64,000 nucleotides of DNA from Candidatus Hydrogenedentota bacterium (GCA_045863335.1 BTVY01000036.1:1-64000); one strand, 5' to 3'. Shown: positions 1 to 64,000, counted from the stretch's first letter. Made by a program: numbers and translations. The notes: generated from the sequence alone by a model not told the origin.

Positions 1-125
1 CAGACTTCTGCCTTCAGACTTCTGCCTTCAGACTTCTGCCTTCAGACTTCTGCCTTCAGACTTCTGCCTCGGACTTCTAGAAACTGAAATCTGAGTTCTG
101 AGATCTCAAATTTGAGATTTGAAAT
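1..125. repeat. Heptamer-based tandem repeat (CAGACTT-CTGCCTT) about x5, followed by degenerate heptamers
   Basis: The 14-bp unit cagacttctgcctt repeats over 1-70, then ctgaaat/ctgagtt/ctgagat/ttgagat/ttgaaat units. The array runs off the window start. Confidence 0.9.
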
Positions 126-478
126 TCCCACTCGAGCAGTCTCGACGTCAATTCGACCCAGGCCGAAGCCACCAATAGATTGTGAAGCCAGCGCAAAAGT
201 TTACCGTACAGTCATTATCGGCCATCGTTCCAGATCGGGGAAAACCGATCGGCAGACGCGACCTGCTCGAGTCATGAGAAGTGTTGTCGCCGGACCCCGC
301 ATCCTCGCAGCCCGTGGCGAGAATCGTGTAGCGTTCGGTTTTGATGCCGGGCGGAACGCAAAAGCCGCAGATTCGCGTACGAAACACGCGCATCCGGCCG
401 TACGTGGGGCCGCCAACGAGCCATTTGCGCGTACTTCTGCCACGGCTATTGCACTTTCTATTAGCCCCACAAACGTCC

Positions 479-2047
479 TCAGAACGCAAGCAGCGCGTCC
501 ACGGCCAGGTAGGTTGCGTTGTCGCTGTCGGAACCGCCGTTGAACGCCAGACCGTTGTTGTAGACAAAGCTGCCGTCGCCGACGCCATCGTCCGCGAAGA
601 GATACTCGGCGACAAGGCGAAATTCCAGTTCTTCGGAATACCGGTAACGAAGATCCAGGCTGGTTATGGTCCCGACATCGTCGTCGGCTCGCTCGGTCAT
701 AAAGGGCAATGCAGGGGCCAGAGGGATCCGAAAGCCTCCCGAGGTCAAACTCCGAGGCATATCAAACGGCTCGTTCACCCAGAACCGCATCGCCGTCGCC
801 GTCAACGAAACGGGTTCGAACGGCTGCAAATCGACTCCCACTCGCAACTGCCTGAAATTTGAGGCGTCTCGATCCTGGCCAAACAATTCGCCGTACTTGG
901 TCGAACTGAACAACCGGTTGAATGAGACGCTTGCGTCCGGACGGTCGAAGGGATTAAGCCAATCGGCGGAATTCAAATCGCGTTCATCATCGCCCCCCAA
1001 ATAGGCGCCACCCACAAACACCCGTGGTTGCCATGCTGCGTCGAAGGTGAAGCCTATTTCAGCATCCCATGCCCAGGAATCGAACCGCGCGGCCGTGTCG
1101 CCGTACCCGAAAGGCGCGAACAGGTGGCCCACGCTATCCGCATTGCCTGTTTGATACGCCACCTCCGCGTGGTGGTCCCACGAACTCCATGCGCCTTGAA
1201 TGCGGACGCCGAACGTGTGCATTTCCGTCGGGTCGTAGTCGTCCACCCTTACCCAATCTTCGAGACGTTCCAGCGGCGCGACAAAATTGGTGTCGCTAAT
1301 CGATCGCCCGTCGCGCATGAAGAGCCAGTACGCGAGAATTTCATGATGACGAAGTCCGCGGTACGTCGCGTTCAGACCGTAGAAATCGACGTCGCCGTCC
1401 TGCTCCGCCGCGCCGCCTTCCGCAAGTTTGGTCCACCACCCATCAATCGTGACCGGTCCTGCGTCGTACGACAGCCTCAGGCCATCAAAGGCAAATTCAT
1501 CGGTGCTATGGCTGTTCCCGACGAGCCACCCATCCCCGAGCTCGATCTGCTGCCGTCCCGCGCGTAGCCGCAGCGGCGCTCCAAAAAGCGCGTCGACCTC
1601 CACGTAACTCTGCAAAAACTCTATGTCGCTGGATGTATCTGAACGGGAATCCATCCCCGTCAGATAGTCAGCGCGATGGTCGGAACCCCATGTATCCAGG
1701 CTGAACAGATCCACTTGCGCGGCGACGTGACTGGTAAAGTCCGCCCGAAACCTGAGCCACGTATGTTGCTCGAATCGCGTCAAATCGTTGCCCTGGTCAT
1801 CCCAGGCGAGTTCGCTGGCTGTTCCCGTAGAACCGATTGGCCTTCCCGGAAGAAAGAATTCGGGAATGCGCACCTCCGGGTCGCCATCGACAAACATGTT
1901 CGACCAATACCGTGCCCGAATCCGGAGTTGTCCGCCCACATCGACGTTCTGAAGATCTGCGACAGCCGTGCTAGCAAATACGAGCGAAATGCCAGCCAAA
2001 CGAGCAAACCGCCTAAACTGGAGTTTCCTATTGTGTCTAACGTGCAC
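479..2047 (-). CDS. Alginate-export (AlgE)-family outer-membrane beta-barrel protein
   Basis: 522 aa with a signal peptide, an 'LRLRAGRQQIELGDGWLVG..FDGLRL' motif, alternating beta strands and a C-terminal Phe. Confidence 0.75.
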   Translation of the reverse strand: MHVRHNRKLQFRRFARLAGISLVFASTAVADLQNVDVGGQLRIRARYWSNMFVDGDPEVRIPEFFLPGRPIGSTGTASELAWDDQGNDLTRFEQHTWLRFRADFTSHVAAQVDLFSLDTWGSDHRADYLTGMDSRSDTSSDIEFLQSYVEVDALFGAPLRLRAGRQQIELGDGWLVGNSHSTDEFAFDGLRLSYDAGPVTIDGWWTKLAEGGAAEQDGDVDFYGLNATYRGLRHHEILAYWLFMRDGRSISDTNFVAPLERLEDWVRVDDYDPTEMHTFGVRIQGAWSSWDHHAEVAYQTGNADSVGHLFAPFGYGDTAARFDSWAWDAEIGFTFDAAWQPRVFVGGAYLGGDDERDLNSADWLNPFDRPDASVSFNRLFSSTKYGELFGQDRDASNFRQLRVGVDLQPFEPVSLTATAMRFWVNEPFDMPRSLTSGGFRIPLAPALPFMTERADDDVGTITSLDLRYRYSEELEFRLVAEYLFADDGVGDGSFVYNNGLAFNGGSDSDNATYLAVDALLAF

Positions 2048-2085
2048 AAGTCACCTGAATGAAAGCTGTTGTACCAAAAGGAATC

Positions 2086-2107
2086 CTTACACTAACCTAA
2101 CAATGTT
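2086..2107. promoter_or_regulatory. Putative Pho box (11-bp direct repeat CTTACA/CTAACA) between the porin gene and phoB
   Basis: cttacactaac-ctaacaatgtt has an 11-bp period. A matching motif lies upstream of pstS. Confidence 0.55.
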
Positions 2108-2159
2108 AGCGTACACTCGGTCCCAATGTCTCGTGTGGGGTTTTGCCGAGGAGCGTACC

Positions 2160-2846
2160 ATGCCGCGTGAAAGCATTCTGGTCGTCGATGACGAAGAGGA
2201 CATCCTCGAACTCGTAAATTACAATCTGGCCAAGGCCGGATACAAGGTCCATTGCGTTGCGACTGGGGGAGAGGCGGTAAAATCCGCCCGGGAGCTGATA
2301 CCTGACCTCGTCGTGCTTGATCTGATGTTACCCGGGCTGGACGGGCTCGAGGTTTGTACGCTGCTCAAGAACGACCCCAAGACGAGCGAGGCGGCCATTA
2401 TCATGCTTACGGCCCGTGGGGAAGAGGCCGACGTCGTGCGGGGTCTCGAACTCGGCGCCGATGACTATATTACCAAGCCCTTCAGTCCCCGCATTCTGCT
2501 CGCCCGAATCAAAGCCGTGCTCCGCCGCCGGGAAACAGAGGCCCTCGAAAAGTCGTCGGTCCTTCGCGTACACGATCTTGTGATCCATCCCGGCCGGCAC
2601 GAACTGCTTGTCCAGGGGCAGCCAATCGATTTAACCTATACCGAGTTTCGTGTGTTGTACTGCCTCGCGCGGCGGCCGGGTTGGGTATTCACCCGCTCGC
2701 AAATCGTCGATTCGGTCCGCGGAGCCGGATACGCCGTTACCGACCGCGCGGTGGACGTGCAAATCGTGGGCCTTCGCAAGAAGCTGGGGGAACGCGGCAA
2801 CTACATTGAAACCGTGCGCGGCGTCGGATACCGACTGAAGGAGTAA
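2160..2846 (+). CDS. phoB: Phosphate regulon response regulator (OmpR/PhoB family)
   Basis: REC domain (ILVVDDE, LDLMLP, KPF) plus winged helix (IETVRGVGY). RBS GAGGAG precedes ATG 2160, and the gene is adjacent to phoR/pst. Confidence 0.92.
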   Translation: MPRESILVVDDEEDILELVNYNLAKAGYKVHCVATGGEAVKSARELIPDLVVLDLMLPGLDGLEVCTLLKNDPKTSEAAIIMLTARGEEADVVRGLELGADDYITKPFSPRILLARIKAVLRRRETEALEKSSVLRVHDLVIHPGRHELLVQGQPIDLTYTEFRVLYCLARRPGWVFTRSQIVDSVRGAGYAVTDRAVDVQIVGLRKKLGERGNYIETVRGVGYRLKE

Positions 2847-4661
2847 GTGCCGTTGCCCAGAAAGCGGCTCATCTGGCAGATCTTCCCGCTCTTCGTCTTC
2901 GTTGCCGCCGGCTCACTGGTGCTCGCCGCCTTCTACGCGACCCAAACCATGGGGCAAATTTACCAGTCTCAGCGACGGGCGGACCTCGAAGCCCGAGCGA
3001 AACTCATCGCACCTGTCATCAGCGACGCGCTGCACACGGAATCGACGGAGGATCTCAACGAACTCTGCGCCCGGCTCGGCGCGGCTGCCTCCGCGCGAGT
3101 GACGGTAATTCTGCCCTCCGGTACGGTCCTGGCCGATTCCGCCCAGGACAGCGAAACGATGGACAACCACGCCGACCGTCCCGAAGTCGTCGAAGCCCTG
3201 TCCGGCCAGAGTGGCAATTCAACGCGTTACAGCTATACCCTTCGGGCGGACCTCACGTACGTGGCGCTTCCCATTTATCAAAAGGAAGCAATCGCCGGGG
3301 TCGTCCGTATCGCAGTACCCGAACCTAACATTCGCTCGGCCATCCGGTCGACGTACGTCGAAGTGGCCACGGGAATCGCGCTCGTCGGTCTGGTAGTTGC
3401 GGCACTGAGTCTCATCGCGACCCGCTCCGTGACGCGTCCCGTGGACCGCTTGCGCCATGGCGCGGAACGCTTCGCCAGTGGCGATCTGGCCACGCGGCTT
3501 GTAGTACCGAATACGGTTGAACTCGGTCTCCTCGCCAACACCATGAACACCATGGCCGTTCAATTGGAGGATCGCATCCACACGGTCGAACGCCACCGAA
3601 ACGAACTCCAGGCGGTGCTCTCGAGCATGGTGGAGGGCGTAATCGCCTTCGATTCCGATGAGCGTGTCATCAGCCTGAATCAAGCCGCGGCGGACATCTT
3701 CAACGTCCCCCAGGAGCAGGCCGTGGGTCGAGTTATTCACGAGGTCTTTCGCAACGTCGACCTTCAGAGATTCGTCGCCTCCATCCCGGCAACCGGCGAC
3801 TCCCAGATTGGGAGCATCGTGTTGAAACACCGCACCGAAGAGCACCTGCAACTCCAGGGCGCAGCCCTCCACGACGCCCAAGGAAAACGCATTGGCGGCC
3901 TCGTCGTGCTGCACGATATTACCCGGCTTCACAAGCTCGAAACGGCGCGACGGGACTTCGTATCCAACGTATCCCACGAGTTGAAGACCCCCATCACCGC
4001 AATCAAAGGTTATGTCGAAACGTTGCTGGACGGCGCCCTGGACGACCCGGAGGCGTCCCGGAAGTTCCTGGGGATCATCGGGAAACAGGCTGAACGTTTG
4101 ACCGCGCTCATTGAAGATCTTCTGCGTCTAAGCCGGCTCGAACAAGACGCAGAACAAGCGCGATTACCGTTGGAGTTCGGCCCCATTAGGGATGTCATCG
4201 AACGCGCCGTGCAAGCCTGCGACCCCACGATCGCTGCAAAGCGAATGAACGTACGGGTTGCGTGCGATCCCGGTATCCTTACCCGCATCAACGCGCCGCT
4301 CCTGCAACTGGCCATCGAAAACCTCCTAGAGAACGCAACCAAATACAGCGAAGAAGGTACGGATATCCGCATTGAAGTGAACCGTGAACCCCAAAATGTT
4401 TTGATCGCGATCACCGACCAGGGTTGCGGCATCGAGCAGGAACACCTCACGCGAATCTTCGAACGGTTCTATCGCGTCGATAAGGCACGCAGCAGAAAGC
4501 TGGGCGGCACCGGGCTTGGTCTCGCCATCGTAAAACACATCGTACGCGTCCACGGCGGTCAGGTTTCGGTCGATAGCACCCCCAACAAGGGGAGCACCTT
4601 CCGCATCAGCCTTCCTGCCGGCACAGTGGCTGAAACTTCTGCCAATCCCGGCTCGAACTAA
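2847..4661 (+). CDS. phoR: Sensor histidine kinase (TM-HAMP-PAS-HisKA-HATPase)
   Basis: FVSNVSHELKTP H-box and ERFYRVDKARSR..GGTGLGL. It abuts phoB. Confidence 0.9.
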   Translation: MPLPRKRLIWQIFPLFVFVAAGSLVLAAFYATQTMGQIYQSQRRADLEARAKLIAPVISDALHTESTEDLNELCARLGAAASARVTVILPSGTVLADSAQDSETMDNHADRPEVVEALSGQSGNSTRYSYTLRADLTYVALPIYQKEAIAGVVRIAVPEPNIRSAIRSTYVEVATGIALVGLVVAALSLIATRSVTRPVDRLRHGAERFASGDLATRLVVPNTVELGLLANTMNTMAVQLEDRIHTVERHRNELQAVLSSMVEGVIAFDSDERVISLNQAAADIFNVPQEQAVGRVIHEVFRNVDLQRFVASIPATGDSQIGSIVLKHRTEEHLQLQGAALHDAQGKRIGGLVVLHDITRLHKLETARRDFVSNVSHELKTPITAIKGYVETLLDGALDDPEASRKFLGIIGKQAERLTALIEDLLRLSRLEQDAEQARLPLEFGPIRDVIERAVQACDPTIAAKRMNVRVACDPGILTRINAPLLQLAIENLLENATKYSEEGTDIRIEVNREPQNVLIAITDQGCGIEQEHLTRIFERFYRVDKARSRKLGGTGLGLAIVKHIVRVHGGQVSVDSTPNKGSTFRISLPAGTVAETSANPGSN

Positions 4662-4678
4662 TCCACTCTTCTCCACAT

Positions 4679-4711
4679 CCTAACGTTCCCCTAACATCGA
4701 TCTCATATGAT
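4679..4711 (+). promoter_or_regulatory. Putative Pho box upstream of pstS
   Basis: cctaacgttcc-cctaacatcga-tctcatatgat has an 11-bp period and the CTAAC core shared with 2086-2107. Confidence 0.6.
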
Positions 4712-4758
4712 CCACAAGCCAAGTACGGCCACCATCTGAACCCAGCGGAAGGACCAAA

Positions 4759-5637
4759 ATGAACGCGAGAGAAATGTGTAAGCCGCTTCTATTCCTCGTC
4801 CTGGGGACATTCACCGCACTAACCATGAGTTGCGGTTCATCTCCTGGAGGCGTTTCCGAATCGGACCAGAGCATCATGATCAAAGGCTCCGATACGATGC
4901 TGCACCTGGTAACGGCTTGGGCAGACGCTTACATGAGTCAACACCCGGAGGTCTCGATTTCCGTTACCGGCGGCGGGTCGGGCACCGGCATCGCCGCCTT
5001 GCTCAATGGCACGACCGACCTCTGCGCGTCATCCCGTGAAGTGAAGGAGGAAGAAATTAAACTGGCCCAGCAAAAGGGACTCAATCTGAACGTTGTCCCC
5101 GTCGCCCGCGACGCCATTACGGTCATCGTCAATCCCCAGAATCCGGTAAGCGAACTGACCGTCGAACAACTGAAGAAAATCTACACCGGCGCCTACAAGA
5201 CTTGGGACCAGGTCGGAGGTCCCGCGGAACCCATTGTCGTTCTTTCCCGCGAATCCAGTTCGGGAACCTACGTCTTTTTCCTCGAACACGTACTGAACAA
5301 AGAGGACTACACCAAGGACTCGTTGTTGCTTCCTGCAACGTCCGCCATGATCCAGAGTGTGACGGACTCCCCCAACGCTATCGGATATGTCGGCCTGGGT
5401 TACGCCGAAGAAGCGGCGGACAAAGTGAAAATGTTATCCGTGAAACGAGATTCGTCGTCACCTGCTGTGGCCCCTTCCACCGAAACGGTACTGTCCGGCG
5501 AGTACTCCCTCGCGCGCCCTCTTAACCTCGCCTCCAGTGGCGATTCCACCGGGGCGGTCAAGACATTCATCGACTTCTGCCTGGGTCCCGAAGGGCAGGC
5601 CCTCGTGGCCGAAACCGGTTACGTAAGCGTGCAGTAA
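4759..5637 (+). CDS. pstS: Phosphate ABC transporter substrate-binding lipoprotein
   Basis: Lipobox-like TMSC, KGSDT, GGGSGTG and RESSSGT motifs. Confidence 0.93.
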   Translation: MNAREMCKPLLFLVLGTFTALTMSCGSSPGGVSESDQSIMIKGSDTMLHLVTAWADAYMSQHPEVSISVTGGGSGTGIAALLNGTTDLCASSREVKEEEIKLAQQKGLNLNVVPVARDAITVIVNPQNPVSELTVEQLKKIYTGAYKTWDQVGGPAEPIVVLSRESSSGTYVFFLEHVLNKEDYTKDSLLLPATSAMIQSVTDSPNAIGYVGLGYAEEAADKVKMLSVKRDSSSPAVAPSTETVLSGEYSLARPLNLASSGDSTGAVKTFIDFCLGPEGQALVAETGYVSVQ

Positions 5638-6512
5638 TGCAAATGCGAGAGCTGAAAGAGCGCATCATTGGCCGCGTGCTGTTGATGTGCGCTTCCACGA
5701 GCATCTTGATCGTGGCGCTCATATTCCTATTCCTCTTTCGCGAGGCCTCGTCGCTTGTCCGCGAACCGGGGCTATCCGTACTGCTGAGCACAGAGTGGAT
5801 TCCCACCTCCTTTCAGAAGGTCTCTTTCGGATTGGTCCCGCTTATCACCGGGTCCCTTCTGGTAACCGTGCTGGCAACGGTCATCGCCATACCGTTCGGC
5901 GTATTCGGCGCCATCTACATCGCTGAGATGGCCGGCCCAAAGGAGCGCGAGATTCTCAAACCCTTCATTGAACTCGTGGCTGGAATCCCATCCGTGGTGC
6001 TCGGCTTCTTCGGACTCGTCGTGGTCGCTCCGCTCATCAAATCGATCTTCCATTTGAATACGGGACTCACCGCCCTGACCGGCGCATTGCTCCTGGCCCT
6101 GATGGCGATTCCCACGATAATCACCATTTCCGAAGACGCGATCCGAAGCGTTCCGCGCACGTACAAGGAGGCATCCCTGGCCCTGGGCGCAAATCGCGTA
6201 CAGACGATCTTCAAAGTCGTGGTACCTGCCGCGCTTTCCGGAATCATTGCCAGCATCATGCTGGGCATGGGCAGGGTCATCGGCGAAACTATGGCCGTGA
6301 TCATGGTGACCGGTAATGCCGCGAAGATCACGTTTTCGCCAGTAGAACCGGTCAGAACCATGACTGCGACCATCGCCGCCGAAATGGGCGAAGTCGTTTT
6401 TGGAAGCCCCCACTACGCGGCCTTGTTTTGGGTCGGCATCGTGCTCCTCATTACCACCTTTGCCCTCAACCTCGTGGCCATGCGCGTCCTGAAGAAGTAC
6501 CAGAGGGCCTGA
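5637..6512 (+). CDS. pstC: Phosphate ABC transporter permease
   Basis: [16 protein letters not shown] and RVIGETMAV motifs, in operon order. Confidence 0.93.
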   Translation: MQMRELKERIIGRVLLMCASTSILIVALIFLFLFREASSLVREPGLSVLLSTEWIPTSFQKVSFGLVPLITGSLLVTVLATVIAIPFGVFGAIYIAEMAGPKEREILKPFIELVAGIPSVVLGFFGLVVVAPLIKSIFHLNTGLTALTGALLLALMAIPTIITISEDAIRSVPRTYKEASLALGANRVQTIFKVVVPAALSGIIASIMLGMGRVIGETMAVIMVTGNAAKITFSPVEPVRTMTATIAAEMGEVVFGSPHYAALFWVGIVLLITTFALNLVAMRVLKKYQRA

Positions 6513-7360
6513 TGATAACCACGGCTTCAGAGCGACTCGTCATCTGGCTCGTGCGGGGCATTACCTATGTGGTCGTGCTTGTCGTGGGCTACATACTTCT
6601 CGACATCGTCGTGAAAGGCGTTGGCGTCGTCAATTGGACCTTCCTCACCACGGCTCCAAAAGTTGATGGAAGCGGGGGGGTATTCCCGGCCATCGTGGGC
6701 ACCTTGTACCTCGTGACCGGCACGATTGCAGTCGCACTGCCCCTGGGAATGGCCAGCGCCATCTATCTGACGGAGTACGCAACGCAAGGCCGGTTCACGA
6801 GGCTGGTCCGGTTGGCTATCGTCACCCTCGCAGGCGTGCCGTCCATCGTGTTCGGACTCTTCGGGCTGGGACTTTTTGTCCTCTTCATGAACTTCGGTAC
6901 CAGCATTGCCGCCGGAAGCCTGACCCTGGCTTGCATGATTCTGCCTACCATCATCGTATCGAGCGAAGAAGCGCTGCGGGCTGTCCCGCAGGCATTACGC
7001 GAGGCCAGTCTCGCACTGGGAGCGACCAAATGGGAAACCATCCGCAAGAACGTTCTGCCCTACGCGATACCGGGGATGCTTACCGGGAGTATACTTGGGA
7101 TCGGCAGAGCGGCAGGGGAGACCGCACCGATTCTGTTGACGGTCGCGGCCTTCTTTTTACCCAACCTGCCGGATTCGATCTTCGATCAGGTGATGGCGCT
7201 TCCGTATCATCTGTACGTGTTGGCGACCCAATATCCCAACCCGGATGCAGTCCGGCCGACGCAGTACGGGACCGCGCTGGTGCTGCTCCTGCTGGTGCTG
7301 GGACTGAACATCGGAGCGATCGTGTTGCGGGTTCATTTCAGAAAGCGGTATCGATGGTAA
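6512..7360 (+). CDS. pstA: Phosphate ABC transporter permease
   Basis: [13 protein letters not shown] and RAAGETAP. The start ATG overlaps the pstC stop (TGATG). Confidence 0.92.
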
Positions 7361-8148
7361 GCGAATCAACTGCCGGAGCGGACGCGAGGGCGTTCAAGCC
7401 CAAGGTCAGTGTGAACAACCTCAATTTCTTCTACGGACAGACCCAAGCCCTGTTCGACATCACCATGGAGATCCCCGACCGCCAGGTCACCGCGCTCATT
7501 GGTCCCTCGGGATGCGGGAAGTCGACGTTCCTCCGGACCTTGAACCGTATGAACGAAATCATGGGGCAGACCCGCCTGGAAGGAAAAATCACCATTGACG
7601 GCCGCGACATTTACCGCAACGGCACCGACGTGGTCGCTTTGCGCAAGCACGTCGGCATGGTGTTCCAAAAATCGAATCCCTTCCCCAAGTCCATCTTCGA
7701 GAATATCGCCTACGGTCCCCGCATCCATGGTATCAAAGACCGGGCCGCGCTGGCCCGTGTCGTTGAGCAAAGTCTGGAGCGCGCCGGACTCTGGGAGGAA
7801 GTCAAAGATCGCCTGACACACAGCGCGCTCGACTTGTCCGGCGGACAGCAACAGCGGCTTTGTATCGCCCGGGCTCTTGCCGTTGGCCCCGAGATTCTCC
7901 TCATGGATGAACCCGCCTCGGCCCTCGATCCCAAGGCGACCGCCCGTATCGAAGACCTCATCGGCGAGTTGCGCGAGGACTACACGATTGTTATCGTGAC
8001 TCACAATATGCAACAGGCGGCGCGGGTCTCCGACTATACCGCGTTCTTTTACGAGGGCCGACTTGTGGAGTTTGGCGAAACGCAGGTCATGTTCACCAAA
8101 CCCACCCAGCAAAAAACCGAAGAATACATCACCGGCCGATTCGGCTGA
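7354..8148 (+). CDS. pstB: Phosphate ABC transporter ATP-binding protein
   Basis: [17 protein letters not shown] and C-terminal YITGRFG. ATG 7354 overlaps the pstA end. Confidence 0.95.
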
Positions 8149-8164
8149 CGAACGAGAGTCCACC

Positions 8165-8848
8165 TTGTCCAGTCATCTGCAACGTGAAACGGATCGCCTC
8201 AAAAAAAACATCCTGTCCCTGTGCGCCATGGTCGAAGACAGCGTGGCCAACGCCGTCCGGTCCCTCCGCGACCGAAATCCCACCCTCGCGCGCCAGGTGA
8301 TCGATTTCGACATCCAGATTGACGAGCTCGAAGTCGATATCGAGGAGGAATGCCAAAAGATCCTGGCCCTGCACCAGCCCGTCGCCCACGATCTCCGGTA
8401 TATCATCGCGGTATTGAAGATTAACGCCGAACTCGAGCGCATCGGCGACGCCAGCGTCAACATTGCCGAACGTGCGCTGGTACTCAGCGAGATCGAACGC
8501 GTCGATATTCCCTTTGATTTCACGGGCATGGCCGAAAAAGCCCGCTCCATGCTGAAACGCAGCATTGACGCCCTCGTGACTCAAGATACCAAACTCGCAT
8601 ACGCAGTCATCGCCTCTGACGACGAGGTCGACGCCATCAATCGCGAAATGTACGAACAGGTAAAAGGGGGCATCCGAAAACAGCCCGAACATATGGAAGC
8701 CCTGATTCACCTGCTGAGCGTATCGCGACACCTCGAACGCATTGGCGACCATGCCTCCAACATCGCGGAAGATGTCATCTATCTCACCAAAGGGGATATT
8801 GTCCGCCACAAAACGGAAGAGTATTTCTCGAAGGTGGAATATCAGTGA
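8165..8848 (+). CDS. phoU: Phosphate signalling protein PhoU
   Basis: Two PhoU repeats (ELERIGD, HLERIGDHASNIAE). TTG start inferred. Confidence 0.92.
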   Translation: MSSHLQRETDRLKKNILSLCAMVEDSVANAVRSLRDRNPTLARQVIDFDIQIDELEVDIEEECQKILALHQPVAHDLRYIIAVLKINAELERIGDASVNIAERALVLSEIERVDIPFDFTGMAEKARSMLKRSIDALVTQDTKLAYAVIASDDEVDAINREMYEQVKGGIRKQPEHMEALIHLLSVSRHLERIGDHASNIAEDVIYLTKGDIVRHKTEEYFSKVEYQ

Positions 8849-9047
8849 CGGCATTAGCTCGGACGTGCTTTCCTTTCGGACACCAGTCCGACTCCGCGTC
8901 ACGGCGAGGTCCGCACACTCCAATATGGAGTTGATTCACGCGGCAATCGAGTGTTACGATTCCTGCGGTGACGGCTGGTTCCAGGACCGGTCAATTCACC
9001 AATATGGGAACGGGGCCCCCCTCCATTAACGTAAACGAACGATTCAC

Positions 9048-11534
9048 ATGACTTTTGCGATATCGCTTAGGGGCGCGTGCCTCCAAACCATCCTGGTAAT
9101 CGCTGCCCTGATTGTCATGGCAGGGTGCGACACGACGTATCGTGGCGCGCCCGATCGCCTCGTACTCGATCCGCACGCCGCCGGCGACGAACAGTGCGCC
9201 TTCCTGAATCAGCCACTTCCCAAACCATTTCGCGTTCTCGTAGAAGGCCCCGTCGAACCCGGCCTCCTTGGCGGCAAAGGAATGCGCCATCCGGTGGCGG
9301 GCGCCGACGTTGTTTTTCGCGTCGATACCCCAGAAACCGGCGCGGTTTTCGAAGAATCCAATGCGCCCGAAGTGACGGCCACGACCAATGCCGCAGGCAA
9401 TGCCTCCGCTCTACTGCGATTGGGCAACCAGACGGGCGACATCTTTGTCACTGCGTTCGTTGAAACTCCATCCGGCACCGAGGAAGTATCATTCCGCGCG
9501 ACGGCCGGTCTCGAAATCATCGGAGCTGGTCTCGAGGCCAGCACCGGCGGCACCATACCGGAAGTGGGTGTTCGATTGCAGGACGAGTCAGGCGAACCCG
9601 CAGTCGGCGTCCCGGTCTACTTCCGTGTGGACGGTAACGACCATGGCGCCGAGGTTGGCCAGGCACGGATTCTCACCGACGATAGCGGCCTTGCAACGAC
9701 GTCCTGGAAACTGGGCGACGTCACGCAACCTTATTTCGTATCCATGCAAGTCATGGACAACCGGCCCGGCGTCCCACCCGATGCCCGGTTTCGCAGCCGG
9801 GCAATCGTTATCAAAGCCATGGCGCTGGACAAGTCCGTCATGGGCATTACGCTCCTGGGCGGCTTGGCGATCTTCATTATTGGTATGCGCCTCATGTCCA
9901 ACGGCTTACAACGCATGGCGGACCGCCGGCTCAAGTCCATCCTTCAAGCCATGACGTACAACCGATTCCTCGCACTCCTCGCGGGGATGTTCCTCACCGC
10001 CCTGGTTCAATCGTCGAGCGCAACGACAGTCATGACCGTGGGGTTTGTCAATGCCGGACTCATCAATCTAACCCAGGCGATCGGCGTGGTGTTCGGAGCC
10101 AACATCGGCACGACCATCACAGCCCAGATCATCGCCTTCAAGCTGGACAGCCTCGCCTATCCGGCAATTGCCGTGGGTGCCGTCATGTCCGGCCTGGGCA
10201 AGCGACCAGTCATCCGGTATGGCGGTGAGACAATTTTGGGTTTCGGTCTCCTTTTCTTAGGCATGACAACCATGTCTGACACCCTCAAGCCGCTTAACTA
10301 CAGTCCCGGTTTCCAGGCCATGTTCCAATGGTTCGACTGCACCCCCCAAGGACCCGGAGGCATGGTCCCCTGGGGCGCCGCGCTCATGTGCATCGTCATC
10401 GGAACCTTGTGCACGATCGTCGTGCAGTCCAGCTCCGCAACCATCGGCCTGGTCCTCGCCTTGTCGAGTCAGGGCCTCATCTCGTTTTACACGGCCGTCC
10501 CATTGGTATTGGGCGATAATATCGGAACGACCATAACCGCGGTCCTGGCGTCGCTTGGAGCCAATCGAAATGCTAAACGCGCTGCCCTGGCCCATACCCT
10601 GTTCAATGTGTTCGGCGCTGCCTATATGTACGTGTTGCTGTTCGTACCTGTATGGAATGGCCAACCCATCTTCCTGGGTTTCGTCAACTCCGTCACCCCC
10701 GGCGACGCGTTCGCGGAGAACCCGGAAAATCTGGTCCGGCACGTTGCCAACGCGCATACGCTTTTCAACGTGTTCAACTGCATTCTATTCATCCCCTTCG
10801 TCACACAAATGGCCGCCGTGGTCCGCAAAGTAATTCCCATGGCACGGACCGATGAAGAAAGCGTGTTGGAATATCTGGAACCAACACTCCTCCAAACCCC
10901 ATCGCTGGCCCTCGCCCAAGCCGTGCAGGAGGTCGCCTACATGGTCCGCCTGAGCCGAAAGTCCATTAACGATGGCTGCGAGCTATTTTTTGGCGGCCCT
11001 TCCGAACTCGAACGCAAGGTCCTCAAGCGGGAAGACACCATCGACAAACTCCAGCACGAGATCACCGCGTATCTCGTGGAGCTCTCGCGACAACAACTCC
11101 CCGAAAATGAAGCGGAACTCATCCCGGCCCTGCTCCACGCTGTAAACGATGCCGAGCGAATCGGCGATCACTCCGAAGACTTGGTCGAACTAACGAAAGT
11201 CCGGAACGCCGGCCCTCATCCCATTTCCGACGCAGCGGTGATTGAAATCCGCAGCCTCCTCGCAAAATTGAACGAACAGTTCGACCTGACGCTACAGGCC
11301 TTGACCGAAGGGAATAAGGGTCTCGTGAGCAAAGCGAAAATCATCGAATCGGAGATCACCGAAATGCTGCGGCTCGCGTCTGACGCCCACATGGCCCGGC
11401 TCGAGAATCACCAATGCCAAGTCATGTCCGGCATCATCTTCCTGGACTTCCTGTCCAACCTCGAGCGCGTGGGCGACCATCTCCTGAACATCGTCAAGCG
11501 AGCGGACCGCGTCGTCGCGGTCACCGCCGCCTAA
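9048..11534 (+). CDS. Na+/Pi cotransporter (NptA/YjbB family) with N-terminal lipoprotein and Ig-like extension and C-terminal PhoU-like domain
   Basis: Two QSSS motifs, GANIGTT/GDNIGTT and a PhoU-like tail (ERIGDH, LERVGDH). The first ~260 aa are beta-rich, after MAGC. Confidence 0.85.
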   Translation: MTFAISLRGACLQTILVIAALIVMAGCDTTYRGAPDRLVLDPHAAGDEQCAFLNQPLPKPFRVLVEGPVEPGLLGGKGMRHPVAGADVVFRVDTPETGAVFEESNAPEVTATTNAAGNASALLRLGNQTGDIFVTAFVETPSGTEEVSFRATAGLEIIGAGLEASTGGTIPEVGVRLQDESGEPAVGVPVYFRVDGNDHGAEVGQARILTDDSGLATTSWKLGDVTQPYFVSMQVMDNRPGVPPDARFRSRAIVIKAMALDKSVMGITLLGGLAIFIIGMRLMSNGLQRMADRRLKSILQAMTYNRFLALLAGMFLTALVQSSSATTVMTVGFVNAGLINLTQAIGVVFGANIGTTITAQIIAFKLDSLAYPAIAVGAVMSGLGKRPVIRYGGETILGFGLLFLGMTTMSDTLKPLNYSPGFQAMFQWFDCTPQGPGGMVPWGAALMCIVIGTLCTIVVQSSSATIGLVLALSSQGLISFYTAVPLVLGDNIGTTITAVLASLGANRNAKRAALAHTLFNVFGAAYMYVLLFVPVWNGQPIFLGFVNSVTPGDAFAENPENLVRHVANAHTLFNVFNCILFIPFVTQMAAVVRKVIPMARTDEESVLEYLEPTLLQTPSLALAQAVQEVAYMVRLSRKSINDGCELFFGGPSELERKVLKREDTIDKLQHEITAYLVELSRQQLPENEAELIPALLHAVNDAERIGDHSEDLVELTKVRNAGPHPISDAAVIEIRSLLAKLNEQFDLTLQALTEGNKGLVSKAKIIESEITEMLRLASDAHMARLENHQCQVMSGIIFLDFLSNLERVGDHLLNIVKRADRVVAVTAA

Positions 11535-11539
11535 CCCGC

Positions 11540-12688
11540 CTACCGCAGGGCCGGAACGCCCGGTACAGGCGTACCCGGGATCGCGGTGCGGTCCGTAATG
11601 GGGACAAGTGGGGGAGGCGTGAACGTCGATTCCACGTTTGGGTTCCCGAAGAGTTCGTCATACCATTCCAGCCACCGTTCACCTTCCAGACCATCCGGCA
11701 TGCCCGTGATCAACTCCAACGCGTCGATGGCCGGTTGCACGAAACCCGACCGTTCCCGCACGAGACCGATCAAGAAGTGGACGGTCGATTCATCACCAAC
11801 GAGGCCCAGGAATCGAACGACCTCGCGCCGTACGCGCCGGTCCGGTTCTCCATTCACAGATGCCGCGGCTGTGAGCAGCCCGAGCGCTTCCGGGCCGCCA
11901 ATGCGCGCAATCCCGTAGTATGCCGGGAGCCTCACGTTGGGGTCCGTGTGTTGGACGAGCCGTGCCAGGGCATGGAGGGACCCCGGATCGTCAATTGATG
12001 CCAAGGCATTTGCCGCATAGGACGCTACAAGTGAGTCATCTCCTAAAGCCAGTTCGGTCAGGGATTCCAAGGATCGCCTGCTACCCAGACGCCCCAATCC
12101 GTAGGCCAAGGCAACGCGCTCGTCTCGCGTCCGATCTGGCAAATCCAACATGCGGAGCATCCCAGATTCCAGCACGGAGCGCAAACTGGGAAGCGCCGCA
12201 TCCACCCCGGCGACCACCGCAGGCTCGCCCCAGGCCAACACGGCAACCACCGCTTCCGTCACCGCCTCGCTGTCCAGTCGCGGCAAGGTCTGCATTGCGC
12301 GCTCCCGAACCCCCTCGTTCGGGTCCGCCAGGCTGTATATGACAAATGGAACCAGTTCCGGCGCCGGCACACGCGATACCCCCTCCAACGCCCGAACCCG
12401 AGTCCCGGGATCGGCCGACAGCGCCATCGCCATCAGCGGGGTCTGCGCGCCTTCTCGCGAAGGGGAGAGCGGGGTCCAGAGCAAACGGTCGCGCCTTTCC
12501 GACACAACCGCTTCTTCACTCAATTGGCCTTCCCGGTCATCCTGCGCGGAATCGACCACTTCTTGAGACTCATTCACAAGTGCTGCCACCTTACCGGGCG
12601 TGAGCGTGGCAGCCATCATGGCAGCAAGCAGGCTGCACTCGACGAACGTGCGGCTGATTCGGGTCGACTTAACCTTCTCATTTATCAT
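11540..12688 (-). CDS. HEAT-repeat protein with probable signal peptide
   Basis: Repeated 'DPNxxVR..A..AL' units. Start codon uncertain. Confidence 0.7.
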   Translation of the reverse strand: MINEKVKSTRISRTFVECSLLAAMMAATLTPGKVAALVNESQEVVDSAQDDREGQLSEEAVVSERRDRLLWTPLSPSREGAQTPLMAMALSADPGTRVRALEGVSRVPAPELVPFVIYSLADPNEGVRERAMQTLPRLDSEAVTEAVVAVLAWGEPAVVAGVDAALPSLRSVLESGMLRMLDLPDRTRDERVALAYGLGRLGSRRSLESLTELALGDDSLVASYAANALASIDDPGSLHALARLVQHTDPNVRLPAYYGIARIGGPEALGLLTAAASVNGEPDRRVRREVVRFLGLVGDESTVHFLIGLVRERSGFVQPAIDALELITGMPDGLEGERWLEWYDELFGNPNVESTFTPPPLVPITDRTAIPGTPVPGVPALR

Positions 12689-12814
12689 AATTTGTCGAAC
12701 TCCTGGCGCAATTCTCACCCGATTGCCCCTTTTGGATCAAACTTTTCTTCAGCCTGGAATAAACCATATACAGTCAATGTTTGACAGGGTGTCTACAAAG
12801 GGGGATCCTTCCCC

Positions 12815-12912
12815 CAGGTTCCCCTGAGTGGACACAGTCAGAAATGGCTGGTTCCCACCATCGGCGAGTGCGTCAAGGCAGTTCCCCCGCTGCCCGCACT
12901 CGCCCCTTTTTT
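12815..12912 (+). ncRNA. Candidate small RNA with GAAA-tetraloop hairpin and intrinsic terminator
   Basis: TTGACA at 12781, hairpin cagtca-gaaa-tggctg, long hairpin ggcgagtgcg...cgcactcgcc followed by a T tract, and repeated TTCCC motifs. Confidence 0.4.
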
Positions 12913-12997
12913 ATCACTTCGCTTAATATTCCCCGATGCGGGTTCTGGCCTCCAATAATCACCTCAACCTATTCTACACCAATAAGTTATGACAGTA

Positions 12998-13026
12998 TTG
13001 ACTTTCTAGTTTCAAATCCGTATACT
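12998..13026 (+). promoter_or_regulatory. Sigma70 promoter
   Basis: TTGACT-N17-TATACT. Confidence 0.75.
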
Positions 13027-13209
13027 AACGCGACGAGCGGCTGATGTCCGCTACACCGAACACGCCAATGATCGGGCACGATACCTCGCGCCACCGGAGC
13101 ATGAAACTCTCGTCGAGTTGCCTGGAAACAGGACGGCACTACAGCCCCGGGTAATGACCGGCGAACGAGTTGGAACAGCGTTAGGGCGTGCCCCTACTAG
13201 GAGAAAGTA

Positions 13210-14187
13210 ATGGCTCTACGATTGTCTGTGGCGCTTGATATGTTCACCGGTTCCCCGGATCGGTATTGTCCGGATGGGTACCGCGACCCGTTGCGTATCC
13301 AGGAACGCCTTTCGATCGCCTCTAAGATCAAAGGGATCAAAGCGGTCGAAGTCTCTCAGAGCGACATTTCCCAAGAGTTCCCCGTGAAGGAGTTGAAACG
13401 CCTTCTCAAAGAGTACTCTTTACAGTGCTCGGGGGTTTCCGCAAATTTGGCGCAGGATCGCCGTTATGCGCTTGGTGCCTTTGGCCATCAGCACCCCAAG
13501 ACCCGCAACGCCGCCATCGACGAAGGCAGAAAAGCCGTCGATATCGCCCGCCAAGTCGGCGCCACCGAAATCACTTTAAAACTATTCAGCGACGGGTTTG
13601 ACTACCCCTTCCACATCGACTATACGACCCACTGGAACACGCTGATTTCGTCCATCAAGACCATCGCAAAGTATGCGTCACCAGATATCAACGTGGCCAT
13701 CGCGTACAAATGCCGCGAACCGCGCAAGTTCCTCACCGTGGCAACCGTGGGCAAGGCCCTCTCCTTGTGCCAGGAAATCGCCATGAAAAACGTGGGGGTC
13801 GGGCTTAATTTCTCTCACGCCATGATGTCCGGCGAGAACCCGGCCGAATCGATTGCCTTCCTCACGCGGTCGAACAAGCTCTTCCAGGTGTACTTCAGCG
13901 ACAACTACCGCTTGTGGGACGACATGATGCTCCCCGGCAGCGTGCACATGTGGGAGCTGATGGAAGCCCTGTTCTACCTCAAGACGAGCAAGTACAAAGG
14001 ATTCTGCACCATCGACGTGATGCCCCAGCGGATCGATCCGGCGCAAGCCTGCCAGATTGCCATCGGCAACCTCTCGATCTTCTGGAAGAAACTGGATAAG
14101 CTGGATAACACGGAATTACGGAAGGCCCAGAAGACGTTAGATGCAGTGGAAAGTCAAAAGATTATTCGCCGCGTCATGCTTCAATAA
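13210..14187 (+). CDS. Xylose-isomerase-like TIM-barrel protein, metal ligands apparently degenerate
   Basis: DGFDYPF, YKCREPR, GENPAES and DDMMLPGSVH motifs. RBS AGGAG. Confidence 0.8.
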   Translation: MALRLSVALDMFTGSPDRYCPDGYRDPLRIQERLSIASKIKGIKAVEVSQSDISQEFPVKELKRLLKEYSLQCSGVSANLAQDRRYALGAFGHQHPKTRNAAIDEGRKAVDIARQVGATEITLKLFSDGFDYPFHIDYTTHWNTLISSIKTIAKYASPDINVAIAYKCREPRKFLTVATVGKALSLCQEIAMKNVGVGLNFSHAMMSGENPAESIAFLTRSNKLFQVYFSDNYRLWDDMMLPGSVHMWELMEALFYLKTSKYKGFCTIDVMPQRIDPAQACQIAIGNLSIFWKKLDKLDNTELRKAQKTLDAVESQKIIRRVMLQ

Positions 14188-14227
14188 TGGGTCCATTGCG
14201 ATCAAATACAATCGACGAACACAAGCC

Positions 14228-14270
14228 CGCACCGGGATCACCGACAGGTAATTCCGGTGCGTTTCTTTTT
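14228..14270 (+). terminator. Intrinsic terminator-like hairpin between the TIM-barrel gene and hflX
   Basis: cgcaccgg...ccggtgcg followed by tttcttttt. Confidence 0.6.
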
Positions 14271-14281
14271 GGAGGACGCCC

Positions 14282-15937
14282 ATTCGCATCGTAGGAAATA
14301 CGCACGGGCTCAAAGCGTCCGAGCATAAGCGCCTGCAAAAGCTCGCCAACCGAAGAATTCCGGCAGACCGTATCGTCAGCCCCGAATTTGCCCGCACCCT
14401 GACTGAACTCTCCCGCGAGATTCAGCGCCAAGTCGGCGTTCTTGTCGACCGGCGGGGACATATCAAGGTCGTCATGGTCGGCGACGCGCGGTCCGTGTTC
14501 ATCCCCGATCTGAGCGCCTATCGCCGCGGCATGGACCGGTTGGCAGGATTGCGCCTCGTGCATACACACCTTCATGGGGAATCGCTCACCGACGACGACC
14601 TGACGGACCTGGCCCTCCTAAGGCTCGACATGGTCGCCGCCATCGAGGCTCTGGAGGACGGATTGCCCGGTGCCGTGCATGCCGGCCACCTGCTCCCCGC
14701 GAATGACGACGAGCTTCCTTGGTCGGTAGAATCGACCCCAAGCGTTCACGCGCTCTCCGACGACTTTCTCGAAACAATTGAGGCGCTCGAAGCAGAGTTT
14801 TCCCGGCTGCGTAAACCGCGTCGGGCGGGAGACACGCGGGACCGCGCCATCCTCGTACACGTGTCAACGTCGCCCCCCTCAGTTGCCGAAGATTCCATGG
14901 CCGAGTTACGCGAATTGGCGCGCAGTGCGGGAATTGACGTCGTACACGAAGCGATTCAGCGCCGTCCCGTTGATCCCCGGTACGTCATAGGAAGAGGCCG
15001 CCTCCAGACGATCCTGATTAAGGCCATGCAGCTCGGCGCCGAAGTGTTGGTGTTCGATCAGAACCTGGCCCCCGCACAGGTGAACAGCCTCGCCGCCTTT
15101 ACCGATCTTAAGATTCTGGACCGCACGCAGGTCATCCTCGACATCTTTGCGCAACGCGCGGTCACCCGCGAAGGCAAGATCCAGGTGGAACTGGCCCAGC
15201 TCCGCTATCTGCTGCCGCGGCTTGGCGCCAAACAAACCGCAAGCGCGTTTTCACGGCTTACCGGCGGCATCGGCGGCCGCGGCCCCGGCGAAACAAAGCT
15301 CGAGATCGATCGGCGCCGCGCCCAAGACCGGATCGCCTCCCTGGAACGCGAAATCAAGAAACTGGGGGAGCGCCGTCGACTGCGCCGCTCCGCGCGGACG
15401 CAGAAATCCGTCCCCACGGTATCCATCGTGGGCTACACCAACGCGGGGAAGTCGACGCTCCTCAACCATCTCACGAATAGCCAGGTCGTCGCGGAGAACG
15501 CACTCTTTGCAACCTTGAACCCGGTATCCCGGAGACTCCGCTTTCCCGAGGAACGAGAAGTCATTATCACCGACACCGTCGGGTTCATCCGCCATCTCCC
15601 CGAAGAACTCATGGCGGCGTTCCGCACCACGCTTGAAGAACTCGACGACGCTGATGTATTGGTTCACGTGCTCGACGCGTCCAGCCCCCACCTGGAAGAC
15701 GAGAACCGCACCGTTGAAGCGATTCTGACCGAACTGGGCCTCGACCAGAAACCGCGAATCCTCGTGCTCAATAAGACCGACATGTGTGACGCGGAAGTCC
15801 TCGCGGGGCTATGCCACCAATTCGATGGCGTCCCCCTCTGCGCGCTGAACCGATCCACGTTTGCGCCACTGATCGCGCGAATTGAAAAGCTGCTCTGGGC
15901 CGAGATCGCGCCGAGACTTACTGCTGTGGAATCCTAA
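14282..15937 (+). CDS. hflX: GTPase HflX, long form, probable ATT start
   Basis: GYTNAGKST, DTVGF, NKTD and GIGGRGPGETKLE. The frame extends upstream to an ATT 6 nt after GGAGG (IRIVGNTHGLK...). Confidence 0.88.
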   Translation: MRIVGNTHGLKASEHKRLQKLANRRIPADRIVSPEFARTLTELSREIQRQVGVLVDRRGHIKVVMVGDARSVFIPDLSAYRRGMDRLAGLRLVHTHLHGESLTDDDLTDLALLRLDMVAAIEALEDGLPGAVHAGHLLPANDDELPWSVESTPSVHALSDDFLETIEALEAEFSRLRKPRRAGDTRDRAILVHVSTSPPSVAEDSMAELRELARSAGIDVVHEAIQRRPVDPRYVIGRGRLQTILIKAMQLGAEVLVFDQNLAPAQVNSLAAFTDLKILDRTQVILDIFAQRAVTREGKIQVELAQLRYLLPRLGAKQTASAFSRLTGGIGGRGPGETKLEIDRRRAQDRIASLEREIKKLGERRRLRRSARTQKSVPTVSIVGYTNAGKSTLLNHLTNSQVVAENALFATLNPVSRRLRFPEEREVIITDTVGFIRHLPEELMAAFRTTLEELDDADVLVHVLDASSPHLEDENRTVEAILTELGLDQKPRILVLNKTDMCDAEVLAGLCHQFDGVPLCALNRSTFAPLIARIEKLLWAEIAPRLTAVES

Positions 15938-16017
15938 CCGCTGTTGGAGTACCATCGTCACCGTGTTCCTAGCGTCAACCCGAAACCCCAAACATAGGAC
16001 CAGAACCTAACCCCGCT

Positions 16018-17052
16018 ATGCGCCTATTCCTAGTCACCGAAATCGCTCTCGTCATCATGTTTGCCGGCTTCGCCGCTCGGAGCCAAGAATCTGTGTCCGA
16101 CCAGGCAAGGTCGCTACTCGAACAGGCCCATGCCGAACAGGCCGCCGCCATGGACGCCGCGCGACAGGGCGATCAGGCAGCTTATCAACGACACTCCAAC
16201 CAGGCCGACGACTTCATGGCGCAAGTGCGGAGCCTCTTCGAAAAGGCGCATATCGACGACTCGAGCAATCCGGACGATTTGGCAGTTTATGCCGGATATC
16301 GCAAGGAGTTGGGCGACTACGATCTTGCGGAACGGGCGCTTATCCGAGCGTTGAGCCTTTCGCCGGACCGCGCAGATCTGTGGTTTGCGCTGGGCGAACT
16401 TCAAGCGCTGCTCGGAACCGACGGGGAAGCCCGCGCGATCAAATCCCTTCGAAAAACAACCGCACTCGACCAAAACCCCGAATTAACCGCCAAAGCCCAC
16501 GCAGCGCTCGGTGCCGTGTTTCTTCAACAGGGGCTCTTCGATTTCGCACGCACGGAACTCGAAGCCGCAGTCGATGCCGACTCCGGTCACGTTGGGGCTC
16601 GCATTGCGTTGGCCTCACTCGACGTGCGGGATGGGGCGATCGGAAAAGCATCGGAAAGCCTGGACGCCCTGGGGGAAATCGGGCCAGAGTATATGGCGCT
16701 CATGCAGCGTACCATCGAAAAAGCGCTGTTCGACTTCGGTGAGTCCAGACGTTGGATGGAAGATACTGCGGATAATCACCTCGCGTATGCCAAGCTGCTC
16801 GTCCGCGCCGGGCGTCCCGGGGATAGCCTCTTGCCTCTGGAGCGCGCCGCCGAACTCGATCCGGATAACTACGTAACCTGGAACCTGCTGGGATCGATGT
16901 ACCGTGGCTTCGACCGCATCGAGGACGCACGCAAAGCCTTTGCCCGGTCCCTGGAACTCAACCCGGACCAGCCACGGACACGCAGCGCGATGGAAGAGTT
17001 GGACGCGGCCGCGGCGCCTAAAGTGCCGCTTGCACCACTGGCTCCTCAATAG
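16018..17052 (+). CDS. Exported TPR-repeat protein
   Basis: Signal peptide and TPR units (ALSLSPD, AAELDPDN, SLELNPD). Confidence 0.8.
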   Translation: MRLFLVTEIALVIMFAGFAARSQESVSDQARSLLEQAHAEQAAAMDAARQGDQAAYQRHSNQADDFMAQVRSLFEKAHIDDSSNPDDLAVYAGYRKELGDYDLAERALIRALSLSPDRADLWFALGELQALLGTDGEARAIKSLRKTTALDQNPELTAKAHAALGAVFLQQGLFDFARTELEAAVDADSGHVGARIALASLDVRDGAIGKASESLDALGEIGPEYMALMQRTIEKALFDFGESRRWMEDTADNHLAYAKLLVRAGRPGDSLLPLERAAELDPDNYVTWNLLGSMYRGFDRIEDARKAFARSLELNPDQPRTRSAMEELDAAAAPKVPLAPLAPQ

Positions 17053-17261
17053 CGGGTATTTTCTTACGGGGTGAATCAGTAGATATGGGGGAGATGCCGG
17101 CCGGTTTCAGCTATCTAACGCTTTTAATCCTAAGCGCTAAGGCGTACCCAAGATTATACTTGACTTAATGAATCCTTTTTGTAATAATTCCGTTCGATTC
17201 TGACCTTCGCAACATCGTTTATCTCCGCGCCTGATCGGCGCTTAGTGGAATTGCCCTGATA

Positions 17262-19079
17262 ATGCTCGACTTCGTCCAAAATACTTGGCAGGCTTGGTTT
17301 ACTGTATTGACCTTGCTCGCGGTCCTTGCCGGACTTATTCGCAATCTTCCGCCCGACGCAGTCCTCCTTGGCGGTACGGTCCTGCTCACGTTGACCGGCA
17401 TCATAACCCCAGTGCAGGCGTTTTCGGGATTCTCGAACGAGGGTATGCTGACGGTCGCCGCTTTGTTTGTGGTCGCCGCCGCACTGCGGGAGACGGGCGC
17501 ACTAGACACGATTGGCGGACTCGTCCTCGGCCGAGCGCGAACCGAACGGGGTGTCCTGATCCGGCTCGCGGGCAGCGTGACCGGCATGTCAGCTTTCCTG
17601 AATAACACGCCCATCGTGGCCATGTTCATCCCGATCATCACCCGGTGGTGCGCCAAGAATGGCTTATCACCGTCGCGCCTGCTCATACCCCTTTCGTACC
17701 TGACGATACTGGGAGGCACCTGCACCCTCATCGGCACCAGCACCAACCTCGTGGTAAGTGGGTTGCTCCGGCGCGAAATGGACTTGGACCCGGGGCACAG
17801 CCCCAACCTGTCGCCCATCGGGCTCTTCGAGATGAGCTGGGTAGGCGTACCCTACGCGATCATCGGCATTCTGTACCTATACTTCATTGGTTACCGCCTC
17901 ATCCCCGACCGAAAAGACTTCATTGAGAAAATGGCGCAGACAGCACGCGAGTATCTGGTGGACCTGCGCGTAGAGCCGGGCTGCTCACTGGTTGGCAAGA
18001 CCGTCGAGGCAGCAGGACTTCGACGTCTGCGCGGACTCTTCCTCATCGAGATTCTTCGCAGCGAAGAGGTCATTTCGCCGGTCCGCCCGGACCGCACCCT
18101 CGCCGAAGGCGATGTTCTTACCTTTACGGGGGAAGTGAACACCATCATCGACCTCGAGCGCGTTCAAGGTCTCGTTCCCATTGCGGACGACGGGTATGAA
18201 GCGCATTCGCTGAAACAGCGTGGGCGAATGCTCAGCGAAGCGGTCGTGTCCGCCACCTCGCCCGTTGTCGGCAAGACAATTCGCGATTCGGACTTTCGCG
18301 CGCGGTACAACGCTGCGGTCGTCGCCGTGCACCGCGGAGGGGAACGCCTCCACGGCAGAGTGGGGGATATCGTCCTCCGCGCCGGCGATACCTTGTTGCT
18401 GCAGACCGGACCGCACTTCCTCGGCGTACATCGCAACGATCCGGATTTCTACCTCGTCAGCGGCATCGAGGATTCCCGGCCCATTCGTCATGAAAAGGCG
18501 GGGCTTTCTATCGGCTTGTTGGCCGTTCTGATCGTGCTGATGGCCACGGGCTATGTCAGCATCGTGGTCGCGGCATTCGTCATCGCGGGTCTCATGGTCG
18601 CCACGCGCTGCATTTCCATGGGAGACGCGCGGCAGAGCCTGGACTGGCAGACCCTGGTAACCATCGGCGCGTCGTTTGGACTGGGCGAAGCGCTCAGAAC
18701 TTCGGGCGTTGTGACAGAAGTGGCCGGGTTTCTTGTTGGGAATTTCGGCGCATGGGGGCCTTACGCCCTGCTCGCAGCCATTTACCTGCTGACCAGCATT
18801 ATCACGGAGGCTGTCACGAACAACGCCGCCGCCGTACTCATGTTTCCCTTCGCCGTGGCCATTGCAGAACAATACGGCGTGAATCCCAGGCCATTCGTCA
18901 TGGCGGTCATGTTCGCGGCATCGGCGAGCTTCATGTCGCCCATCGGGTATCAAACCAATCTCATGGTATACGGCCCCGGCGGTTACCGCTTCACGGACTT
19001 CCTCCGCGTAGGACTCCCCCTCGAACTCATTCTCTGGATCTCGGCAGTCATCTTGATTCCGATCATGTGGCCCTTCTAA
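17262..19079 (+). CDS. SLC13/CitMHS-family permease with two TrkA-C (RCK_C) domains
   Basis: SAFLNNTP, LGGTCTLIGTSTN and SPIGYQTNLMVYGPGGY. Confidence 0.9.
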   Translation: MLDFVQNTWQAWFTVLTLLAVLAGLIRNLPPDAVLLGGTVLLTLTGIITPVQAFSGFSNEGMLTVAALFVVAAALRETGALDTIGGLVLGRARTERGVLIRLAGSVTGMSAFLNNTPIVAMFIPIITRWCAKNGLSPSRLLIPLSYLTILGGTCTLIGTSTNLVVSGLLRREMDLDPGHSPNLSPIGLFEMSWVGVPYAIIGILYLYFIGYRLIPDRKDFIEKMAQTAREYLVDLRVEPGCSLVGKTVEAAGLRRLRGLFLIEILRSEEVISPVRPDRTLAEGDVLTFTGEVNTIIDLERVQGLVPIADDGYEAHSLKQRGRMLSEAVVSATSPVVGKTIRDSDFRARYNAAVVAVHRGGERLHGRVGDIVLRAGDTLLLQTGPHFLGVHRNDPDFYLVSGIEDSRPIRHEKAGLSIGLLAVLIVLMATGYVSIVVAAFVIAGLMVATRCISMGDARQSLDWQTLVTIGASFGLGEALRTSGVVTEVAGFLVGNFGAWGPYALLAAIYLLTSIITEAVTNNAAAVLMFPFAVAIAEQYGVNPRPFVMAVMFAASASFMSPIGYQTNLMVYGPGGYRFTDFLRVGLPLELILWISAVILIPIMWPF

Positions 19080-19127
19080 GCCGCGCGGCATTGGCACGGC
19101 GGTTCCTCGCTCGGCTCGGGCGTTCGG

Positions 19128-19805
19128 TTAACCGTCGATGTCCCCTTCGTCGCTCCAATTCTCAAAGTACTCGCGAAACGCGCGCTCGAAATCGTCCGCG
19201 ACCGTGTCTAGCTCGGGCGCGTGTCCCAACAGTTTCCGCAAGGAAGTGACCGGTTTGTCGCGGATGCCGCATGGCACGATGTATCCGAAGTGGCTCATGT
19301 CGGGGTCCACGTTGAGCGCGACACCGTGGTACGTCACCCAGTCATGAATGCCGACACCAATTGCGGCAATTTTCTCGCCTTCAACCCATACGCCCGTGAA
19401 CCCGTCGACACGCTCTCCAGTCAGACCGTACTCGGCCAATTGACGGATTAGCACCTGCTCGAGCGAGCGGAGGTACCAGCGAATCGACAGCTTCCACTCA
19501 CGCAAGTTCAAAATGGGGTAGGCCACCAACTGTCCGGGACCATGATAGGTCACGTCACCGCCGCGGTCTGCCTTGTACACCGAAATTCCCCGAGCCGCCA
19601 GTACATCTTCGGCCAAGAGCAGGTTTTCCCGCTCAAAATTTCGGCCCAGGGTGAATACTGGTTCGTGTTCCAGTACGAACAACGCGTTGTCCGCCTCACC
19701 TGCCTCGACCGCGACCCGGCGTTTGCGCTGCAAATCAAGTCCATGCGGATAGGGCGTGCAACCGGGCAAACGGATGGCTTCGATCACTCGATGTGGTTTA
19801 CGCAT
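19128..19805 (-). CDS. lipB: Lipoyl(octanoyl) transferase
   Basis: LEHEPVFTLG, RGGDVTYHGPGQ, KIAAIG, HGVALN and PCG. Confidence 0.93.
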   Translation of the reverse strand: MRKPHRVIEAIRLPGCTPYPHGLDLQRKRRVAVEAGEADNALFVLEHEPVFTLGRNFERENLLLAEDVLAARGISVYKADRGGDVTYHGPGQLVAYPILNLREWKLSIRWYLRSLEQVLIRQLAEYGLTGERVDGFTGVWVEGEKIAAIGVGIHDWVTYHGVALNVDPDMSHFGYIVPCGIRDKPVTSLRKLLGHAPELDTVADDFERAFREYFENWSDEGDIDG

Positions 19806-19827
19806 GGCGCAAAGTATAACAGAGCGG

Positions 19828-21270
19828 TCAGATCGAAGCCCGGGCGATTTGCGCAACCGCGGAATGCTCGGCGTGATTGCTGCAATGTTCCAGGACTTCT
19901 CGAGCGAAAGCCCGTGACCCATCGTCCGTGACGACAGACGCCAGTACGGTGAGCAAGGGGGTCACGCGCGTTTCGGGTAGCGAAAGAAGGACGTCTGCGC
20001 CGGGACTCTGCTTCAATGACAAACCCTGGCGATGGTCGGCCGCCGCCGCTTCGAGCGCAATGATTATTGCAGCCTCTATGTCGGTCGTGCCGGTTAAGAG
20101 GCTTCTCGCTTGATCGACGTCCCCATGAACGTGGGTTTGTGACGCAATAAAGTACCGGGCGACACGCAAGGCGCTGCCCGCGTTCTCCACATCCTCCGAA
20201 AACGGGACCCCGTGGACGGCGCGGAGTCCACGCGTCGCCGCCGCAAAATGGAGAATCGTCCGCGGCGCCTCCCGCATACGCACAAACGCAAGTTCGGCCT
20301 TCTTGGGTTCGAACTGGAGGAACGCCTCGTAGGTGCGCGCCAACACGGACGAACTGCTGTCCGTACGGACCAGATCTATGTATAGATTCATGAGGTCCTC
20401 TCGGGGAGGCACTTCGCACAAGGCATAGGCCACCAAATTCCGGGACGCGGGGTCCCGAAACAGCAACTCCAATCGTGCGGCGCTCTCCGGTCCAGGAACA
20501 CCGCCGAGCGACTTGATCAATGCGTACTTTCGCAACCCGCCATTGCGTTCGATCTCCCGCTCCAGCATCGGGACGGCGCTCGCACCGTGCAGGGCGATCA
20601 TGCGGATCGCTTTCAGATACGCAAGGTCATTGGAGGATTGCTCCAGTAGTTCTTCAAGGAGCATCAAGCGGTCTTCCCCGCCGACCGTTCCCAACCGCGC
20701 ACGTGCGACCTCCTGCTGCGCGATGGACGAAAGACCGTATACGTGGAATCCGTTGACATACCCCATGTCAACAGTTCGTTCGGGATCTCGGTGTACGAAC
20801 CATCTTGGAGGTCGATGGTCAAGGTCCTGCCAGGTTATGCGCACCGCGGGCTGGCTCGCGCCGGCTTGGTTCGGTGGAACAAAGACAAACTGGCTATACG
20901 CGCGGCAGGCATACGGCTGCGACCTTCCACAATCGTCCCCGGCATTCACCCAGTCGTGCGCGAGCGTCACGCGAAAGCCAAACGAATCTCCACATTCCGT
21001 GGGCTCGGCCTCGCACTGAACCAGGCGCCACCGGTGATCCTCCAACGACTTCGCCAGGGGGTACACGGGCGACGATTCCAATACGGTAAAGGCAGCTGGG
21101 ACTCCCGAGGTCGCGTCGAGCAGGCGCGCCGCCGGAACTGTCATCAAGAGGTACCAACCGGCAATCAACGCTGCGCCAATCGTGGTCCGTAGCACGGGTT
21201 TTACCGGAAAGGGCCGGTTCAGCCGCTGAATCAGCCATTCATATACCCAGTCGACAAAACAGACAAACAT
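19828..21270 (-). CDS. Hypothetical membrane-anchored protein with helical/HEAT-like C-terminus, paralog of 22329-23261
   Basis: 480-aa ORF with an N-terminal TM segment and visible similarity to the neighbouring ORF. Confidence 0.6.
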   Translation of the reverse strand: MFVCFVDWVYEWLIQRLNRPFPVKPVLRTTIGAALIAGWYLLMTVPAARLLDATSGVPAAFTVLESSPVYPLAKSLEDHRWRLVQCEAEPTECGDSFGFRVTLAHDWVNAGDDCGRSQPYACRAYSQFVFVPPNQAGASQPAVRITWQDLDHRPPRWFVHRDPERTVDMGYVNGFHVYGLSSIAQQEVARARLGTVGGEDRLMLLEELLEQSSNDLAYLKAIRMIALHGASAVPMLEREIERNGGLRKYALIKSLGGVPGPESAARLELLFRDPASRNLVAYALCEVPPREDLMNLYIDLVRTDSSSSVLARTYEAFLQFEPKKAELAFVRMREAPRTILHFAAATRGLRAVHGVPFSEDVENAGSALRVARYFIASQTHVHGDVDQARSLLTGTTDIEAAIIIALEAAAADHRQGLSLKQSPGADVLLSLPETRVTPLLTVLASVVTDDGSRAFAREVLEHCSNHAEHSAVAQIARASI

Positions 21271-21462
21271 ACTTCCCCCATTCCGGTTTGCGCCGGAACT
21301 CTCAGTGATTCGCCTGCGACTTCCTTCTGTCCTCTAGGACGTTTCCCGGAGGCAAAAAGTTATACCGATCAGAATTTTTTTCTTGTGATGAAGTTGGTTG
21401 ACTCTCTGGGAAGCTAATGACGGCGAGGTCATGAAGCGATCAGTGATCCGGCACGGTCGCCG

Positions 21463-22167
21463 TCACCAATCCGCGGAGTAGCCATAGTTGAAGAGCGAAG
21501 GGAACCGGAACCGCTCGGCCTGGACGAGTGCCCCAGATACGATATCGACGTATACGGCAAAGGAGTCATCGCTCTCCACATCTTCGGGGCTGACCAGACA
21601 CAATGCACATTGCTGCGATGGAACCGGACCGTGGAGAAGTTTGCCGACCCGGTCGGGTTGCACATAGGAAAAGTATGCGGCGGGCAAGAGGACACATAGC
21701 GGTGCACACGTCTCGAGGAGATTGTTGCCGGCCTTTTCCCGGCGGATGTGCTCCGATACGGCTGCGCAAACTGCTGGTGAATCTGCCCAGTCCTTGGGCA
21801 ACGCTTCCGGCAGAATGGTCATGTCTTGAGGAAAAGCTCCGTAGCACGCGAACACGTACTCTACTGCCGGCAGGGAAAGTTGTCTGGCAGCCGACTTCAC
21901 CCATCCCTTAGGTTTTCCGTTCGCCACGCGCACGAGGTACACCTCGTTCGCCGCTTCTGAGTAGAAATCGAAGTGCCACGCGGCAGCCGTACCATCCATA
22001 TTCACGTCGCGTTCACTGTCCATGACCGACGCGTACACGCAGCAGAGGACTGCTGACCGCGCGTGGGGCCAATTCTGAGGCGTCAATTGCTCCTCCGCCA
22101 ATCGGTACGCCTCTCGTGCCGTCATCGACGAGCCGCCGCCACCCAGTAGTCCCTTGAGAAATCCCAT
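21463..22167 (-). CDS. Hypothetical protein
   Basis: ORF beginning MGFLKGLLGGGG that fills the gap between the two paralogs. Confidence 0.6.
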   Translation of the reverse strand: MGFLKGLLGGGGSSMTAREAYRLAEEQLTPQNWPHARSAVLCCVYASVMDSERDVNMDGTAAAWHFDFYSEAANEVYLVRVANGKPKGWVKSAARQLSLPAVEYVFACYGAFPQDMTILPEALPKDWADSPAVCAAVSEHIRREKAGNNLLETCAPLCVLLPAAYFSYVQPDRVGKLLHGPVPSQQCALCLVSPEDVESDDSFAVYVDIVSGALVQAERFRFPSLFNYGYSADW

Positions 22168-22328
22168 CGCGCCTCGCTGGTTCAATCGGCTAATGCGATT
22201 GGTCTATGAAAGCGCCAGTGGCGGGCAATGTCAAACTTGGCCGAACATGGAGCTATCCCGGCGTAGCCTGATCTTCGTGAGAAAACGCATGCGTGCGCGG
22301 CCCGCAGTTTGTAGACGCGGGCCGCGAG

Positions 22329-23261
22329 TTAGATGTGCGAATTCCATACGGCGGCGCGCATGCCTGATGAATAGATGGGTTCAAGGTCTGCGCGGTACGG
22401 ACTCGTGCTGAGCGCCCGATATACGTGGTCTCGCGAGTCCGGGTCAGCGCACAGTTCGCGAATGAGGCCCGCGCTCTCCGGCCCGGGGATTCGCACGAGC
22501 AAGGAGATGATGCTGTAGCGGCTGCAATCGCAACTGCGCGCGATGGCCCGCCGCAACACCGGTACGGCTACCTGTTCGTGGCTCGCGATCAAGCGAAGAA
22601 TCTTCAATCGACCGAACTCGCTCCCGCAACGCCCATGACGATCCTCGAGCAGGGCAAGCAAATCGGAACCCCCATCGGTTCCCAGGCGTTGGTGCGCGAG
22701 TTCGAGCTGCGGTACAGTCATCTTTCCGTACACGGCATAACCGTGCGAAGTCCCGAGATAGCGCGCCGTGCGACCTCCCTCTTCTGCGATCCATGATGGA
22801 GGTTCGTCTTTGACCCGGTTCCAACGTATGCGCACCCTGTCACGCGGGGCGCCGGACTCTTGAACGGGAGCGAGAAGCAACTCTTGGTACGTCTGCCGGT
22901 ACTCTGGCCTGGCGAAGGAATCGTCCGGTGGACTGTCCAACCAGACATGCTGAAGCACTACCGTGTACCCTGAAATATCGCCGCACTGCGACGGGGTGTC
23001 GTCGCAATGAACGATTGTCCAGTGGTTATCCTCCAGGCGAGATGCCAACCCAAATACGGGCGAGGTTTGCGCAACGCGAAAGCCCTCATCGCGCGATACG
23101 CGAATCGCGTGAGACGAGGATTCAGGCACGATGGTCAAGGCATACCAACCCGCGAGGATGAGAAGAAAGAGAGAGGCCTTAACCAGTTGCGCGGACGAAG
23201 GCAGTTGGAACTGCCAAGCGCCGAACCAACCACGAACGCGGTCGACGGCATCGAAAAACAT
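22329..23261 (-). CDS. Hypothetical membrane-anchored protein, shorter paralog of 19828-21270
   Basis: Shares SPVxxLAxxLEDxxW..C......CGD and PGPESA motifs with its paralog. Confidence 0.6.
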   Translation of the reverse strand: MFFDAVDRVRGWFGAWQFQLPSSAQLVKASLFLLILAGWYALTIVPESSSHAIRVSRDEGFRVAQTSPVFGLASRLEDNHWTIVHCDDTPSQCGDISGYTVVLQHVWLDSPPDDSFARPEYRQTYQELLLAPVQESGAPRDRVRIRWNRVKDEPPSWIAEEGGRTARYLGTSHGYAVYGKMTVPQLELAHQRLGTDGGSDLLALLEDRHGRCGSEFGRLKILRLIASHEQVAVPVLRRAIARSCDCSRYSIISLLVRIPGPESAGLIRELCADPDSRDHVYRALSTSPYRADLEPIYSSGMRAAVWNSHI

Positions 23262-23390
23262 GGTACTACCCAAATACGTACTGCGAAACTCGCCAGTACT
23301 GCGGTTCCCCTCTGGTGGGTATCTGTATTCTACCGTAAGAGGCCGGACACTTACAAATTTCACACAGAACACACACTGGGCTGATTTCCG

Positions 23391-23416
23391 TGTAACCCTT
23401 TCGACTTGCCGGCGTC
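23391..23416 (+). promoter_or_regulatory. ECF-type promoter, likely autoregulatory
   Basis: TGTAAC-N16-CGTC directly upstream of the ECF sigma gene. Confidence 0.6.
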
Positions 23417-23447
23417 TTATGATGTAGTAGAAGGCCGGAGTGACGTG

Positions 23448-26099
23448 ATGTCAGACGCTGAAGCCATACAAGCCGTACGGAATGGGGATAAGGACCGCTA
23501 CGCGGAGCTGGTTCACCGCTACCAGCGCATGGTCTATGCCATTGCCTGGAGCCGTCTTGGCGACCGGGACCTCTGCGAGGATGCCGCCCAGGAGACCTTC
23601 GTCAAGGCGTACCACTACCTTATGGCCCTGCGGAACCCGGCGAAGTTCCCCGGCTGGCTGGCACGCATTGCCCAGAACGTGAGCACATCCATCCTGCGCC
23701 GCCGGAAGCGGGAGCTGGATAAGCGGGAACGCTGGCGCCTCGAACAACCGGAAACCACTTCCGCGATAGATACGGCGGACGACGCGCCGATAACCGAAAC
23801 GCTTCGTGAAACCCTGGCCGAACTCCCGGCCCAGCACCGCGAATGCCTCGCGCTCTACTACCTCGAAGGCAAGAGCGTCCGCGACGCCGCGGAACTGCTT
23901 TCCATCTCCGAATCCACCATGAAGACGCGCCTCCATCGCGCGCGCCAGGCACTGCGCGGCAGGTTGGAAGAAAAGCTGGAAGACTCTCTCGCCGCACTCG
24001 GACCGCGCAAAAACTTCTCCGCCGGGGTTATTGTTCTGTTGCCGTCGTCACCATGGCTGGCGGGCGCGGGAGTGGGAGGGGCGTCCATTGGCTCGAAGCT
24101 GCTCACCGGACTCGCCCAGTTTGCATTACTCCCCATGGTCCTGTTCATGTCGCTGTTTAACGTGGCCTTTGCGGCCTTATTCTTCGGGTGGCTCGGCAAA
24201 CTGGAATCGGCCAACCTCGCGCCCGGTCCGGGCCAACGCGCGCGCCAACAGGTGATTCGCCGCTACGTCCTGCTCTTGGTAATCGCTGGCGCGATGGCAA
24301 TAATCTTTTCGTTCTCGTTCGCCTTTCGCGGCAATCCGCTCATGGTCTTCCAGCTTCTGGTTCCCTTCTGCGCCTGGGGCACGTACCGGACGCTTCGCTT
24401 CCTGCGCGTCAACCGCACGCCCTTCGCCTACGGGCAATTGCTGGCGAATGCGACGTTCACACTTACGTCCATCCTCATCGGCTTTCTGCACGCGCCCTTC
24501 TGGATCTTCTTCGTGGCCATGCTGCCGCTGAACGTCGTTCTCTACTACGCCAACAAGAGCCGGCCCGCGCGGCATGATTACAACCTCTTCCTGCGCGCCG
24601 CGCAGGGCATGCTTGGCAAATCGGAAGCTCAGGGGGGAGGCATTCCCCGCGTGACGGATAGGGAACTGCGCGCGTTCGCGCGGTTCCTGGGCAATCGGTT
24701 TCTTGTTTTGGACTACACCATCCGCGTCAAATCGCTTTGCCTGTATCTACCACCCGTGAAGCCCACGCTACGCCAATTCTTCGGCATCAATGAGTCGAAC
24801 TCTACCGTACAACTCAGCCCCGACGGCGGGGCCGACGCCGAACTTGGAGCGCGCGACCGCAAGAATCTTGCAACCATGGTCGATTCGCCCCTCGGAGAGG
24901 TCGCTGAACTCGAAGCAACCGTCTCCGAAGCGATTTCAGAAGCGTTTCGGCTCTTCCTGGATGGGCAGACCGAGCAGGCGGAAGTCCTGCTTCAGCCGGA
25001 AAACGATACCGCGATCTTCCGGAAACCGGTCGGCGACAGCGCCGAGCACCGTGCGCGCGGAATTCTCGCCATCGTCGCTGCGGTTTTCCTGCTCGCGTTC
25101 AGCCTCGTTACCGCGTTCTGGAAATTGCCGCCGCCGATCCGCGTGACGGGAGACGAAATCAACGAAGCCATGGTAGCTTGGAAAAACGACTACGACCTCC
25201 GCTGGGTAGCCTTTCACTCCGTTCTGAGCGCCGATGCGCCGCTTTCCCTTGACGCGCTTGCAGCACCCGCTCGGACGGCCTATCGGAATGCCGCCATCCA
25301 ACTCCTGACGGAAGGCCGTGACGATGCGGACGGGCGCGCCACAAACGCGCTGTTCGGCGCGGAAGCGTTGTACAACATCATCCAAAGCAACTTGCTGTCC
25401 GATGCGGAACTCGCGTCACTGGGGATTGACAGCAAAACGGTCCGTCAAGCGCTGACCGGAACGAATCAGGTTCGGCTCGATCATCTCTTTATTCTATGGA
25501 ACGAAGCAGAGGGGGCCTACGTATATCCGGGGTCCGTCGTGACCATCGCGCGGCGTTTGGCCTGCCTGAAACACTTTGGCTGCCTCGATCTCGTCGACTC
25601 GGATCGTCTCGCGCATCAACTCGCCGATCGGCAGGTCACGCCCGCCTGGGAATCGCGCGATGAAAGTCTGGATTGGAAGCGCGCCCAAGGCCTTTTTATG
25701 TTCAAGTTCTGCGATCTCGAAGGCACCTACGGGACCCTCGCTGCCCTTGAAGAACTCGACCGCCTCGACCTCATCGACCGCGAGGCCTGCGTGGAAGCCA
25801 TCCTTCGCTTCCACAATGGCACCGGCCAATTCGGCTCCGGCCGGGAACGCGACCGCGCCAACATCCGAATCTATCCCAGCACCAAAGCCAACGCCCTCGA
25901 CCGCATCCCTGACTTCACCCGCTGGAACCTCAAGCCCGAAATTATCGTCACCGACCGCAACCAACCCATCGCCGACAACGTCTCCACCCCCGACGCTATC
26001 GTAACCTGGGCCTGCCAAAAACGCATCGAACTCGTCCGCGCCACCTACCAGTTGCCGGAACGCGACAACGATCTTCGCCAACTGAATCGTCGAGACTGA
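23448..26099 (+). CDS. ECF sigma factor fused to a multi-TM region and a C-terminal domain
   Basis: Region 2 (EDAAQETFVKAY, FPGWL) and region 4 (TMKTRLHRAR), about 6 TM helices, and a prenyltransferase-like C-terminal repeat. Confidence 0.82.
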   Translation: MSDAEAIQAVRNGDKDRYAELVHRYQRMVYAIAWSRLGDRDLCEDAAQETFVKAYHYLMALRNPAKFPGWLARIAQNVSTSILRRRKRELDKRERWRLEQPETTSAIDTADDAPITETLRETLAELPAQHRECLALYYLEGKSVRDAAELLSISESTMKTRLHRARQALRGRLEEKLEDSLAALGPRKNFSAGVIVLLPSSPWLAGAGVGGASIGSKLLTGLAQFALLPMVLFMSLFNVAFAALFFGWLGKLESANLAPGPGQRARQQVIRRYVLLLVIAGAMAIIFSFSFAFRGNPLMVFQLLVPFCAWGTYRTLRFLRVNRTPFAYGQLLANATFTLTSILIGFLHAPFWIFFVAMLPLNVVLYYANKSRPARHDYNLFLRAAQGMLGKSEAQGGGIPRVTDRELRAFARFLGNRFLVLDYTIRVKSLCLYLPPVKPTLRQFFGINESNSTVQLSPDGGADAELGARDRKNLATMVDSPLGEVAELEATVSEAISEAFRLFLDGQTEQAEVLLQPENDTAIFRKPVGDSAEHRARGILAIVAAVFLLAFSLVTAFWKLPPPIRVTGDEINEAMVAWKNDYDLRWVAFHSVLSADAPLSLDALAAPARTAYRNAAIQLLTEGRDDADGRATNALFGAEALYNIIQSNLLSDAELASLGIDSKTVRQALTGTNQVRLDHLFILWNEAEGAYVYPGSVVTIARRLACLKHFGCLDLVDSDRLAHQLADRQVTPAWESRDESLDWKRAQGLFMFKFCDLEGTYGTLAALEELDRLDLIDREACVEAILRFHNGTGQFGSGRERDRANIRIYPSTKANALDRIPDFTRWNLKPEIIVTDRNQPIADNVSTPDAIVTWACQKRIELVRATYQLPERDNDLRQLNRRD

Positions 26100-26262
26100 T
26101 TGTCGGATATCTTGCGGAATGTACCGCAAGTTGAACCCGTGGACTCTGGTGTCAGAATTCCATCACGGCGCCATCATTCTGATCGAAACCAAATCGCCGA
26201 CATGTCGCACCGTCTCGGCCCCGGGCGGGCGAAGTTGCTGATCCACCTACTGAATACGTCTC

Positions 26263-26355
26263 CGCCCCGGAGGGGCGAAAGACTGTAGCCCAACGTGGAG
26301 CGAAGCGGAACGTTGGGTTAACAAATCTTCCTTGTTCACCGAGCCCTTATAGGGC
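26263..26355. repeat. REP-like palindromic element
   Basis: Hairpins cgcccc-gga-ggggcg, cccaacgt...acgttggg and gccct-tat-agggc between convergent genes. Confidence 0.65.
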
Positions 26356-26434
26356 GGCAGAATTGTCGCTTCCGAAAGCGGCCAAGTCATCCGATCAACC
26401 CACGGTCCCCGAGGCTTCCGAGATTCAATTCCGG

Positions 26435-28447
26435 CTATTCCGCGAATAACGGGGGAAACACACGCGCGCGAATCTCAGGCTCCCTCAACAGCGCGGCCTG
26501 TAAAAAGGTGAAACTGTACACCAGGTGGCCTTCGTAGCCGCAGGTGTTGCCTTGCCAGTCCATGAACTCCGCGCCAAGAGGAAACTGGTCGATGACGCCG
26601 TTCTGAAAACCGCCGCCATTGGGAAACGCGCCTTCCACCTGGCGCTTGAGCATGGCATTGAGGATGCGGTCGGCCTTCTCGGTTTCGCCGGCCATGTTTA
26701 ATGCGGTGATGAAGTAGTAGGTGTCGCTCACGCAACAGCCGCCGTTGAGATACTGCTGAAACGTATCGCTGCCGTCCTCCAGACCCGGCTGACCGTAGGA
26801 TCGATCGCGTCCCGGCTTGGGCTGGGAGTAATCGCCCTTCCGTACGGGGACCAGTGTAAGCGGCGTCCCAATGGAAAAGTTGTTGAACCCGGCCTCTTCC
26901 ATCTTTGCCCAGAGTTTGTTGAGCATGCTGCGGCCGTTCTCAGGCTCGACAAGTCCGTACAGGACCGCGATGCTCGTGTTCATCGGCGCGGCGAGATCGT
27001 GGAGTTCGCCATCCTCGCTCCGCCACCACGCCATCCACCCCGTCTGTGGATTGAACAGTGCGGGCTGGTACGCGGCCTTCAGTTTGTCCGCAAGCGCGTT
27101 GTATCGCGTTGCCTGATCCCTGCGGCCCAGTTTCGTTTCCAGATCCGCGAGACCGCGCCACGCCCGGTAGATCAGCGCATTGCAGTACCCGTCCTTGTGC
27201 CCCGTGTTGATCGTGTCATAGGCCGACCCGCCGAGACGCCCCACCTGCGTCCCGTAATTGCCGGAGTACTTGGTCTCAACAAGCCCGTCGCCATCCACGT
27301 CCCGCTCGGCCAGATAGTCCGCGAGCCGCTCCAGCGTTTCGATCCGGCGCTCCAGCCATGCCCGATCGCCCGACGCCTCCACATAGCACCACGCGCCGAT
27401 CAACGGACCCGCGTTCGCATCCGGCATTCCCGTCACGTCGCGCCACGACCGCATCTCGCCCGACGGTTCGATCCCGTGGTCCAGCCACCAGTCGAGCGTG
27501 TTGCGAAGCTGGGGAGCCGCGTTGATCCCGTCAGCCAACTCCGGCGCGAGCAACACGTGGTCCGACATCATGTGCAACACGCAACTCACGGGATCGCTCA
27601 CAACATTGTTTGCCAACAATCCCGGCGGCGAGTATTGCGGACGCTCCGCGCTGCCCCATTCGGCGCTCGGCTGCAGCATGTTCAACCACCCGCGCCGGAT
27701 GGCCCGCCACAGTGCATCGTCGTGCAGCCCGGCAGGCATGGGCACCTGCGACGGCTCCAGCGCAAACACCACGCGATCCGCGTCGGCGACCGCCCATTCC
27801 AAGGTAAAATCGACCCGGTTGTCGCCTTCCCGCGTCCCCGTCAGACGCCCCGTCACCGCGTCGCCCGGTTCCGCGCTCAGTCGCATCGCCCCCAAGTCCG
27901 GCGCATTGATCAACACCGGTAACCGCATCCCCGCGCCATCCATCCACTCTGACGGCAATACCGTCGTCGCCGTCGCTTTCGGATCAAAGGGGAAGGTCAT
28001 CCGCGCCGCCGTGAGATTGGCGTTTTCCGGCTTAACCGAGTCGATGGCAAGATCAATGCGCGCCCCGGTATGCGAGATCGTCCATGCGACGGACGCGCCC
28101 TCCCCGAGATCAAATCGGTAGACATTCTCCGGTGCCTTGTGAGGCTCGACTTTCGTTGGGAATTCCGTTGCCGGCGACCACTCCCCGTCAATTCGCAGAT
28201 CCAAGCGTACCGGCGCATACAAAAGATTCAACGAGTCCCGCGAACCGCCCTCCGTGTCCCAACTCAGGAAATCGATTTCGGCCTCGTCGTCCCACTCCAT
28301 CCGCACCACCGGCTCACCGGACGAAACCGCAATTCCATCCAGCACCCCCGCAGACAACACGGCCAACGCAAACGCAGTGATTCCGCTCAAGGTCAAAGCC
28401 CTCGTTGTAAATACGCCGTCAACGATGCCCGAAACAATACACCGCAC
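26435..28447 (-). CDS. Exported six-hairpin (alpha/alpha)6 glycoside-hydrolase-like protein
   Basis: DVDGDGLVE, DGYCNALIYRA and LADKLKAAY..LFNP.TGW are typical of GH116/GH63/GH78-like barrels. Start uncertain. Confidence 0.65.
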   Translation of the reverse strand: MRCIVSGIVDGVFTTRALTLSGITAFALAVLSAGVLDGIAVSSGEPVVRMEWDDEAEIDFLSWDTEGGSRDSLNLLYAPVRLDLRIDGEWSPATEFPTKVEPHKAPENVYRFDLGEGASVAWTISHTGARIDLAIDSVKPENANLTAARMTFPFDPKATATTVLPSEWMDGAGMRLPVLINAPDLGAMRLSAEPGDAVTGRLTGTREGDNRVDFTLEWAVADADRVVFALEPSQVPMPAGLHDDALWRAIRRGWLNMLQPSAEWGSAERPQYSPPGLLANNVVSDPVSCVLHMMSDHVLLAPELADGINAAPQLRNTLDWWLDHGIEPSGEMRSWRDVTGMPDANAGPLIGAWCYVEASGDRAWLERRIETLERLADYLAERDVDGDGLVETKYSGNYGTQVGRLGGSAYDTINTGHKDGYCNALIYRAWRGLADLETKLGRRDQATRYNALADKLKAAYQPALFNPQTGWMAWWRSEDGELHDLAAPMNTSIAVLYGLVEPENGRSMLNKLWAKMEEAGFNNFSIGTPLTLVPVRKGDYSQPKPGRDRSYGQPGLEDGSDTFQQYLNGGCCVSDTYYFITALNMAGETEKADRILNAMLKRQVEGAFPNGGGFQNGVIDQFPLGAEFMDWQGNTCGYEGHLVYSFTFLQAALLREPEIRARVFPPLFAE

Positions 28448-28485
28448 GTCCCCCGACCACAACGGCGGCACCCTAAAGAGCCAGA

Positions 28486-28687
28486 TGGATTCCCGCCTCC
28501 GCGGGAATGACGGAGGGAGGCGTCTACAAATCGGGAAAACCACGCACTGCACCCAAACCGTCATCCTCTGTCAACCTCGCGAAAGCGGCGGGCAAGCGTG
28601 GACCCATCTCAATTCGTGCACATCCTTCATCGAGAATGACCGCGCTCCGAACCCAAACCGTCATCCCCGCGCAGGCGGGGACCCATC
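28486..28687. repeat. REP-like palindromes (GGATTCCCGCCTCCGCGGGAATGACGG and inverted CCGTCATCCCCGCGCAGGCGGGGACCCA)
   Basis: Inverted pair. acccaaaccgtcatcc is duplicated at 28551 and 28651. Confidence 0.7.
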
Positions 28688-28803
28688 TTCAGCGGATGCT
28701 GGATAACATAAGTGCGCGCAGAAAGCACCGCGTCGGTCATTCGCGAATGCGAACAGACTCGTCCTCATTGATGCAGAACGCGACGGGCCCGGATTAGAAC
28801 CGC

Positions 28804-29478
28804 CTACTCCACCATCCCGCGCAGCATCTGCACGGTCACATCTTCCAGGCTGGAGACGATGATGTCGGCCTGGGCGAGTTCTTCGCGGCTGAAACTGTTG
28901 GTGACGGCGAGGCATTTCATGCCGGCGGTCTTGGCGGACGCGACGCCGGTCACGGCGTCTTCGACGGCGACGCAGTGGGAGGGGGGAAGGTTAAGGGCGT
29001 CGGCGGCTTTGAGGTAGATCTCGGGATCGGGTTTCTTATGCGTGACCAAGTCGCCGTTGATGAAGGCGGCGAACCGGTCGAGGGGCGCATGGATGGTCTC
29101 GAGCGTGATTAGGGCTTTCTTCTCCGGCGTGGACGTGGCGATGGCGAGTTTCCAGGTGCCGTTCGTGTCGGCGACGGTTTTGATGAGTTCGATAGCGCCG
29201 GGGAGGGCCTTGCATTCGCCCGCTTCCAACAGGGCGACGAAATTGTTGTGCCGCAGTTCGACCGCTTCGTCCACGTCGCGCAACGTGATGCCCGCGTCTT
29301 CCGCAGGCCCGACGACGTAGCGCACCGCGCCCGTGCCGATGTAGGGACGAAAATCCTCCGGCGTCAGTTCGACCCCGTAGAGGGTCTTGAACATGTCAAT
29401 GCTCGCCCGCGCGATCAGCGCTTCCGTATCCGCGAGCACGCCATCCATATCAAACACCAACCCAAACTGCTCACCCAT
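28804..29478 (-). CDS. HAD-family phosphatase (beta-phosphoglucomutase-like)
   Basis: FDMDGVLADT, KPDPEIY and VEDAVTG. Confidence 0.88.
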   Translation of the reverse strand: MGEQFGLVFDMDGVLADTEALIARASIDMFKTLYGVELTPEDFRPYIGTGAVRYVVGPAEDAGITLRDVDEAVELRHNNFVALLEAGECKALPGAIELIKTVADTNGTWKLAIATSTPEKKALITLETIHAPLDRFAAFINGDLVTHKKPDPEIYLKAADALNLPPSHCVAVEDAVTGVASAKTAGMKCLAVTNSFSREELAQADIIVSSLEDVTVQMLRGMVE

Positions 29479-29589
29479 ACCTGATTCCTTTATCCGTCGC
29501 GCCGCGTCAACGGCGTGGAACTCAACTGCACAACCTGGAAGAAACATCTCGATGGAACGACCTCGGTTCACTTCATAAGGCGGGGTCGT

Positions 29590-29743
29590 TAGGAGGGCGG
29601 GTTTTCCAACCCGCCGCGCCAATAACCATGGTTTGGTGCAAGAGTCTTTTCAATGGAAACAAACTACCAAAACGCTCTGCAAATCTGTTTTGTTCTAATT
29701 ACAAAAAAGGTTGGTATGGCGGGTTGGAAAACCCGCCCTCCTA
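29590..29743. repeat. Perfect 26-bp inverted REP pair
   Basis: taggagggcgggttttccaacccgcc (29590-29615) and ggcgggttggaaaacccgccctccta (29718-29743). Confidence 0.8.
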
Positions 29744-29813
29744 TCAACCCCAATTCCGAAGTCGACGCATACAAGGCGACGCCTCGCCTCTGACGAGCGA
29801 GGCGGGGTTTTCC

Positions 29814-29845
29814 AATCCGCAATCCGAAGTCCGCAATCCGCAATC
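29814..29845. repeat. Short heptamer repeat (AATCCGC/AATCCGA)
   Basis: About 4.5 units immediately after the thrC stop, with the same unit as the array at 62984. Confidence 0.75.
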
Positions 29846-30941
29846 AAACCCCTGCGGGTTCGTTGATGCCCATCGCTTCCAACACCGCATCTTCCTTCGC
29901 CTCCACCGTCACCGGTTCCTCGGCGGATTTGATCGCGCTGTCCGGATCCTTCAATCCATGTCCCGTGAGGATACACACGACCCGCAACTTATCGCCGTAC
30001 TCCGGTTCGAAGTCGTCGAAGTATCCGTTCTCCGTGAGTTTGATCAGCCCCGCGATGCTCGCCGCGCTCGCCGGTTCGCAGAAGATGCCTTCCGCCGCCG
30101 CGACCTTCTGGTACGCGACCCGGATCTCGTGGTCCGTCACCATGCCGATGACCCCGCCCGACTCGTCCCGCGCGGCTTCGGCCGTCTTCCAACTCGCGGG
30201 ATTGCCGATTCGAATGGCCGTCGCGAAGGTCTGCGGCTTCTCCACCGGATGCCCCAGCACGATCGGCGCGGACCCGGCCGCCTGGAATCCGAGCATGCGC
30301 GGAAGGTTCCGCACCTTGCCGAGATCGCGGTATTCCTTGTAGCCTTTCCAATAGGCCGTGATGTTCCCCGCATTTCCGACGGGCAGCGCATGGAAATCCG
30401 GCGCCCAGCCTTCGAAATCGTCCACGATCTCAAAGGCGCCCGTCTTCTGGCCCTCGATGCGGTACGGGTTCACCGAGTTCACCAACTGAATCGGCTCTTT
30501 CTCGGTAATGCTCCGCACGAGGTTCAAGGCATCATCAAAATTCCCCTTGACCTGGATGACCTTCGCGCCGTGGATCATCGCCTGCGACAGTTTCCCCATG
30601 GCGATCTTGCCTTCAGGGATCAGCACCGCGCAGGTGATGTTGGCCCGCGCCGAGTACGCCGCCGCCGACGCCGACGTGTTGCCGGTGGACGCGCAGATGA
30701 CTGCCTTGTACCCCTCTTCGACGGCCTTGGTGATGGCCATCGTCATCCCGCGATCCTTGAAGGACCCCGTGGGATTCAAGCCTTCGTACTTGAGGTAGAT
30801 GTCGAGCTTCGGATTGATCGCCTGGCTGAGGTTGTAGGCCCGCACCAGCGGCGTCGAACCCTCGTTCAACGAAATCACGCAGGTTTTGTCCGATACCGGC
30901 AAATAATCCCGATACCGCTCGATCAAAGGTTGCATCAGCAT
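29844..30941 (-). CDS. thrC: Threonine synthase
   Basis: [20 protein letters not shown] and PVGNAGNI. Confidence 0.95.
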
Positions 30942-30970
30942 GGTCGTGTCTCTTTCCGTTTGGGGCGGGG

Positions 30971-32251
30971 TTACTCGTCCAACACGCGCAAGAAATGGGT
31001 CGGCTCGTGGATAACGTCGAGGGCGTCGATCTCGGCGAGGGCGTCCCTCAACGCCGACTCGATGGTAGCGTAGGTCATGAGGACCACGTGCACCCGGTTC
31101 ACCTCATGTTCTTCTTTCTGGATGCACGATGCAATACTCACCCCATGGTCGCCGAGGATGGTACACAGTCGCCCCAATACCCCCGGTCGGTCCAGCGTGG
31201 TCATGCGCAGGTAATACCGGCCCTGGATGCTGCCCACGCTCCGGATAGGCCGTTTCTGCTGATAATTGAAGGGGGGAGGCACCGGACCATTCCCGCGCCG
31301 GGCGATGTCGACGACATCCGCGACGACGGCACTGGCGGTGGGCATCCGGCCCGCGCCGCGTCCATAATAGAGCGTAGCGTCAGCTATATCTGACTTAACG
31401 TAAATTGCATTAAACTCGTTCCGCACCGATGCTAGCAAATGGTCGTCCGGCACCAAGGTCGGATGGACCCGCGCCTCGATCTCCCCGTTGCACTCCCGAA
31501 TGACCGCCAAGAGCTTGATGAGGTACCCCATCTCGCGGGCATAAAGGACATCCGCGTACGTGACTTTCGTCACGCCTTCCGTATGGATGTCGTCCAGGCT
31601 GACCTCGGTCGCGTAACACAAGGAGGCCATAATCTGGCATTTGTGGGCCGTGTCGTGCCCTTCGATATCCAGGTCCGGCGGCGTTTCCGCGAAGCCCTGC
31701 TCCTGGGCCTGTTTCAAGGCTTCCTCGAACTCGAGCCCCTCGTAGGTCATCCGGCTGAGGATGTAGTTGCAGGTGCCGTTGAGGATGCCGTAGATGAACT
31801 CGACCCGGTTCGCGGAAAGCCCTTCGCGCAGGGCTTTGATGATAGGGATGCCGCCGGCGACGGCCGCCTCGTAGCGGAGTTCGACGTTGTTCTTCGCGGC
31901 CGCATCGCACAGCTCCGGCCCGTGGTACGCGAGCAGCATCTTGTTCGCGGTTACCACGCTTTTCCCGGCGTTCAGCGCCGCAAGGATAAACTTCTTCGCG
32001 GGGTTCAACCCGCCAATCAACTCCACCACAACCTCGACCTTGGGGTCGTTAATGAGAGCCATGGCGTCATTGCTGATAGTGACGTCTTTCAGACCATATT
32101 CATCGAAGAGGGCCGTATTCAGATCCGCCACGTGGACCAGGGCGACTTCCGCCCCGGACGTGCGCGATATCACGTCATCATTGTTCAGCAGGGTGCGAAT
32201 CACCCCACCCCCGACGGTGCCTGCCCCAATTACCCCAACTCCGATGGACAT
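30971..32251 (-). CDS. hom: Homoserine dehydrogenase with ACT domain
   Basis: [35 protein letters not shown] and DRPGVL. Confidence 0.95.
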
Positions 32252-32344
32252 GTCCTTCCTTTCCCGCATGCAGCACAGGACCCATCAAACGTCCATGGGT
32301 CCTGCGCATAATCCCTGCCCCGCTAAAGGCTGGGCTTCTTTCGC

Positions 32345-32584
32345 CTAATCTTCAATAACGCACAAGACGTCGCCGACGGAAACCTCATCTCCTTCGTGGA
32401 CGTATTTCTCTTCCAGCTTCCCCGTTTTCGGGCAGGGGATGCTGAACGCCGCCTTGTCGGTGGTCAATTCGACGAGGTCTTCGCCCTCTTTGACCGTGTC
32501 TCCCTCTTCGTACAACCAATACGAAACCGTGGCCACGTCGGCCGCATCTTCGCCGAGGCTCGGCAACTTGACTTCGTGCGTCAT
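32345..32584 (-). CDS. Stand-alone lipoyl/biotinyl carrier domain protein
   Basis: 79 aa with the ELTTDKA lipoylation motif, downstream of lipA. Confidence 0.85.
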   Translation of the reverse strand: MTHEVKLPSLGEDAADVATVSYWLYEEGDTVKEGEDLVELTTDKAAFSIPCPKTGKLEEKYVHEGDEVSVGDVLCVIED

Positions 32585-32629
32585 GCAATCATTCTCCTTC
32601 AACTATGCAACATGCACACCCAGGGCGCC

Positions 32630-33511
32630 TTACACAGCGCGCACCCGATTCCGCGCAAACGTCGTCTTCATCAACTCTTCGGACCGGTACGAACTTCGGA
32701 CAAACGGTCCAGCCACGGCAAAGGCGAAACCCATGTCGTAGGCCTGCTTCTCGTAAGCTGTAAACTGTTCCGGCGTCACGTATTCCAACACTTCCCGCTG
32801 CTTCGTGCTGGGCCGTAAATACTGCCCGATACATACCGCCTCACAGCCCGCGTTCAGCAAGTCGCGCAGGGTTTGCTCCACTTCGTCGGGCGTCTCCCCA
32901 TGGCCTACCATGAGAGCCGATTTCACAATCGGGTCCCGCCGTTCCGCGACGTGGCGCAACACGCCGAGGGCCTCCTGGTACGTACAACGTTTCCCGCGGA
33001 TCGTCGTGTATAACCGCTCCACCGTTTCGATGTTATGACCGAACACATCCGGCCGCGCGTCTAAGACGATATCGACGGCGTCGAAGTCTCCCATGAAGTC
33101 AGGGGTAAGCACTTCCACACTCGTCCGGGGACTCAAGCGCCGAACCGCACGAATCGTCTCCGCGATGTGCCCCGCGCCGCCGTCGGGCAGGTCGTCGCGC
33201 GTAACCGAAGTGATGACAGCATGTTTCAGCTTCATCTTGGCAATGGCTTCCGCCACGTGCTCCGGTTCCGAAGCGTCGACGCCTTCGGGTTTTCCGCCCG
33301 GCACGGAGCAAAATCGGCAACTCCGCGTGCACGTGTTCCCGAGGATCATGAGCGTGGCCGTGCGCTGTTGCCAGCACTCGGCCATGTTCGGGCACCGCGC
33401 GCTCTGGCAAACCGTATGCAGGTCCAGCCCTTCCACCAGTTCCTTGGTGAAGCTGAAATCCTGCCCCGAGGCCCAGGGCCGGCGGATCCATTCCGGGAAT
33501 CGCTGCGTCAT
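32630..33511 (-). CDS. lipA: Lipoyl synthase
   Basis: CQSARCPNMAEC, CTRSCRFC and VRSSY. Confidence 0.95.
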   Translation of the reverse strand: MTQRFPEWIRRPWASGQDFSFTKELVEGLDLHTVCQSARCPNMAECWQQRTATLMILGNTCTRSCRFCSVPGGKPEGVDASEPEHVAEAIAKMKLKHAVITSVTRDDLPDGGAGHIAETIRAVRRLSPRTSVEVLTPDFMGDFDAVDIVLDARPDVFGHNIETVERLYTTIRGKRCTYQEALGVLRHVAERRDPIVKSALMVGHGETPDEVEQTLRDLLNAGCEAVCIGQYLRPSTKQREVLEYVTPEQFTAYEKQAYDMGFAFAVAGPFVRSSYRSEELMKTTFARNRVRAV

Positions 33512-33666
33512 TGGAATCAAAAACCTTCTTTGGCGTGTCGACAACGCGCACACCGTCCGGCTAGTATAGCATTTGGAGAGGGGCAATAGGAAGTATCTTG
33601 AGGAACCGGGCGTTTGGGTTAGCTCTGAGCGATTCTCCATGTAACGACACGGAACTCGACACCTTA

Positions 33667-34206
33667 ATGATTCCACCACAGCAACTTACATCGTTTAGAT
33701 GCACGAGAAAGCCCCTTCACGATCATGTGATCCGAGTCGCTGATGCCAGAGACACGGAAGAGATCAGTCACGTGCTTTGTGCCTGTTACGAAGGATTCAT
33801 CGATAGCGACGGATTCGCAAAACACGTGGTAGAACGTCTGAAAAAGTCGCGCGGCTCCGCCGCATGCGTTCGTGATGAGATCGCGGAGGGCGGTGTGTTT
33901 GTCGCGGTAGTTGAGGTCCGGATAGCAGGCGTCGTATCAGTCCACGGCAACGAAATCGCGCGGCTTTATGTTGCCCCCGAGCAGCAGAGGCGCGGGGTCG
34001 GGACGCTTCTGTTCAACTACGCCGAGACTCGCATCAGAGCGAATGGTTTTACCTATCTCACCTTGGGCGCGGTTGGCCACTCGATGATTCCATTTTACGA
34101 GAAGTTGGGAATGCGTGTTGTGGGCGAAAAGAAGAATGTAAATGGCCCCTGCGCTGGGATTATGACGACAATCATGGCGAAGCAACTTACGGGGGATGAA
34201 TGCTGA
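33667..34206 (+). CDS. GNAT-family N-acetyltransferase
   Basis: LYVAPEQQRRGVG and FYEKLG. Start uncertain. Confidence 0.82.
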   Translation: MIPPQQLTSFRCTRKPLHDHVIRVADARDTEEISHVLCACYEGFIDSDGFAKHVVERLKKSRGSAACVRDEIAEGGVFVAVVEVRIAGVVSVHGNEIARLYVAPEQQRRGVGTLLFNYAETRIRANGFTYLTLGAVGHSMIPFYEKLGMRVVGEKKNVNGPCAGIMTTIMAKQLTGDEC

Positions 34207-35558
34207 TGAAACGCCTTACTTTGCCGTTCCTAATGATCGCGGTTGTTTTCGGCTCTGCAACCGGAGCTTTGGCGAACGCGCCGAATGCTGACGCCATTGA
34301 AGCCGTAAAATCCGGCCAGCGCGCGGACGCCAACGCCGCATGGTGGGGTTTCAATTCGGAAGACGCGACGGACGCGCTGCAATCCGCCATCGATTCGGGC
34401 GCAAAGACGGTGACGGTGCCCTATATGGGCGCGCCGTGGATTGTTCGACCCATCAAGCTGCGCAGCAATCTGGAACTGATTCTTGAGCCTGGCGTGCTGG
34501 TGCTGGCGAAGGCCGGCGAGTTCAAAGGCAAAGGGGATTCCCTGTTTACCGCCGCGGACGCGACGGATATCACGATTCGCGGGTATGGCGCGGTGCTCCG
34601 CATGAGGAAGAGCGACTACCAGTCCGACGCCTACGAGAAGGCGGAATGGCGCATGGGCTTCGCCTTCCGGGGCTGCAAACGGATCCTGGTCGAGGGCGTT
34701 CGCGTCGAAAGCAGTGGGGGAGACGGGTTTTACATCGGCGCCACGGGCGAAAACCCCTGGTGCGAAGATGTCACGATCCGCGACTGCATCTGCGACGACC
34801 ATCACCGCCAGGGCATCAGCGTAATCAGCGCGCAGAATCTACTGATTGAGAACTGCGTGTTGTCCGGCACGGAAGGCACTGCGCCGGAAGCCGGCATCGA
34901 TCTCGAGCCCAACAACGAAAACGAGCGGTTGGTCAATTGCGTCATTCGTAACTGCGTCATCGAGAATAATGCCGGGAACGGCATCCTCCTTTACCTGCGC
35001 CCCTTGACCAGTGCCAGCGAACCGGTGTCCATCCGGTTTGAGGACTGTGTCGTGCGAATGGGCGAGCCCGGCGATGCCCTGGCCGACTTCACCAACGTCA
35101 ACATGAAAGGCGGCGCGGGGATTCGCGTGTCGGCGCTACGCGACGATGGCCCCCAGGGAACCATCGATTTCGTGAATTGCACCGTCGAGAATGCCGCCGA
35201 AGAATGCGTGGCACTGTCCGAGAAGTCCGCAAAATCGGCCGTGGTCCGCTTCCAAGACTGCAACTTCGGCCCATCCTGGGTCGCCGCCAACCGTGGATAC
35301 TGGAAGCCCCGCGTCCCTATATCCATCAGTGGACGCCGCCCTGACGTCGCGGCGGACCTGGGCGGGATCGAATTCGTCGGCTGCCATGTCTTCGACACGG
35401 TCCCGCGCCCCGTCATCGCCTATCTCCCCTCCGAGGGCGACGTGGCGCTGCGGGACATCGGCGGGACCATCTTCGCCTACGGTTCGGCGAGCGCCCGAGC
35501 GGACCTCGGCGATTCGGCCGAGAATGTATCCTTGGAGGTGCTCGCAACAAAGGAGTAA
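34200..35558 (+). CDS. Exported right-handed parallel beta-helix protein (pectin-lyase-like)
   Basis: Signal peptide, DATDALQSAID, GDGFY, RQGISV and GIDLEPN. Confidence 0.82.
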   Translation: MLMKRLTLPFLMIAVVFGSATGALANAPNADAIEAVKSGQRADANAAWWGFNSEDATDALQSAIDSGAKTVTVPYMGAPWIVRPIKLRSNLELILEPGVLVLAKAGEFKGKGDSLFTAADATDITIRGYGAVLRMRKSDYQSDAYEKAEWRMGFAFRGCKRILVEGVRVESSGGDGFYIGATGENPWCEDVTIRDCICDDHHRQGISVISAQNLLIENCVLSGTEGTAPEAGIDLEPNNENERLVNCVIRNCVIENNAGNGILLYLRPLTSASEPVSIRFEDCVVRMGEPGDALADFTNVNMKGGAGIRVSALRDDGPQGTIDFVNCTVENAAEECVALSEKSAKSAVVRFQDCNFGPSWVAANRGYWKPRVPISISGRRPDVAADLGGIEFVGCHVFDTVPRPVIAYLPSEGDVALRDIGGTIFAYGSASARADLGDSAENVSLEVLATKE

Positions 35559-35666
35559 GGCCCAGGGGATAGGGGGACTTGGGCGGGGACGCCCAAGCCA
35601 CGGCTCAATGCCTCGCGTAACTGACCGACGAAGTCAGGCGGCAGAATGGGCCTAGATTAAAAGGTC

Positions 35667-35772
35667 CATGTCGTCCATACCGTCCATATCGTCCATATCG
35701 TCCATGCCCAGACCATTTCGCAGTTCCACCAACCTTTCCATTTCGGATTTCGGGCTTCGAATTTCGGATTTG
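35667..35772. repeat. 9-mer (CATATCGTC-like) x4 and 7-mer (TTTCGGA-like) x4 repeats
   Basis: catgtcgtc cataccgtc catatcgtc catatcgtc, then tttcgga tttcggg cttcgaa tttcgga. Confidence 0.7.
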
Positions 35773-35821
35773 CCTTCTGTGTAGTACTGTGCGGCGTAGG
35801 AAGTTACACAACGCTAATCTC

Positions 35822-35850
35822 TTGACTTATCCCATGGCCTATGTTAGCTT
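35822..35850 (+). promoter_or_regulatory. Sigma70 promoter
   Basis: TTGACT-N17-TAGCTT with an extended TG. Confidence 0.5.
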
Positions 35851-35869
35851 TTGGTAACGGCCAAGGGAG

Positions 35870-36841
35870 TTGCGGACCAAGGGTCGTTCAGCTCGGAGGA
35901 GTCAGGTGCGGTTAGTCGAAGAACATCCCCTCCCACAATCGCCCAAGAAGGCGCCCGAAGTGTTGGTCGTCGGCGGCGGCAAAGGGGGAGTCGGTAAGAC
36001 CTGTTTCTCGGTGAACATCGCCGTCGAGATCGCCCGGAAGGGCTGGCGCGTCGTGCTCGTAGACGCCGATCTCAGTTGCTCCAACGTAGAGACCGTCCTC
36101 GGAGTCGAGGTGGGCGCTAAGCTCGACGACTTCTTCTACCAGCGCGGCGGCAAGGACATCCGCGCCATCCTCACCGAAACGCAATACGAAAACCTTGCGC
36201 TCATCCCTGGCACCACGGGTCTCCTCGACGTTGCCAATCCCAAGTATCAGCAGAAGGTCGCCTTTATCCGGGAACTCGGGCAGCTCGACGCGGATATCAT
36301 CATCGTCGACCTCGACGCGGGCGCCCATTTGAATACGCTGGACTTCTTCCTGATGACCGACACCAACGGCGTCCTCGTCATCACACCGGAAAAGACGAGT
36401 ATCGACAACGCGTTCAAGTTCCTCCGCGCGGCCCTGTTCCGGAAGATCGAGCGGTTTTATCAGAGCCCCGAAGTGGCGCTTCTGTTGAAACGAAACCAGA
36501 CCTTGCGCGAATTCATTGACAGCGTGCGGTCTTCCGAGATTTTCGAGGAGAAAACGCGAAAACGGGTCTGCGGGGAAATTGTATCCATCGCGCGGGCCAT
36601 CAAACCGAAGATCGTCGTGAACCGCGCGCGCAACGCTTACGAAGCCCAGATCGCCGCGAACATCCTATCCAAGCTCGCCCGGCAGCAACTGATGGTCGAA
36701 CCCGAGAATCTCGGGTTTCTGTACTTTGATAAATGCGTTCCGGAGGCGATAAACTGCGGAACACCGTTCGTCGTGAGTCACCCCAGGCAAAAGGTAACGG
36801 CATGTGTGGCCGATATCGCCAATCGGCTGGGATACTTCTAG
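35870..36841 (+). CDS. MinD/FlhG-family P-loop ATPase
   Basis: GGKGGVGKT deviant Walker A, VDAD and VDLDAG. The start may be GTG 35906. Confidence 0.85.
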   Translation: MRTKGRSARRSQVRLVEEHPLPQSPKKAPEVLVVGGGKGGVGKTCFSVNIAVEIARKGWRVVLVDADLSCSNVETVLGVEVGAKLDDFFYQRGGKDIRAILTETQYENLALIPGTTGLLDVANPKYQQKVAFIRELGQLDADIIIVDLDAGAHLNTLDFFLMTDTNGVLVITPEKTSIDNAFKFLRAALFRKIERFYQSPEVALLLKRNQTLREFIDSVRSSEIFEEKTRKRVCGEIVSIARAIKPKIVVNRARNAYEAQIAANILSKLARQQLMVEPENLGFLYFDKCVPEAINCGTPFVVSHPRQKVTACVADIANRLGYF

Positions 36842-36933
36842 TAGTAATTCCCTCTCCAAATCTTCTACACGCGGCGCAGAACGGTGCTTGTGAGAAACAA
36901 CGGCCAACCGGCCCGCACTGGAGCGAGTCAAGC

Positions 36934-38268
36934 TTACAGCCCCCAATAGTCGGTTTCGGGGCTGGCTACGCCAGAGGTCCAGCGGTTCCAGTCCTTAAGA
37001 ATCCGCTTTACGAGGGGGCATCGTCGGGCGTCCACAATCTGGTCGGCCAGAGCCTCGGCTTTTGATCGCAGTTCTAGCGTGCGGGCGTTCTGCCGGCAAA
37101 TGCGCGCTTCGATGAGTACGGCGCGCAGTTGACACTTGAGATTTCCGGTACGAACACCGTATGCGGTGGCTTGTTCGAGATAATCTCGTGCAATCTCATA
37201 GTCGCCTTCGAGCTTCGCAAGACCCGTCAAGGTGAAATCGCCGAGATCCCCCCAGAGTCCTTCAGACTCCTGGCCCTGGCGAACTTGTCGCAGCGTTTCC
37301 CGCGCCCGTACGAACTCTCCCTGCACGCGGTCCACCTCGGCAAGTCCTACCAGAATGAGGCCAGCCACGCGCAACTCTGCCATTCCGCCAATTTCCACTT
37401 CCAATGCGGTTTCGAGCAGGGAACGCGCGTCTGCGGACTGCCCCCTCGCCAACTTGGTCATACCGCCGTACAAGTAAATCAGCGCTTTTGCGCCGCTCCC
37501 GCCTGCGCCAGCCGAAAGCTCCACACCGCGACGGAACCACGGCTCCACCTCCGGTGAGGGAAAGAGGCCCGCGTACCGGTTGCAGCACAGGAAGTCGCTG
37601 CAGGTCATCTGTGTGACCCGCTCGTAGCGAATGAGCTCCTTGAGATGCTCCTGACCGTATGCCCCGGCTACCAACTGACCGCATCGGACGCTGGTAAACG
37701 CGGAAAACCGCCGAAGATCGATCCTTGCGGATCGCTCGAGGTGCAAGAAGTTTTCATTTGCCATGTCCAGTACAGCCTTTGCATCGCCATATCGCGCACT
37801 CTTGTATAGTTGGTATCCATCCCACGCGATCGCTCGATTGGAAGGGCGCGGCGGCCCTTCGACCTGTTCTTGCATGCCGATCCAGTCCACGACGCGCCGA
37901 ACGTGGGGACTTGCCGAATCTGGGCGGACGCCAGAGGCGACTGCGACCTCCAGGTTCCGCAAGCGCTCAGTGAAGTACTCCGCGGCCCGGTGCAGATCCC
38001 GGCCGGACCCGTAGATACCGATTTCGTCGTTTCCAACCACCCACCGGTTTGCGCCCTCGGAAAACTCCCAGACCTGGACGGCGAAGCGGCGCCAAGCGTT
38101 TCCGTATCGAATGTCCAGATGATGTATGGGGCGTAACGCGGCAGCGCACTTCGTTGCGAGATCTGGACATGACTTCTCCGCCACCTGGGGCGCTGCGGAG
38201 AGGGCCTCGGGAAAAAGGCCCAGGTTCGTGAAAAAATCAAAGTGCTCGTTCGTGCCGGTTGGTGGCAT
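36934..38268 (-). CDS. Hypothetical protein with HicB-like N-terminal segment and TPR-like helical region, third gene of the Pup-like operon
   Basis: ATG lies 8 nt after the upstream stop (alternative starts 38301 or 38346). Contains WVVGNDEIGIYGSGRDLHRAAEYF and GLAEVDRVQGEFVRARETL. Confidence 0.6.
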   Translation of the reverse strand: MPPTGTNEHFDFFTNLGLFPEALSAAPQVAEKSCPDLATKCAAALRPIHHLDIRYGNAWRRFAVQVWEFSEGANRWVVGNDEIGIYGSGRDLHRAAEYFTERLRNLEVAVASGVRPDSASPHVRRVVDWIGMQEQVEGPPRPSNRAIAWDGYQLYKSARYGDAKAVLDMANENFLHLERSARIDLRRFSAFTSVRCGQLVAGAYGQEHLKELIRYERVTQMTCSDFLCCNRYAGLFPSPEVEPWFRRGVELSAGAGGSGAKALIYLYGGMTKLARGQSADARSLLETALEVEIGGMAELRVAGLILVGLAEVDRVQGEFVRARETLRQVRQGQESEGLWGDLGDFTLTGLAKLEGDYEIARDYLEQATAYGVRTGNLKCQLRAVLIEARICRQNARTLELRSKAEALADQIVDARRCPLVKRILKDWNRWTSGVASPETDYWGL

Positions 38269-38276
38269 TGTTCGAT

Positions 38277-40991
38277 TCAGTTGCCGTGAATGAGTGTCCA
38301 TTGTCTCACTGACTCCTCCAATTCGGGGATATAGCCCGCCCGACACGGATTGGAATGGGTAGCATTCGAATCAATCTCTTGCGACTCATGGGGCACCTCA
38401 TCATCCTGACAAGAGTCCGGCAAACGGCCGAAGGCTCTGGGGTAGGTTCTGCCACCACCGAGCTCAAAGGGAAAGGTAGTTGGTGCGTCATCCGATCGCG
38501 CGTGTTCGGCCCGCCTGCGCAACCAGTCCAGGGCCATGTTTACGCTCTCATTCTGGAGGGCATAGTTTGCCGTTCGGTCGGTCGCCTCCAAATCGCGATT
38601 GATTCGGGCCAAGGCCCGTTCGCACCGTCCTCGCTGTTCTCCGTCAAACGTGGAATCTTCCAACGCGATACGCAGTTCGAGCAATGCCGTCCGTAGCCGG
38701 TTGCTGCGCTCGCGGAAGCTATTGCTTGACTGAGCGTAGAGATGCATGGCCTCGCCGCGATAGTGCCGAATACGCGGACTTCCGCAGAGCAGCGGACGAT
38801 CTTCGGCCCATTGTGAAACTGCCAGGCACCGCTGAAAATCACCTGCTTCCGCGGAGAACTGGATGGCGAAAGCTACCCCCATTTCCTCCCTGTCGCGCCA
38901 GCCGCTTTCGTCGAAAACCTCGCCCGCGACTTCGGCTAGACAAGCAATGAGGCGCGACGTGCGGGAAGGTCCGATGATCTGTTGCACTGGACGCAGGCAG
39001 AAGCCGAAAGGACCAAATACCCCGTAGTTCCGGGCGAATAGCCGGAACGCGGTTTTCACGAGCGGTCTCGCGAAAGCGAAGCGCACATGCTCGTGGTCGA
39101 ACCGGCGATGGTTTACCTGAATCAGACGTGCCACCGATCGCGCGCTCTCCTCCGCCACATCCGCGAAGGATCGAACCGAGATCTGTTGATCGATAAACGC
39201 CTGATCCCGCAAGAGACGAATTAGGCCCCTCTCGCGACCCTGGTCCACGTGCCAAATACCAAAGCATGGCTCCAGAATCTCGCGGCTTAGAAGCGGAGAA
39301 AGAGGATCCTGTTGATTGGACGGGACGGGCTCGCGAGAACCACCACGCATCAGCCCACCGACCGGTTGCGTCCGCCCCATGGACTCGCGTGGAGCCCTGT
39401 TTTGGCGGTCGGAAACCGTCGGATTGGGAGTGCGTTCGCCCAAGTACACATCGATGGAGGGGAGAAGTCGCCGCAACCCGCTCGTTTCAGATCGTGCTCT
39501 CGAAACGGTACGCAGTTCCATCCATGTGGACTCGGGCTTGTCGGGATCAGTCAACGCCAGGGTCAGGCCATTCTTTTTGTCAACCAGACTGTCCCACGTG
39601 CACGAGTATAGGCCGGGGTCTGCTGCATGCTCGGCAACGAATTGACCGCGAATACGTGCCCGCGGCGAGGCGAGTTCAGAGACGCCGGCAGCGCGATCGG
39701 GCAGCGCGACACCAAATTGCGCGTACTCCAGCGCGCCTGCCGCATCGAGCTTGTCAAAAAGACCATCACCAAGTAATGGCCACCGGGTGTACAACTCCTC
39801 CGCCTCCGCTTTGAGCACCGAGTATTTCGCTAGCGTGTCCTCGTCCATCGCGTGACGGAGGGACACGCGGCTAGCCATTGCGGGGTCGTATTCTTCGCGA
39901 TCGTCATCTTCAGGAAAGTAAGGTGTATCCGTTGCCGCTTCAGAATCTGGCTCCCGATGCGAATCGAGCTTTCCGAAGGCGGCATTGGCGTGTCGCAATC
40001 GTTCGGCGTCGAACTGGTACCGCGCCGCCAGCCGGTGGAGGTAGGCACGAAGTATCACAGGATCGTGGGATGTGGCCAGGGCGGCCGGTCCGGTTCTCAT
40101 GCAGTCGATAGCACGGCCGAGCAAGTTACCGATATCGGCAAGGTCATCGGAGTCGGCGTATTGTTGCAGGATTGGAAGTACCTGCTCTATACACTCGAAC
40201 AACGAAAGTGCACCTTTCGTGGTAGAAGCCGTGCAGGTGCCGTCAAAATCACGATTGAACGCCAGCGCGGCAGCGTGAATATCTTCAAAATGGGGGATTT
40301 CTTCCCATTGAAGTCCTGCTTCAATGGCGGCCACCATGAGCGTAAGCCAGCCGAAACCGAGCGACACGCTCAGGGGCGATCGACTGCACCCGGCACTGGT
40401 CGCGATTTGAAGACGGCACCGTCCGGAACTTTGTACATTCTTATAGGAAAACAGGCTTTGAAGGGTTCGGCATTCGACGTGGGCTGACCAGCACGGCTCC
40501 AGCGAACCGAAACGAAGTGCGCCGGCGCCGTGGAAGGGCAATCCGATTACATACAGGGTCCGGAGGTTTTCCGAAATCATGGGCAGGTGTGGCGAGCGAA
40601 GGTCGATATTGAAATGCGTGCCGAACGTTTTTCCGGTTGCGTAGCAGGCGCCCCCGCACGACATCTCGAGAGTCAAGCGCGGGTCGCTTGTACGTAGCAT
40701 TCCATCGACTGTCTCGTAGACCCACTGCCTCAATCGGAGATGCTCCGTAACCGCACCGCGGTTGGAGTGGGTCTCGGCGGTCCGAAGTTCGATCTTCTCA
40801 CAGTCCCAGCCAACCGAAGCGCCGGACGGAAGGAAGCAGCCGTTGCCTCGCAGGGCCGGCAGGTTCGGCGTGCTGTCCATCAATCGCCCCACCAGCTCTT
40901 GCACGCACAAGGATGGAACCAGGCGGTGACCCTGGCTATGCACGGTCACCACCTGTTCCTGCTCTGTACCGCGGTACCGCAATTGCGACAC
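38277..40991 (-). CDS. Divergent PafA/Dop-family (Pup ligase-like) carboxylate-amine ligase with long C-terminal extension
   Basis: GTEQE (GxExE), FLPSGA..WD..KIELRTAE, TFGTHFN, RLQI, PRARIRGQFV and YSCTWD..LTDP are colinear with PafA motifs. RBS GAGGGA. Confidence 0.75.
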   Translation of the reverse strand: MSQLRYRGTEQEQVVTVHSQGHRLVPSLCVQELVGRLMDSTPNLPALRGNGCFLPSGASVGWDCEKIELRTAETHSNRGAVTEHLRLRQWVYETVDGMLRTSDPRLTLEMSCGGACYATGKTFGTHFNIDLRSPHLPMISENLRTLYVIGLPFHGAGALRFGSLEPCWSAHVECRTLQSLFSYKNVQSSGRCRLQIATSAGCSRSPLSVSLGFGWLTLMVAAIEAGLQWEEIPHFEDIHAAALAFNRDFDGTCTASTTKGALSLFECIEQVLPILQQYADSDDLADIGNLLGRAIDCMRTGPAALATSHDPVILRAYLHRLAARYQFDAERLRHANAAFGKLDSHREPDSEAATDTPYFPEDDDREEYDPAMASRVSLRHAMDEDTLAKYSVLKAEAEELYTRWPLLGDGLFDKLDAAGALEYAQFGVALPDRAAGVSELASPRARIRGQFVAEHAADPGLYSCTWDSLVDKKNGLTLALTDPDKPESTWMELRTVSRARSETSGLRRLLPSIDVYLGERTPNPTVSDRQNRAPRESMGRTQPVGGLMRGGSREPVPSNQQDPLSPLLSREILEPCFGIWHVDQGRERGLIRLLRDQAFIDQQISVRSFADVAEESARSVARLIQVNHRRFDHEHVRFAFARPLVKTAFRLFARNYGVFGPFGFCLRPVQQIIGPSRTSRLIACLAEVAGEVFDESGWRDREEMGVAFAIQFSAEAGDFQRCLAVSQWAEDRPLLCGSPRIRHYRGEAMHLYAQSSNSFRERSNRLRTALLELRIALEDSTFDGEQRGRCERALARINRDLEATDRTANYALQNESVNMALDWLRRRAEHARSDDAPTTFPFELGGGRTYPRAFGRLPDSCQDDEVPHESQEIDSNATHSNPCRAGYIPELEESVRQWTLIHGN

Positions 40992-41003
40992 GTCGGTTCC
41001 CTC

Positions 41004-41204
41004 TTACTCGCCGCCGGAGTAACGACGGCTCTGAACGAATTCCCTGCTCTTGCCCGACATCGATTCGTCGACGACATCCATGCCCTTTTTCAGCAGATCT
41101 TCCGTTCGCGCATTGTTTGGATTGATCTCGGCGCCGAGGTCCACCGATTCCGTACCTCCTGTCGACTGTTGCATGCAGTTTGGTTCCATCAGGGTTTTGC
41201 TCAT
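41004..41204 (-). CDS. Pup/UBact-like small protein modifier ending in GGE
   Basis: 66 aa with a low-complexity N-terminus and TEDLL...REFVQSRRYSGGE. RBS AGGAG. Directly upstream of the PafA-like gene. Confidence 0.8.
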   Translation of the reverse strand: MSKTLMEPNCMQQSTGGTESVDLGAEINPNNARTEDLLKKGMDVVDESMSGKSREFVQSRRYSGGE

Positions 41205-41291
41205 AGATAACTCCTTTTCCTTTGGATCGGCCGGCGCGCGTCCGTTGGTCCGCCACAACCGGTAGCGGCGGCTACGCCCGGCGAAGAAATG

Positions 41292-41307
41292 AGCAATCGC
41301 TGTGCCA
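41292..41307 (-). promoter_or_regulatory. Sigma54 (-24/-12) promoter for the Pup-like operon
   Basis: The minus strand reads TGGCAC-AGCGA-TTGCT, a consensus match. Confidence 0.75.
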
Positions 41308-41475
41308 GCATGGCATCGGGCTGAAGTTGTTGGAAATACTCCCGAGCGGGCTGCAGGCGGGACGGCGGATGGTTGAGTTTTGCTCGGTGAGTTACTGGCA
41401 TGCAGCCTGCCATTCCGTTGATTTAATTGGGATCTGCCGCTAGTATTGGGAAACTCAACTGGCTGCGGGGGCAGT

Positions 41476-43149
41476 ATGGAATACGCCGTTCTGGAATGCC
41501 GGCAAGAAGGACGAGAGCGCGTCTACCGTGCGACGCACGTAGATGCCGCCCACGTCTTGCAGTGCGCGCGTGAGGGCCGCTTGAGCCTTTTTTACATCAG
41601 TGAGTCTCACGCTTCCGATCTTCAGAATACGGTACCGAAAATCCGGGACATGGGCCGGAAACTTGCCGGAAAAGAATTGTCGCGGTATCTGGCCAAACTT
41701 GCGGAAAACGAAGTCGGAATTCTGAAAGGCGCGTACGACAGCACGCGGCAACTGAAGCGGAGCGTGAGTGACGCGGTCAGGAAGTGCCACGAGCAACAAC
41801 ACGCGATCGTAGCCTTCATCACGCTGAAGCCGGCGCTGTTCGCTCAGGCGTGGAAAAAGGAAACCGCCAACGCCTCTCGCGACGACCGCATCGAAGCACG
41901 GGACTTGGAGTCTCCGGTTGAACGGACACTGCGCACCTTGGGCGAGATGGACGTTCCGGAGAGTCTTGTCAAAGCGTATATTGGCAATTCGCCGTCAATC
42001 CGGCTGGTCCGCCAACTCATTCTCCGCGCAAGCGAACATGCCTACCCGGTGCTGATCCAGGGTGAATCGGGAACCGGCAAAGAGATAATCGCGCGCAGCA
42101 TTCATGACTTGAGCCGTGACCACGGCCGCGGCCCGGAATTCCGGCCCATCAATTGCAGCGCCATTTCCCCGTTCCTGTTGGAGTCAGAGTTGTTCGGGCA
42201 TCTCAAAGACTCCTCGGATCGCGCGACCAAAGACCGCGACGGGCTATGGAAATCCGCCAATAATGGCACGATCTTTCTCGATGAAATCGGGGACCTCAAC
42301 CTGGACCAACAAGCAAAGATACTGCGGGTTCTAGACACGAACGCGGTGAAGCCGGTCGGCTCTGACGAGGAAGTTCCGGTGCGCGCCCGCGTGATCAGCG
42401 CGACCAATCGTGACCTCTATAGCATGATCCGCGACGGCCGTTTCCGGGAAGACCTGTTCTTCCGTCTGAGCGTAATCCCCATTCAAACCCCGCCGTTGCG
42501 GGAACATCCCGAAGATATCCCGGTCATTGCACGTTGGCTGTGGACGGACATCGCCGGGAAATCGGCGCCTTCGCTTTCGGGTGACATTCTGGCCTGCCTC
42601 AGCGAATACACGTGGCCAGGAAACGTGCGAGAACTAAAATCCATTCTGTCTTCGCTACGCGGATATTTCGGCGTCCGCGCCCGGACCCGGGATCAGTTTG
42701 AGACGGTCATGTTTCTCAAAGGGAAGCCTGCAGCCATTGCGACTCCCCCCACCGCGCGACAATCGGCAACCCGCTCACGGGCCGAATCGTTCCAACATCT
42801 CCAACGGGTCGACGGCGTGCTGCGGGGCATCGAAGTCTTTCTGAAAGCGTTAAACGGCCGCCGCGCGATTCGGGATACGATGGACGCGCAAACCGCGCTC
42901 GGCGAGCGGCACCGCGAGCTGGCACATCTGTGTCAGAAACCTTTGCTGTTCGTGTCGCCCAAGACGTTTGACGCGGTTTACGGCGCCTGCGGGAAGATCG
43001 CGTATCTTTTGGATTCCCTGCAGACCGATTCTACGTCGTCGCCGCGACTTGCAACGCGGCAACTGGCCAAGGAAGTTCAAACTACGCGCGCCAAGGTGCA
43101 AAAACAGATTGACGGGCTCATGCCGAAACCGCGAAACCAGCGGAGCTAG
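41476..43149 (+). CDS. Sigma54 enhancer-binding-protein-type AAA+ ATPase, GAFTGA loop replaced
   Basis: GESGTGKE, ESELFGH, FLDEIG, FREDLFFRL and WPGNVREL. DSSDRA sits in place of GAFTGA, and no Fis HTH is obvious. Confidence 0.85.
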   Translation: MEYAVLECRQEGRERVYRATHVDAAHVLQCAREGRLSLFYISESHASDLQNTVPKIRDMGRKLAGKELSRYLAKLAENEVGILKGAYDSTRQLKRSVSDAVRKCHEQQHAIVAFITLKPALFAQAWKKETANASRDDRIEARDLESPVERTLRTLGEMDVPESLVKAYIGNSPSIRLVRQLILRASEHAYPVLIQGESGTGKEIIARSIHDLSRDHGRGPEFRPINCSAISPFLLESELFGHLKDSSDRATKDRDGLWKSANNGTIFLDEIGDLNLDQQAKILRVLDTNAVKPVGSDEEVPVRARVISATNRDLYSMIRDGRFREDLFFRLSVIPIQTPPLREHPEDIPVIARWLWTDIAGKSAPSLSGDILACLSEYTWPGNVRELKSILSSLRGYFGVRARTRDQFETVMFLKGKPAAIATPPTARQSATRSRAESFQHLQRVDGVLRGIEVFLKALNGRRAIRDTMDAQTALGERHRELAHLCQKPLLFVSPKTFDAVYGACGKIAYLLDSLQTDSTSSPRLATRQLAKEVQTTRAKVQKQIDGLMPKPRNQRS

Positions 43150-43177
43150 GAACTGAGGGGATAGCTGGGGTCGGCGT

Positions 43178-43255
43178 TTGGAGTTCCGGCTTCAGCCGGT
43201 TTGTATTCCCGAGCTTCACGCGCGCACGGGACCGCGTGAACGCGGAACTCCGAAC
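43178..43255. repeat. REP doublet upstream of the RAYT gene
   Basis: ttggagttccggcttcagccgg and inverted ccgcgtgaacgcggaactccgaac. Confidence 0.7.
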
Positions 43256-43276
43256 GCGGTCCGGGTAGTTTGACCC

Positions 43277-43898
43277 ATGTCACAGCCGGAATACTGTTGG
43301 CGTCGGCTCACGACCAAACAGCGCGAGGAGCTGCTGGCCTGGCGCAAGGAACGCGGGCATCCGTGGCACTCGCCGCCGCATCGTCCGAATTCCGGCCATG
43401 ATCGCTTCCACGTCACCGCCGCGTGCTATGAGCATCGGGCTTTCATCGGCCACAGCCCAGAGCGCATGGACACGTTTTCACGCAATTTGCTGGCCGTGTT
43501 CGCGTCGCACGCCAGCCAGACGTTCGCATGGTGTGTGCCTGCCAAATCATTATCACGCGCTGGTCGAAGCGGCGGACGTACTCAGTCTGTTGCGTGCGTT
43601 GGGAAAACTGCACGGGCGCACGTCGTATACCTGGAACGGCGAAGAGAATTCGCGGGGGCGCAAAGTCTTCTTCCGCGCTGCCGAGCGCGCGATGCGTTCG
43701 GATCGGCACTATTGGGCCACGCTGAATTACGTTCATCACAACCCGGTACATCACCACTACGTTGAGCGCTGGACAGACTGGCCGTGGAGTAGCGCGCGGG
43801 AGTATCTCGCGCAGACCGATCCTGAAGAAGCTAAGCGAACCTGGCGCGAATACCCGCTCGGCGATTACGGCAAGGGATGGGATGACGCGGAGATGTAG
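43277..43898 (+). pseudogene. REP-associated tyrosine (Y1/HUH) transposase with a +1 frameshift near 43538
   Basis: One frame gives FHVTAAC...AWCV and another continues LPNHYHAL...NYVHHNPV...WPWSS. There is one extra C in tgg-tgt-gtg-c-ctg. Confidence 0.85.
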
Positions 43899-43922
43899 TG
43901 TGGAGCATTCGTGCGACCCGAG

Positions 43923-43944
43923 CCGCCTAAAGGCGGAACTCCAA
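43923..43944. repeat. REP downstream of the RAYT gene
   Basis: ccgcctaaaggcggaactccaa, same family as 43178-43255. Confidence 0.7.
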
Positions 43945-44041
43945 GCAATTCTTATTTGCACTACTTGACCCGCAGTCCATACCATTGCCTCGACGTGGGG
44001 TGGGTGTCGCGACTGCGGCTCGACAAGTGTGAGGGATCGAG

Positions 44042-45919
44042 ATGGCTGTGGAATCCGGGGACAGCAAGGCGACTGATTTATCCTCTTTCGCGCTTTTACC
44101 CAACGCAATTCCATATGAACTTCGCATCGGTGTAACCGGCCACCGGAAGCTTGCGGACCTAGATGCAGTGCGCCGGGCGGTGGATAGGTCGTTGGACCAC
44201 ATCCAACACGTCCTGGAGTCTGCGGCGGCGCAGCCCCACGGGGCGGAAGCGGGCGGACAGACGTGGAGCAAATGGTTTGACCAGGCTTTGCTGGCGGCGT
44301 TGCGGATGGTGTGGCGAGAGGTTCCGCCTTCGCCGGCAGTCGTGGATCCCTCCATGCGGACGCCGTTGCGGTGGTGCGCGGTGTCGGCGCTGGCGCAGGG
44401 GGCGGATGCCATCGTGGCGGAGGCGGTGCTGGCGCGGGCGGAATCGCGGTTGCGGGCGATCCTTCCGTTTGACGCCGACGAATACGGCACGGATTTCACG
44501 AGCCCGGAACATCTCGATACCTTTCATCGTTTGCTCGCGCGCGATCCCGGTGCGCGTGTGGTCGGTACGGTTGATGGTACGAAAGCGACCCGCAACCGCC
44601 TGTACCGCGAAGCGGGGGAGGCGGTGATTCACGGGTGCGACATCCTGATTGCGATCTGGGACGGCGAACCGGCGAAGGGCGAAGGCGGCACTGGGGACAT
44701 CGTCCAGCATGCCTTGGAACATGGCCGGTTGACACTCTGGGTTAATGCGAAGAACCCAGACTCGCCGGTTAAACGGCTCGTGCCGCGCAGCGAGATCGAA
44801 CGCGAGTCGGCAAAACCGATCCCGTGGACGACCGCCGAAGTCCCCGCGACAGCCAAAGCGTTGAGCCTTGGGTTCCACCAGATCTCCGCGTACAACCGGG
44901 ACCTGGCGGTCGGCACGGACGCAGTCGCGGAGACGTTTGCGAAAAAACGCACTACGATGCTGGAGGCGGCCCGGAAAAGCAACCTGCCCGAAACGGCGCT
45001 CGGGGAAGGGACCTGGACCGCGCTGGCCCAGTATTGTCGTGCCGATCAACTCGCCCTGCGCTACCAATCGCTTCACCTCCGTAGTGCGAAGGGGCTGTAC
45101 CAACTCGCCGCGTTCGGCGTCACCGTCTCCGTAATTCAAGTCCTGTTCTTTCCCGCCTGGTACGGACTCGTCGCGCTGGAAGTCGCCGCCATGCTGGCCG
45201 TACTCATCATCCTGCGCATCTCGCGAAAGGAAAACTGGCACGAGAAGTGGCTGCACGACCGCCACTTTGCCGAGCGCTTGCGCGGCCGGATGTATCTCGA
45301 CCTGCTTGGCGAAGACTCCGCGCCAGGCGACGCGCGGGCGGCTGCATCGCTGGCATTCTATAGCCGGCCCGCGGACTGGGTGACGCTGGCTTTTGCGAAT
45401 CTGGAACCGCCGTCGACTCGGCCCGCTCAGAGCGGTGCGGAATGGATCGCACTCCGCGATTTCATTTACGCAAACTGGGTCAACGCCCAGGCGAAGTACC
45501 ACATCGACAATGCGGAACGGAAGGTGGGGCCGCCAAAACGCACCCACTGGATCGGGGCGGGGTTATTCACCGCGACGCTGTTGGCAGCGCTGTTGCACGC
45601 CATCGGCGTGGGTCACGGCTCCCACGGAGACCACCACGGCATCTCCACCGTCACGGCGCTCCTATTTGCGACGACCGTGCTGCTTCCCCTCTGGGGCGCA
45701 ACCTTGCACGCCATCGACACCCTGCACGATTGGCACCGCATCGCCAGCCGTTCCGAACGCATGGGCCGCCAGCTCCAGAACGTCGCTGAGGGTCTCAAGA
45801 ATGCCGCGACTCCAGAAGAAATTCGGCGCCAGGTCCGCACGGCCTACGAGATCATGGCCACCGAAAACCAGGAATGGGCCGCGTCGCTGGCCTTCCGTGG
45901 ACCGACTTTGCCTGCGTAG
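44042..45919 (+). CDS. SLOG-domain protein with two SLATT-like 2TM modules
   Basis: RIGVTGHR, SALAQGAD and LIAIWDG...GGTGDIV (SLOG). ADQLA..TM-TM..W...R..AERLR and WV..Q..Y..TM-TM..ENQEW (SLATT-like). Confidence 0.78.
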   Translation: MAVESGDSKATDLSSFALLPNAIPYELRIGVTGHRKLADLDAVRRAVDRSLDHIQHVLESAAAQPHGAEAGGQTWSKWFDQALLAALRMVWREVPPSPAVVDPSMRTPLRWCAVSALAQGADAIVAEAVLARAESRLRAILPFDADEYGTDFTSPEHLDTFHRLLARDPGARVVGTVDGTKATRNRLYREAGEAVIHGCDILIAIWDGEPAKGEGGTGDIVQHALEHGRLTLWVNAKNPDSPVKRLVPRSEIERESAKPIPWTTAEVPATAKALSLGFHQISAYNRDLAVGTDAVAETFAKKRTTMLEAARKSNLPETALGEGTWTALAQYCRADQLALRYQSLHLRSAKGLYQLAAFGVTVSVIQVLFFPAWYGLVALEVAAMLAVLIILRISRKENWHEKWLHDRHFAERLRGRMYLDLLGEDSAPGDARAAASLAFYSRPADWVTLAFANLEPPSTRPAQSGAEWIALRDFIYANWVNAQAKYHIDNAERKVGPPKRTHWIGAGLFTATLLAALLHAIGVGHGSHGDHHGISTVTALLFATTVLLPLWGATLHAIDTLHDWHRIASRSERMGRQLQNVAEGLKNAATPEEIRRQVRTAYEIMATENQEWAASLAFRGPTLPA

Positions 45920-45993
45920 CCCGCGTATTCTGGGCGACTATCGCGCCGCAGCGAAGCGTCGAGCGGAATGCCCGGCGAAATTCGATTTCGAGA

Positions 45994-46002
45994 TGCTATA
46001 AT
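45994..46002 (+). promoter_or_regulatory. Extended -10 promoter
   Basis: TGcTATAAT about 48 nt before the ATPase-RyR start. Confidence 0.5.
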
Positions 46003-46049
46003 GGCCGACCGGGGTCACGAACAGCGTTTTGGGACGGTGGGGATTCATC

Positions 46050-48572
46050 ATGGGCGTGAAGAAGATCGCAGTGCTTGGTGATGTCTGCGCGGACGTTCTG
46101 GAGGTATCAACGCCCTCCCGCAAACGGACGCTGAGCGAAACGGTATCGAACTGGCGTCTCTATCCGGAAACATACCTCCACATGCTCCCCGGTGGCGCGT
46201 TGTTGCTGGCGGAGTTCATTCAAGCAGCGTGTGACGGTGAGGTTGTCGGCTTGGACGGTGTCGACCTCGACAAGCCTCAGCACGACCGTATCCTCCAATC
46301 CCACCTGAAACTCGGCACCTTCCCAAAGACTCTCGGCAGCAAAGAAACCACGTTGCGGCTTCGACGGTACGCGGGATTCTCCGGCTCCGAAAATGCGCCA
46401 CTGCTACCGTGTATCGCAAGCGCTAAGGACGTCTCGCTCCTCGTGCTGGACGATCCGGGCAATGGATTCCGGTACGAGCCGTCTGCATGGCAAGCTGCCT
46501 TACGCACTTTGCCGAAAAGATCCCCGATTATCCTCAACATGTGCCGTCCACTCATGAAGGGGCAATTGTGGGACTACCTTGCCAAGTCGTACCGCGACAA
46601 TCTGCTGCTCGTCTTGAGCGCGGACGATCTACGGACGGTAGGCGTGCAGATCAGCAAGCGCCTATCCTGGGAGCGTACGTCGAAAGATCTCGTTTGGCAG
46701 CTGGAGAACAACGTATTGCTTCGTCCGCTTCGTCGATGCGGTCATGTGATTGTGCGATTTGGCATTGACGCCGCCATATACACGCGAAACACAGGAAAGA
46801 CGTCGCTGTCCCAACTGTGTTTTGATCCGTCCTCCGTGGAAGACGGCTTTGCGGAAACAATGCCCGGCACCATGCCGGGATTGACCTATGCCTTGGTCGC
46901 ATCGCTCGCCGCTGCGATAGACCGGACCGGCAATTTCGAGGAACTGACAAGCGGAATTCACGCCGGAATTCGTAGTGCGCGCGCTTTGCTCCGTACCGGA
47001 TTCAAAGTCGAGAACGCGGCCCCCCGTTATCCCATTCCGGAGATCTTTTCACCAACCGACTCGGACAAAACCCGTCTCGGTTGTGTCGAAATCAGTCTTA
47101 CCAAGTCCGGAAAGGATGCCGATCCGGGGTTCTGGCGGATACTGGACCAACTCAGCGAAAAACGATTGGAGGAAATGGCCTTCCGAATCGTTCGCCAAGG
47201 CGTGGAGAGGTCGCTCGGCGAGGTACCGTCCGGCCGGTTCCGCCATCTTCATACGGTCGACCGGGCCGAGATTGAGCACTTTCGCGCGATTCAGAATCTG
47301 ATGCGGGAGTATGTAAGCCGCGAAAAAACCAAGCGCCCTCTTTGCATTGCGGTATTTGGGCCTCCCGGTGCTGGGAAGTCTTTTGGGGTCGCGGAAGTCG
47401 CAGAAACGGTGGCACCGGGCAAGGTCCGAATGATCGAGTTCAATGTCTCTCAATTCGATTCCCCGGACGATCTCATCGACGCGCTGCACAAAGTCCGAGA
47501 TTCCGTTCTCGAAGGGCAAATTCCGTTAGTGTTCTTCGACGAGTTCGATTCCGGCTACGGCGGAAAACTGGGGTGGCTGAAGTACTTCCTCGCGCCCATG
47601 CAAGACGGTAAGTTCAGGGACGGCGAATCGATTCACCCCATTGGCAAATCCATCTTCGTGTTCGCCGGAGGCACTCGCGACTCGTTCGAGGCATTCTCCG
47701 CGGATGGGGTCCCAGGAACGGCCGAAAGTGCGGGGTGGTTCCGCGATGCTAAAGGTACCGACTTCGTGAGCCGCCTGCGCGGTTTCGTGGACGTGCTCGG
47801 CCCAAATCCGCGCGACGAGAAGGATAAGGTGTTTATCGTTCGACGCGCCATGTTGCTTCGATCCCTCTTGGAACGCCTCACACCCCAGTTGGTCGACGAC
47901 GAAGATTATGCGCGTGTTGATCCGGGCGTGCTGCGCGCACTCATCCACGTGCCAGATTACCGCCACGGCATACGCTCCATGGAAGCGATACTGGATATGA
48001 GTTCCTTGTCGAACGCCCTGTCCTTCGAGCAGGCGGCGCTTCCTCCAGCAAACCAACTACGACTCCATGTGGACCCGGAGATCTTCGAACGATTGGTACT
48101 TCAGGACGCTTCGTTTGGCGCCGTCCGGGAGCAGCTCGCACAGGCAATTCATGAACGCTTTGTCCGAGATCAGGCCGGAAACCGGCCACAGAGTGACGAG
48201 GCCATGCAACCGTGGGATGAATTGCTGGAGACCTACAAGGAAGCCAACCGGCGCCAAGCGGACCACATCCCGGAGAAGCTGAAAGCCATTTCCTGCAGTT
48301 TCACTCCTTTCACTCAACAACCAGTTTCCCCCATTAACTTCTCGAAAAAAGAGATCGAGATAATGGCGCGAATGGAACACGACCGGTGGGTACGAGAACG
48401 CCTGGAGGAAGGGTATACCCCAGGTCCCAGAAATCCGATCAAGAAAACCAGTCCATATTTGGGATCGTGGGAGACACTGGACGACAAGGTGAAGGAATTT
48501 GATCGCAATACAGTTCGGGCCATTCCGGATCTGATGACCAGCGTAGGTTTCCGGATCTATCGGTTGAGCTGA
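46050..48572 (+). CDS. PfkB-like N-terminus, AAA+ ATPase and tandem RyR domains
   Basis: GPPGAGKS and VFFDEFD. LAQAIHE...PWDEL..YKEAN and MARMEHDRW...PYL.SWE.L...KEFDR. Confidence 0.8.
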   Translation: MGVKKIAVLGDVCADVLEVSTPSRKRTLSETVSNWRLYPETYLHMLPGGALLLAEFIQAACDGEVVGLDGVDLDKPQHDRILQSHLKLGTFPKTLGSKETTLRLRRYAGFSGSENAPLLPCIASAKDVSLLVLDDPGNGFRYEPSAWQAALRTLPKRSPIILNMCRPLMKGQLWDYLAKSYRDNLLLVLSADDLRTVGVQISKRLSWERTSKDLVWQLENNVLLRPLRRCGHVIVRFGIDAAIYTRNTGKTSLSQLCFDPSSVEDGFAETMPGTMPGLTYALVASLAAAIDRTGNFEELTSGIHAGIRSARALLRTGFKVENAAPRYPIPEIFSPTDSDKTRLGCVEISLTKSGKDADPGFWRILDQLSEKRLEEMAFRIVRQGVERSLGEVPSGRFRHLHTVDRAEIEHFRAIQNLMREYVSREKTKRPLCIAVFGPPGAGKSFGVAEVAETVAPGKVRMIEFNVSQFDSPDDLIDALHKVRDSVLEGQIPLVFFDEFDSGYGGKLGWLKYFLAPMQDGKFRDGESIHPIGKSIFVFAGGTRDSFEAFSADGVPGTAESAGWFRDAKGTDFVSRLRGFVDVLGPNPRDEKDKVFIVRRAMLLRSLLERLTPQLVDDEDYARVDPGVLRALIHVPDYRHGIRSMEAILDMSSLSNALSFEQAALPPANQLRLHVDPEIFERLVLQDASFGAVREQLAQAIHERFVRDQAGNRPQSDEAMQPWDELLETYKEANRRQADHIPEKLKAISCSFTPFTQQPVSPINFSKKEIEIMARMEHDRWVRERLEEGYTPGPRNPIKKTSPYLGSWETLDDKVKEFDRNTVRAIPDLMTSVGFRIYRLS

Positions 48573-48579
48573 TCTGCAA

Positions 48580-50301
48580 TCAGGATTGCTGCATTCCCGC
48601 CACTACCAACCGCGGTATGTTACGGACCGCGCTCCGATCGTACTCCTTGATGGCGTCCGGCAGTTCGTCATAGGGAACGAGATACGGTGTTTGCCGCCGG
48701 CCCACGTCTTTTTCTCCCAACGTCCAACCCGCCAGAAACCGCTCCGCGTTCCAGCGTGCGTGCTCCATACGCGCAAGTGTTTCCACCCGATCCTCGGGAA
48801 TCTCCGGCGTCTCCTCCAGTTCCGCGATTGTTCGCACGCGGTACCCCAATGCGCGAAGCTTCACGGGGATGTGGTCGGCCTGTTGCCGATTGGAGTCCTT
48901 GAATTCCGGCGACAACCGATCCCAATCTTCTGTTGATGGACTCTTCTGGCCGCCGCGCTCCCGCTGTTTGGCCACGTAGTCCTCGTGGATCAGGCGGGCC
49001 AGCTTGTCCAGCCCGTCACCCTCCACCATTTCCCAAGAACACGACGAACGCATCGATCCGAAGCAGTACATGTTCTGCCCATTCGTGGACGGGGAGAACA
49101 AAGCCGCGAGCCCGGAATCCTGGTTTATCCGCACGAACACCGGTACGCTGTCTCGTTCGACATGACGGCGCACGCTCAGTGCGTACTGCGCGTTTCGCGA
49201 ATCGTTGTCAAAGCAGATGGCAACACTGCAGATTTCGGCGGGGTCCTGCGCGATCTCGGCGATACGGCGAAGCGTAAGTGAATCGTCGCATTCGGCGTGG
49301 ACAAACTCGATATCGCAGACATTGTCCAGCTGGGGGTACCTGACATATAGCCCCCGCCTTCTCGCCTCCGCCGAATGGTCGACAACCGTGACAGCCAGCC
49401 GTTTCCCGTTGGCAACGTGGCCGATCTTTGCTGCTTGAATGAGTAGACTCTCACCCATCTGCCCCAAACCAAATAAAACCAATCGGATTCGCCGGGGGTC
49501 ATCCGGGCCAATGTATTCGCGATCCAGGGGATGATCGCGCAATAGAAGGCGTGAAGCGTTTTCGTAGGAGTTGAAGACCGACACGTTGAACTTCTGTCCG
49601 GTCTCGCGGAGCATCGGGTGATCTTTGAACAAAGCCGCAAACGTGAAGTCCATCACCTGGACTAGACAACAAAGACGGTGACGGTTGGCGTGCGTTTGGC
49701 TCTCATCGAGTATTTCCTTCGTGCGAAGCGCGATCTCGATATTGACCCCGTCGTTTCCGCAAACCGCTATGGCCGTGCGCGCCCGTTCCACATGCGCCCG
49801 GCGAAGGATCGCCTGATGCGTTGCGTCTCCCGTCACCAAGAGAATCCCGGAGTCCCGCGCGACCGTAAGGCCATCGGCATGAGGATTGGATTCGATGATC
49901 GCCACTTTGTGCCCCCGGCTTCTGCATTCCTCCGCCAACTGCAAGCCCCTGCGCCCGAGTCCGCAGATCACCACATGATTCCGGGCGAGCGCGAGTTGAA
50001 GTCCACGCCAGCGATTCCGGATGAATTCAACGAAGATCCGCAGAACCGCCGACGCCGCAGTCAACGGCGCAAGAATCCGCGCCACTTCCAGTTGCCACGG
50101 AACCGGACCTTCCACGCCTCCGGATTCCATGGTAAAGAGCTGCCAGTCCAGGTAAACGACATCAAGCACGGTGAGGTTGTATCCCTTCAATTCACCGTGC
50201 CGGACAAATCCAACATATCCGAGTACCAACGAGGCTGCTGCAGCGACCGCGATCACAATCCATCCACGGCTGACCCTCCACAGGCTTCGAAGTAGATTCA
50301 T
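48580..50301 (-). CDS. 2TM channel-like domain, TrkA-N (RCK) domains and tandem RyR domains
   Basis: TM, pore-helix-like segment, TM; then HVVICGLGRRG, LFGLGQMG and LARMEHARW...PYLVPYDEL...KEYDR. RBS GGAG. Confidence 0.8.
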   Translation of the reverse strand: MNLLRSLWRVSRGWIVIAVAAAASLVLGYVGFVRHGELKGYNLTVLDVVYLDWQLFTMESGGVEGPVPWQLEVARILAPLTAASAVLRIFVEFIRNRWRGLQLALARNHVVICGLGRRGLQLAEECRSRGHKVAIIESNPHADGLTVARDSGILLVTGDATHQAILRRAHVERARTAIAVCGNDGVNIEIALRTKEILDESQTHANRHRLCCLVQVMDFTFAALFKDHPMLRETGQKFNVSVFNSYENASRLLLRDHPLDREYIGPDDPRRIRLVLFGLGQMGESLLIQAAKIGHVANGKRLAVTVVDHSAEARRRGLYVRYPQLDNVCDIEFVHAECDDSLTLRRIAEIAQDPAEICSVAICFDNDSRNAQYALSVRRHVERDSVPVFVRINQDSGLAALFSPSTNGQNMYCFGSMRSSCSWEMVEGDGLDKLARLIHEDYVAKQRERGGQKSPSTEDWDRLSPEFKDSNRQQADHIPVKLRALGYRVRTIAELEETPEIPEDRVETLARMEHARWNAERFLAGWTLGEKDVGRRQTPYLVPYDELPDAIKEYDRSAVRNIPRLVVAGMQQS

Positions 50302-50588
50302 GACACAACTCCACCGTGATGCCCTGAGCATCATTTCCCCGATTTCCCCTGATGCGCCAATCTCGCGTGTGGCCACGGGACTATACCATAGACCAGCATT
50401 CGCTACAGTCCCGTCTCTTCGACGGTTCCTGGCCCGGCCAATTCCAAACTTTCGACGATTCGGCAGCGAATCAGATGCCGTATTGATTCTGCTGCGTCTT
50501 TGCCGTACCTCGCGTATAATGCCTCTGGGCACGAACGAAGCTGGGGCTAGGGCCGCTCCCCGTACCGGGGTGCGCGGGTCAGACGTCA

Positions 50589-51611
50589 ATGCTTGGGGGA
50601 TCCGTCATGCGGAAACTCTCGGAATACGTACTTGGCAGGGAACTACAGTTCGGTACCGTTTCATCCAGGACACGGCTGCAGCGCTTTCGATCTGTTGCCG
50701 GCCGATTCTTGCTCGCTCTCGCAGCCACGAGCATACTGAGTTGCGCACCTGCCAGCGATGGTTACTCGGTGAGTCAACTCCAAACCAGCGCCGGAACCGA
50801 ATACCGCATGGAGTGGACGGAAGACGGCGAAACGCGCCACTTCATGACCCTGATCGAATCCGGTGGCGCCTTGGCGCTACGCCCCCACCCCGGGGTCGAC
50901 CCGAATGGCTGGGGATCGAGTTGGTACCCGCAGCCCTTCCTGGCGGGGGCGGTGCTCAGTCACAGTGGCGTGGACTCGGCCATCGCAACAGCGGACGGAA
51001 TTGAAGTTGCTCTATCCGGAGACGTATCAAGCGACGCCAACGGCACCTACGGCGCATGGTCGCTCGACATGGTCTTTACCTACGACGCGGTCGCAAAGAA
51101 GGTAGCAGGGGACGGCGTACTTTCCATCGCGCTGGATGGACCGATCGGTGCCGGTACCGGCGATTTGAATCTTTACAGAATCGCGTCGAACTACCTGGAC
51201 GACGTCCCCTTGCTCAGCGGCGGCATGGGCGATACCGGGGATATGGACTACGCGGCGGTCGTCGCCAACGGCTTCAACTTCGACTGGTACCCGCCAATCC
51301 AACCGGCCCACTTCCCCTCGGACATGACCGACACCCTTTCCATTGACGTCAAAGGCCAATACAACGAGGTCGATTCCGCCACGCAGGGCCACGCGCCAAT
51401 TGCTGCCGCCTATAAGCCCTCATTGAAAGTCGTGCTGAGCACGGACCAGTCGATCCTCACCTTCGGCGGGTTCTACGACACAAGCGTCGCACAAGACTTC
51501 TGGGAAGACAACGTCGGCATCACACCGCTCCTGCGCGTCGGCACAGGTGGAACCAATTTCGATTTCGACGTGGACTTCGAATCGATCGCCCTGGCAGGCG
51601 ACGGGGCGTGA
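50589..51611 (+). CDS. Hypothetical acidic beta-rich lipoprotein
   Basis: Hydrophobic stretch ending in an ILSC lipobox. The true start is probably downstream of 50589. Confidence 0.6.
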   Translation: MLGGSVMRKLSEYVLGRELQFGTVSSRTRLQRFRSVAGRFLLALAATSILSCAPASDGYSVSQLQTSAGTEYRMEWTEDGETRHFMTLIESGGALALRPHPGVDPNGWGSSWYPQPFLAGAVLSHSGVDSAIATADGIEVALSGDVSSDANGTYGAWSLDMVFTYDAVAKKVAGDGVLSIALDGPIGAGTGDLNLYRIASNYLDDVPLLSGGMGDTGDMDYAAVVANGFNFDWYPPIQPAHFPSDMTDTLSIDVKGQYNEVDSATQGHAPIAAAYKPSLKVVLSTDQSILTFGGFYDTSVAQDFWEDNVGITPLLRVGTGGTNFDFDVDFESIALAGDGA

Positions 51612-51749
51612 TTAGCTATGATCGAAATACAGGCTGCAGACGAGTGGGTCTTGGCCTTCGAGGGATCTGTTGCTGTGCTCAATCGAGCGATTCGGTGGGG
51701 ATGACGTGATCGACCAGCTTACTTGCCCGCAAGTGGACTCCAGGAAAGG

Positions 51750-54700
51750 ATGACCGAGGTGAAACCCCGCGTTGCCATGATCAGCAGTACGATGCTTGAC
51801 CTCCCAAATCATCGCAAGAAAGTTAAGGACGCATGCCTAAGTCGCAATATACTTCCTATGATGATGGAGAACCTTCCGTCCAGTGATGTCGAAGCGGTTC
51901 AGGTGTCTCAAGAGATGGTTGAGCAAGCCAACGTATACATCGGTGTATTCGCGCACCGTTACGGTCACGTCCCAGATGGATACGACGTTTCAATTACCGA
52001 GTTGGAGTTTGATCGCGCACTCGAGCGGAAGATTCCTATCCTGGTTTTTATTATGCACGAGAAATACCGGATCCTCCCCGGTACGGTTGAATCGGGTGCA
52101 AAGTCCAAACTCGATTCACTGAAGAAACGCGCCTGTGATGGCCGAGTCTGCAGAACATTCAAGTCGCCCGAGAGCCTAAAAGCAGAGGTCATCAACGCTC
52201 TCGCGGACTTGGAACGGAGGGAGACGACGGCAGGACTGCCAATAGCATCCGAGTGTTATCCCTTCGAGTTGCTATCGCCCGATTGCCGACTGGTACGAGC
52301 GCCTGACTCATCGCCAGACAATCCTTTTCCTTCTTGGCAAGAGTACGTCGAGCAAAAGGTCCCCAAACTGAAAGCAGATGAAATCATACAGGAGCGTCTG
52401 AGGTTGCACGGTTGGGCGTCTGTCCTGGATGCCGCCTCTGTTGGAAAGACTACGTTGTCGCTTCGGTTAGCGAGCGCTCCCGAGCGGCGGGATAACCCAT
52501 CCTACTATTTCGACCTTGCCTCCATCGCGGCAATGGACGAGGGCTCTTATCCGTTGGCTGCATTACGACGGCTTGCCCAACCGGGAACATTCCTAATTCT
52601 TGACAATATCCATCATCAGCCAGAACTTGCGCGCGAGCTCTGGACCCTATGGCGTGCACTAGCTAAGGGAAGCCAATTGCTATTGTTGGCTACGGACATT
52701 TTTCGTCCGGTTTTGACCGCGCCCGTCCAGGACCTTGCTTTCTTCAAGAGTCATTCGGAAAACCCGTCCATAGCACTCCGTCCAGAACCTGAAGACCTAT
52801 GGCACATTGTCCAGTATCTGCACGAACGGTTGGCCGGAAAAAGTCATGGCGCATTGCCCAATCCACCCGCGCATGTTCTTACTCGATGGCATCGCGACTT
52901 CAGGTGTGCTCTCGGCGCTTTTTGCATCTGGGCCATTGCCGGAATGAGCGAATTCAGGCAAGGGTGCTGGAACGTGTCTTTGGAAGCTACCGCTGAATGG
53001 GTGCGGAGAAAGTGGCTCAGTGGACTACCCAAATTAGAACGGGAGAACCTCGAATGCCTCGCGGTATTCGGCGCACAGGAATTTGAGATACAGGTGCCAA
53101 GTAACGCGCTGCCTCATCCCCGCAAGTTGGAAAAGCTATTCGCGCGCGATTTGGTATCGCGCACCCAACGGGGCGGACTCAACCCGTACAACAGCTACGC
53201 CCTGCGTGAACCAAGCTGGGGCCAATTGATTATTGCCGCACTCGACGCGCCGCCTGATGAAGAAGCTGTAATCTTTGACGCGGCGTTACGCGACCCGATC
53301 ACTGCGTCGATTTTAACTTCGCGGTTGCGGAGCTTGGGCCGTATAGAGTACACAGCGCGTTTGTGGGAACATTTAGCAAAGCAGCCAATTCTCTTCGCGA
53401 CTCGGGCGACAAAGGTCAAGCTCGAACTCTGGATCCACTTGCTTCGTGCGGCAAGGGATCAGGATAAAGCGGAACTTGCCGAGCGGCTATGGAACGCATG
53501 GGAATCCGAGCCAGAAGCGCTGCTTAAACGAGCTTGGGAGGCGCAACTACATTCCTTAGCAGCCTTCGTCGATTCGGCGGAGAAACACGGGCGCGAAACA
53601 CTCGCCACATTGCTATGGGAGAAGCTGGAGGAGCGTCGTGACGAGTTGTGTGAACGAGCCATGGAAACCTCACTTGAACAATCAGCGATCTTCCTGGCGA
53701 TGGCCCGGAAACACGGACACGCAACACTCGCCGTGGCGTTGTGGGACGCGGTGGAGAAACAGCCCAACGAACTGGCGAAACGAGCCGTGGAAACCTCCCT
53801 TGCGTCTACGGCTCGCTTCCTGGCGACGGCCATGGCGCATGAGCGCTTCACACTGGTCGCAACATTGTGGGACAAGCTGGAGGAGTTGGAGAAGGACGAC
53901 GATGAATTGTCCAAACGAGTCATGGAATCCCCCCTCGACGCTACGGCTCGCTTCCTGGCGACGGCCATGGCGCATGAGCGCTTCACACTGGTCGCAACAT
54001 TGTGGGACAAGCTGGAGGAGTTGGAGAAGGACGACGATGAATTGTCCAAACGAGTCATGGAATCCCCCCTCGACGCTGCGGCTCACTTCCTGGCGATGGT
54101 CGCGAAAGGACGCGCAACACTGGCTACAACGTTGTGGGACAAGTTGGAGAAACAGCCCGACGCGTTGGCGCAAAGAGCCTTGGAAACTTCGCTGGAAAAG
54201 TTGGCTGGTTTCCTGGCGACGGCCAAAGATCAAGAACGCGCAACCTTGGTCGCAACGTTGTGGAACAAACTGGAGAAACATGCCGATGCGTTGGCTGATC
54301 GAGCTTTGGAAATTTCTCTCGAACATCTGGCCTATTTCCTGGCGACGGCTAGGAACCACGAGCGCGCAACACTGGTCGAAACGTTGTGGGACAAGCTGGA
54401 GAAACAGCCCGACGCGTTGGCGCAAAGAGCCTTGGAAACTTCGCTGGAAAAGTTGGCTGGTTTCCTGGCGACGGCCAAAGATCAAGAACGCGCAACCTTG
54501 GTCGAAACGTTGTGCCGGAGTCTGGAGGAGCAACCAGCAAAACTTGCAAGCAGAGCAAGAGAAATGAATACCGCCAGTCTCGCGGGATTCCTTATCAATG
54601 CGCCGGAGACTCTTGCAAAGTGCGCTATCACAGGATTCACACAAGCCGATTGGCAGATTCACGTTGATAGCGGTCGCCCGCTTGTCGGCGCCGCGGCCTT

Positions 54701-55472
54701 GGCGCAACGTTTTGGCGAGTTAGGTCGCGCTGATCTCCAGGATACAATCGCGGAGAGCCTTCTGCGGCGCGCCAACTGGCGCGACTTTGGGTGGGTCGAT
54801 GCGGGGATACCGAGGGTGGCATGGTTACTGGCTAACATTCCGAGCACAGCGACTGAAGCTGTACCCCATTTCATCGACGCCATCTGCACAAGGAATTGGT
54901 TGAGACGTCAATACAAATATGGAGCGACTGGGCCGATTGCTGGCGGCCTCAGGGAACTGGCGATGCATCAGCCGCCTGAGATTTGTCAGAGGTTTCATGA
55001 TTGGAGTTTGGGCCTTCGTTTGAAGCAGGAACTCGAAGAGTTTGCCAATACCACTCCGGAGAAGCGGCACCTTACCGTGCAACTTCTGGGTTCCAGCCAA
55101 CTCGCCGGCTTCCGAATACCACGGGAGTGGCTGCACGGTTTACCCATGGACACTATGGGGCAGCTACCGCTCGCTGCTCTGCCGCATCGTCCCGACGCAA
55201 TGAAAGTCGAAGACTGGCAATTCAATCTCTGGCTCGGGTTGCGTGTCGTTGCGTCTTTTGGTTACGCATCCCTTCTAGTCTCCCCTGACGTCGTCGCTGA
55301 AACGCTCCGGCTTTGGCAGCTGAATTTGGCAGAGACTTCCGCCACACCGACGGCAACTGCCAATAGGGTGAACGCGAGCATGGTTGCGTGGCTCGAAGAA
55401 TGCGTTGCAACAAGAGATGGAGAACTTGCTCCAAACCAACAGCGGCTGTGGGAGCTATCAGGCTTCCCGTAG
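51750..55472 (+). CDS. DUF4062 (TIR-like) domain, STAND-like P-loop NTPase and ~42-aa helical repeats
   Basis: MISSTMLDL..HR, GVFAHRYG and SITELEF (DUF4062); ASVGKTT and LILDNIH; repeats of 'TLWDKLEKQPDALAQRALETSLEKLAGFL'. Confidence 0.78.
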   Translation: MTEVKPRVAMISSTMLDLPNHRKKVKDACLSRNILPMMMENLPSSDVEAVQVSQEMVEQANVYIGVFAHRYGHVPDGYDVSITELEFDRALERKIPILVFIMHEKYRILPGTVESGAKSKLDSLKKRACDGRVCRTFKSPESLKAEVINALADLERRETTAGLPIASECYPFELLSPDCRLVRAPDSSPDNPFPSWQEYVEQKVPKLKADEIIQERLRLHGWASVLDAASVGKTTLSLRLASAPERRDNPSYYFDLASIAAMDEGSYPLAALRRLAQPGTFLILDNIHHQPELARELWTLWRALAKGSQLLLLATDIFRPVLTAPVQDLAFFKSHSENPSIALRPEPEDLWHIVQYLHERLAGKSHGALPNPPAHVLTRWHRDFRCALGAFCIWAIAGMSEFRQGCWNVSLEATAEWVRRKWLSGLPKLERENLECLAVFGAQEFEIQVPSNALPHPRKLEKLFARDLVSRTQRGGLNPYNSYALREPSWGQLIIAALDAPPDEEAVIFDAALRDPITASILTSRLRSLGRIEYTARLWEHLAKQPILFATRATKVKLELWIHLLRAARDQDKAELAERLWNAWESEPEALLKRAWEAQLHSLAAFVDSAEKHGRETLATLLWEKLEERRDELCERAMETSLEQSAIFLAMARKHGHATLAVALWDAVEKQPNELAKRAVETSLASTARFLATAMAHERFTLVATLWDKLEELEKDDDELSKRVMESPLDATARFLATAMAHERFTLVATLWDKLEELEKDDDELSKRVMESPLDAAAHFLAMVAKGRATLATTLWDKLEKQPDALAQRALETSLEKLAGFLATAKDQERATLVATLWNKLEKHADALADRALEISLEHLAYFLATARNHERATLVETLWDKLEKQPDALAQRALETSLEKLAGFLATAKDQERATLVETLCRSLEEQPAKLASRAREMNTASLAGFLINAPETLAKCAITGFTQADWQIHVDSGRPLVGAAALAQRFGELGRADLQDTIAESLLRRANWRDFGWVDAGIPRVAWLLANIPSTATEAVPHFIDAICTRNWLRRQYKYGATGPIAGGLRELAMHQPPEICQRFHDWSLGLRLKQELEEFANTTPEKRHLTVQLLGSSQLAGFRIPREWLHGLPMDTMGQLPLAALPHRPDAMKVEDWQFNLWLGLRVVASFGYASLLVSPDVVAETLRLWQLNLAETSATPTATANRVNASMVAWLEECVATRDGELAPNQQRLWELSGFP
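53806..54513 (+). repeat. Intragenic near-perfect duplications (135-bp tandem pair; ~130-bp pair 252 bp apart)
   Basis: 53806-53940 equals 53941-54075, and ~54130-54261 nearly equals ~54382-54513. Confidence 0.88.
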
Positions 55473-55553
55473 CGCCAAGATCCGCCGTTTATCGCTTCAC
55501 TTCATTTGGCGAAAGTATGCAATCCGGAGGATTGACAGGATCGAGAGGGAACC

Positions 55554-56270
55554 ATGGCCCGTAGTTCCACGAGACATACGATTCTGCCTATGCTCTCACA
55601 TCGGTTCGTGCTGCGGAGGCATACGGAGTATGTCCTGAGTCTGGCGATGTCGGGGGATGGGCGGCGTTTGGTGAGCGGGGCGATGGACGAGACGGTGCGA
55701 GTTTGGGACGCCGGCACCGGCCGGAAGGTGGTGGTGCTTCGTAGTCAGTTGGTGTTATGCGTTGCGATTTCGCCGGATGGGCGGCGCATCTTCATCGGCA
55801 GTAAGGCGGGAACGATCCGCGTGCGGGACGCGGAAACGGGCGAACGGCTCGCGACGATGCGGGGGCATCGCACTGGTATCTACAACATGTTCTTCCAGAA
55901 CGGAGACCGGGAGCTGGTGACGTGGGACGTAAATGACGAATCGCGGGTTTGGGATGCCGCGACCGGCGAATGCCTGGCGTCGGGGCAGCTTCCCGGCACG
56001 ATGTGGGTCGGCCCGAATGTGCCAGAGGATTGCCCCTATCAATTTACCGATCGCGGACAACCCACTGTCATTAGTGACGCCGCCACGGGCGAACCCATAG
56101 CCGTGGTCGACCAATCCTTCTCGAGTATTGCCGCCTCGAATACCGGCCGCTGGGCGGGATCGAACGGTTCGGAGATCTACGTCTTCGACATGGCTGACAT
56201 CGGCGCGTGCGGCGAGGCTGCGCCGCGAACGTCTGTTCTCCGAGTTCGGCATTGGTTACCGAGGCGATGA
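55554..56270 (+). CDS. WD40-repeat protein (short)
   Basis: HTEYVLSLAMSGDGRRLVSGAMDETVRVWD and GH...VWD repeats. Confidence 0.8.
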   Translation: MARSSTRHTILPMLSHRFVLRRHTEYVLSLAMSGDGRRLVSGAMDETVRVWDAGTGRKVVVLRSQLVLCVAISPDGRRIFIGSKAGTIRVRDAETGERLATMRGHRTGIYNMFFQNGDRELVTWDVNDESRVWDAATGECLASGQLPGTMWVGPNVPEDCPYQFTDRGQPTVISDAATGEPIAVVDQSFSSIAASNTGRWAGSNGSEIYVFDMADIGACGEAAPRTSVLRVRHWLPRR

Positions 56271-56784
56271 CGACAGCGTTGGCCAATTTCTTCGGCCAGT
56301 TCGCGCGTTGTCGCGTGCAGCCGGGGATTCGTGGGGCGTCGCACAACTGCCTTCTGGACTTTCCTGCGGGAGGACAAATACGTATACTGTTTGAGCCAGG
56401 GACGCGTAAGCGCCGATGCGGTGCGCGCCAGGGTGGCGCTTGGCTCTGATTCGGGAACACGGACGGCGGAGTTGGACAAACTGGCTGTGGATTCAGTCTG
56501 GATTTGCGTACATGCTGGGCCGGGTGTTGCCCATGCCCGTCGGCCCTGATTTGTTGTGGTCGCGTCCAGCGTCTGCCCTTGCCTGTGCGTTGGGACAACA
56601 GAACGTCCTCATGCTATACTCGGTTTACCGGAAGTTAGTCACGCGGGAGGAGAGCAGGGAGTACCCTGCAAATCCCCCCGGGCGCGTCGAAAGCAACGTG
56701 TAAGTCTGCGTGAGTCCTTTACTTGTGGCGCGAATCGCCGGCGTGTGCAGCCGATTTCGCTAACCGACTTGGATACTTTTAAAC

Positions 56785-57531
56785 GTGCTAGACCGGTCCA
56801 AACCCAATCGCAATCCCAATCCCTCGACCCCGCAACCGAAGCCTGCTCCGCCGCCGCAACAGATCCCAGACACCTATGAGGCCTTGGAAGAGGCCGGCAA
56901 GAGCGGGGGCCTATTCGGCCGCATGAATCAGGCATTCCAGGAGGCGCTGCACACCAGTCGCGGTCCTGGGCGCACGCGCGACGCGGTGGAAGAAGCGGGG
57001 GACAGCCCCTCGATAACGGCCGACGACCTGGCCATTCGTCGCGCGCGCAATGTGAAACTCCAGCGCATGGTCGTGCCGGAAGGCGTGATCATTGAAGGCA
57101 ATATGACCAGCGGTTCCGAGACGGAAATCGCGGGGAAGATCGAAGGCAACGTCACCGTCGAGGGGCGGCTCTACCTGGCGCCCAGCGCACTGGTGTCCGG
57201 GAACGTCCGAGCCACGTCATGTCGCGTGGACGGGTTGGTCGAAGGACGTGTCGAGTGCACTCAGGAACTCGAGTTGGGGAAGACCGGCCGTCTGAGCGCG
57301 GACGCCTTGGGCGGCAAGGAAGTGATCATTGGGGGTCAGATATTCGGAGATGTGTCCACGGGAGGGGTCGCGCGGCTCCTCGCCACGGCAAAGGTGAACG
57401 GCAATATTCGCACGCGGCGCGTTGTTATTGAGGAAGGCGCGTTGTTCAACGGGTCCTGCACCATGCGGACCCCGGCGCAGCGTAGCGAGAAACAACCGGA
57501 AAAGCCGCAGCATGATAGCGCGGGAAGTTGA
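56785..57531 (+). CDS. Bactofilin (polymer-forming cytoskeletal protein)
   Basis: EGVIIEGN..IAGKIEGNV and VNGNIRTRRVVIEEGALFNGSC, with a Pro-rich N-terminus. Confidence 0.85.
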   Translation: MLDRSKPNRNPNPSTPQPKPAPPPQQIPDTYEALEEAGKSGGLFGRMNQAFQEALHTSRGPGRTRDAVEEAGDSPSITADDLAIRRARNVKLQRMVVPEGVIIEGNMTSGSETEIAGKIEGNVTVEGRLYLAPSALVSGNVRATSCRVDGLVEGRVECTQELELGKTGRLSADALGGKEVIIGGQIFGDVSTGGVARLLATAKVNGNIRTRRVVIEEGALFNGSCTMRTPAQRSEKQPEKPQHDSAGS

Positions 57532-57544
57532 GGAGTAACAAGCC

Positions 57545-58276
57545 GTGCCTGTCCCGATGTATTTCGATTGGACCCTGATTCTGCTTATCCCCGGCGTCAT
57601 CCTGTCGCTCTGGGCCCAGTTCAAAGTGAAGTCTACGTACGAGAAGTATTCGCAGGTCGCCACGCGTTCCGGACTGACCGGCGCGCAGGTGGCGCAGTTG
57701 GTCATGGAAAACGCCGAGGTGAAAACCTCCGGCGGCACCCTTCAGCCGGCCTACGCGACCGGTATTTCGTGCCCGATTAATATGGTCCCCGGACAATTGA
57801 CGGACCACTACGATCCGCGCAACCGGACCTTGAACCTGTCCGAGGGCGTGTACCACGGGCGCAGTGTCGCGGCCCTGGGCGTAGCGGCCCACGAAGTGGG
57901 CCATGCGATCCAGCATGCCAACGCGTATTCCGCGCTCATGTGGCGCAACGCCATTTATCCCATGACCAGCATCAGTTCAACGCTGTCGTGGCCTTTGCTG
58001 ATCGGCGGACTGTTTTTCGGCATTTCGCCGCTGCTCCACATCGGCATCGCGCTCTTTTCCGTGGCAGTGTTGTTCACCGTGATCACCTTGCCGGTCGAGT
58101 TCGACGCGAGCAAACGGGCCATTCGGGCCCTCGCCCATGGCGGGTATCTGACGGACGATGAAATCGTCGGCGCGCGGAGGGTGTTGAACGCAGCCGCATG
58201 GACCTACGTCGCTGCCGCGGCCATGGCCGTGTTGCAGTTGCTTCGTCTCATTCTGATTGCGCGGGGCCGCGATTAG
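57545..58276 (+). CDS. Membrane neutral zinc metallopeptidase (YugP-like)
   Basis: LTDHYDP, AAHEVGHAIQH, PVEFDASKRA and AAAWTYVA. Confidence 0.9.
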   Translation: MPVPMYFDWTLILLIPGVILSLWAQFKVKSTYEKYSQVATRSGLTGAQVAQLVMENAEVKTSGGTLQPAYATGISCPINMVPGQLTDHYDPRNRTLNLSEGVYHGRSVAALGVAAHEVGHAIQHANAYSALMWRNAIYPMTSISSTLSWPLLIGGLFFGISPLLHIGIALFSVAVLFTVITLPVEFDASKRAIRALAHGGYLTDDEIVGARRVLNAAAWTYVAAAAMAVLQLLRLILIARGRD

Positions 58277-58351
58277 TTCCTTCGTGCGAATCGTACCGAA
58301 GCGGGTACATTGATACAGCTTAGTTGGGTTTTCCGGAGGCAGTGAGCAGTC

Positions 58352-59461
58352 ATGTCCGGCATCGGCGCCGCAATAGCAATCGCGCTGATTTCGTTGGCGC
58401 CGGATACCGCGCTTCGCGAAATGCGCGGCGAAGGACACGCCGCCGGGTTGGGCCCGGCTGCCCGCGCGGAAGCCATTCGCAACGCCCAGACCGCGATCGT
58501 CATCCAACGCCTGGAAGCGCTGGCGCCCACGCGCGACTTCACCGTATTCGCTCCCGTGATCGAGGGTTCTGAGCGATTCGTTCCGAGCTATCGCGTCCTG
58601 AGCGAGGAAGCAACGGATGCCACAACCCACGTCGAGATCGCCGGCGAGTTGCTTGACGCGCAACTGAAGCATGACGCCGCGAGACTGATTCTCGACAGCC
58701 ACGTGGACAAGCCAAGAGTCATACTCCTTATCAGCGAGCGTATCTCGCCTGGCACGCCCCGCTCGTTCCGAGAGGAAGGCGTTGCGGAAGCGGCCCTTGC
58801 GGAGAAGCTTTCGGAAGCGAAGTTTGACGTGATCGATTCACGTGACCTCATTGCCGTCCAAACGGAGGACGAGTTACAGCAGTTCGTCGGCGGTAGCCCA
58901 AACCTGGCGAGCCAACTCGCGCGACGGGAACTTGCCGATGTGGCCATACTCGGTTCGGCCGTCTCCTTCATGGAGGCCAGCGATTCGCGCGACGCGGGCC
59001 TGCACCGGCACCGCGCGGAACTGGACCTTCGCGTCATTCGCGCCGCAGACGGCATCGTACTGGAAGAGTCTAAAGCCGAAGCGGAATTGATCAGCGTCGA
59101 CCCGCAACAAGGCGGCGAGCTGTCGGTCCGGGACGCATGCGACAAGGCTGTGAACGCCATCATCGATGCGGCCGCCCTCGGACTTCTGGGTGGCGCTCCC
59201 CGCGGTCAGATCTACCTCACGATCGAGGGCCTGTCCGGCAACACGCAACTCGACCAAATCCTCGAACACATCAAGGGCGTGCCCGGGGTGGAATCGGTGG
59301 AGGAAATGTACACGTCAGCGGAAATGGCGCGCATGGCGATCGCCTATTCCGGTCCCATGGGACCCTTCGTAGACGCGCTTTCCGCCGACCGTTACGATGG
59401 CTACACGTTGCACACCGAAAGCGTCGTCAACCGCGACATGACGGTTAGCGTTCGTCAGTAA
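58352..59461 (+). CDS. Hypothetical exported protein (FlgT-like N-terminal region possible)
   Basis: 369 aa with a signal-like N-terminus and an ARAEAIRNA motif. Confidence 0.55.
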   Translation: MSGIGAAIAIALISLAPDTALREMRGEGHAAGLGPAARAEAIRNAQTAIVIQRLEALAPTRDFTVFAPVIEGSERFVPSYRVLSEEATDATTHVEIAGELLDAQLKHDAARLILDSHVDKPRVILLISERISPGTPRSFREEGVAEAALAEKLSEAKFDVIDSRDLIAVQTEDELQQFVGGSPNLASQLARRELADVAILGSAVSFMEASDSRDAGLHRHRAELDLRVIRAADGIVLEESKAEAELISVDPQQGGELSVRDACDKAVNAIIDAAALGLLGGAPRGQIYLTIEGLSGNTQLDQILEHIKGVPGVESVEEMYTSAEMARMAIAYSGPMGPFVDALSADRYDGYTLHTESVVNRDMTVSVRQ

Positions 59462-59510
59462 TCCTCCACCCCAAGAGCGGGATTTCCCCGGCGACCTCTA
59501 ATGCGTTGCG

Positions 59511-59927
59511 TCAATCTCCCGTTACCGTGACTACGACTCGACGGTTGCGCGGTTTCACGTCGCATTCCAGATGGAAGATCTGTTGCCATGTCCCCAATAC
59601 CATCTGCCCATTGCGAATTGGAATCGTGACCGACGGCCCTGCCAGACTCGACTGGAGATGGCTGTGGCCGTTGCCGTCGTGCCACGCGTGTTCGTGACCG
59701 TAATCGCGGCTTGGTGGTATCAGGCGATCTAACATCTCCGGGTAGTCGCCTTGAAGGCCCGGCTCAAATTCGATGGTGCCGATGGTCGCCGTGCTTCCGA
59801 TATTGAATACATGCACAAACCCGGTCTGAACGTGAGAGCGGGACACGATGTTCTCCACTTGCGCCGTGATGTCGTGCATCACGCCGTGTCCGCTTGTACG
59901 GATTGACAGGTCGTCCTGAAAGGTCAA
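59511..59927 (-). CDS. yjbQ: YjbQ-family protein (UPF0047)
   Basis: HDIT, DGNGHSHL and LGTWQQI. TTG start after AGGAGG. Confidence 0.88.
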   Translation of the reverse strand: MTFQDDLSIRTSGHGVMHDITAQVENIVSRSHVQTGFVHVFNIGSTATIGTIEFEPGLQGDYPEMLDRLIPPSRDYGHEHAWHDGNGHSHLQSSLAGPSVTIPIRNGQMVLGTWQQIFHLECDVKPRNRRVVVTVTGD

Positions 59928-60234
59928 TGTGACACCTCCTGCGTATGACGCAATGCGCCACCCGCTTCGGAAACGGCACCGCGCCCGCACCGAGCGCCGC
60001 CGGCATCTATCCAGCATAGAAAGCAGTCGCGGCTGGTTCAACAGAAAACAATGCGGAGCAGAAGTCCAAACGCAGCTATCGTAGCGTCCTGCCTTCCTTG
60101 GCGGGCGAAAAGACCCGTCGAGAATCCATGGATTCGGGTCTCGCCCGGCGTGGAAGCCGGGCGCTACACGACTTGTGCACGAAGCCGAGCCTTCAACTTG
60201 GGATACGCTTCGTGGGTCGCTATACTCCCACGCC

Positions 60235-61017
60235 ATGACCGAGAATGGACCGAAACCTTCGTCCCCGCCCGCGATCGCGGTGGTTTTTCTGCATGCGGCG
60301 TGCAACATGACCTGCACGTTTTGCGGCACGGAAAACAGCGTCGACGGCCTGACGCCCGATCAGGCGCGCGACACGCTGCGCGTGATTCTGCAGCGCGGCT
60401 TTTCCAATGTCGTGCTCGGCGGTGGCGAACCCTTCGTGTGGAAGCACGATGTAGTGGCATTGGCACGCGAAGCGAAGGGGATGGGGCTGTTCGTGCAAAT
60501 CGGCACCAACGGAATCGATCTGCCCCACGGGTTTGAGGCGTTGGCGTGTGTCGATCGCTTCGTCCTTCCACTCGACGGGTACGATGCCGAATCGCACAAC
60601 GCGGTGCGCATCGCGCGCGACGGCCATTTCCAACTAATCTTGAACCGGTTGGAGGCCCTGCGCTCGGCCGGGAAATCCGTCACGGTCTCCACGGTAGTTA
60701 CATCGCGAAACATCGGCGCACTCAATCGAATAGCCCGACAACTCGCGGAGTATGCCGAACGCGGTGGCCAGCTCCACGCCTGGCACCTCTACAAGTTCCT
60801 GCCCATCGGCCGCGGCGGCCGCGAGTACGCCGACGAACTTGCGATCTCCGACGCGGAGTTTATCGACGCATGTACTTCCGTCAAAGCCGCGCATCCGGCG
60901 CTGACCATCTACCGCCGCAACGACATGCGCTTCTCCAGGCACGTAGACTTCTTCTGGTACGAAGGCGGCAAACCTCAAATCGGCAGCGAAGTCTGGGGAC
61001 AGGGGACGGTCCTGTAA
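60235..61017 (+). CDS. Radical SAM protein
   Basis: CNMTCTFC, GGGEP and TNG. No SPASM cysteines. Confidence 0.85.
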   Translation: MTENGPKPSSPPAIAVVFLHAACNMTCTFCGTENSVDGLTPDQARDTLRVILQRGFSNVVLGGGEPFVWKHDVVALAREAKGMGLFVQIGTNGIDLPHGFEALACVDRFVLPLDGYDAESHNAVRIARDGHFQLILNRLEALRSAGKSVTVSTVVTSRNIGALNRIARQLAEYAERGGQLHAWHLYKFLPIGRGGREYADELAISDAEFIDACTSVKAAHPALTIYRRNDMRFSRHVDFFWYEGGKPQIGSEVWGQGTVL

Positions 61018-61073
61018 CGCCGCTTCCGGACTGCACCCTTCGGCTCAAACCTAAACCTGAGTTCCTAGGTCTC

Positions 61074-61098
61074 AATTCACAATTCATAATTCATAATC
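61074..61098. repeat. Heptamer repeat (AATTCAY)
   Basis: aattcac aattcat aattcat aatc. Confidence 0.65.
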
Positions 61099-61109
61099 CG
61101 TCCTCCCTC

Positions 61110-61138
61110 TTGCAATCTGTATCAAAGTATGATACAGT
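61110..61138 (+). promoter_or_regulatory. Sigma70 promoter overlapped by a palindromic GntR operator
   Basis: TTGCAA-N17-TACAGT, with palindrome CTGTATCA-N5-TGATACAG at 61117-61137. Confidence 0.72.
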
Positions 61139-61145
61139 GACCTTG

Positions 61146-61544
61146 ATGATCACCATCGACCTCGAAAGTCCCGTTCCCCTGGAGGAACAGCTTACCCAGG
61201 AAATCCGCCGGGCTTTGGCCCGTGGCGAGATTGTGCCGGGGGACAACATGCCCTCCGTTCGGCAGTTGGCCGGTGACCTCGGTATCCACTGGAACACCGT
61301 CGCCCGCGCGTACCGGCGGCTCCGCGACGAGGGACTCCTCGTGGTCGGGCGCGGCCGCGGCGTGTACGTGCGCGAATCGAACCGCCGGCCAGGCAAACCG
61401 GCCCCGGAACTTCGGGAGAAGGTCCGGTCTATTCTGCGCGACGCCGTAACCGAGGCGCGGTTGTCGGGACTCGAATTGGATGCATTCAAAGATCTCGTTT
61501 CCCGTGAACTTGAATTCTGGGAAGAAGGGAGGAGTGGCTCATGA
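61146..61544 (+). CDS. GntR-family (YtrA-like) transcriptional regulator
   Basis: MPSVRQLAGDLGIHWNTVARAY...GRGVYV with a short C-terminus. Confidence 0.9.
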   Translation: MITIDLESPVPLEEQLTQEIRRALARGEIVPGDNMPSVRQLAGDLGIHWNTVARAYRRLRDEGLLVVGRGRGVYVRESNRRPGKPAPELREKVRSILRDAVTEARLSGLELDAFKDLVSRELEFWEEGRSGS

Positions 61545-62428
61545 CGTCCTTTATCACGTTGACTTTTCTTGTCGTGATGCTCGGAATTCACGTGCCCGCC
61601 GCGTGGTGGTGGCAACGGCGAATGCTTGGCGGCGTGGATGCGGCCACCCGTGATGCGGTCCAGCACGACCTGCGGGGTTACTGGGTCCGCCTCATCCTCG
61701 CGCAGGCCGTTGTGATTCTCGGGATTGGCGTATGGATCGCGCTGCACCCGGAAATAATCTGGAACTTCCAGATTCAGGCATCGAGCGGACGTATCGGATT
61801 CTACGCGTTTCATGGACTGTGGTGGCCCTTTGTCTTTCCGTTGATCCTGCGTCTCGACAAGTCGCTTCGGGCCCACGGCGTGCTTACAGGCCCCACGCAG
61901 CCAGGTCCGGTGCGCACGGCAAGCCTGAGAGCGCGGAAGGTCAGCGAGTATCTGCCCAGTTGGAGCACGCCGCTGGAAGTCGCGATCGTCATTATCGGGA
62001 TGACCGTCGTGGCCGCTCGTGCAATCACAGCGCCGGATCCGAATCCCGCCTTGCTTTGGAGCGCGGGGATGTTCGCATTCTGGGCCGTCGTATTTGTCGT
62101 CGGGTACGCGTTCTGGATTCGCACGGAGGTTCAACAGTCCTACTCCTGGCTTGCAGAGACCGCGACGGAGGAGGAAATTGAGGCGCACCGCAGGTTTCGA
62201 GTGCGCGGCATCTTTGCTATGCAGATTGCGGGTGCTGCCACGTTCTTCGCCGCGTCCGCCATGGTGATTGAAGTCGCCCGGGGGACGATTTCCGGCTCGA
62301 CCGTCGGACTGATCGGTGGCATCGGAGGCGCTGTGCTCGGAATTGGCGGCGGCGTTCTTGGGACTCTCGCCAGCCTTCGCGCCGCCAAGTTGCAGCGCGC
62401 GCAGCAGTACCGGGAGCAGGGGCACTGA
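61541..62428 (+). CDS. Hypothetical multi-pass membrane protein
   Basis: About 7 hydrophobic segments. ATGA overlap with the gntR gene. Confidence 0.75.
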   Translation: MTSFITLTFLVVMLGIHVPAAWWWQRRMLGGVDAATRDAVQHDLRGYWVRLILAQAVVILGIGVWIALHPEIIWNFQIQASSGRIGFYAFHGLWWPFVFPLILRLDKSLRAHGVLTGPTQPGPVRTASLRARKVSEYLPSWSTPLEVAIVIIGMTVVAARAITAPDPNPALLWSAGMFAFWAVVFVVGYAFWIRTEVQQSYSWLAETATEEEIEAHRRFRVRGIFAMQIAGAATFFAASAMVIEVARGTISGSTVGLIGGIGGAVLGIGGGVLGTLASLRAAKLQRAQQYREQGH

Positions 62429-62983
62429 GGCTGGAGACCGGAGGCGGGAGGCTGGAGGGAATTCCGGCGGCGCATTGCGCCTTCGTTACAGATTCGGAAG
62501 CAATACGGCTTTTTGGCGGTGGTTCGACTTGTGTCGAACTTGGTGATGAGGTGCACCCCCCTTTCGATTTTCTCGTGACGATTCAAGGGGGTGATCCCTG
62601 GGTGGCATGTCTTGTTCGTCATTGGCTGCGTTTCCCTTACTGGTATGGACGGCAAGGACTTGTCTGCGTCTGGCCCTGAATCGGCAGAGCGACGAGATCC
62701 GGGTGCACCCCCCCGTGAAATTTGACGAAACAAGGGAGGTGGGGGTGCACGAGAAATCGGGATTACGTTCAATGTGTTTTTCCATCGGGAGAGTTCTCCT
62801 TATTGGTATAGGGCGTGGCGTTGCAGTTTGGAAATTATGAATTACGAATTAAGAATTAAGAATTGGGGGGCGCGGCCGGGACATGAGCAACGCTTTTCCG
62901 GTTTAACTCTCCTCCAGTGGCGTGGAAAGTTCCAGGTTCTGCGAGTTGGCTCTTCTAAACTATGGCGCGTGCGCGGAAGGATC

Positions 62984-63240
62984 AATCCGCAATCCGAAAT
63001 CCGCAATCCGAAATCCGCAATCCGCAATCCGAAATCCGCAATCCGCAATCCGAAATCCGCAATCCGAAATCCGCAATCTTCTTCCTCCAATCTTCTTCCT
63101 CCAATCTTCTTCCTCCAATCTTCTTCCTCCAATCTTCTTCCTCCAGCCTTCTTCCTCCAGCCTTCTTCCTCCAGCCTTCTTCCTCCAGTCTCCAGCCTCC
63201 AGTCTCCAGCCTCCAGTCTCCAGCCTCCAGTCTCCAGCCT
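62984..63240. repeat. Compound in-phase heptamer tandem array
   Basis: (AATCCGC/A)x13, (AATCTTC TTCCTCC)x5, (AGCCTTC TTCCTCC)x3, (AGTCTCC AGCCTCC)x~4. Confidence 0.95.
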
Positions 63241-63304
63241 GCTTTTGCTCTCCGCGCGAAAACCTGCGAAAATAGGGGGCGAAGGTACAGCATCGGAAAT
63301 CATC

Positions 63305-64000
63305 ATGCGTATTGGTCCCATTGAACTGAACAGACCCCTCGCGCTCGCGCCCATGGAGGACGTGACGGACATCCCGTTCCGGCTCGTCTGCAAGGAGCTG
63401 GGCGCGGACCTCTTGTATACGGAGTTCGCGAGCAGCGAAGGCCTGATCCGCGACGCGCGCCGGTCGTTGCAGAAGATCCGCGTCGTGGAAGAAGAGCGGC
63501 CCGTCGCCGTGCAGATTTTCGGTGGCCTGGAGACCTCGATGGAATCCGCGGCGGCCGTGGCGGAGCAGGCCAGGCCCGACTTCATCGACATCAATTGCGG
63601 CTGCTGGGTAAAGAAGGTCGCGTTGCGCGAGGCGGGCGCTGGTCTGCTGAAAGACATCCCCAAGTTCAAGGCGATTGTGGAATCGGTAATTCGCGGCACC
63701 TCGCTCCCGGTCACCGTGAAGACGCGGCTCGGCTGGGACGCGAAGAGCATCGTGATCGTCGATGTGGCGCGGATGCTGGAAGACATCGGCGTGAAGGCCC
63801 TGGCGTTGCACTGCCGCACACGGGATCAGGGTCACCGCGGCGACGCGGACTGGTCGTGGCTGGAGAAGCTGAAAGGCGCCGTCTCGATTCCCATCATCGG
63901 CAACGGCGACCTCGCCACGCCGGAGGACGTGAAGCGCATGTTCGAAACCGGGTGCGACGGCGTCATGATTGGACGCGGCGCAATCCAGAACCCGTGGATC
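63305..64000 (+). CDS. dusB: tRNA-dihydrouridine synthase (partial, runs off window)
   Basis: Translated by eye: MRIGPIELNRPLALAPMEDVTD..FR, DINCGC, VTVKTRLGWD, NGD, GCDGVMIGRGA. Confidence 0.9.
   Translation, partial: MRIGPIELNRPLALAPMEDVTDIPFRLVCKELGADLLYTEFASSEGLIRDARRSLQKIRVVEEERPVAVQIFGGLETSMESAAAVAEQARPDFIDINCGCWVKKVALREAGAGLLKDIPKFKAIVESVIRGTSLPVTVKTRLGWDAKSIVIVDVARMLEDIGVKALALHCRTRDQGHRGDADWSWLEKLKGAVSIPIIGNGDLATPEDVKRMFETGCDGVMIGRGAIQNPWI

Follow-up and report, generated by a model that had tools for sequence, protein, structure and literature searches.

A candidate free-standing Pup-type conjugation operon with a sigma-54 promoter in a Candidatus Hydrogenedentota bacterium

Organization of the operon and its genomic setting

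The window analysed here is a stretch of 64,000 nt from a Candidatus Hydrogenedentota bacterium (GCA_045863335.1 BTVY01000036.1:1-64000). A first-pass annotation of the sequence had described three minus-strand ORFs behind a consensus sigma-54 promoter, and all of these elements are present between positions 36934 and 41307 (Table 1). The promoter-proximal ORF, referred to below as the modifier, begins with an ATG at 41204 preceded by an AGGAG sequence 7 nt 5′ of the start codon and ends with a stop codon at 41004-41006, giving a protein with the C-terminus ...YSGGE. Its stop codon is separated by a 10-nt gap from the GTG start codon of the second gene, which encodes a protein of 904 aa (38277-40991, minus strand) that we call the ligase. 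The third ORF also exists, but it had been given 470 aa starting from a GTG at 38346. An ATG at 38301, producing a protein of 455 aa, is the more likely start since all five homologues are 447-456 aa long and align from that Met; with this start the ORF overlaps the end of the ligase gene by 25 nt.

The promoter motif TGGCAC-N5-TTGC has a single match within the 64 kb where 0.13 would be expected, and the pattern turned up at least once in 12 out of 100 shuffles. It is unchanged in 4/4 aligned loci, which correspond to three independent sequences, while the flanking nucleotides vary. The divergent neighbouring gene encodes an enhancer-binding activator (bEBP) in which no HTH was detected and no domain could be assigned to the N-terminal ~175 aa; it is kept in the same divergent arrangement in locus L003. 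Together with rpoN, which is encoded in the genome, the -24 GG/-12 GC promoter and the adjoining bEBP gene make up the features by which a sigma-54 regulon is recognized, so that this part of the earlier description holds.

Table 1. Features of the operon and of the island that carries it (window coordinates)
Feature	Position	Strand	Basis
Left island boundary: first copy of an imperfect direct repeat (~38 nt) at the 3′ end of a ParA-like gene	36804..36841	+	G106/G104 junction
455-aa partner: small beta/alpha N-domain and TPR solenoid ending DYWGL	36934..38301	-	homologues, fold
Ligase residues ~511-904: variable linker and helical-repeat extension	38277..39461	-	alignment A1
Ligase residues 1 to ~510 (~505): predicted divergent Pup_ligase domain (PafA/Dop, GS-like)	39462..40991	-	hhalign, profile, AF2
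Putative Pup-like modifier ORF: 66 aa, ends GGE	41004..41204	-	ORF and RBS, selection, C-terminal Pup match
Sigma-54 (-24/-12) promoter TGGCAC-N5-TTGC	41293..41307	-	single match, conserved, rpoN in genome
Divergent sigma-54 enhancer-binding activator (bEBP)	41446..43149	+	PF00158 (Sigma54_activat) 3.9e-54, AAA_lid_14
Right island boundary: second direct-repeat copy	56743..56782	+	G106/G104 comparison

A new finding is that a 19.9-kb island, flanked by repeats and absent from congeners, carries the operon at its edge: in G106 and G104 window position 36840 is joined directly to 56739, and G106 shows a single repeat copy at the junction. As regards the conflict island proposed earlier, the operon does sit in a variable island beside genes with SLATT, RyR and DUF4062 domains, but the SLOG domain assigned to a neighbouring gene stays below threshold (E 0.37). 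PADLOC 2.0 gave 0 matches for the three operon proteins and matched the bEBP only through the AAA part of RtcR/PspF-type models. It is only its location that suggests that the operon may have a role in defence or stress.

The genome, which is 99.4% complete, was also searched for the usual companions of Pup. With the Mpa model (TIGR03689) the top score, 138.8 bits, falls short of the cut-off (504.75), PF00227 matches only one open frame of 184 aa, the size of HslV, and not a 20S proteasome, and there is no second Pup_ligase homologue, Dop included. The claim that proteasome genes are lacking near the operon therefore extends to the genome as a whole.

The modifier, the ligase and the TPR partner

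The modifier ORF is under purifying selection. Compared with L003 (11 synonymous, 5 non-synonymous changes) the dN/dS ratio is 0.11 and with L002 (6 synonymous, 3 non-synonymous) 0.13, and 11/16 and 6/9 of the respective differences fall in third codon positions. Homologues are found only in close relatives, at an identity of at least 66%, and all three database clusters have the GGE end. In a BLASTP comparison with one canonical Pup, that of Nonomuraea, 10 of the 25 C-terminal residues are identical (E 9e-5) in an ungapped alignment that reaches both C-termini. The score of the alignment anchored in this way was reached by 0/20,000 shuffles and, without the last three residues, by 1/20,000; the C-terminal similarity was measured against this single Pup. 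The Pup HMM (PF05639) did not match any of three modifier proteins at E<=10, a genome scan with the Pup model at E<=1 returned nothing at the locus, and a PDB profile search with the modifier had no Pup chain among its matches. In the excerpted text of PMC2588565 a Pup gene is recognized by a length of 50-90 aa, a G-[EQ] C-terminus and an adjoining PafA homologue, and by that description the modifier has the corresponding size, the GGE end and the ligase gene next to it. The position of its gene, its GGE end and its C-terminal sequence all make the small protein Pup-like, as the first-pass annotation had supposed.

The ligase itself has no match in Pfam, even at E<=10, or in NCBIfam at E<=0.1; this includes the PafA equivalog TIGR03686 (cut-off 551 bits), and BLASTP against canonical PafA yields no better than E 0.061. 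The connection is made through its relatives. PF03136 (Pup_ligase) is reached by three of the eight ligase family members, at best with 1.3e-7, and by protein P0013 with 9e-13. A phmmer search of 1.84 billion representatives gave 190 matches to the ligase at E<=1e-3, and all six that were tested among those spanning ligase residues 1-500 (P0015, P0016, P0018, P0019, P0022 and P0035) are Pfam Pup_ligase proteins at 1e-70 to 1e-84. An alignment of the 7-member ligase family (A4) matches one of 39 Pup_ligase relatives (A3) in hhalign with a probability of 100 and an E-value of 1.4e-44 over 494 columns; a profile made from the 39 A3 proteins alone finds the window gene with E 1.6e-48, and a mixed profile matches Dop 4b0r at 1e-89 and PafA 4b0t at 1.4e-78. 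The AF2 model of the domain (pLDDT 87.9, pTM 0.88) has only PafA or Dop structures as its ten best PDB matches (E 2.3e-18 to 2.1e-12, TM by query 0.56-0.68), followed by GCS2, GCL and GS, which bears out the suspected fold. It should be kept in mind that this model and the complex described below were built on alignments containing Pup_ligase proteins and may lean on the solved structures. By profile comparison and structure prediction, the first ~505 residues of the 904-aa protein are a Pup_ligase homologue with a PafA/Dop fold.

The remaining ~390 aa form a C-terminal extension with the conserved end motif LEExxRxWT; in alignment A1 its central part is gone from P0004, P0005 and P0007, which retain the tail. 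Leads to TPR repeats in this extension are weak, and although hhalign aligns it with the 455-aa partner at E 2.9e-22, the similarity is near zero. In the partner a TPR fold is predicted for residues 211-447 (Z up to 17.8) and resembles peptide-binding kinds such as LGN, Rap, PlcR and MalT-like. The protein had been labelled HicB-like/TPR; the TPR half of this label stands, but HicB has no Pfam match at E<=0.1. Residues 59-124 are modelled as four strands and a helix (pLDDT ~63-84), and the matches of the fold search were filled by the TPR part. Five homologues of the partner share 46-91% identity with it, and two of them have the same recorded contig sizes (9621 and 30939) as two ligase homologues. 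A link that had not been noticed before is provided by the long, uncharacterised Pup_ligase relatives: the partner is a homologue of the TPR domain fused to their C-terminal end (E 6.9e-32 and 3.8e-33). The fused ligase-TPR form is found in 19/39 A3 relatives (734-908 aa), and 11 of these 19 proteins end in [FYH]WG[VL], the same extreme C-terminal motif as the partner. The third protein is in this way linked to the ligase by fusion in relatives, on the evidence of sequence homology.

Active site, modelled complex and alternative readings

In the excerpt of PMC8599861 the catalytic residue of Dop is D94 and its Mg ligands are E8, E10, Y92, E99, H155 and H241. According to this list, mapped by hand from printed alignments, five of the seven positions are kept in the ligase, with E10, E12, D63, E68 and H126 corresponding to the ligands E8, E10, E99 and H155 and the catalytic D94; K184, R193, R444, R448 and W466 are likewise retained. 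On the other hand, the ligase family has replaced five residues that are invariant or nearly so elsewhere: Y by G61 (Y in 36/40 other homologues), E by F127 (38/40), R by G150 (39/40), R by W168 (40/40) and H by Q195 (40/40). Of the eight family members, seven or all eight show these replacements, or 5/5 where the N-terminus is present, and on the same published list G61 and Q195 fall on the Mg-ligand positions Y92 and H241. R175, H309, E65/K66 and several Cys are newly invariant in the family, and the stem leading to it is long (2.07 changes per column). The PafA/Dop motifs reported by the first-pass annotation hold only in part: by this mapping the catalytic Asp and most Mg ligands are kept, but five invariant positions, two of them Dop Mg ligands, are replaced.

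Prediction of the ligase-modifier complex, which had been suggested as a check, gave an ipSAE of 0.85 (runs 0.86, 0.85 and 0.85) compared to 0.00 for the best of three controls, a mark that is reached by 58/80 solved complexes and 2/110 mismatched pairs. The runs have at least 59% of the contacts in common, with a partner-chain pLDDT of at least 61. In the model, modifier residues 31-66 contact a groove of the ligase (301-321, 392-422) and the active-site sheet (14, 16, 64-66, 111, 116-123), such that the modifier sits in the Pup groove with its tail at the sheet. Since a solved PafA-Pup complex (4bjr) exists, this result may partly reflect likeness to 4bjr.

We put the probability at roughly 60% that the operon encodes an inducible module for Pup-type protein conjugation that works free-standing. 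On some signal the divergent sigma-54 activator would turn the operon on. The modifier, probably disordered, would bind with its conserved C-terminal ~35 residues to the groove of the PafA-like domain of the ligase, which would bring its Gly-Gly-Glu end to the active-site sheet. Like PafA and glutamine synthetase, the ligase would then use ATP to activate the terminal Glu and would join it to an amine, most likely that of a lysine in a target protein; no deamidase would be needed because the modifier already ends in Glu. Peptide-binding TPR modules, in the 455-aa partner and possibly in the ligase's own C-terminal extension, would choose the targets. Because the genome is without Mpa/ARC, 20S proteasome and Dop, the classical route from Pup to the proteasome is closed to the tag, which may not lead to degradation or may be irreversible. 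In this scheme we infer the ATP dependence, the isopeptide formation, lysines as the targets, what the TPR modules do and the inducing signal.

The family-wide replacement of five near-invariant positions means that the chemistry may differ, and the loss of the residues equivalent to Y92 and H241, as listed in the published excerpt, leaves ATP-dependent ligation not assured. With the same fold and binding mode, the enzyme could couple Glu to a small-molecule amine, modify only itself or its partner, or catalyse a transfer or hydrolysis, in place of tagging lysines generally. Throughout the family a pair of invariant arginines has been replaced, as have two of the Mg-ligand positions, and both the newly invariant residues and the long stem would agree with such a change. 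However, the family keeps the catalytic Asp, the R/R/W motif of the C-domain, one His and three of the acidic Mg ligands, and the peptide-binding type of the TPR modules suggests protein partners, so that altered chemistry strikes us as rather unlikely.

The same five replacements, and the failure to match any curated family, could also be expected if the ligase-like protein were a pseudo-enzyme that only binds the modifier non-covalently, the two acting as a regulated adaptor or a sequestering pair. This we consider distinctly improbable, as members with just 35-45% identity have the rest of the active site in common without variation, the dN/dS of the ligase is 0.27-0.29 and a strictly conserved GGE end would be unnecessary for a mere binder. 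Less probable still, in our estimation, is a Dop-like deamidase or depupylase removing a tag that another enzyme attached. Foldseek scores are similar for Dop and PafA and Dop has a slight advantage in profile E-value, yet the ligase lacks the Dop-loop that in Dop (TIGR03688) is inserted after the first strand and ahead of the catalytic Asp: the E12-D63 spacing is 51 residues, compared to 46 in canonical PafA and 84 in Acel Dop. Besides, the modifier needs no conversion of its terminal residue to Glu, and the genome has no second Pup_ligase homologue that could do the ligation.

Relation to known systems and possible significance

The proposed conjugation module shares with actinobacterial Pup-PafA a small modifier gene adjoining that of a GS-fold ligase, a modifier that ends in G-G-E and resembles Nonomuraea Pup over its last 25 residues, the predicted PafA/Dop fold and a modelled groove binding similar to 4bjr. 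It differs in that this genome lacks Dop, Mpa, PrcA and PrcB, in a ligase that escapes PF03136 and TIGR03686 and has five invariant positions replaced, and in the ligase extension, the TPR partner and the sigma-54 control. Pupylation without a 20S core is described for Corynebacterium glutamicum, where it serves ARC-dependent ferritin disassembly according to the excerpt of PMC12288473. The outcome there is non-degradative, as it may be for the operon described here, but by that account C. glutamicum retains ARC/Mpa, Dop and canonical PafA and Pup, whereas Mpa and Dop are missing here.

Outside the Actinobacteria, sporadic Pup/PafA homologues not linked to a proteasome are mentioned for Plesiocystis and Rhodopirellula in the excerpt of PMC2588565, and a single-copy PafA/Dop paralogue for Planctomycetes in that of PMC7947786; as far as these excerpts go, the window system resembles them in its non-actinobacterial host, its one ligase paralogue and the absence of proteasome linkage. 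In the same excerpt of PMC2588565 the Plesiocystis/Rhodopirellula-type ligases contain an insert of 4 TM segments and are linked to a membrane protein. By this description the window ligase is unlike them: it has no such insert, its active site is remodelled and TPR modules go with it. The metagenomic A3 Pup_ligase-TPR proteins are homologous to the ligase domain over ~500 residues and to the separate third protein through their fused TPR domain, but at the five positions they have the canonical invariant residues, and the PafA and Dop models give them scores of ~200 bits.

A locus in G016, a genome of the same order and phylum, has a 70-aa ORF ending in SGQ between two Pup_ligase paralogues. 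In contrast to the window, this Dop-small ORF-PafA-type arrangement (L016), which may be of the UBact type, has two paralogues that are both recognizable by Pfam (~2e-56), and its 70-aa protein shows no Pup resemblance in the anchored test. Ubiquitin-like conjugation is known in anti-phage systems (Bil, CBASS Cap2-type). The operon would resemble these as an inducible or island-borne tagging module among conflict-type genes, but they use E1/E2 thioester chemistry, unrelated in fold and mechanism to GS-fold acyl-phosphate chemistry.

In a genome free of proteasomes the operon resembles a bacterial system for protein tagging that stands on its own. It is a tentative and rather doubtful further step to see in it the first Pup-type (GS-fold, acyl-phosphate) conjugation used in inter-genomic conflict. 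If this were true, the sigma-54 activator would sense damage or an infection, invader or host proteins would be picked by a free TPR receptor and by another on the ligase, and the GGE modifier would disable or mark them, irreversibly because there is no Dop. The system would travel in a 20-kb island together with SLATT, RyR-AAA and DUF4062 STAND-like genes, and the Pup_ligase-TPR family ending in (F/Y)WG(L/V) would represent an unrecognized class of tagging enzymes with built-in substrate receptors.

The operon, its promoter and the modifier gene

The minus-strand operon described in the first-pass annotation is confirmed as three co-directional ORFs, listed with their surroundings in the table. 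The modifier ATG is preceded at 7 nt by AGGAG, and only 10 nt separate the modifier stop codon from the ligase start. For the third gene, the sequence of homologues makes the ATG at 38301 the most likely start, rather than a GTG at 38346: all five homologous proteins measure 447–456 aa and their alignment begins at the Met of this ATG. With this start, the third gene and the ligase gene would share 25 nt. The sigma-54 motif is the unique match in the window, where 0.13 would be expected by chance and where 12 of 100 shuffles contained at least one; it is unchanged in related loci while the flanking sequence differs. An rpoN gene was found in the genome. No recognised sensor domain was detected in the first ~175 residues of the divergent activator, nor a Fis-type HTH after its AAA lid.

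Contigs of the public RNA-labelled run X2 cover the operon and, equally evenly, the neighbouring genes, and one contig spans the divergent promoter region; this run therefore says nothing on transcription. Sludge and bioreactor metagenome runs contain DNA nearly identical to 36934-41460, with six rows having half or more of the sampled words; one of these rows may represent the sample of origin. Operon pieces carry 0–10 differing letters in runs X3 and X4, 0–1 in two shorter pieces of run X6 and 70 in a third X6 piece.

Features of the operon and the surrounding island (window coordinates)
Feature	Position	Strand	Remarks
Repeat, left copy	36804-36841		~38-nt imperfect direct repeat; 3′ end of ParA-like gene
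Third ORF (TPR partner)	ends at 36934; likely ATG at 38301	minus	455 aa; start from homologue alignment
Ligase ORF	40991-38277	minus	904 aa; GTG start
Modifier ORF	ATG at 41204, stop 41004-41006	minus	66 aa; ends ...YSGGE
Sigma-54 motif	41293-41307	minus	TGGCAC-N5-TTGC
Inverted repeats	41346-41358, 41398-41410		40-100 nt upstream of promoter; could be the activator binding site
Divergent sigma-54 activator	41446-43149	+	PF00158, 3.9e-54; in island with operon
RAYT-like gene	43277-43898	+	probably frameshifted
625-aa protein	within 44042-56270		weak SLATT matches, E 5.6e-4 to 5.8e-3
847-aa AAA protein	within 44042-56270		C-terminal RyR domain, 5e-11
669-aa TrkA_N protein	within 44042-56270	minus	RyR domain, 1.5e-13
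340-aa ORF	within 44042-56270		no family
1249-aa protein	within 44042-56270		DUF4062-headed, 7.6e-18
WD40 protein	within 44042-56270		
Repeat, right copy	56743-56782		~38-nt imperfect direct repeat

Judged by its substitution pattern, the modifier ORF is a real gene. Its dN/dS was 0.11 (11 synonymous and 5 non-synonymous changes) and 0.13 (6 and 3) against two independent relatives, independence taking into account that loci L002 and L005 share a contig, as do L003 and L006. Constraint is stronger in the C-terminal half. The last 34 residues are nearly identical across the three database clusters, all of which end in GGE, and the N-terminal half is variable. The protein was not called Pup by any HMM searched, and its profile gave only chance ankyrin-like matches in the PDB (22 at E ≤ 10). 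It does have the size, the terminus and the adjacency to a PafA homologue by which Iyer et al. recognise Pup (50–90 aa, G-[EQ] at the C-terminus, gene adjoining that of a PafA homologue; PMC2588565). Compared by BLASTP with a canonical Pup from an actinobacterial locus that also encodes PrcB, PrcA and PafA (L034), the last 25 residues of both align ungapped with 10 identities (E 9e-5); this similarity represents one comparison with one Pup. The C-terminally anchored score was reached by none of 20,000 shuffles, and by one of 20,000 when the last three residues were left out.

The ligase, its active site and its predicted complex with the modifier

Despite silent curated libraries (no match to the 904-aa protein in Pfam, NCBIfam or PADLOC), the homology of the ligase to Pup_ligase can be regarded as solid on sequence comparison. 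An exhaustive phmmer search returned 190 matches at E ≤ 1e-3, just 7 of them at E ≤ 1e-30; of the matches that extend over ligase residues ~1–500, at 22–29% identity, six of six tested are Pfam Pup_ligase proteins (1e-70 to 1e-84). The profile of the seven-member family aligned by hhalign over 494 columns (probability 100, E 1.4e-44) with one made from 39 metagenomic Pup_ligase proteins without any family member, and the latter picks out the window ligase gene from the whole genome (E 1.6e-48). The AlphaFold model of residues 1–520 is confident (pLDDT 87.9, pTM 0.88), and PafA (4bjr, 4b0t) or Dop (7oxy, 7oyh, 7oxv, 4b0r, 5lrt, 7oy3, 9cku) accounts for each of its ten best matches in the PDB, with E from 2.3e-18 to 2.1e-12, followed by YbdK/GCS2, glutamate-cysteine ligase and glutamine synthetase. 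Profile and fold thus both bear out the PafA/Dop relationship first proposed for 38277-40991, the fold result not being independent of the sequence result because the model's alignment includes Pup_ligase proteins. Atlas leads for the C-terminal half were all <0.9 and below TM 0.45. A Walker-A-like string, AxxxxGKT at residues 115–122, was rejected: its G is R in family member P0003.

Published work on Dop gives E8, E10, Y92, E99, H155 and H241 as Mg ligands, D94 as catalytic and R227 as placed on phosphate (PMC8599861). We mapped these residues onto the ligase by hand via printed alignments and then counted columns. The ligase keeps E10, E12, D63, E68, H126, R193, R444, R448 and W466, as well as K184, a position occupied by K in 31 of 40 other homologues and by R in 8. 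Replaced family-wide are a canonical Y (G61 in the window; Y in 36 of 40 others), an E (F127; E in 38), two R (G150 and W168; R in 39 and in 40, respectively) and an H (Q195; H in all 40). The family has invariant residues of its own, R175 and H309; the eight-member alignment also shows several invariant Cys, and E65 and K66 are nearly invariant (6/8 and 7/8 members). The core is therefore strongly constrained yet remodelled, and ligase activity is plausible without being assured. The GxExE motif and the catalytic Asp lie 51 residues apart, compared with 46 in a canonical Nonomuraea PafA and 84 in Dop; the ligase thus lacks the Dop-loop.

That the small protein pairs with the ligase, as the original proposal implied, is supported by a complex model with an ipSAE of 0.85, against 0.00 for the best of three controls; among solved complexes 58 of 80 attain the mark, among mismatched pairs 2 of 110. 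The runs have at least 59% of contacts in common and the partner pLDDT is at least 61. In the model, modifier residues 31–66 run along ligase residues 301–321 and 392–422, and the last residues contact ligase positions 14, 16, 64–66, 111 and 116–123, the strands with E12, D63 and H126. The predicted binding may partly reflect likeness to a PafA–Pup complex that is already solved.

A rare family and its TPR partner

The ligase family is small and rare. It has 8 proteins among 5.8 billion clusters, with P0011 and P0013 added by phmmer, and occurs in 3 of 135 genomes of the phylum, all of one genus, where 2 of the 5 other members have it. A scan of one genome per species (185,579 species) gave two loci only, both close relatives; the records of close relatives are Candidatus Hydrogenedentota MAGs, with one uncultured Nitrospiraceae. 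Metagenome contigs scanned for loci of distant homologues yielded none, viral contigs scanned with the family profile gave no match, and tblastn of a plasmid collection with P0015, from the 39-protein set, returned only two records, both actinobacterial, one of which gave canonical Pup and PafA. A quick tree groups the family in a single clade (SH-aLRT 100), whose stem measures 2.07 changes per column. The 39 proteins outside it (P0015–P0153) are a sizeable metagenomic Pup_ligase set, neither PafA nor Dop, whose scores of about 140–260 bits fall short of the cut-offs (492 and 551).

The third protein has five homologues at 46–91% identity, with invariant motifs that include a Cys-rich stretch and a C-terminal DYWGL; among the ligases, P0013, the most divergent family member, ends in DYQGL. 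In a model of moderate quality (pLDDT 65.6), residues 211–447 are predicted to form a TPR solenoid like those of the peptide-binding LGN, Rap, PlcR and MalT domain III (Z up to 17.8). About half of the 39 metagenomic proteins have a C-terminal TPR domain and a conserved (F/Y)WG(L/V) end; 19 of them are 734–908 aa long, and 11 of these 19 end in [FYH]WG[VL]. The 39-protein profile also matches the third gene (36940-37731, E 6.9e-32, model positions 536–768), as confirmed by hhalign (probability 99.9, E 3.8e-33, 305 columns). The separate partner thus corresponds to a domain that, in many relatives, is fused to the ligase, and there is strong comparative evidence that ligase and TPR partner would act together. 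The contigs of two partner homologues (9621 and 30939) have the same recorded sizes as those of ligase homologues P0007 and P0006, which fits a common location. Between the third protein and the C-terminal half of the ligase itself, hhalign gave E 2.9e-22 with similarity near zero, a hint of shared helical repeats for which we do not claim homology.

A variable island in a genome without the proteasome route

In congeners without the operon (G106, G104 and, by its matches, G103), the ParA-like gene, which in the window ends at 36840, directly adjoins sequence matching window 56739 onward. The repeats enclose 19.9 kb, and G106 carries one hybrid copy. The earlier placement of the operon inside a conflict island holds as a location in a variable, conflict-flavoured island, given the congener junctions and the neighbours; no functional tie to these neighbours was found. 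PADLOC lacks a model of the operon and gave no convincing match for the genes of 44042-56270, and no integrase was seen among the subset of island ORFs scanned. The side-by-side pair of RyR-domain proteins is unusual. The RAYT-like gene, which by its HxH-type motif we take to be a RAYT/IS200-like transposase, is divided between two reading frames (ORFs 43277-43765 and 43398-43898), both without Pfam match; contigs of run X3 skip about 43199-43922, so the element varies between strains. In the intergenic region 35573-35779, elements of 30–40 nt recur at 86–100% identity on dozens of contigs across all six genomes of the genus; they look like REP-like repeats, consistent with RAYT-like genes.

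The claim that proteasome genes are missing stands up in the whole genome (6.75 Mb, 99.4% complete). PF03136 has no match there, the 39-protein profile no second one, Mpa scores no higher than 138.8 bits (cut-off 504.75), and the proteasome family is represented by a single 184-aa frame of HslV size. In a genome of the same order, G016, two Pfam-recognisable Pup_ligase paralogues flank a 70-aa ORF ending in SGQ. At this locus (G016:C333, 28-3376) the paralogues, of 562 and 471 aa, are followed by a TPR protein and two HtrA-like proteases. We take the locus to be of the Pup/UBact-like type; ordinary loci of this type therefore occur in the phylum, and the window system is something else.

The literature describes Pup/PafA pairs unlinked to a proteasome in Plesiocystis and Rhodopirellula (PMC2588565), a single-copy PafA/Dop paralogue in Planctomycetes (PMC7947786), a system for Pup conjugation that is coupled with a Ubl system (PMC7159879) and non-degradative pupylation in Corynebacterium (PMC12288473). 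In the portions of the literature covered, we found no Pup_ligase with TPR modules, no sigma-54-driven Pup-like operon and no phage-defence pupylation; relatives may be present among the alignments and gene neighbourhoods supplementing the papers of 2008 and 2020. Nor was a description of this system found in literature on Hydrogenedentes and Pup.

The reading with the best support is that of a stand-alone Pup-like conjugation module, with a probability of roughly 0.6, the main caveat being the remodelled active site. To the first-pass annotation the analysis adds the ligase–TPR fusion link, the (F/Y)WG(L/V) tail of a wider uncharacterised family and a defined island. Current understanding of pupylation is almost confined to its role in delivering proteins to the actinobacterial proteasome, and PafA is held to select hundreds of substrates without adaptor domains. 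Here a genome without the unfoldase and proteasome of that route and without a depupylase encodes a modifier resembling Pup and an enzyme of PafA fold, together with dedicated TPR modules that are fused to the ligase in many uncharacterised relatives. If the system is active, Pup-type tagging would have an independent, receptor-guided life outside proteolysis, and the family would offer a way to test the limits of remodelling in a GS-fold active site. PafA is reportedly used in proximity labelling as PUP-IT, for which an active system could yield compact new ligase/tag pairs. The mobile-island setting beside conflict-type genes makes a defence role directly testable.
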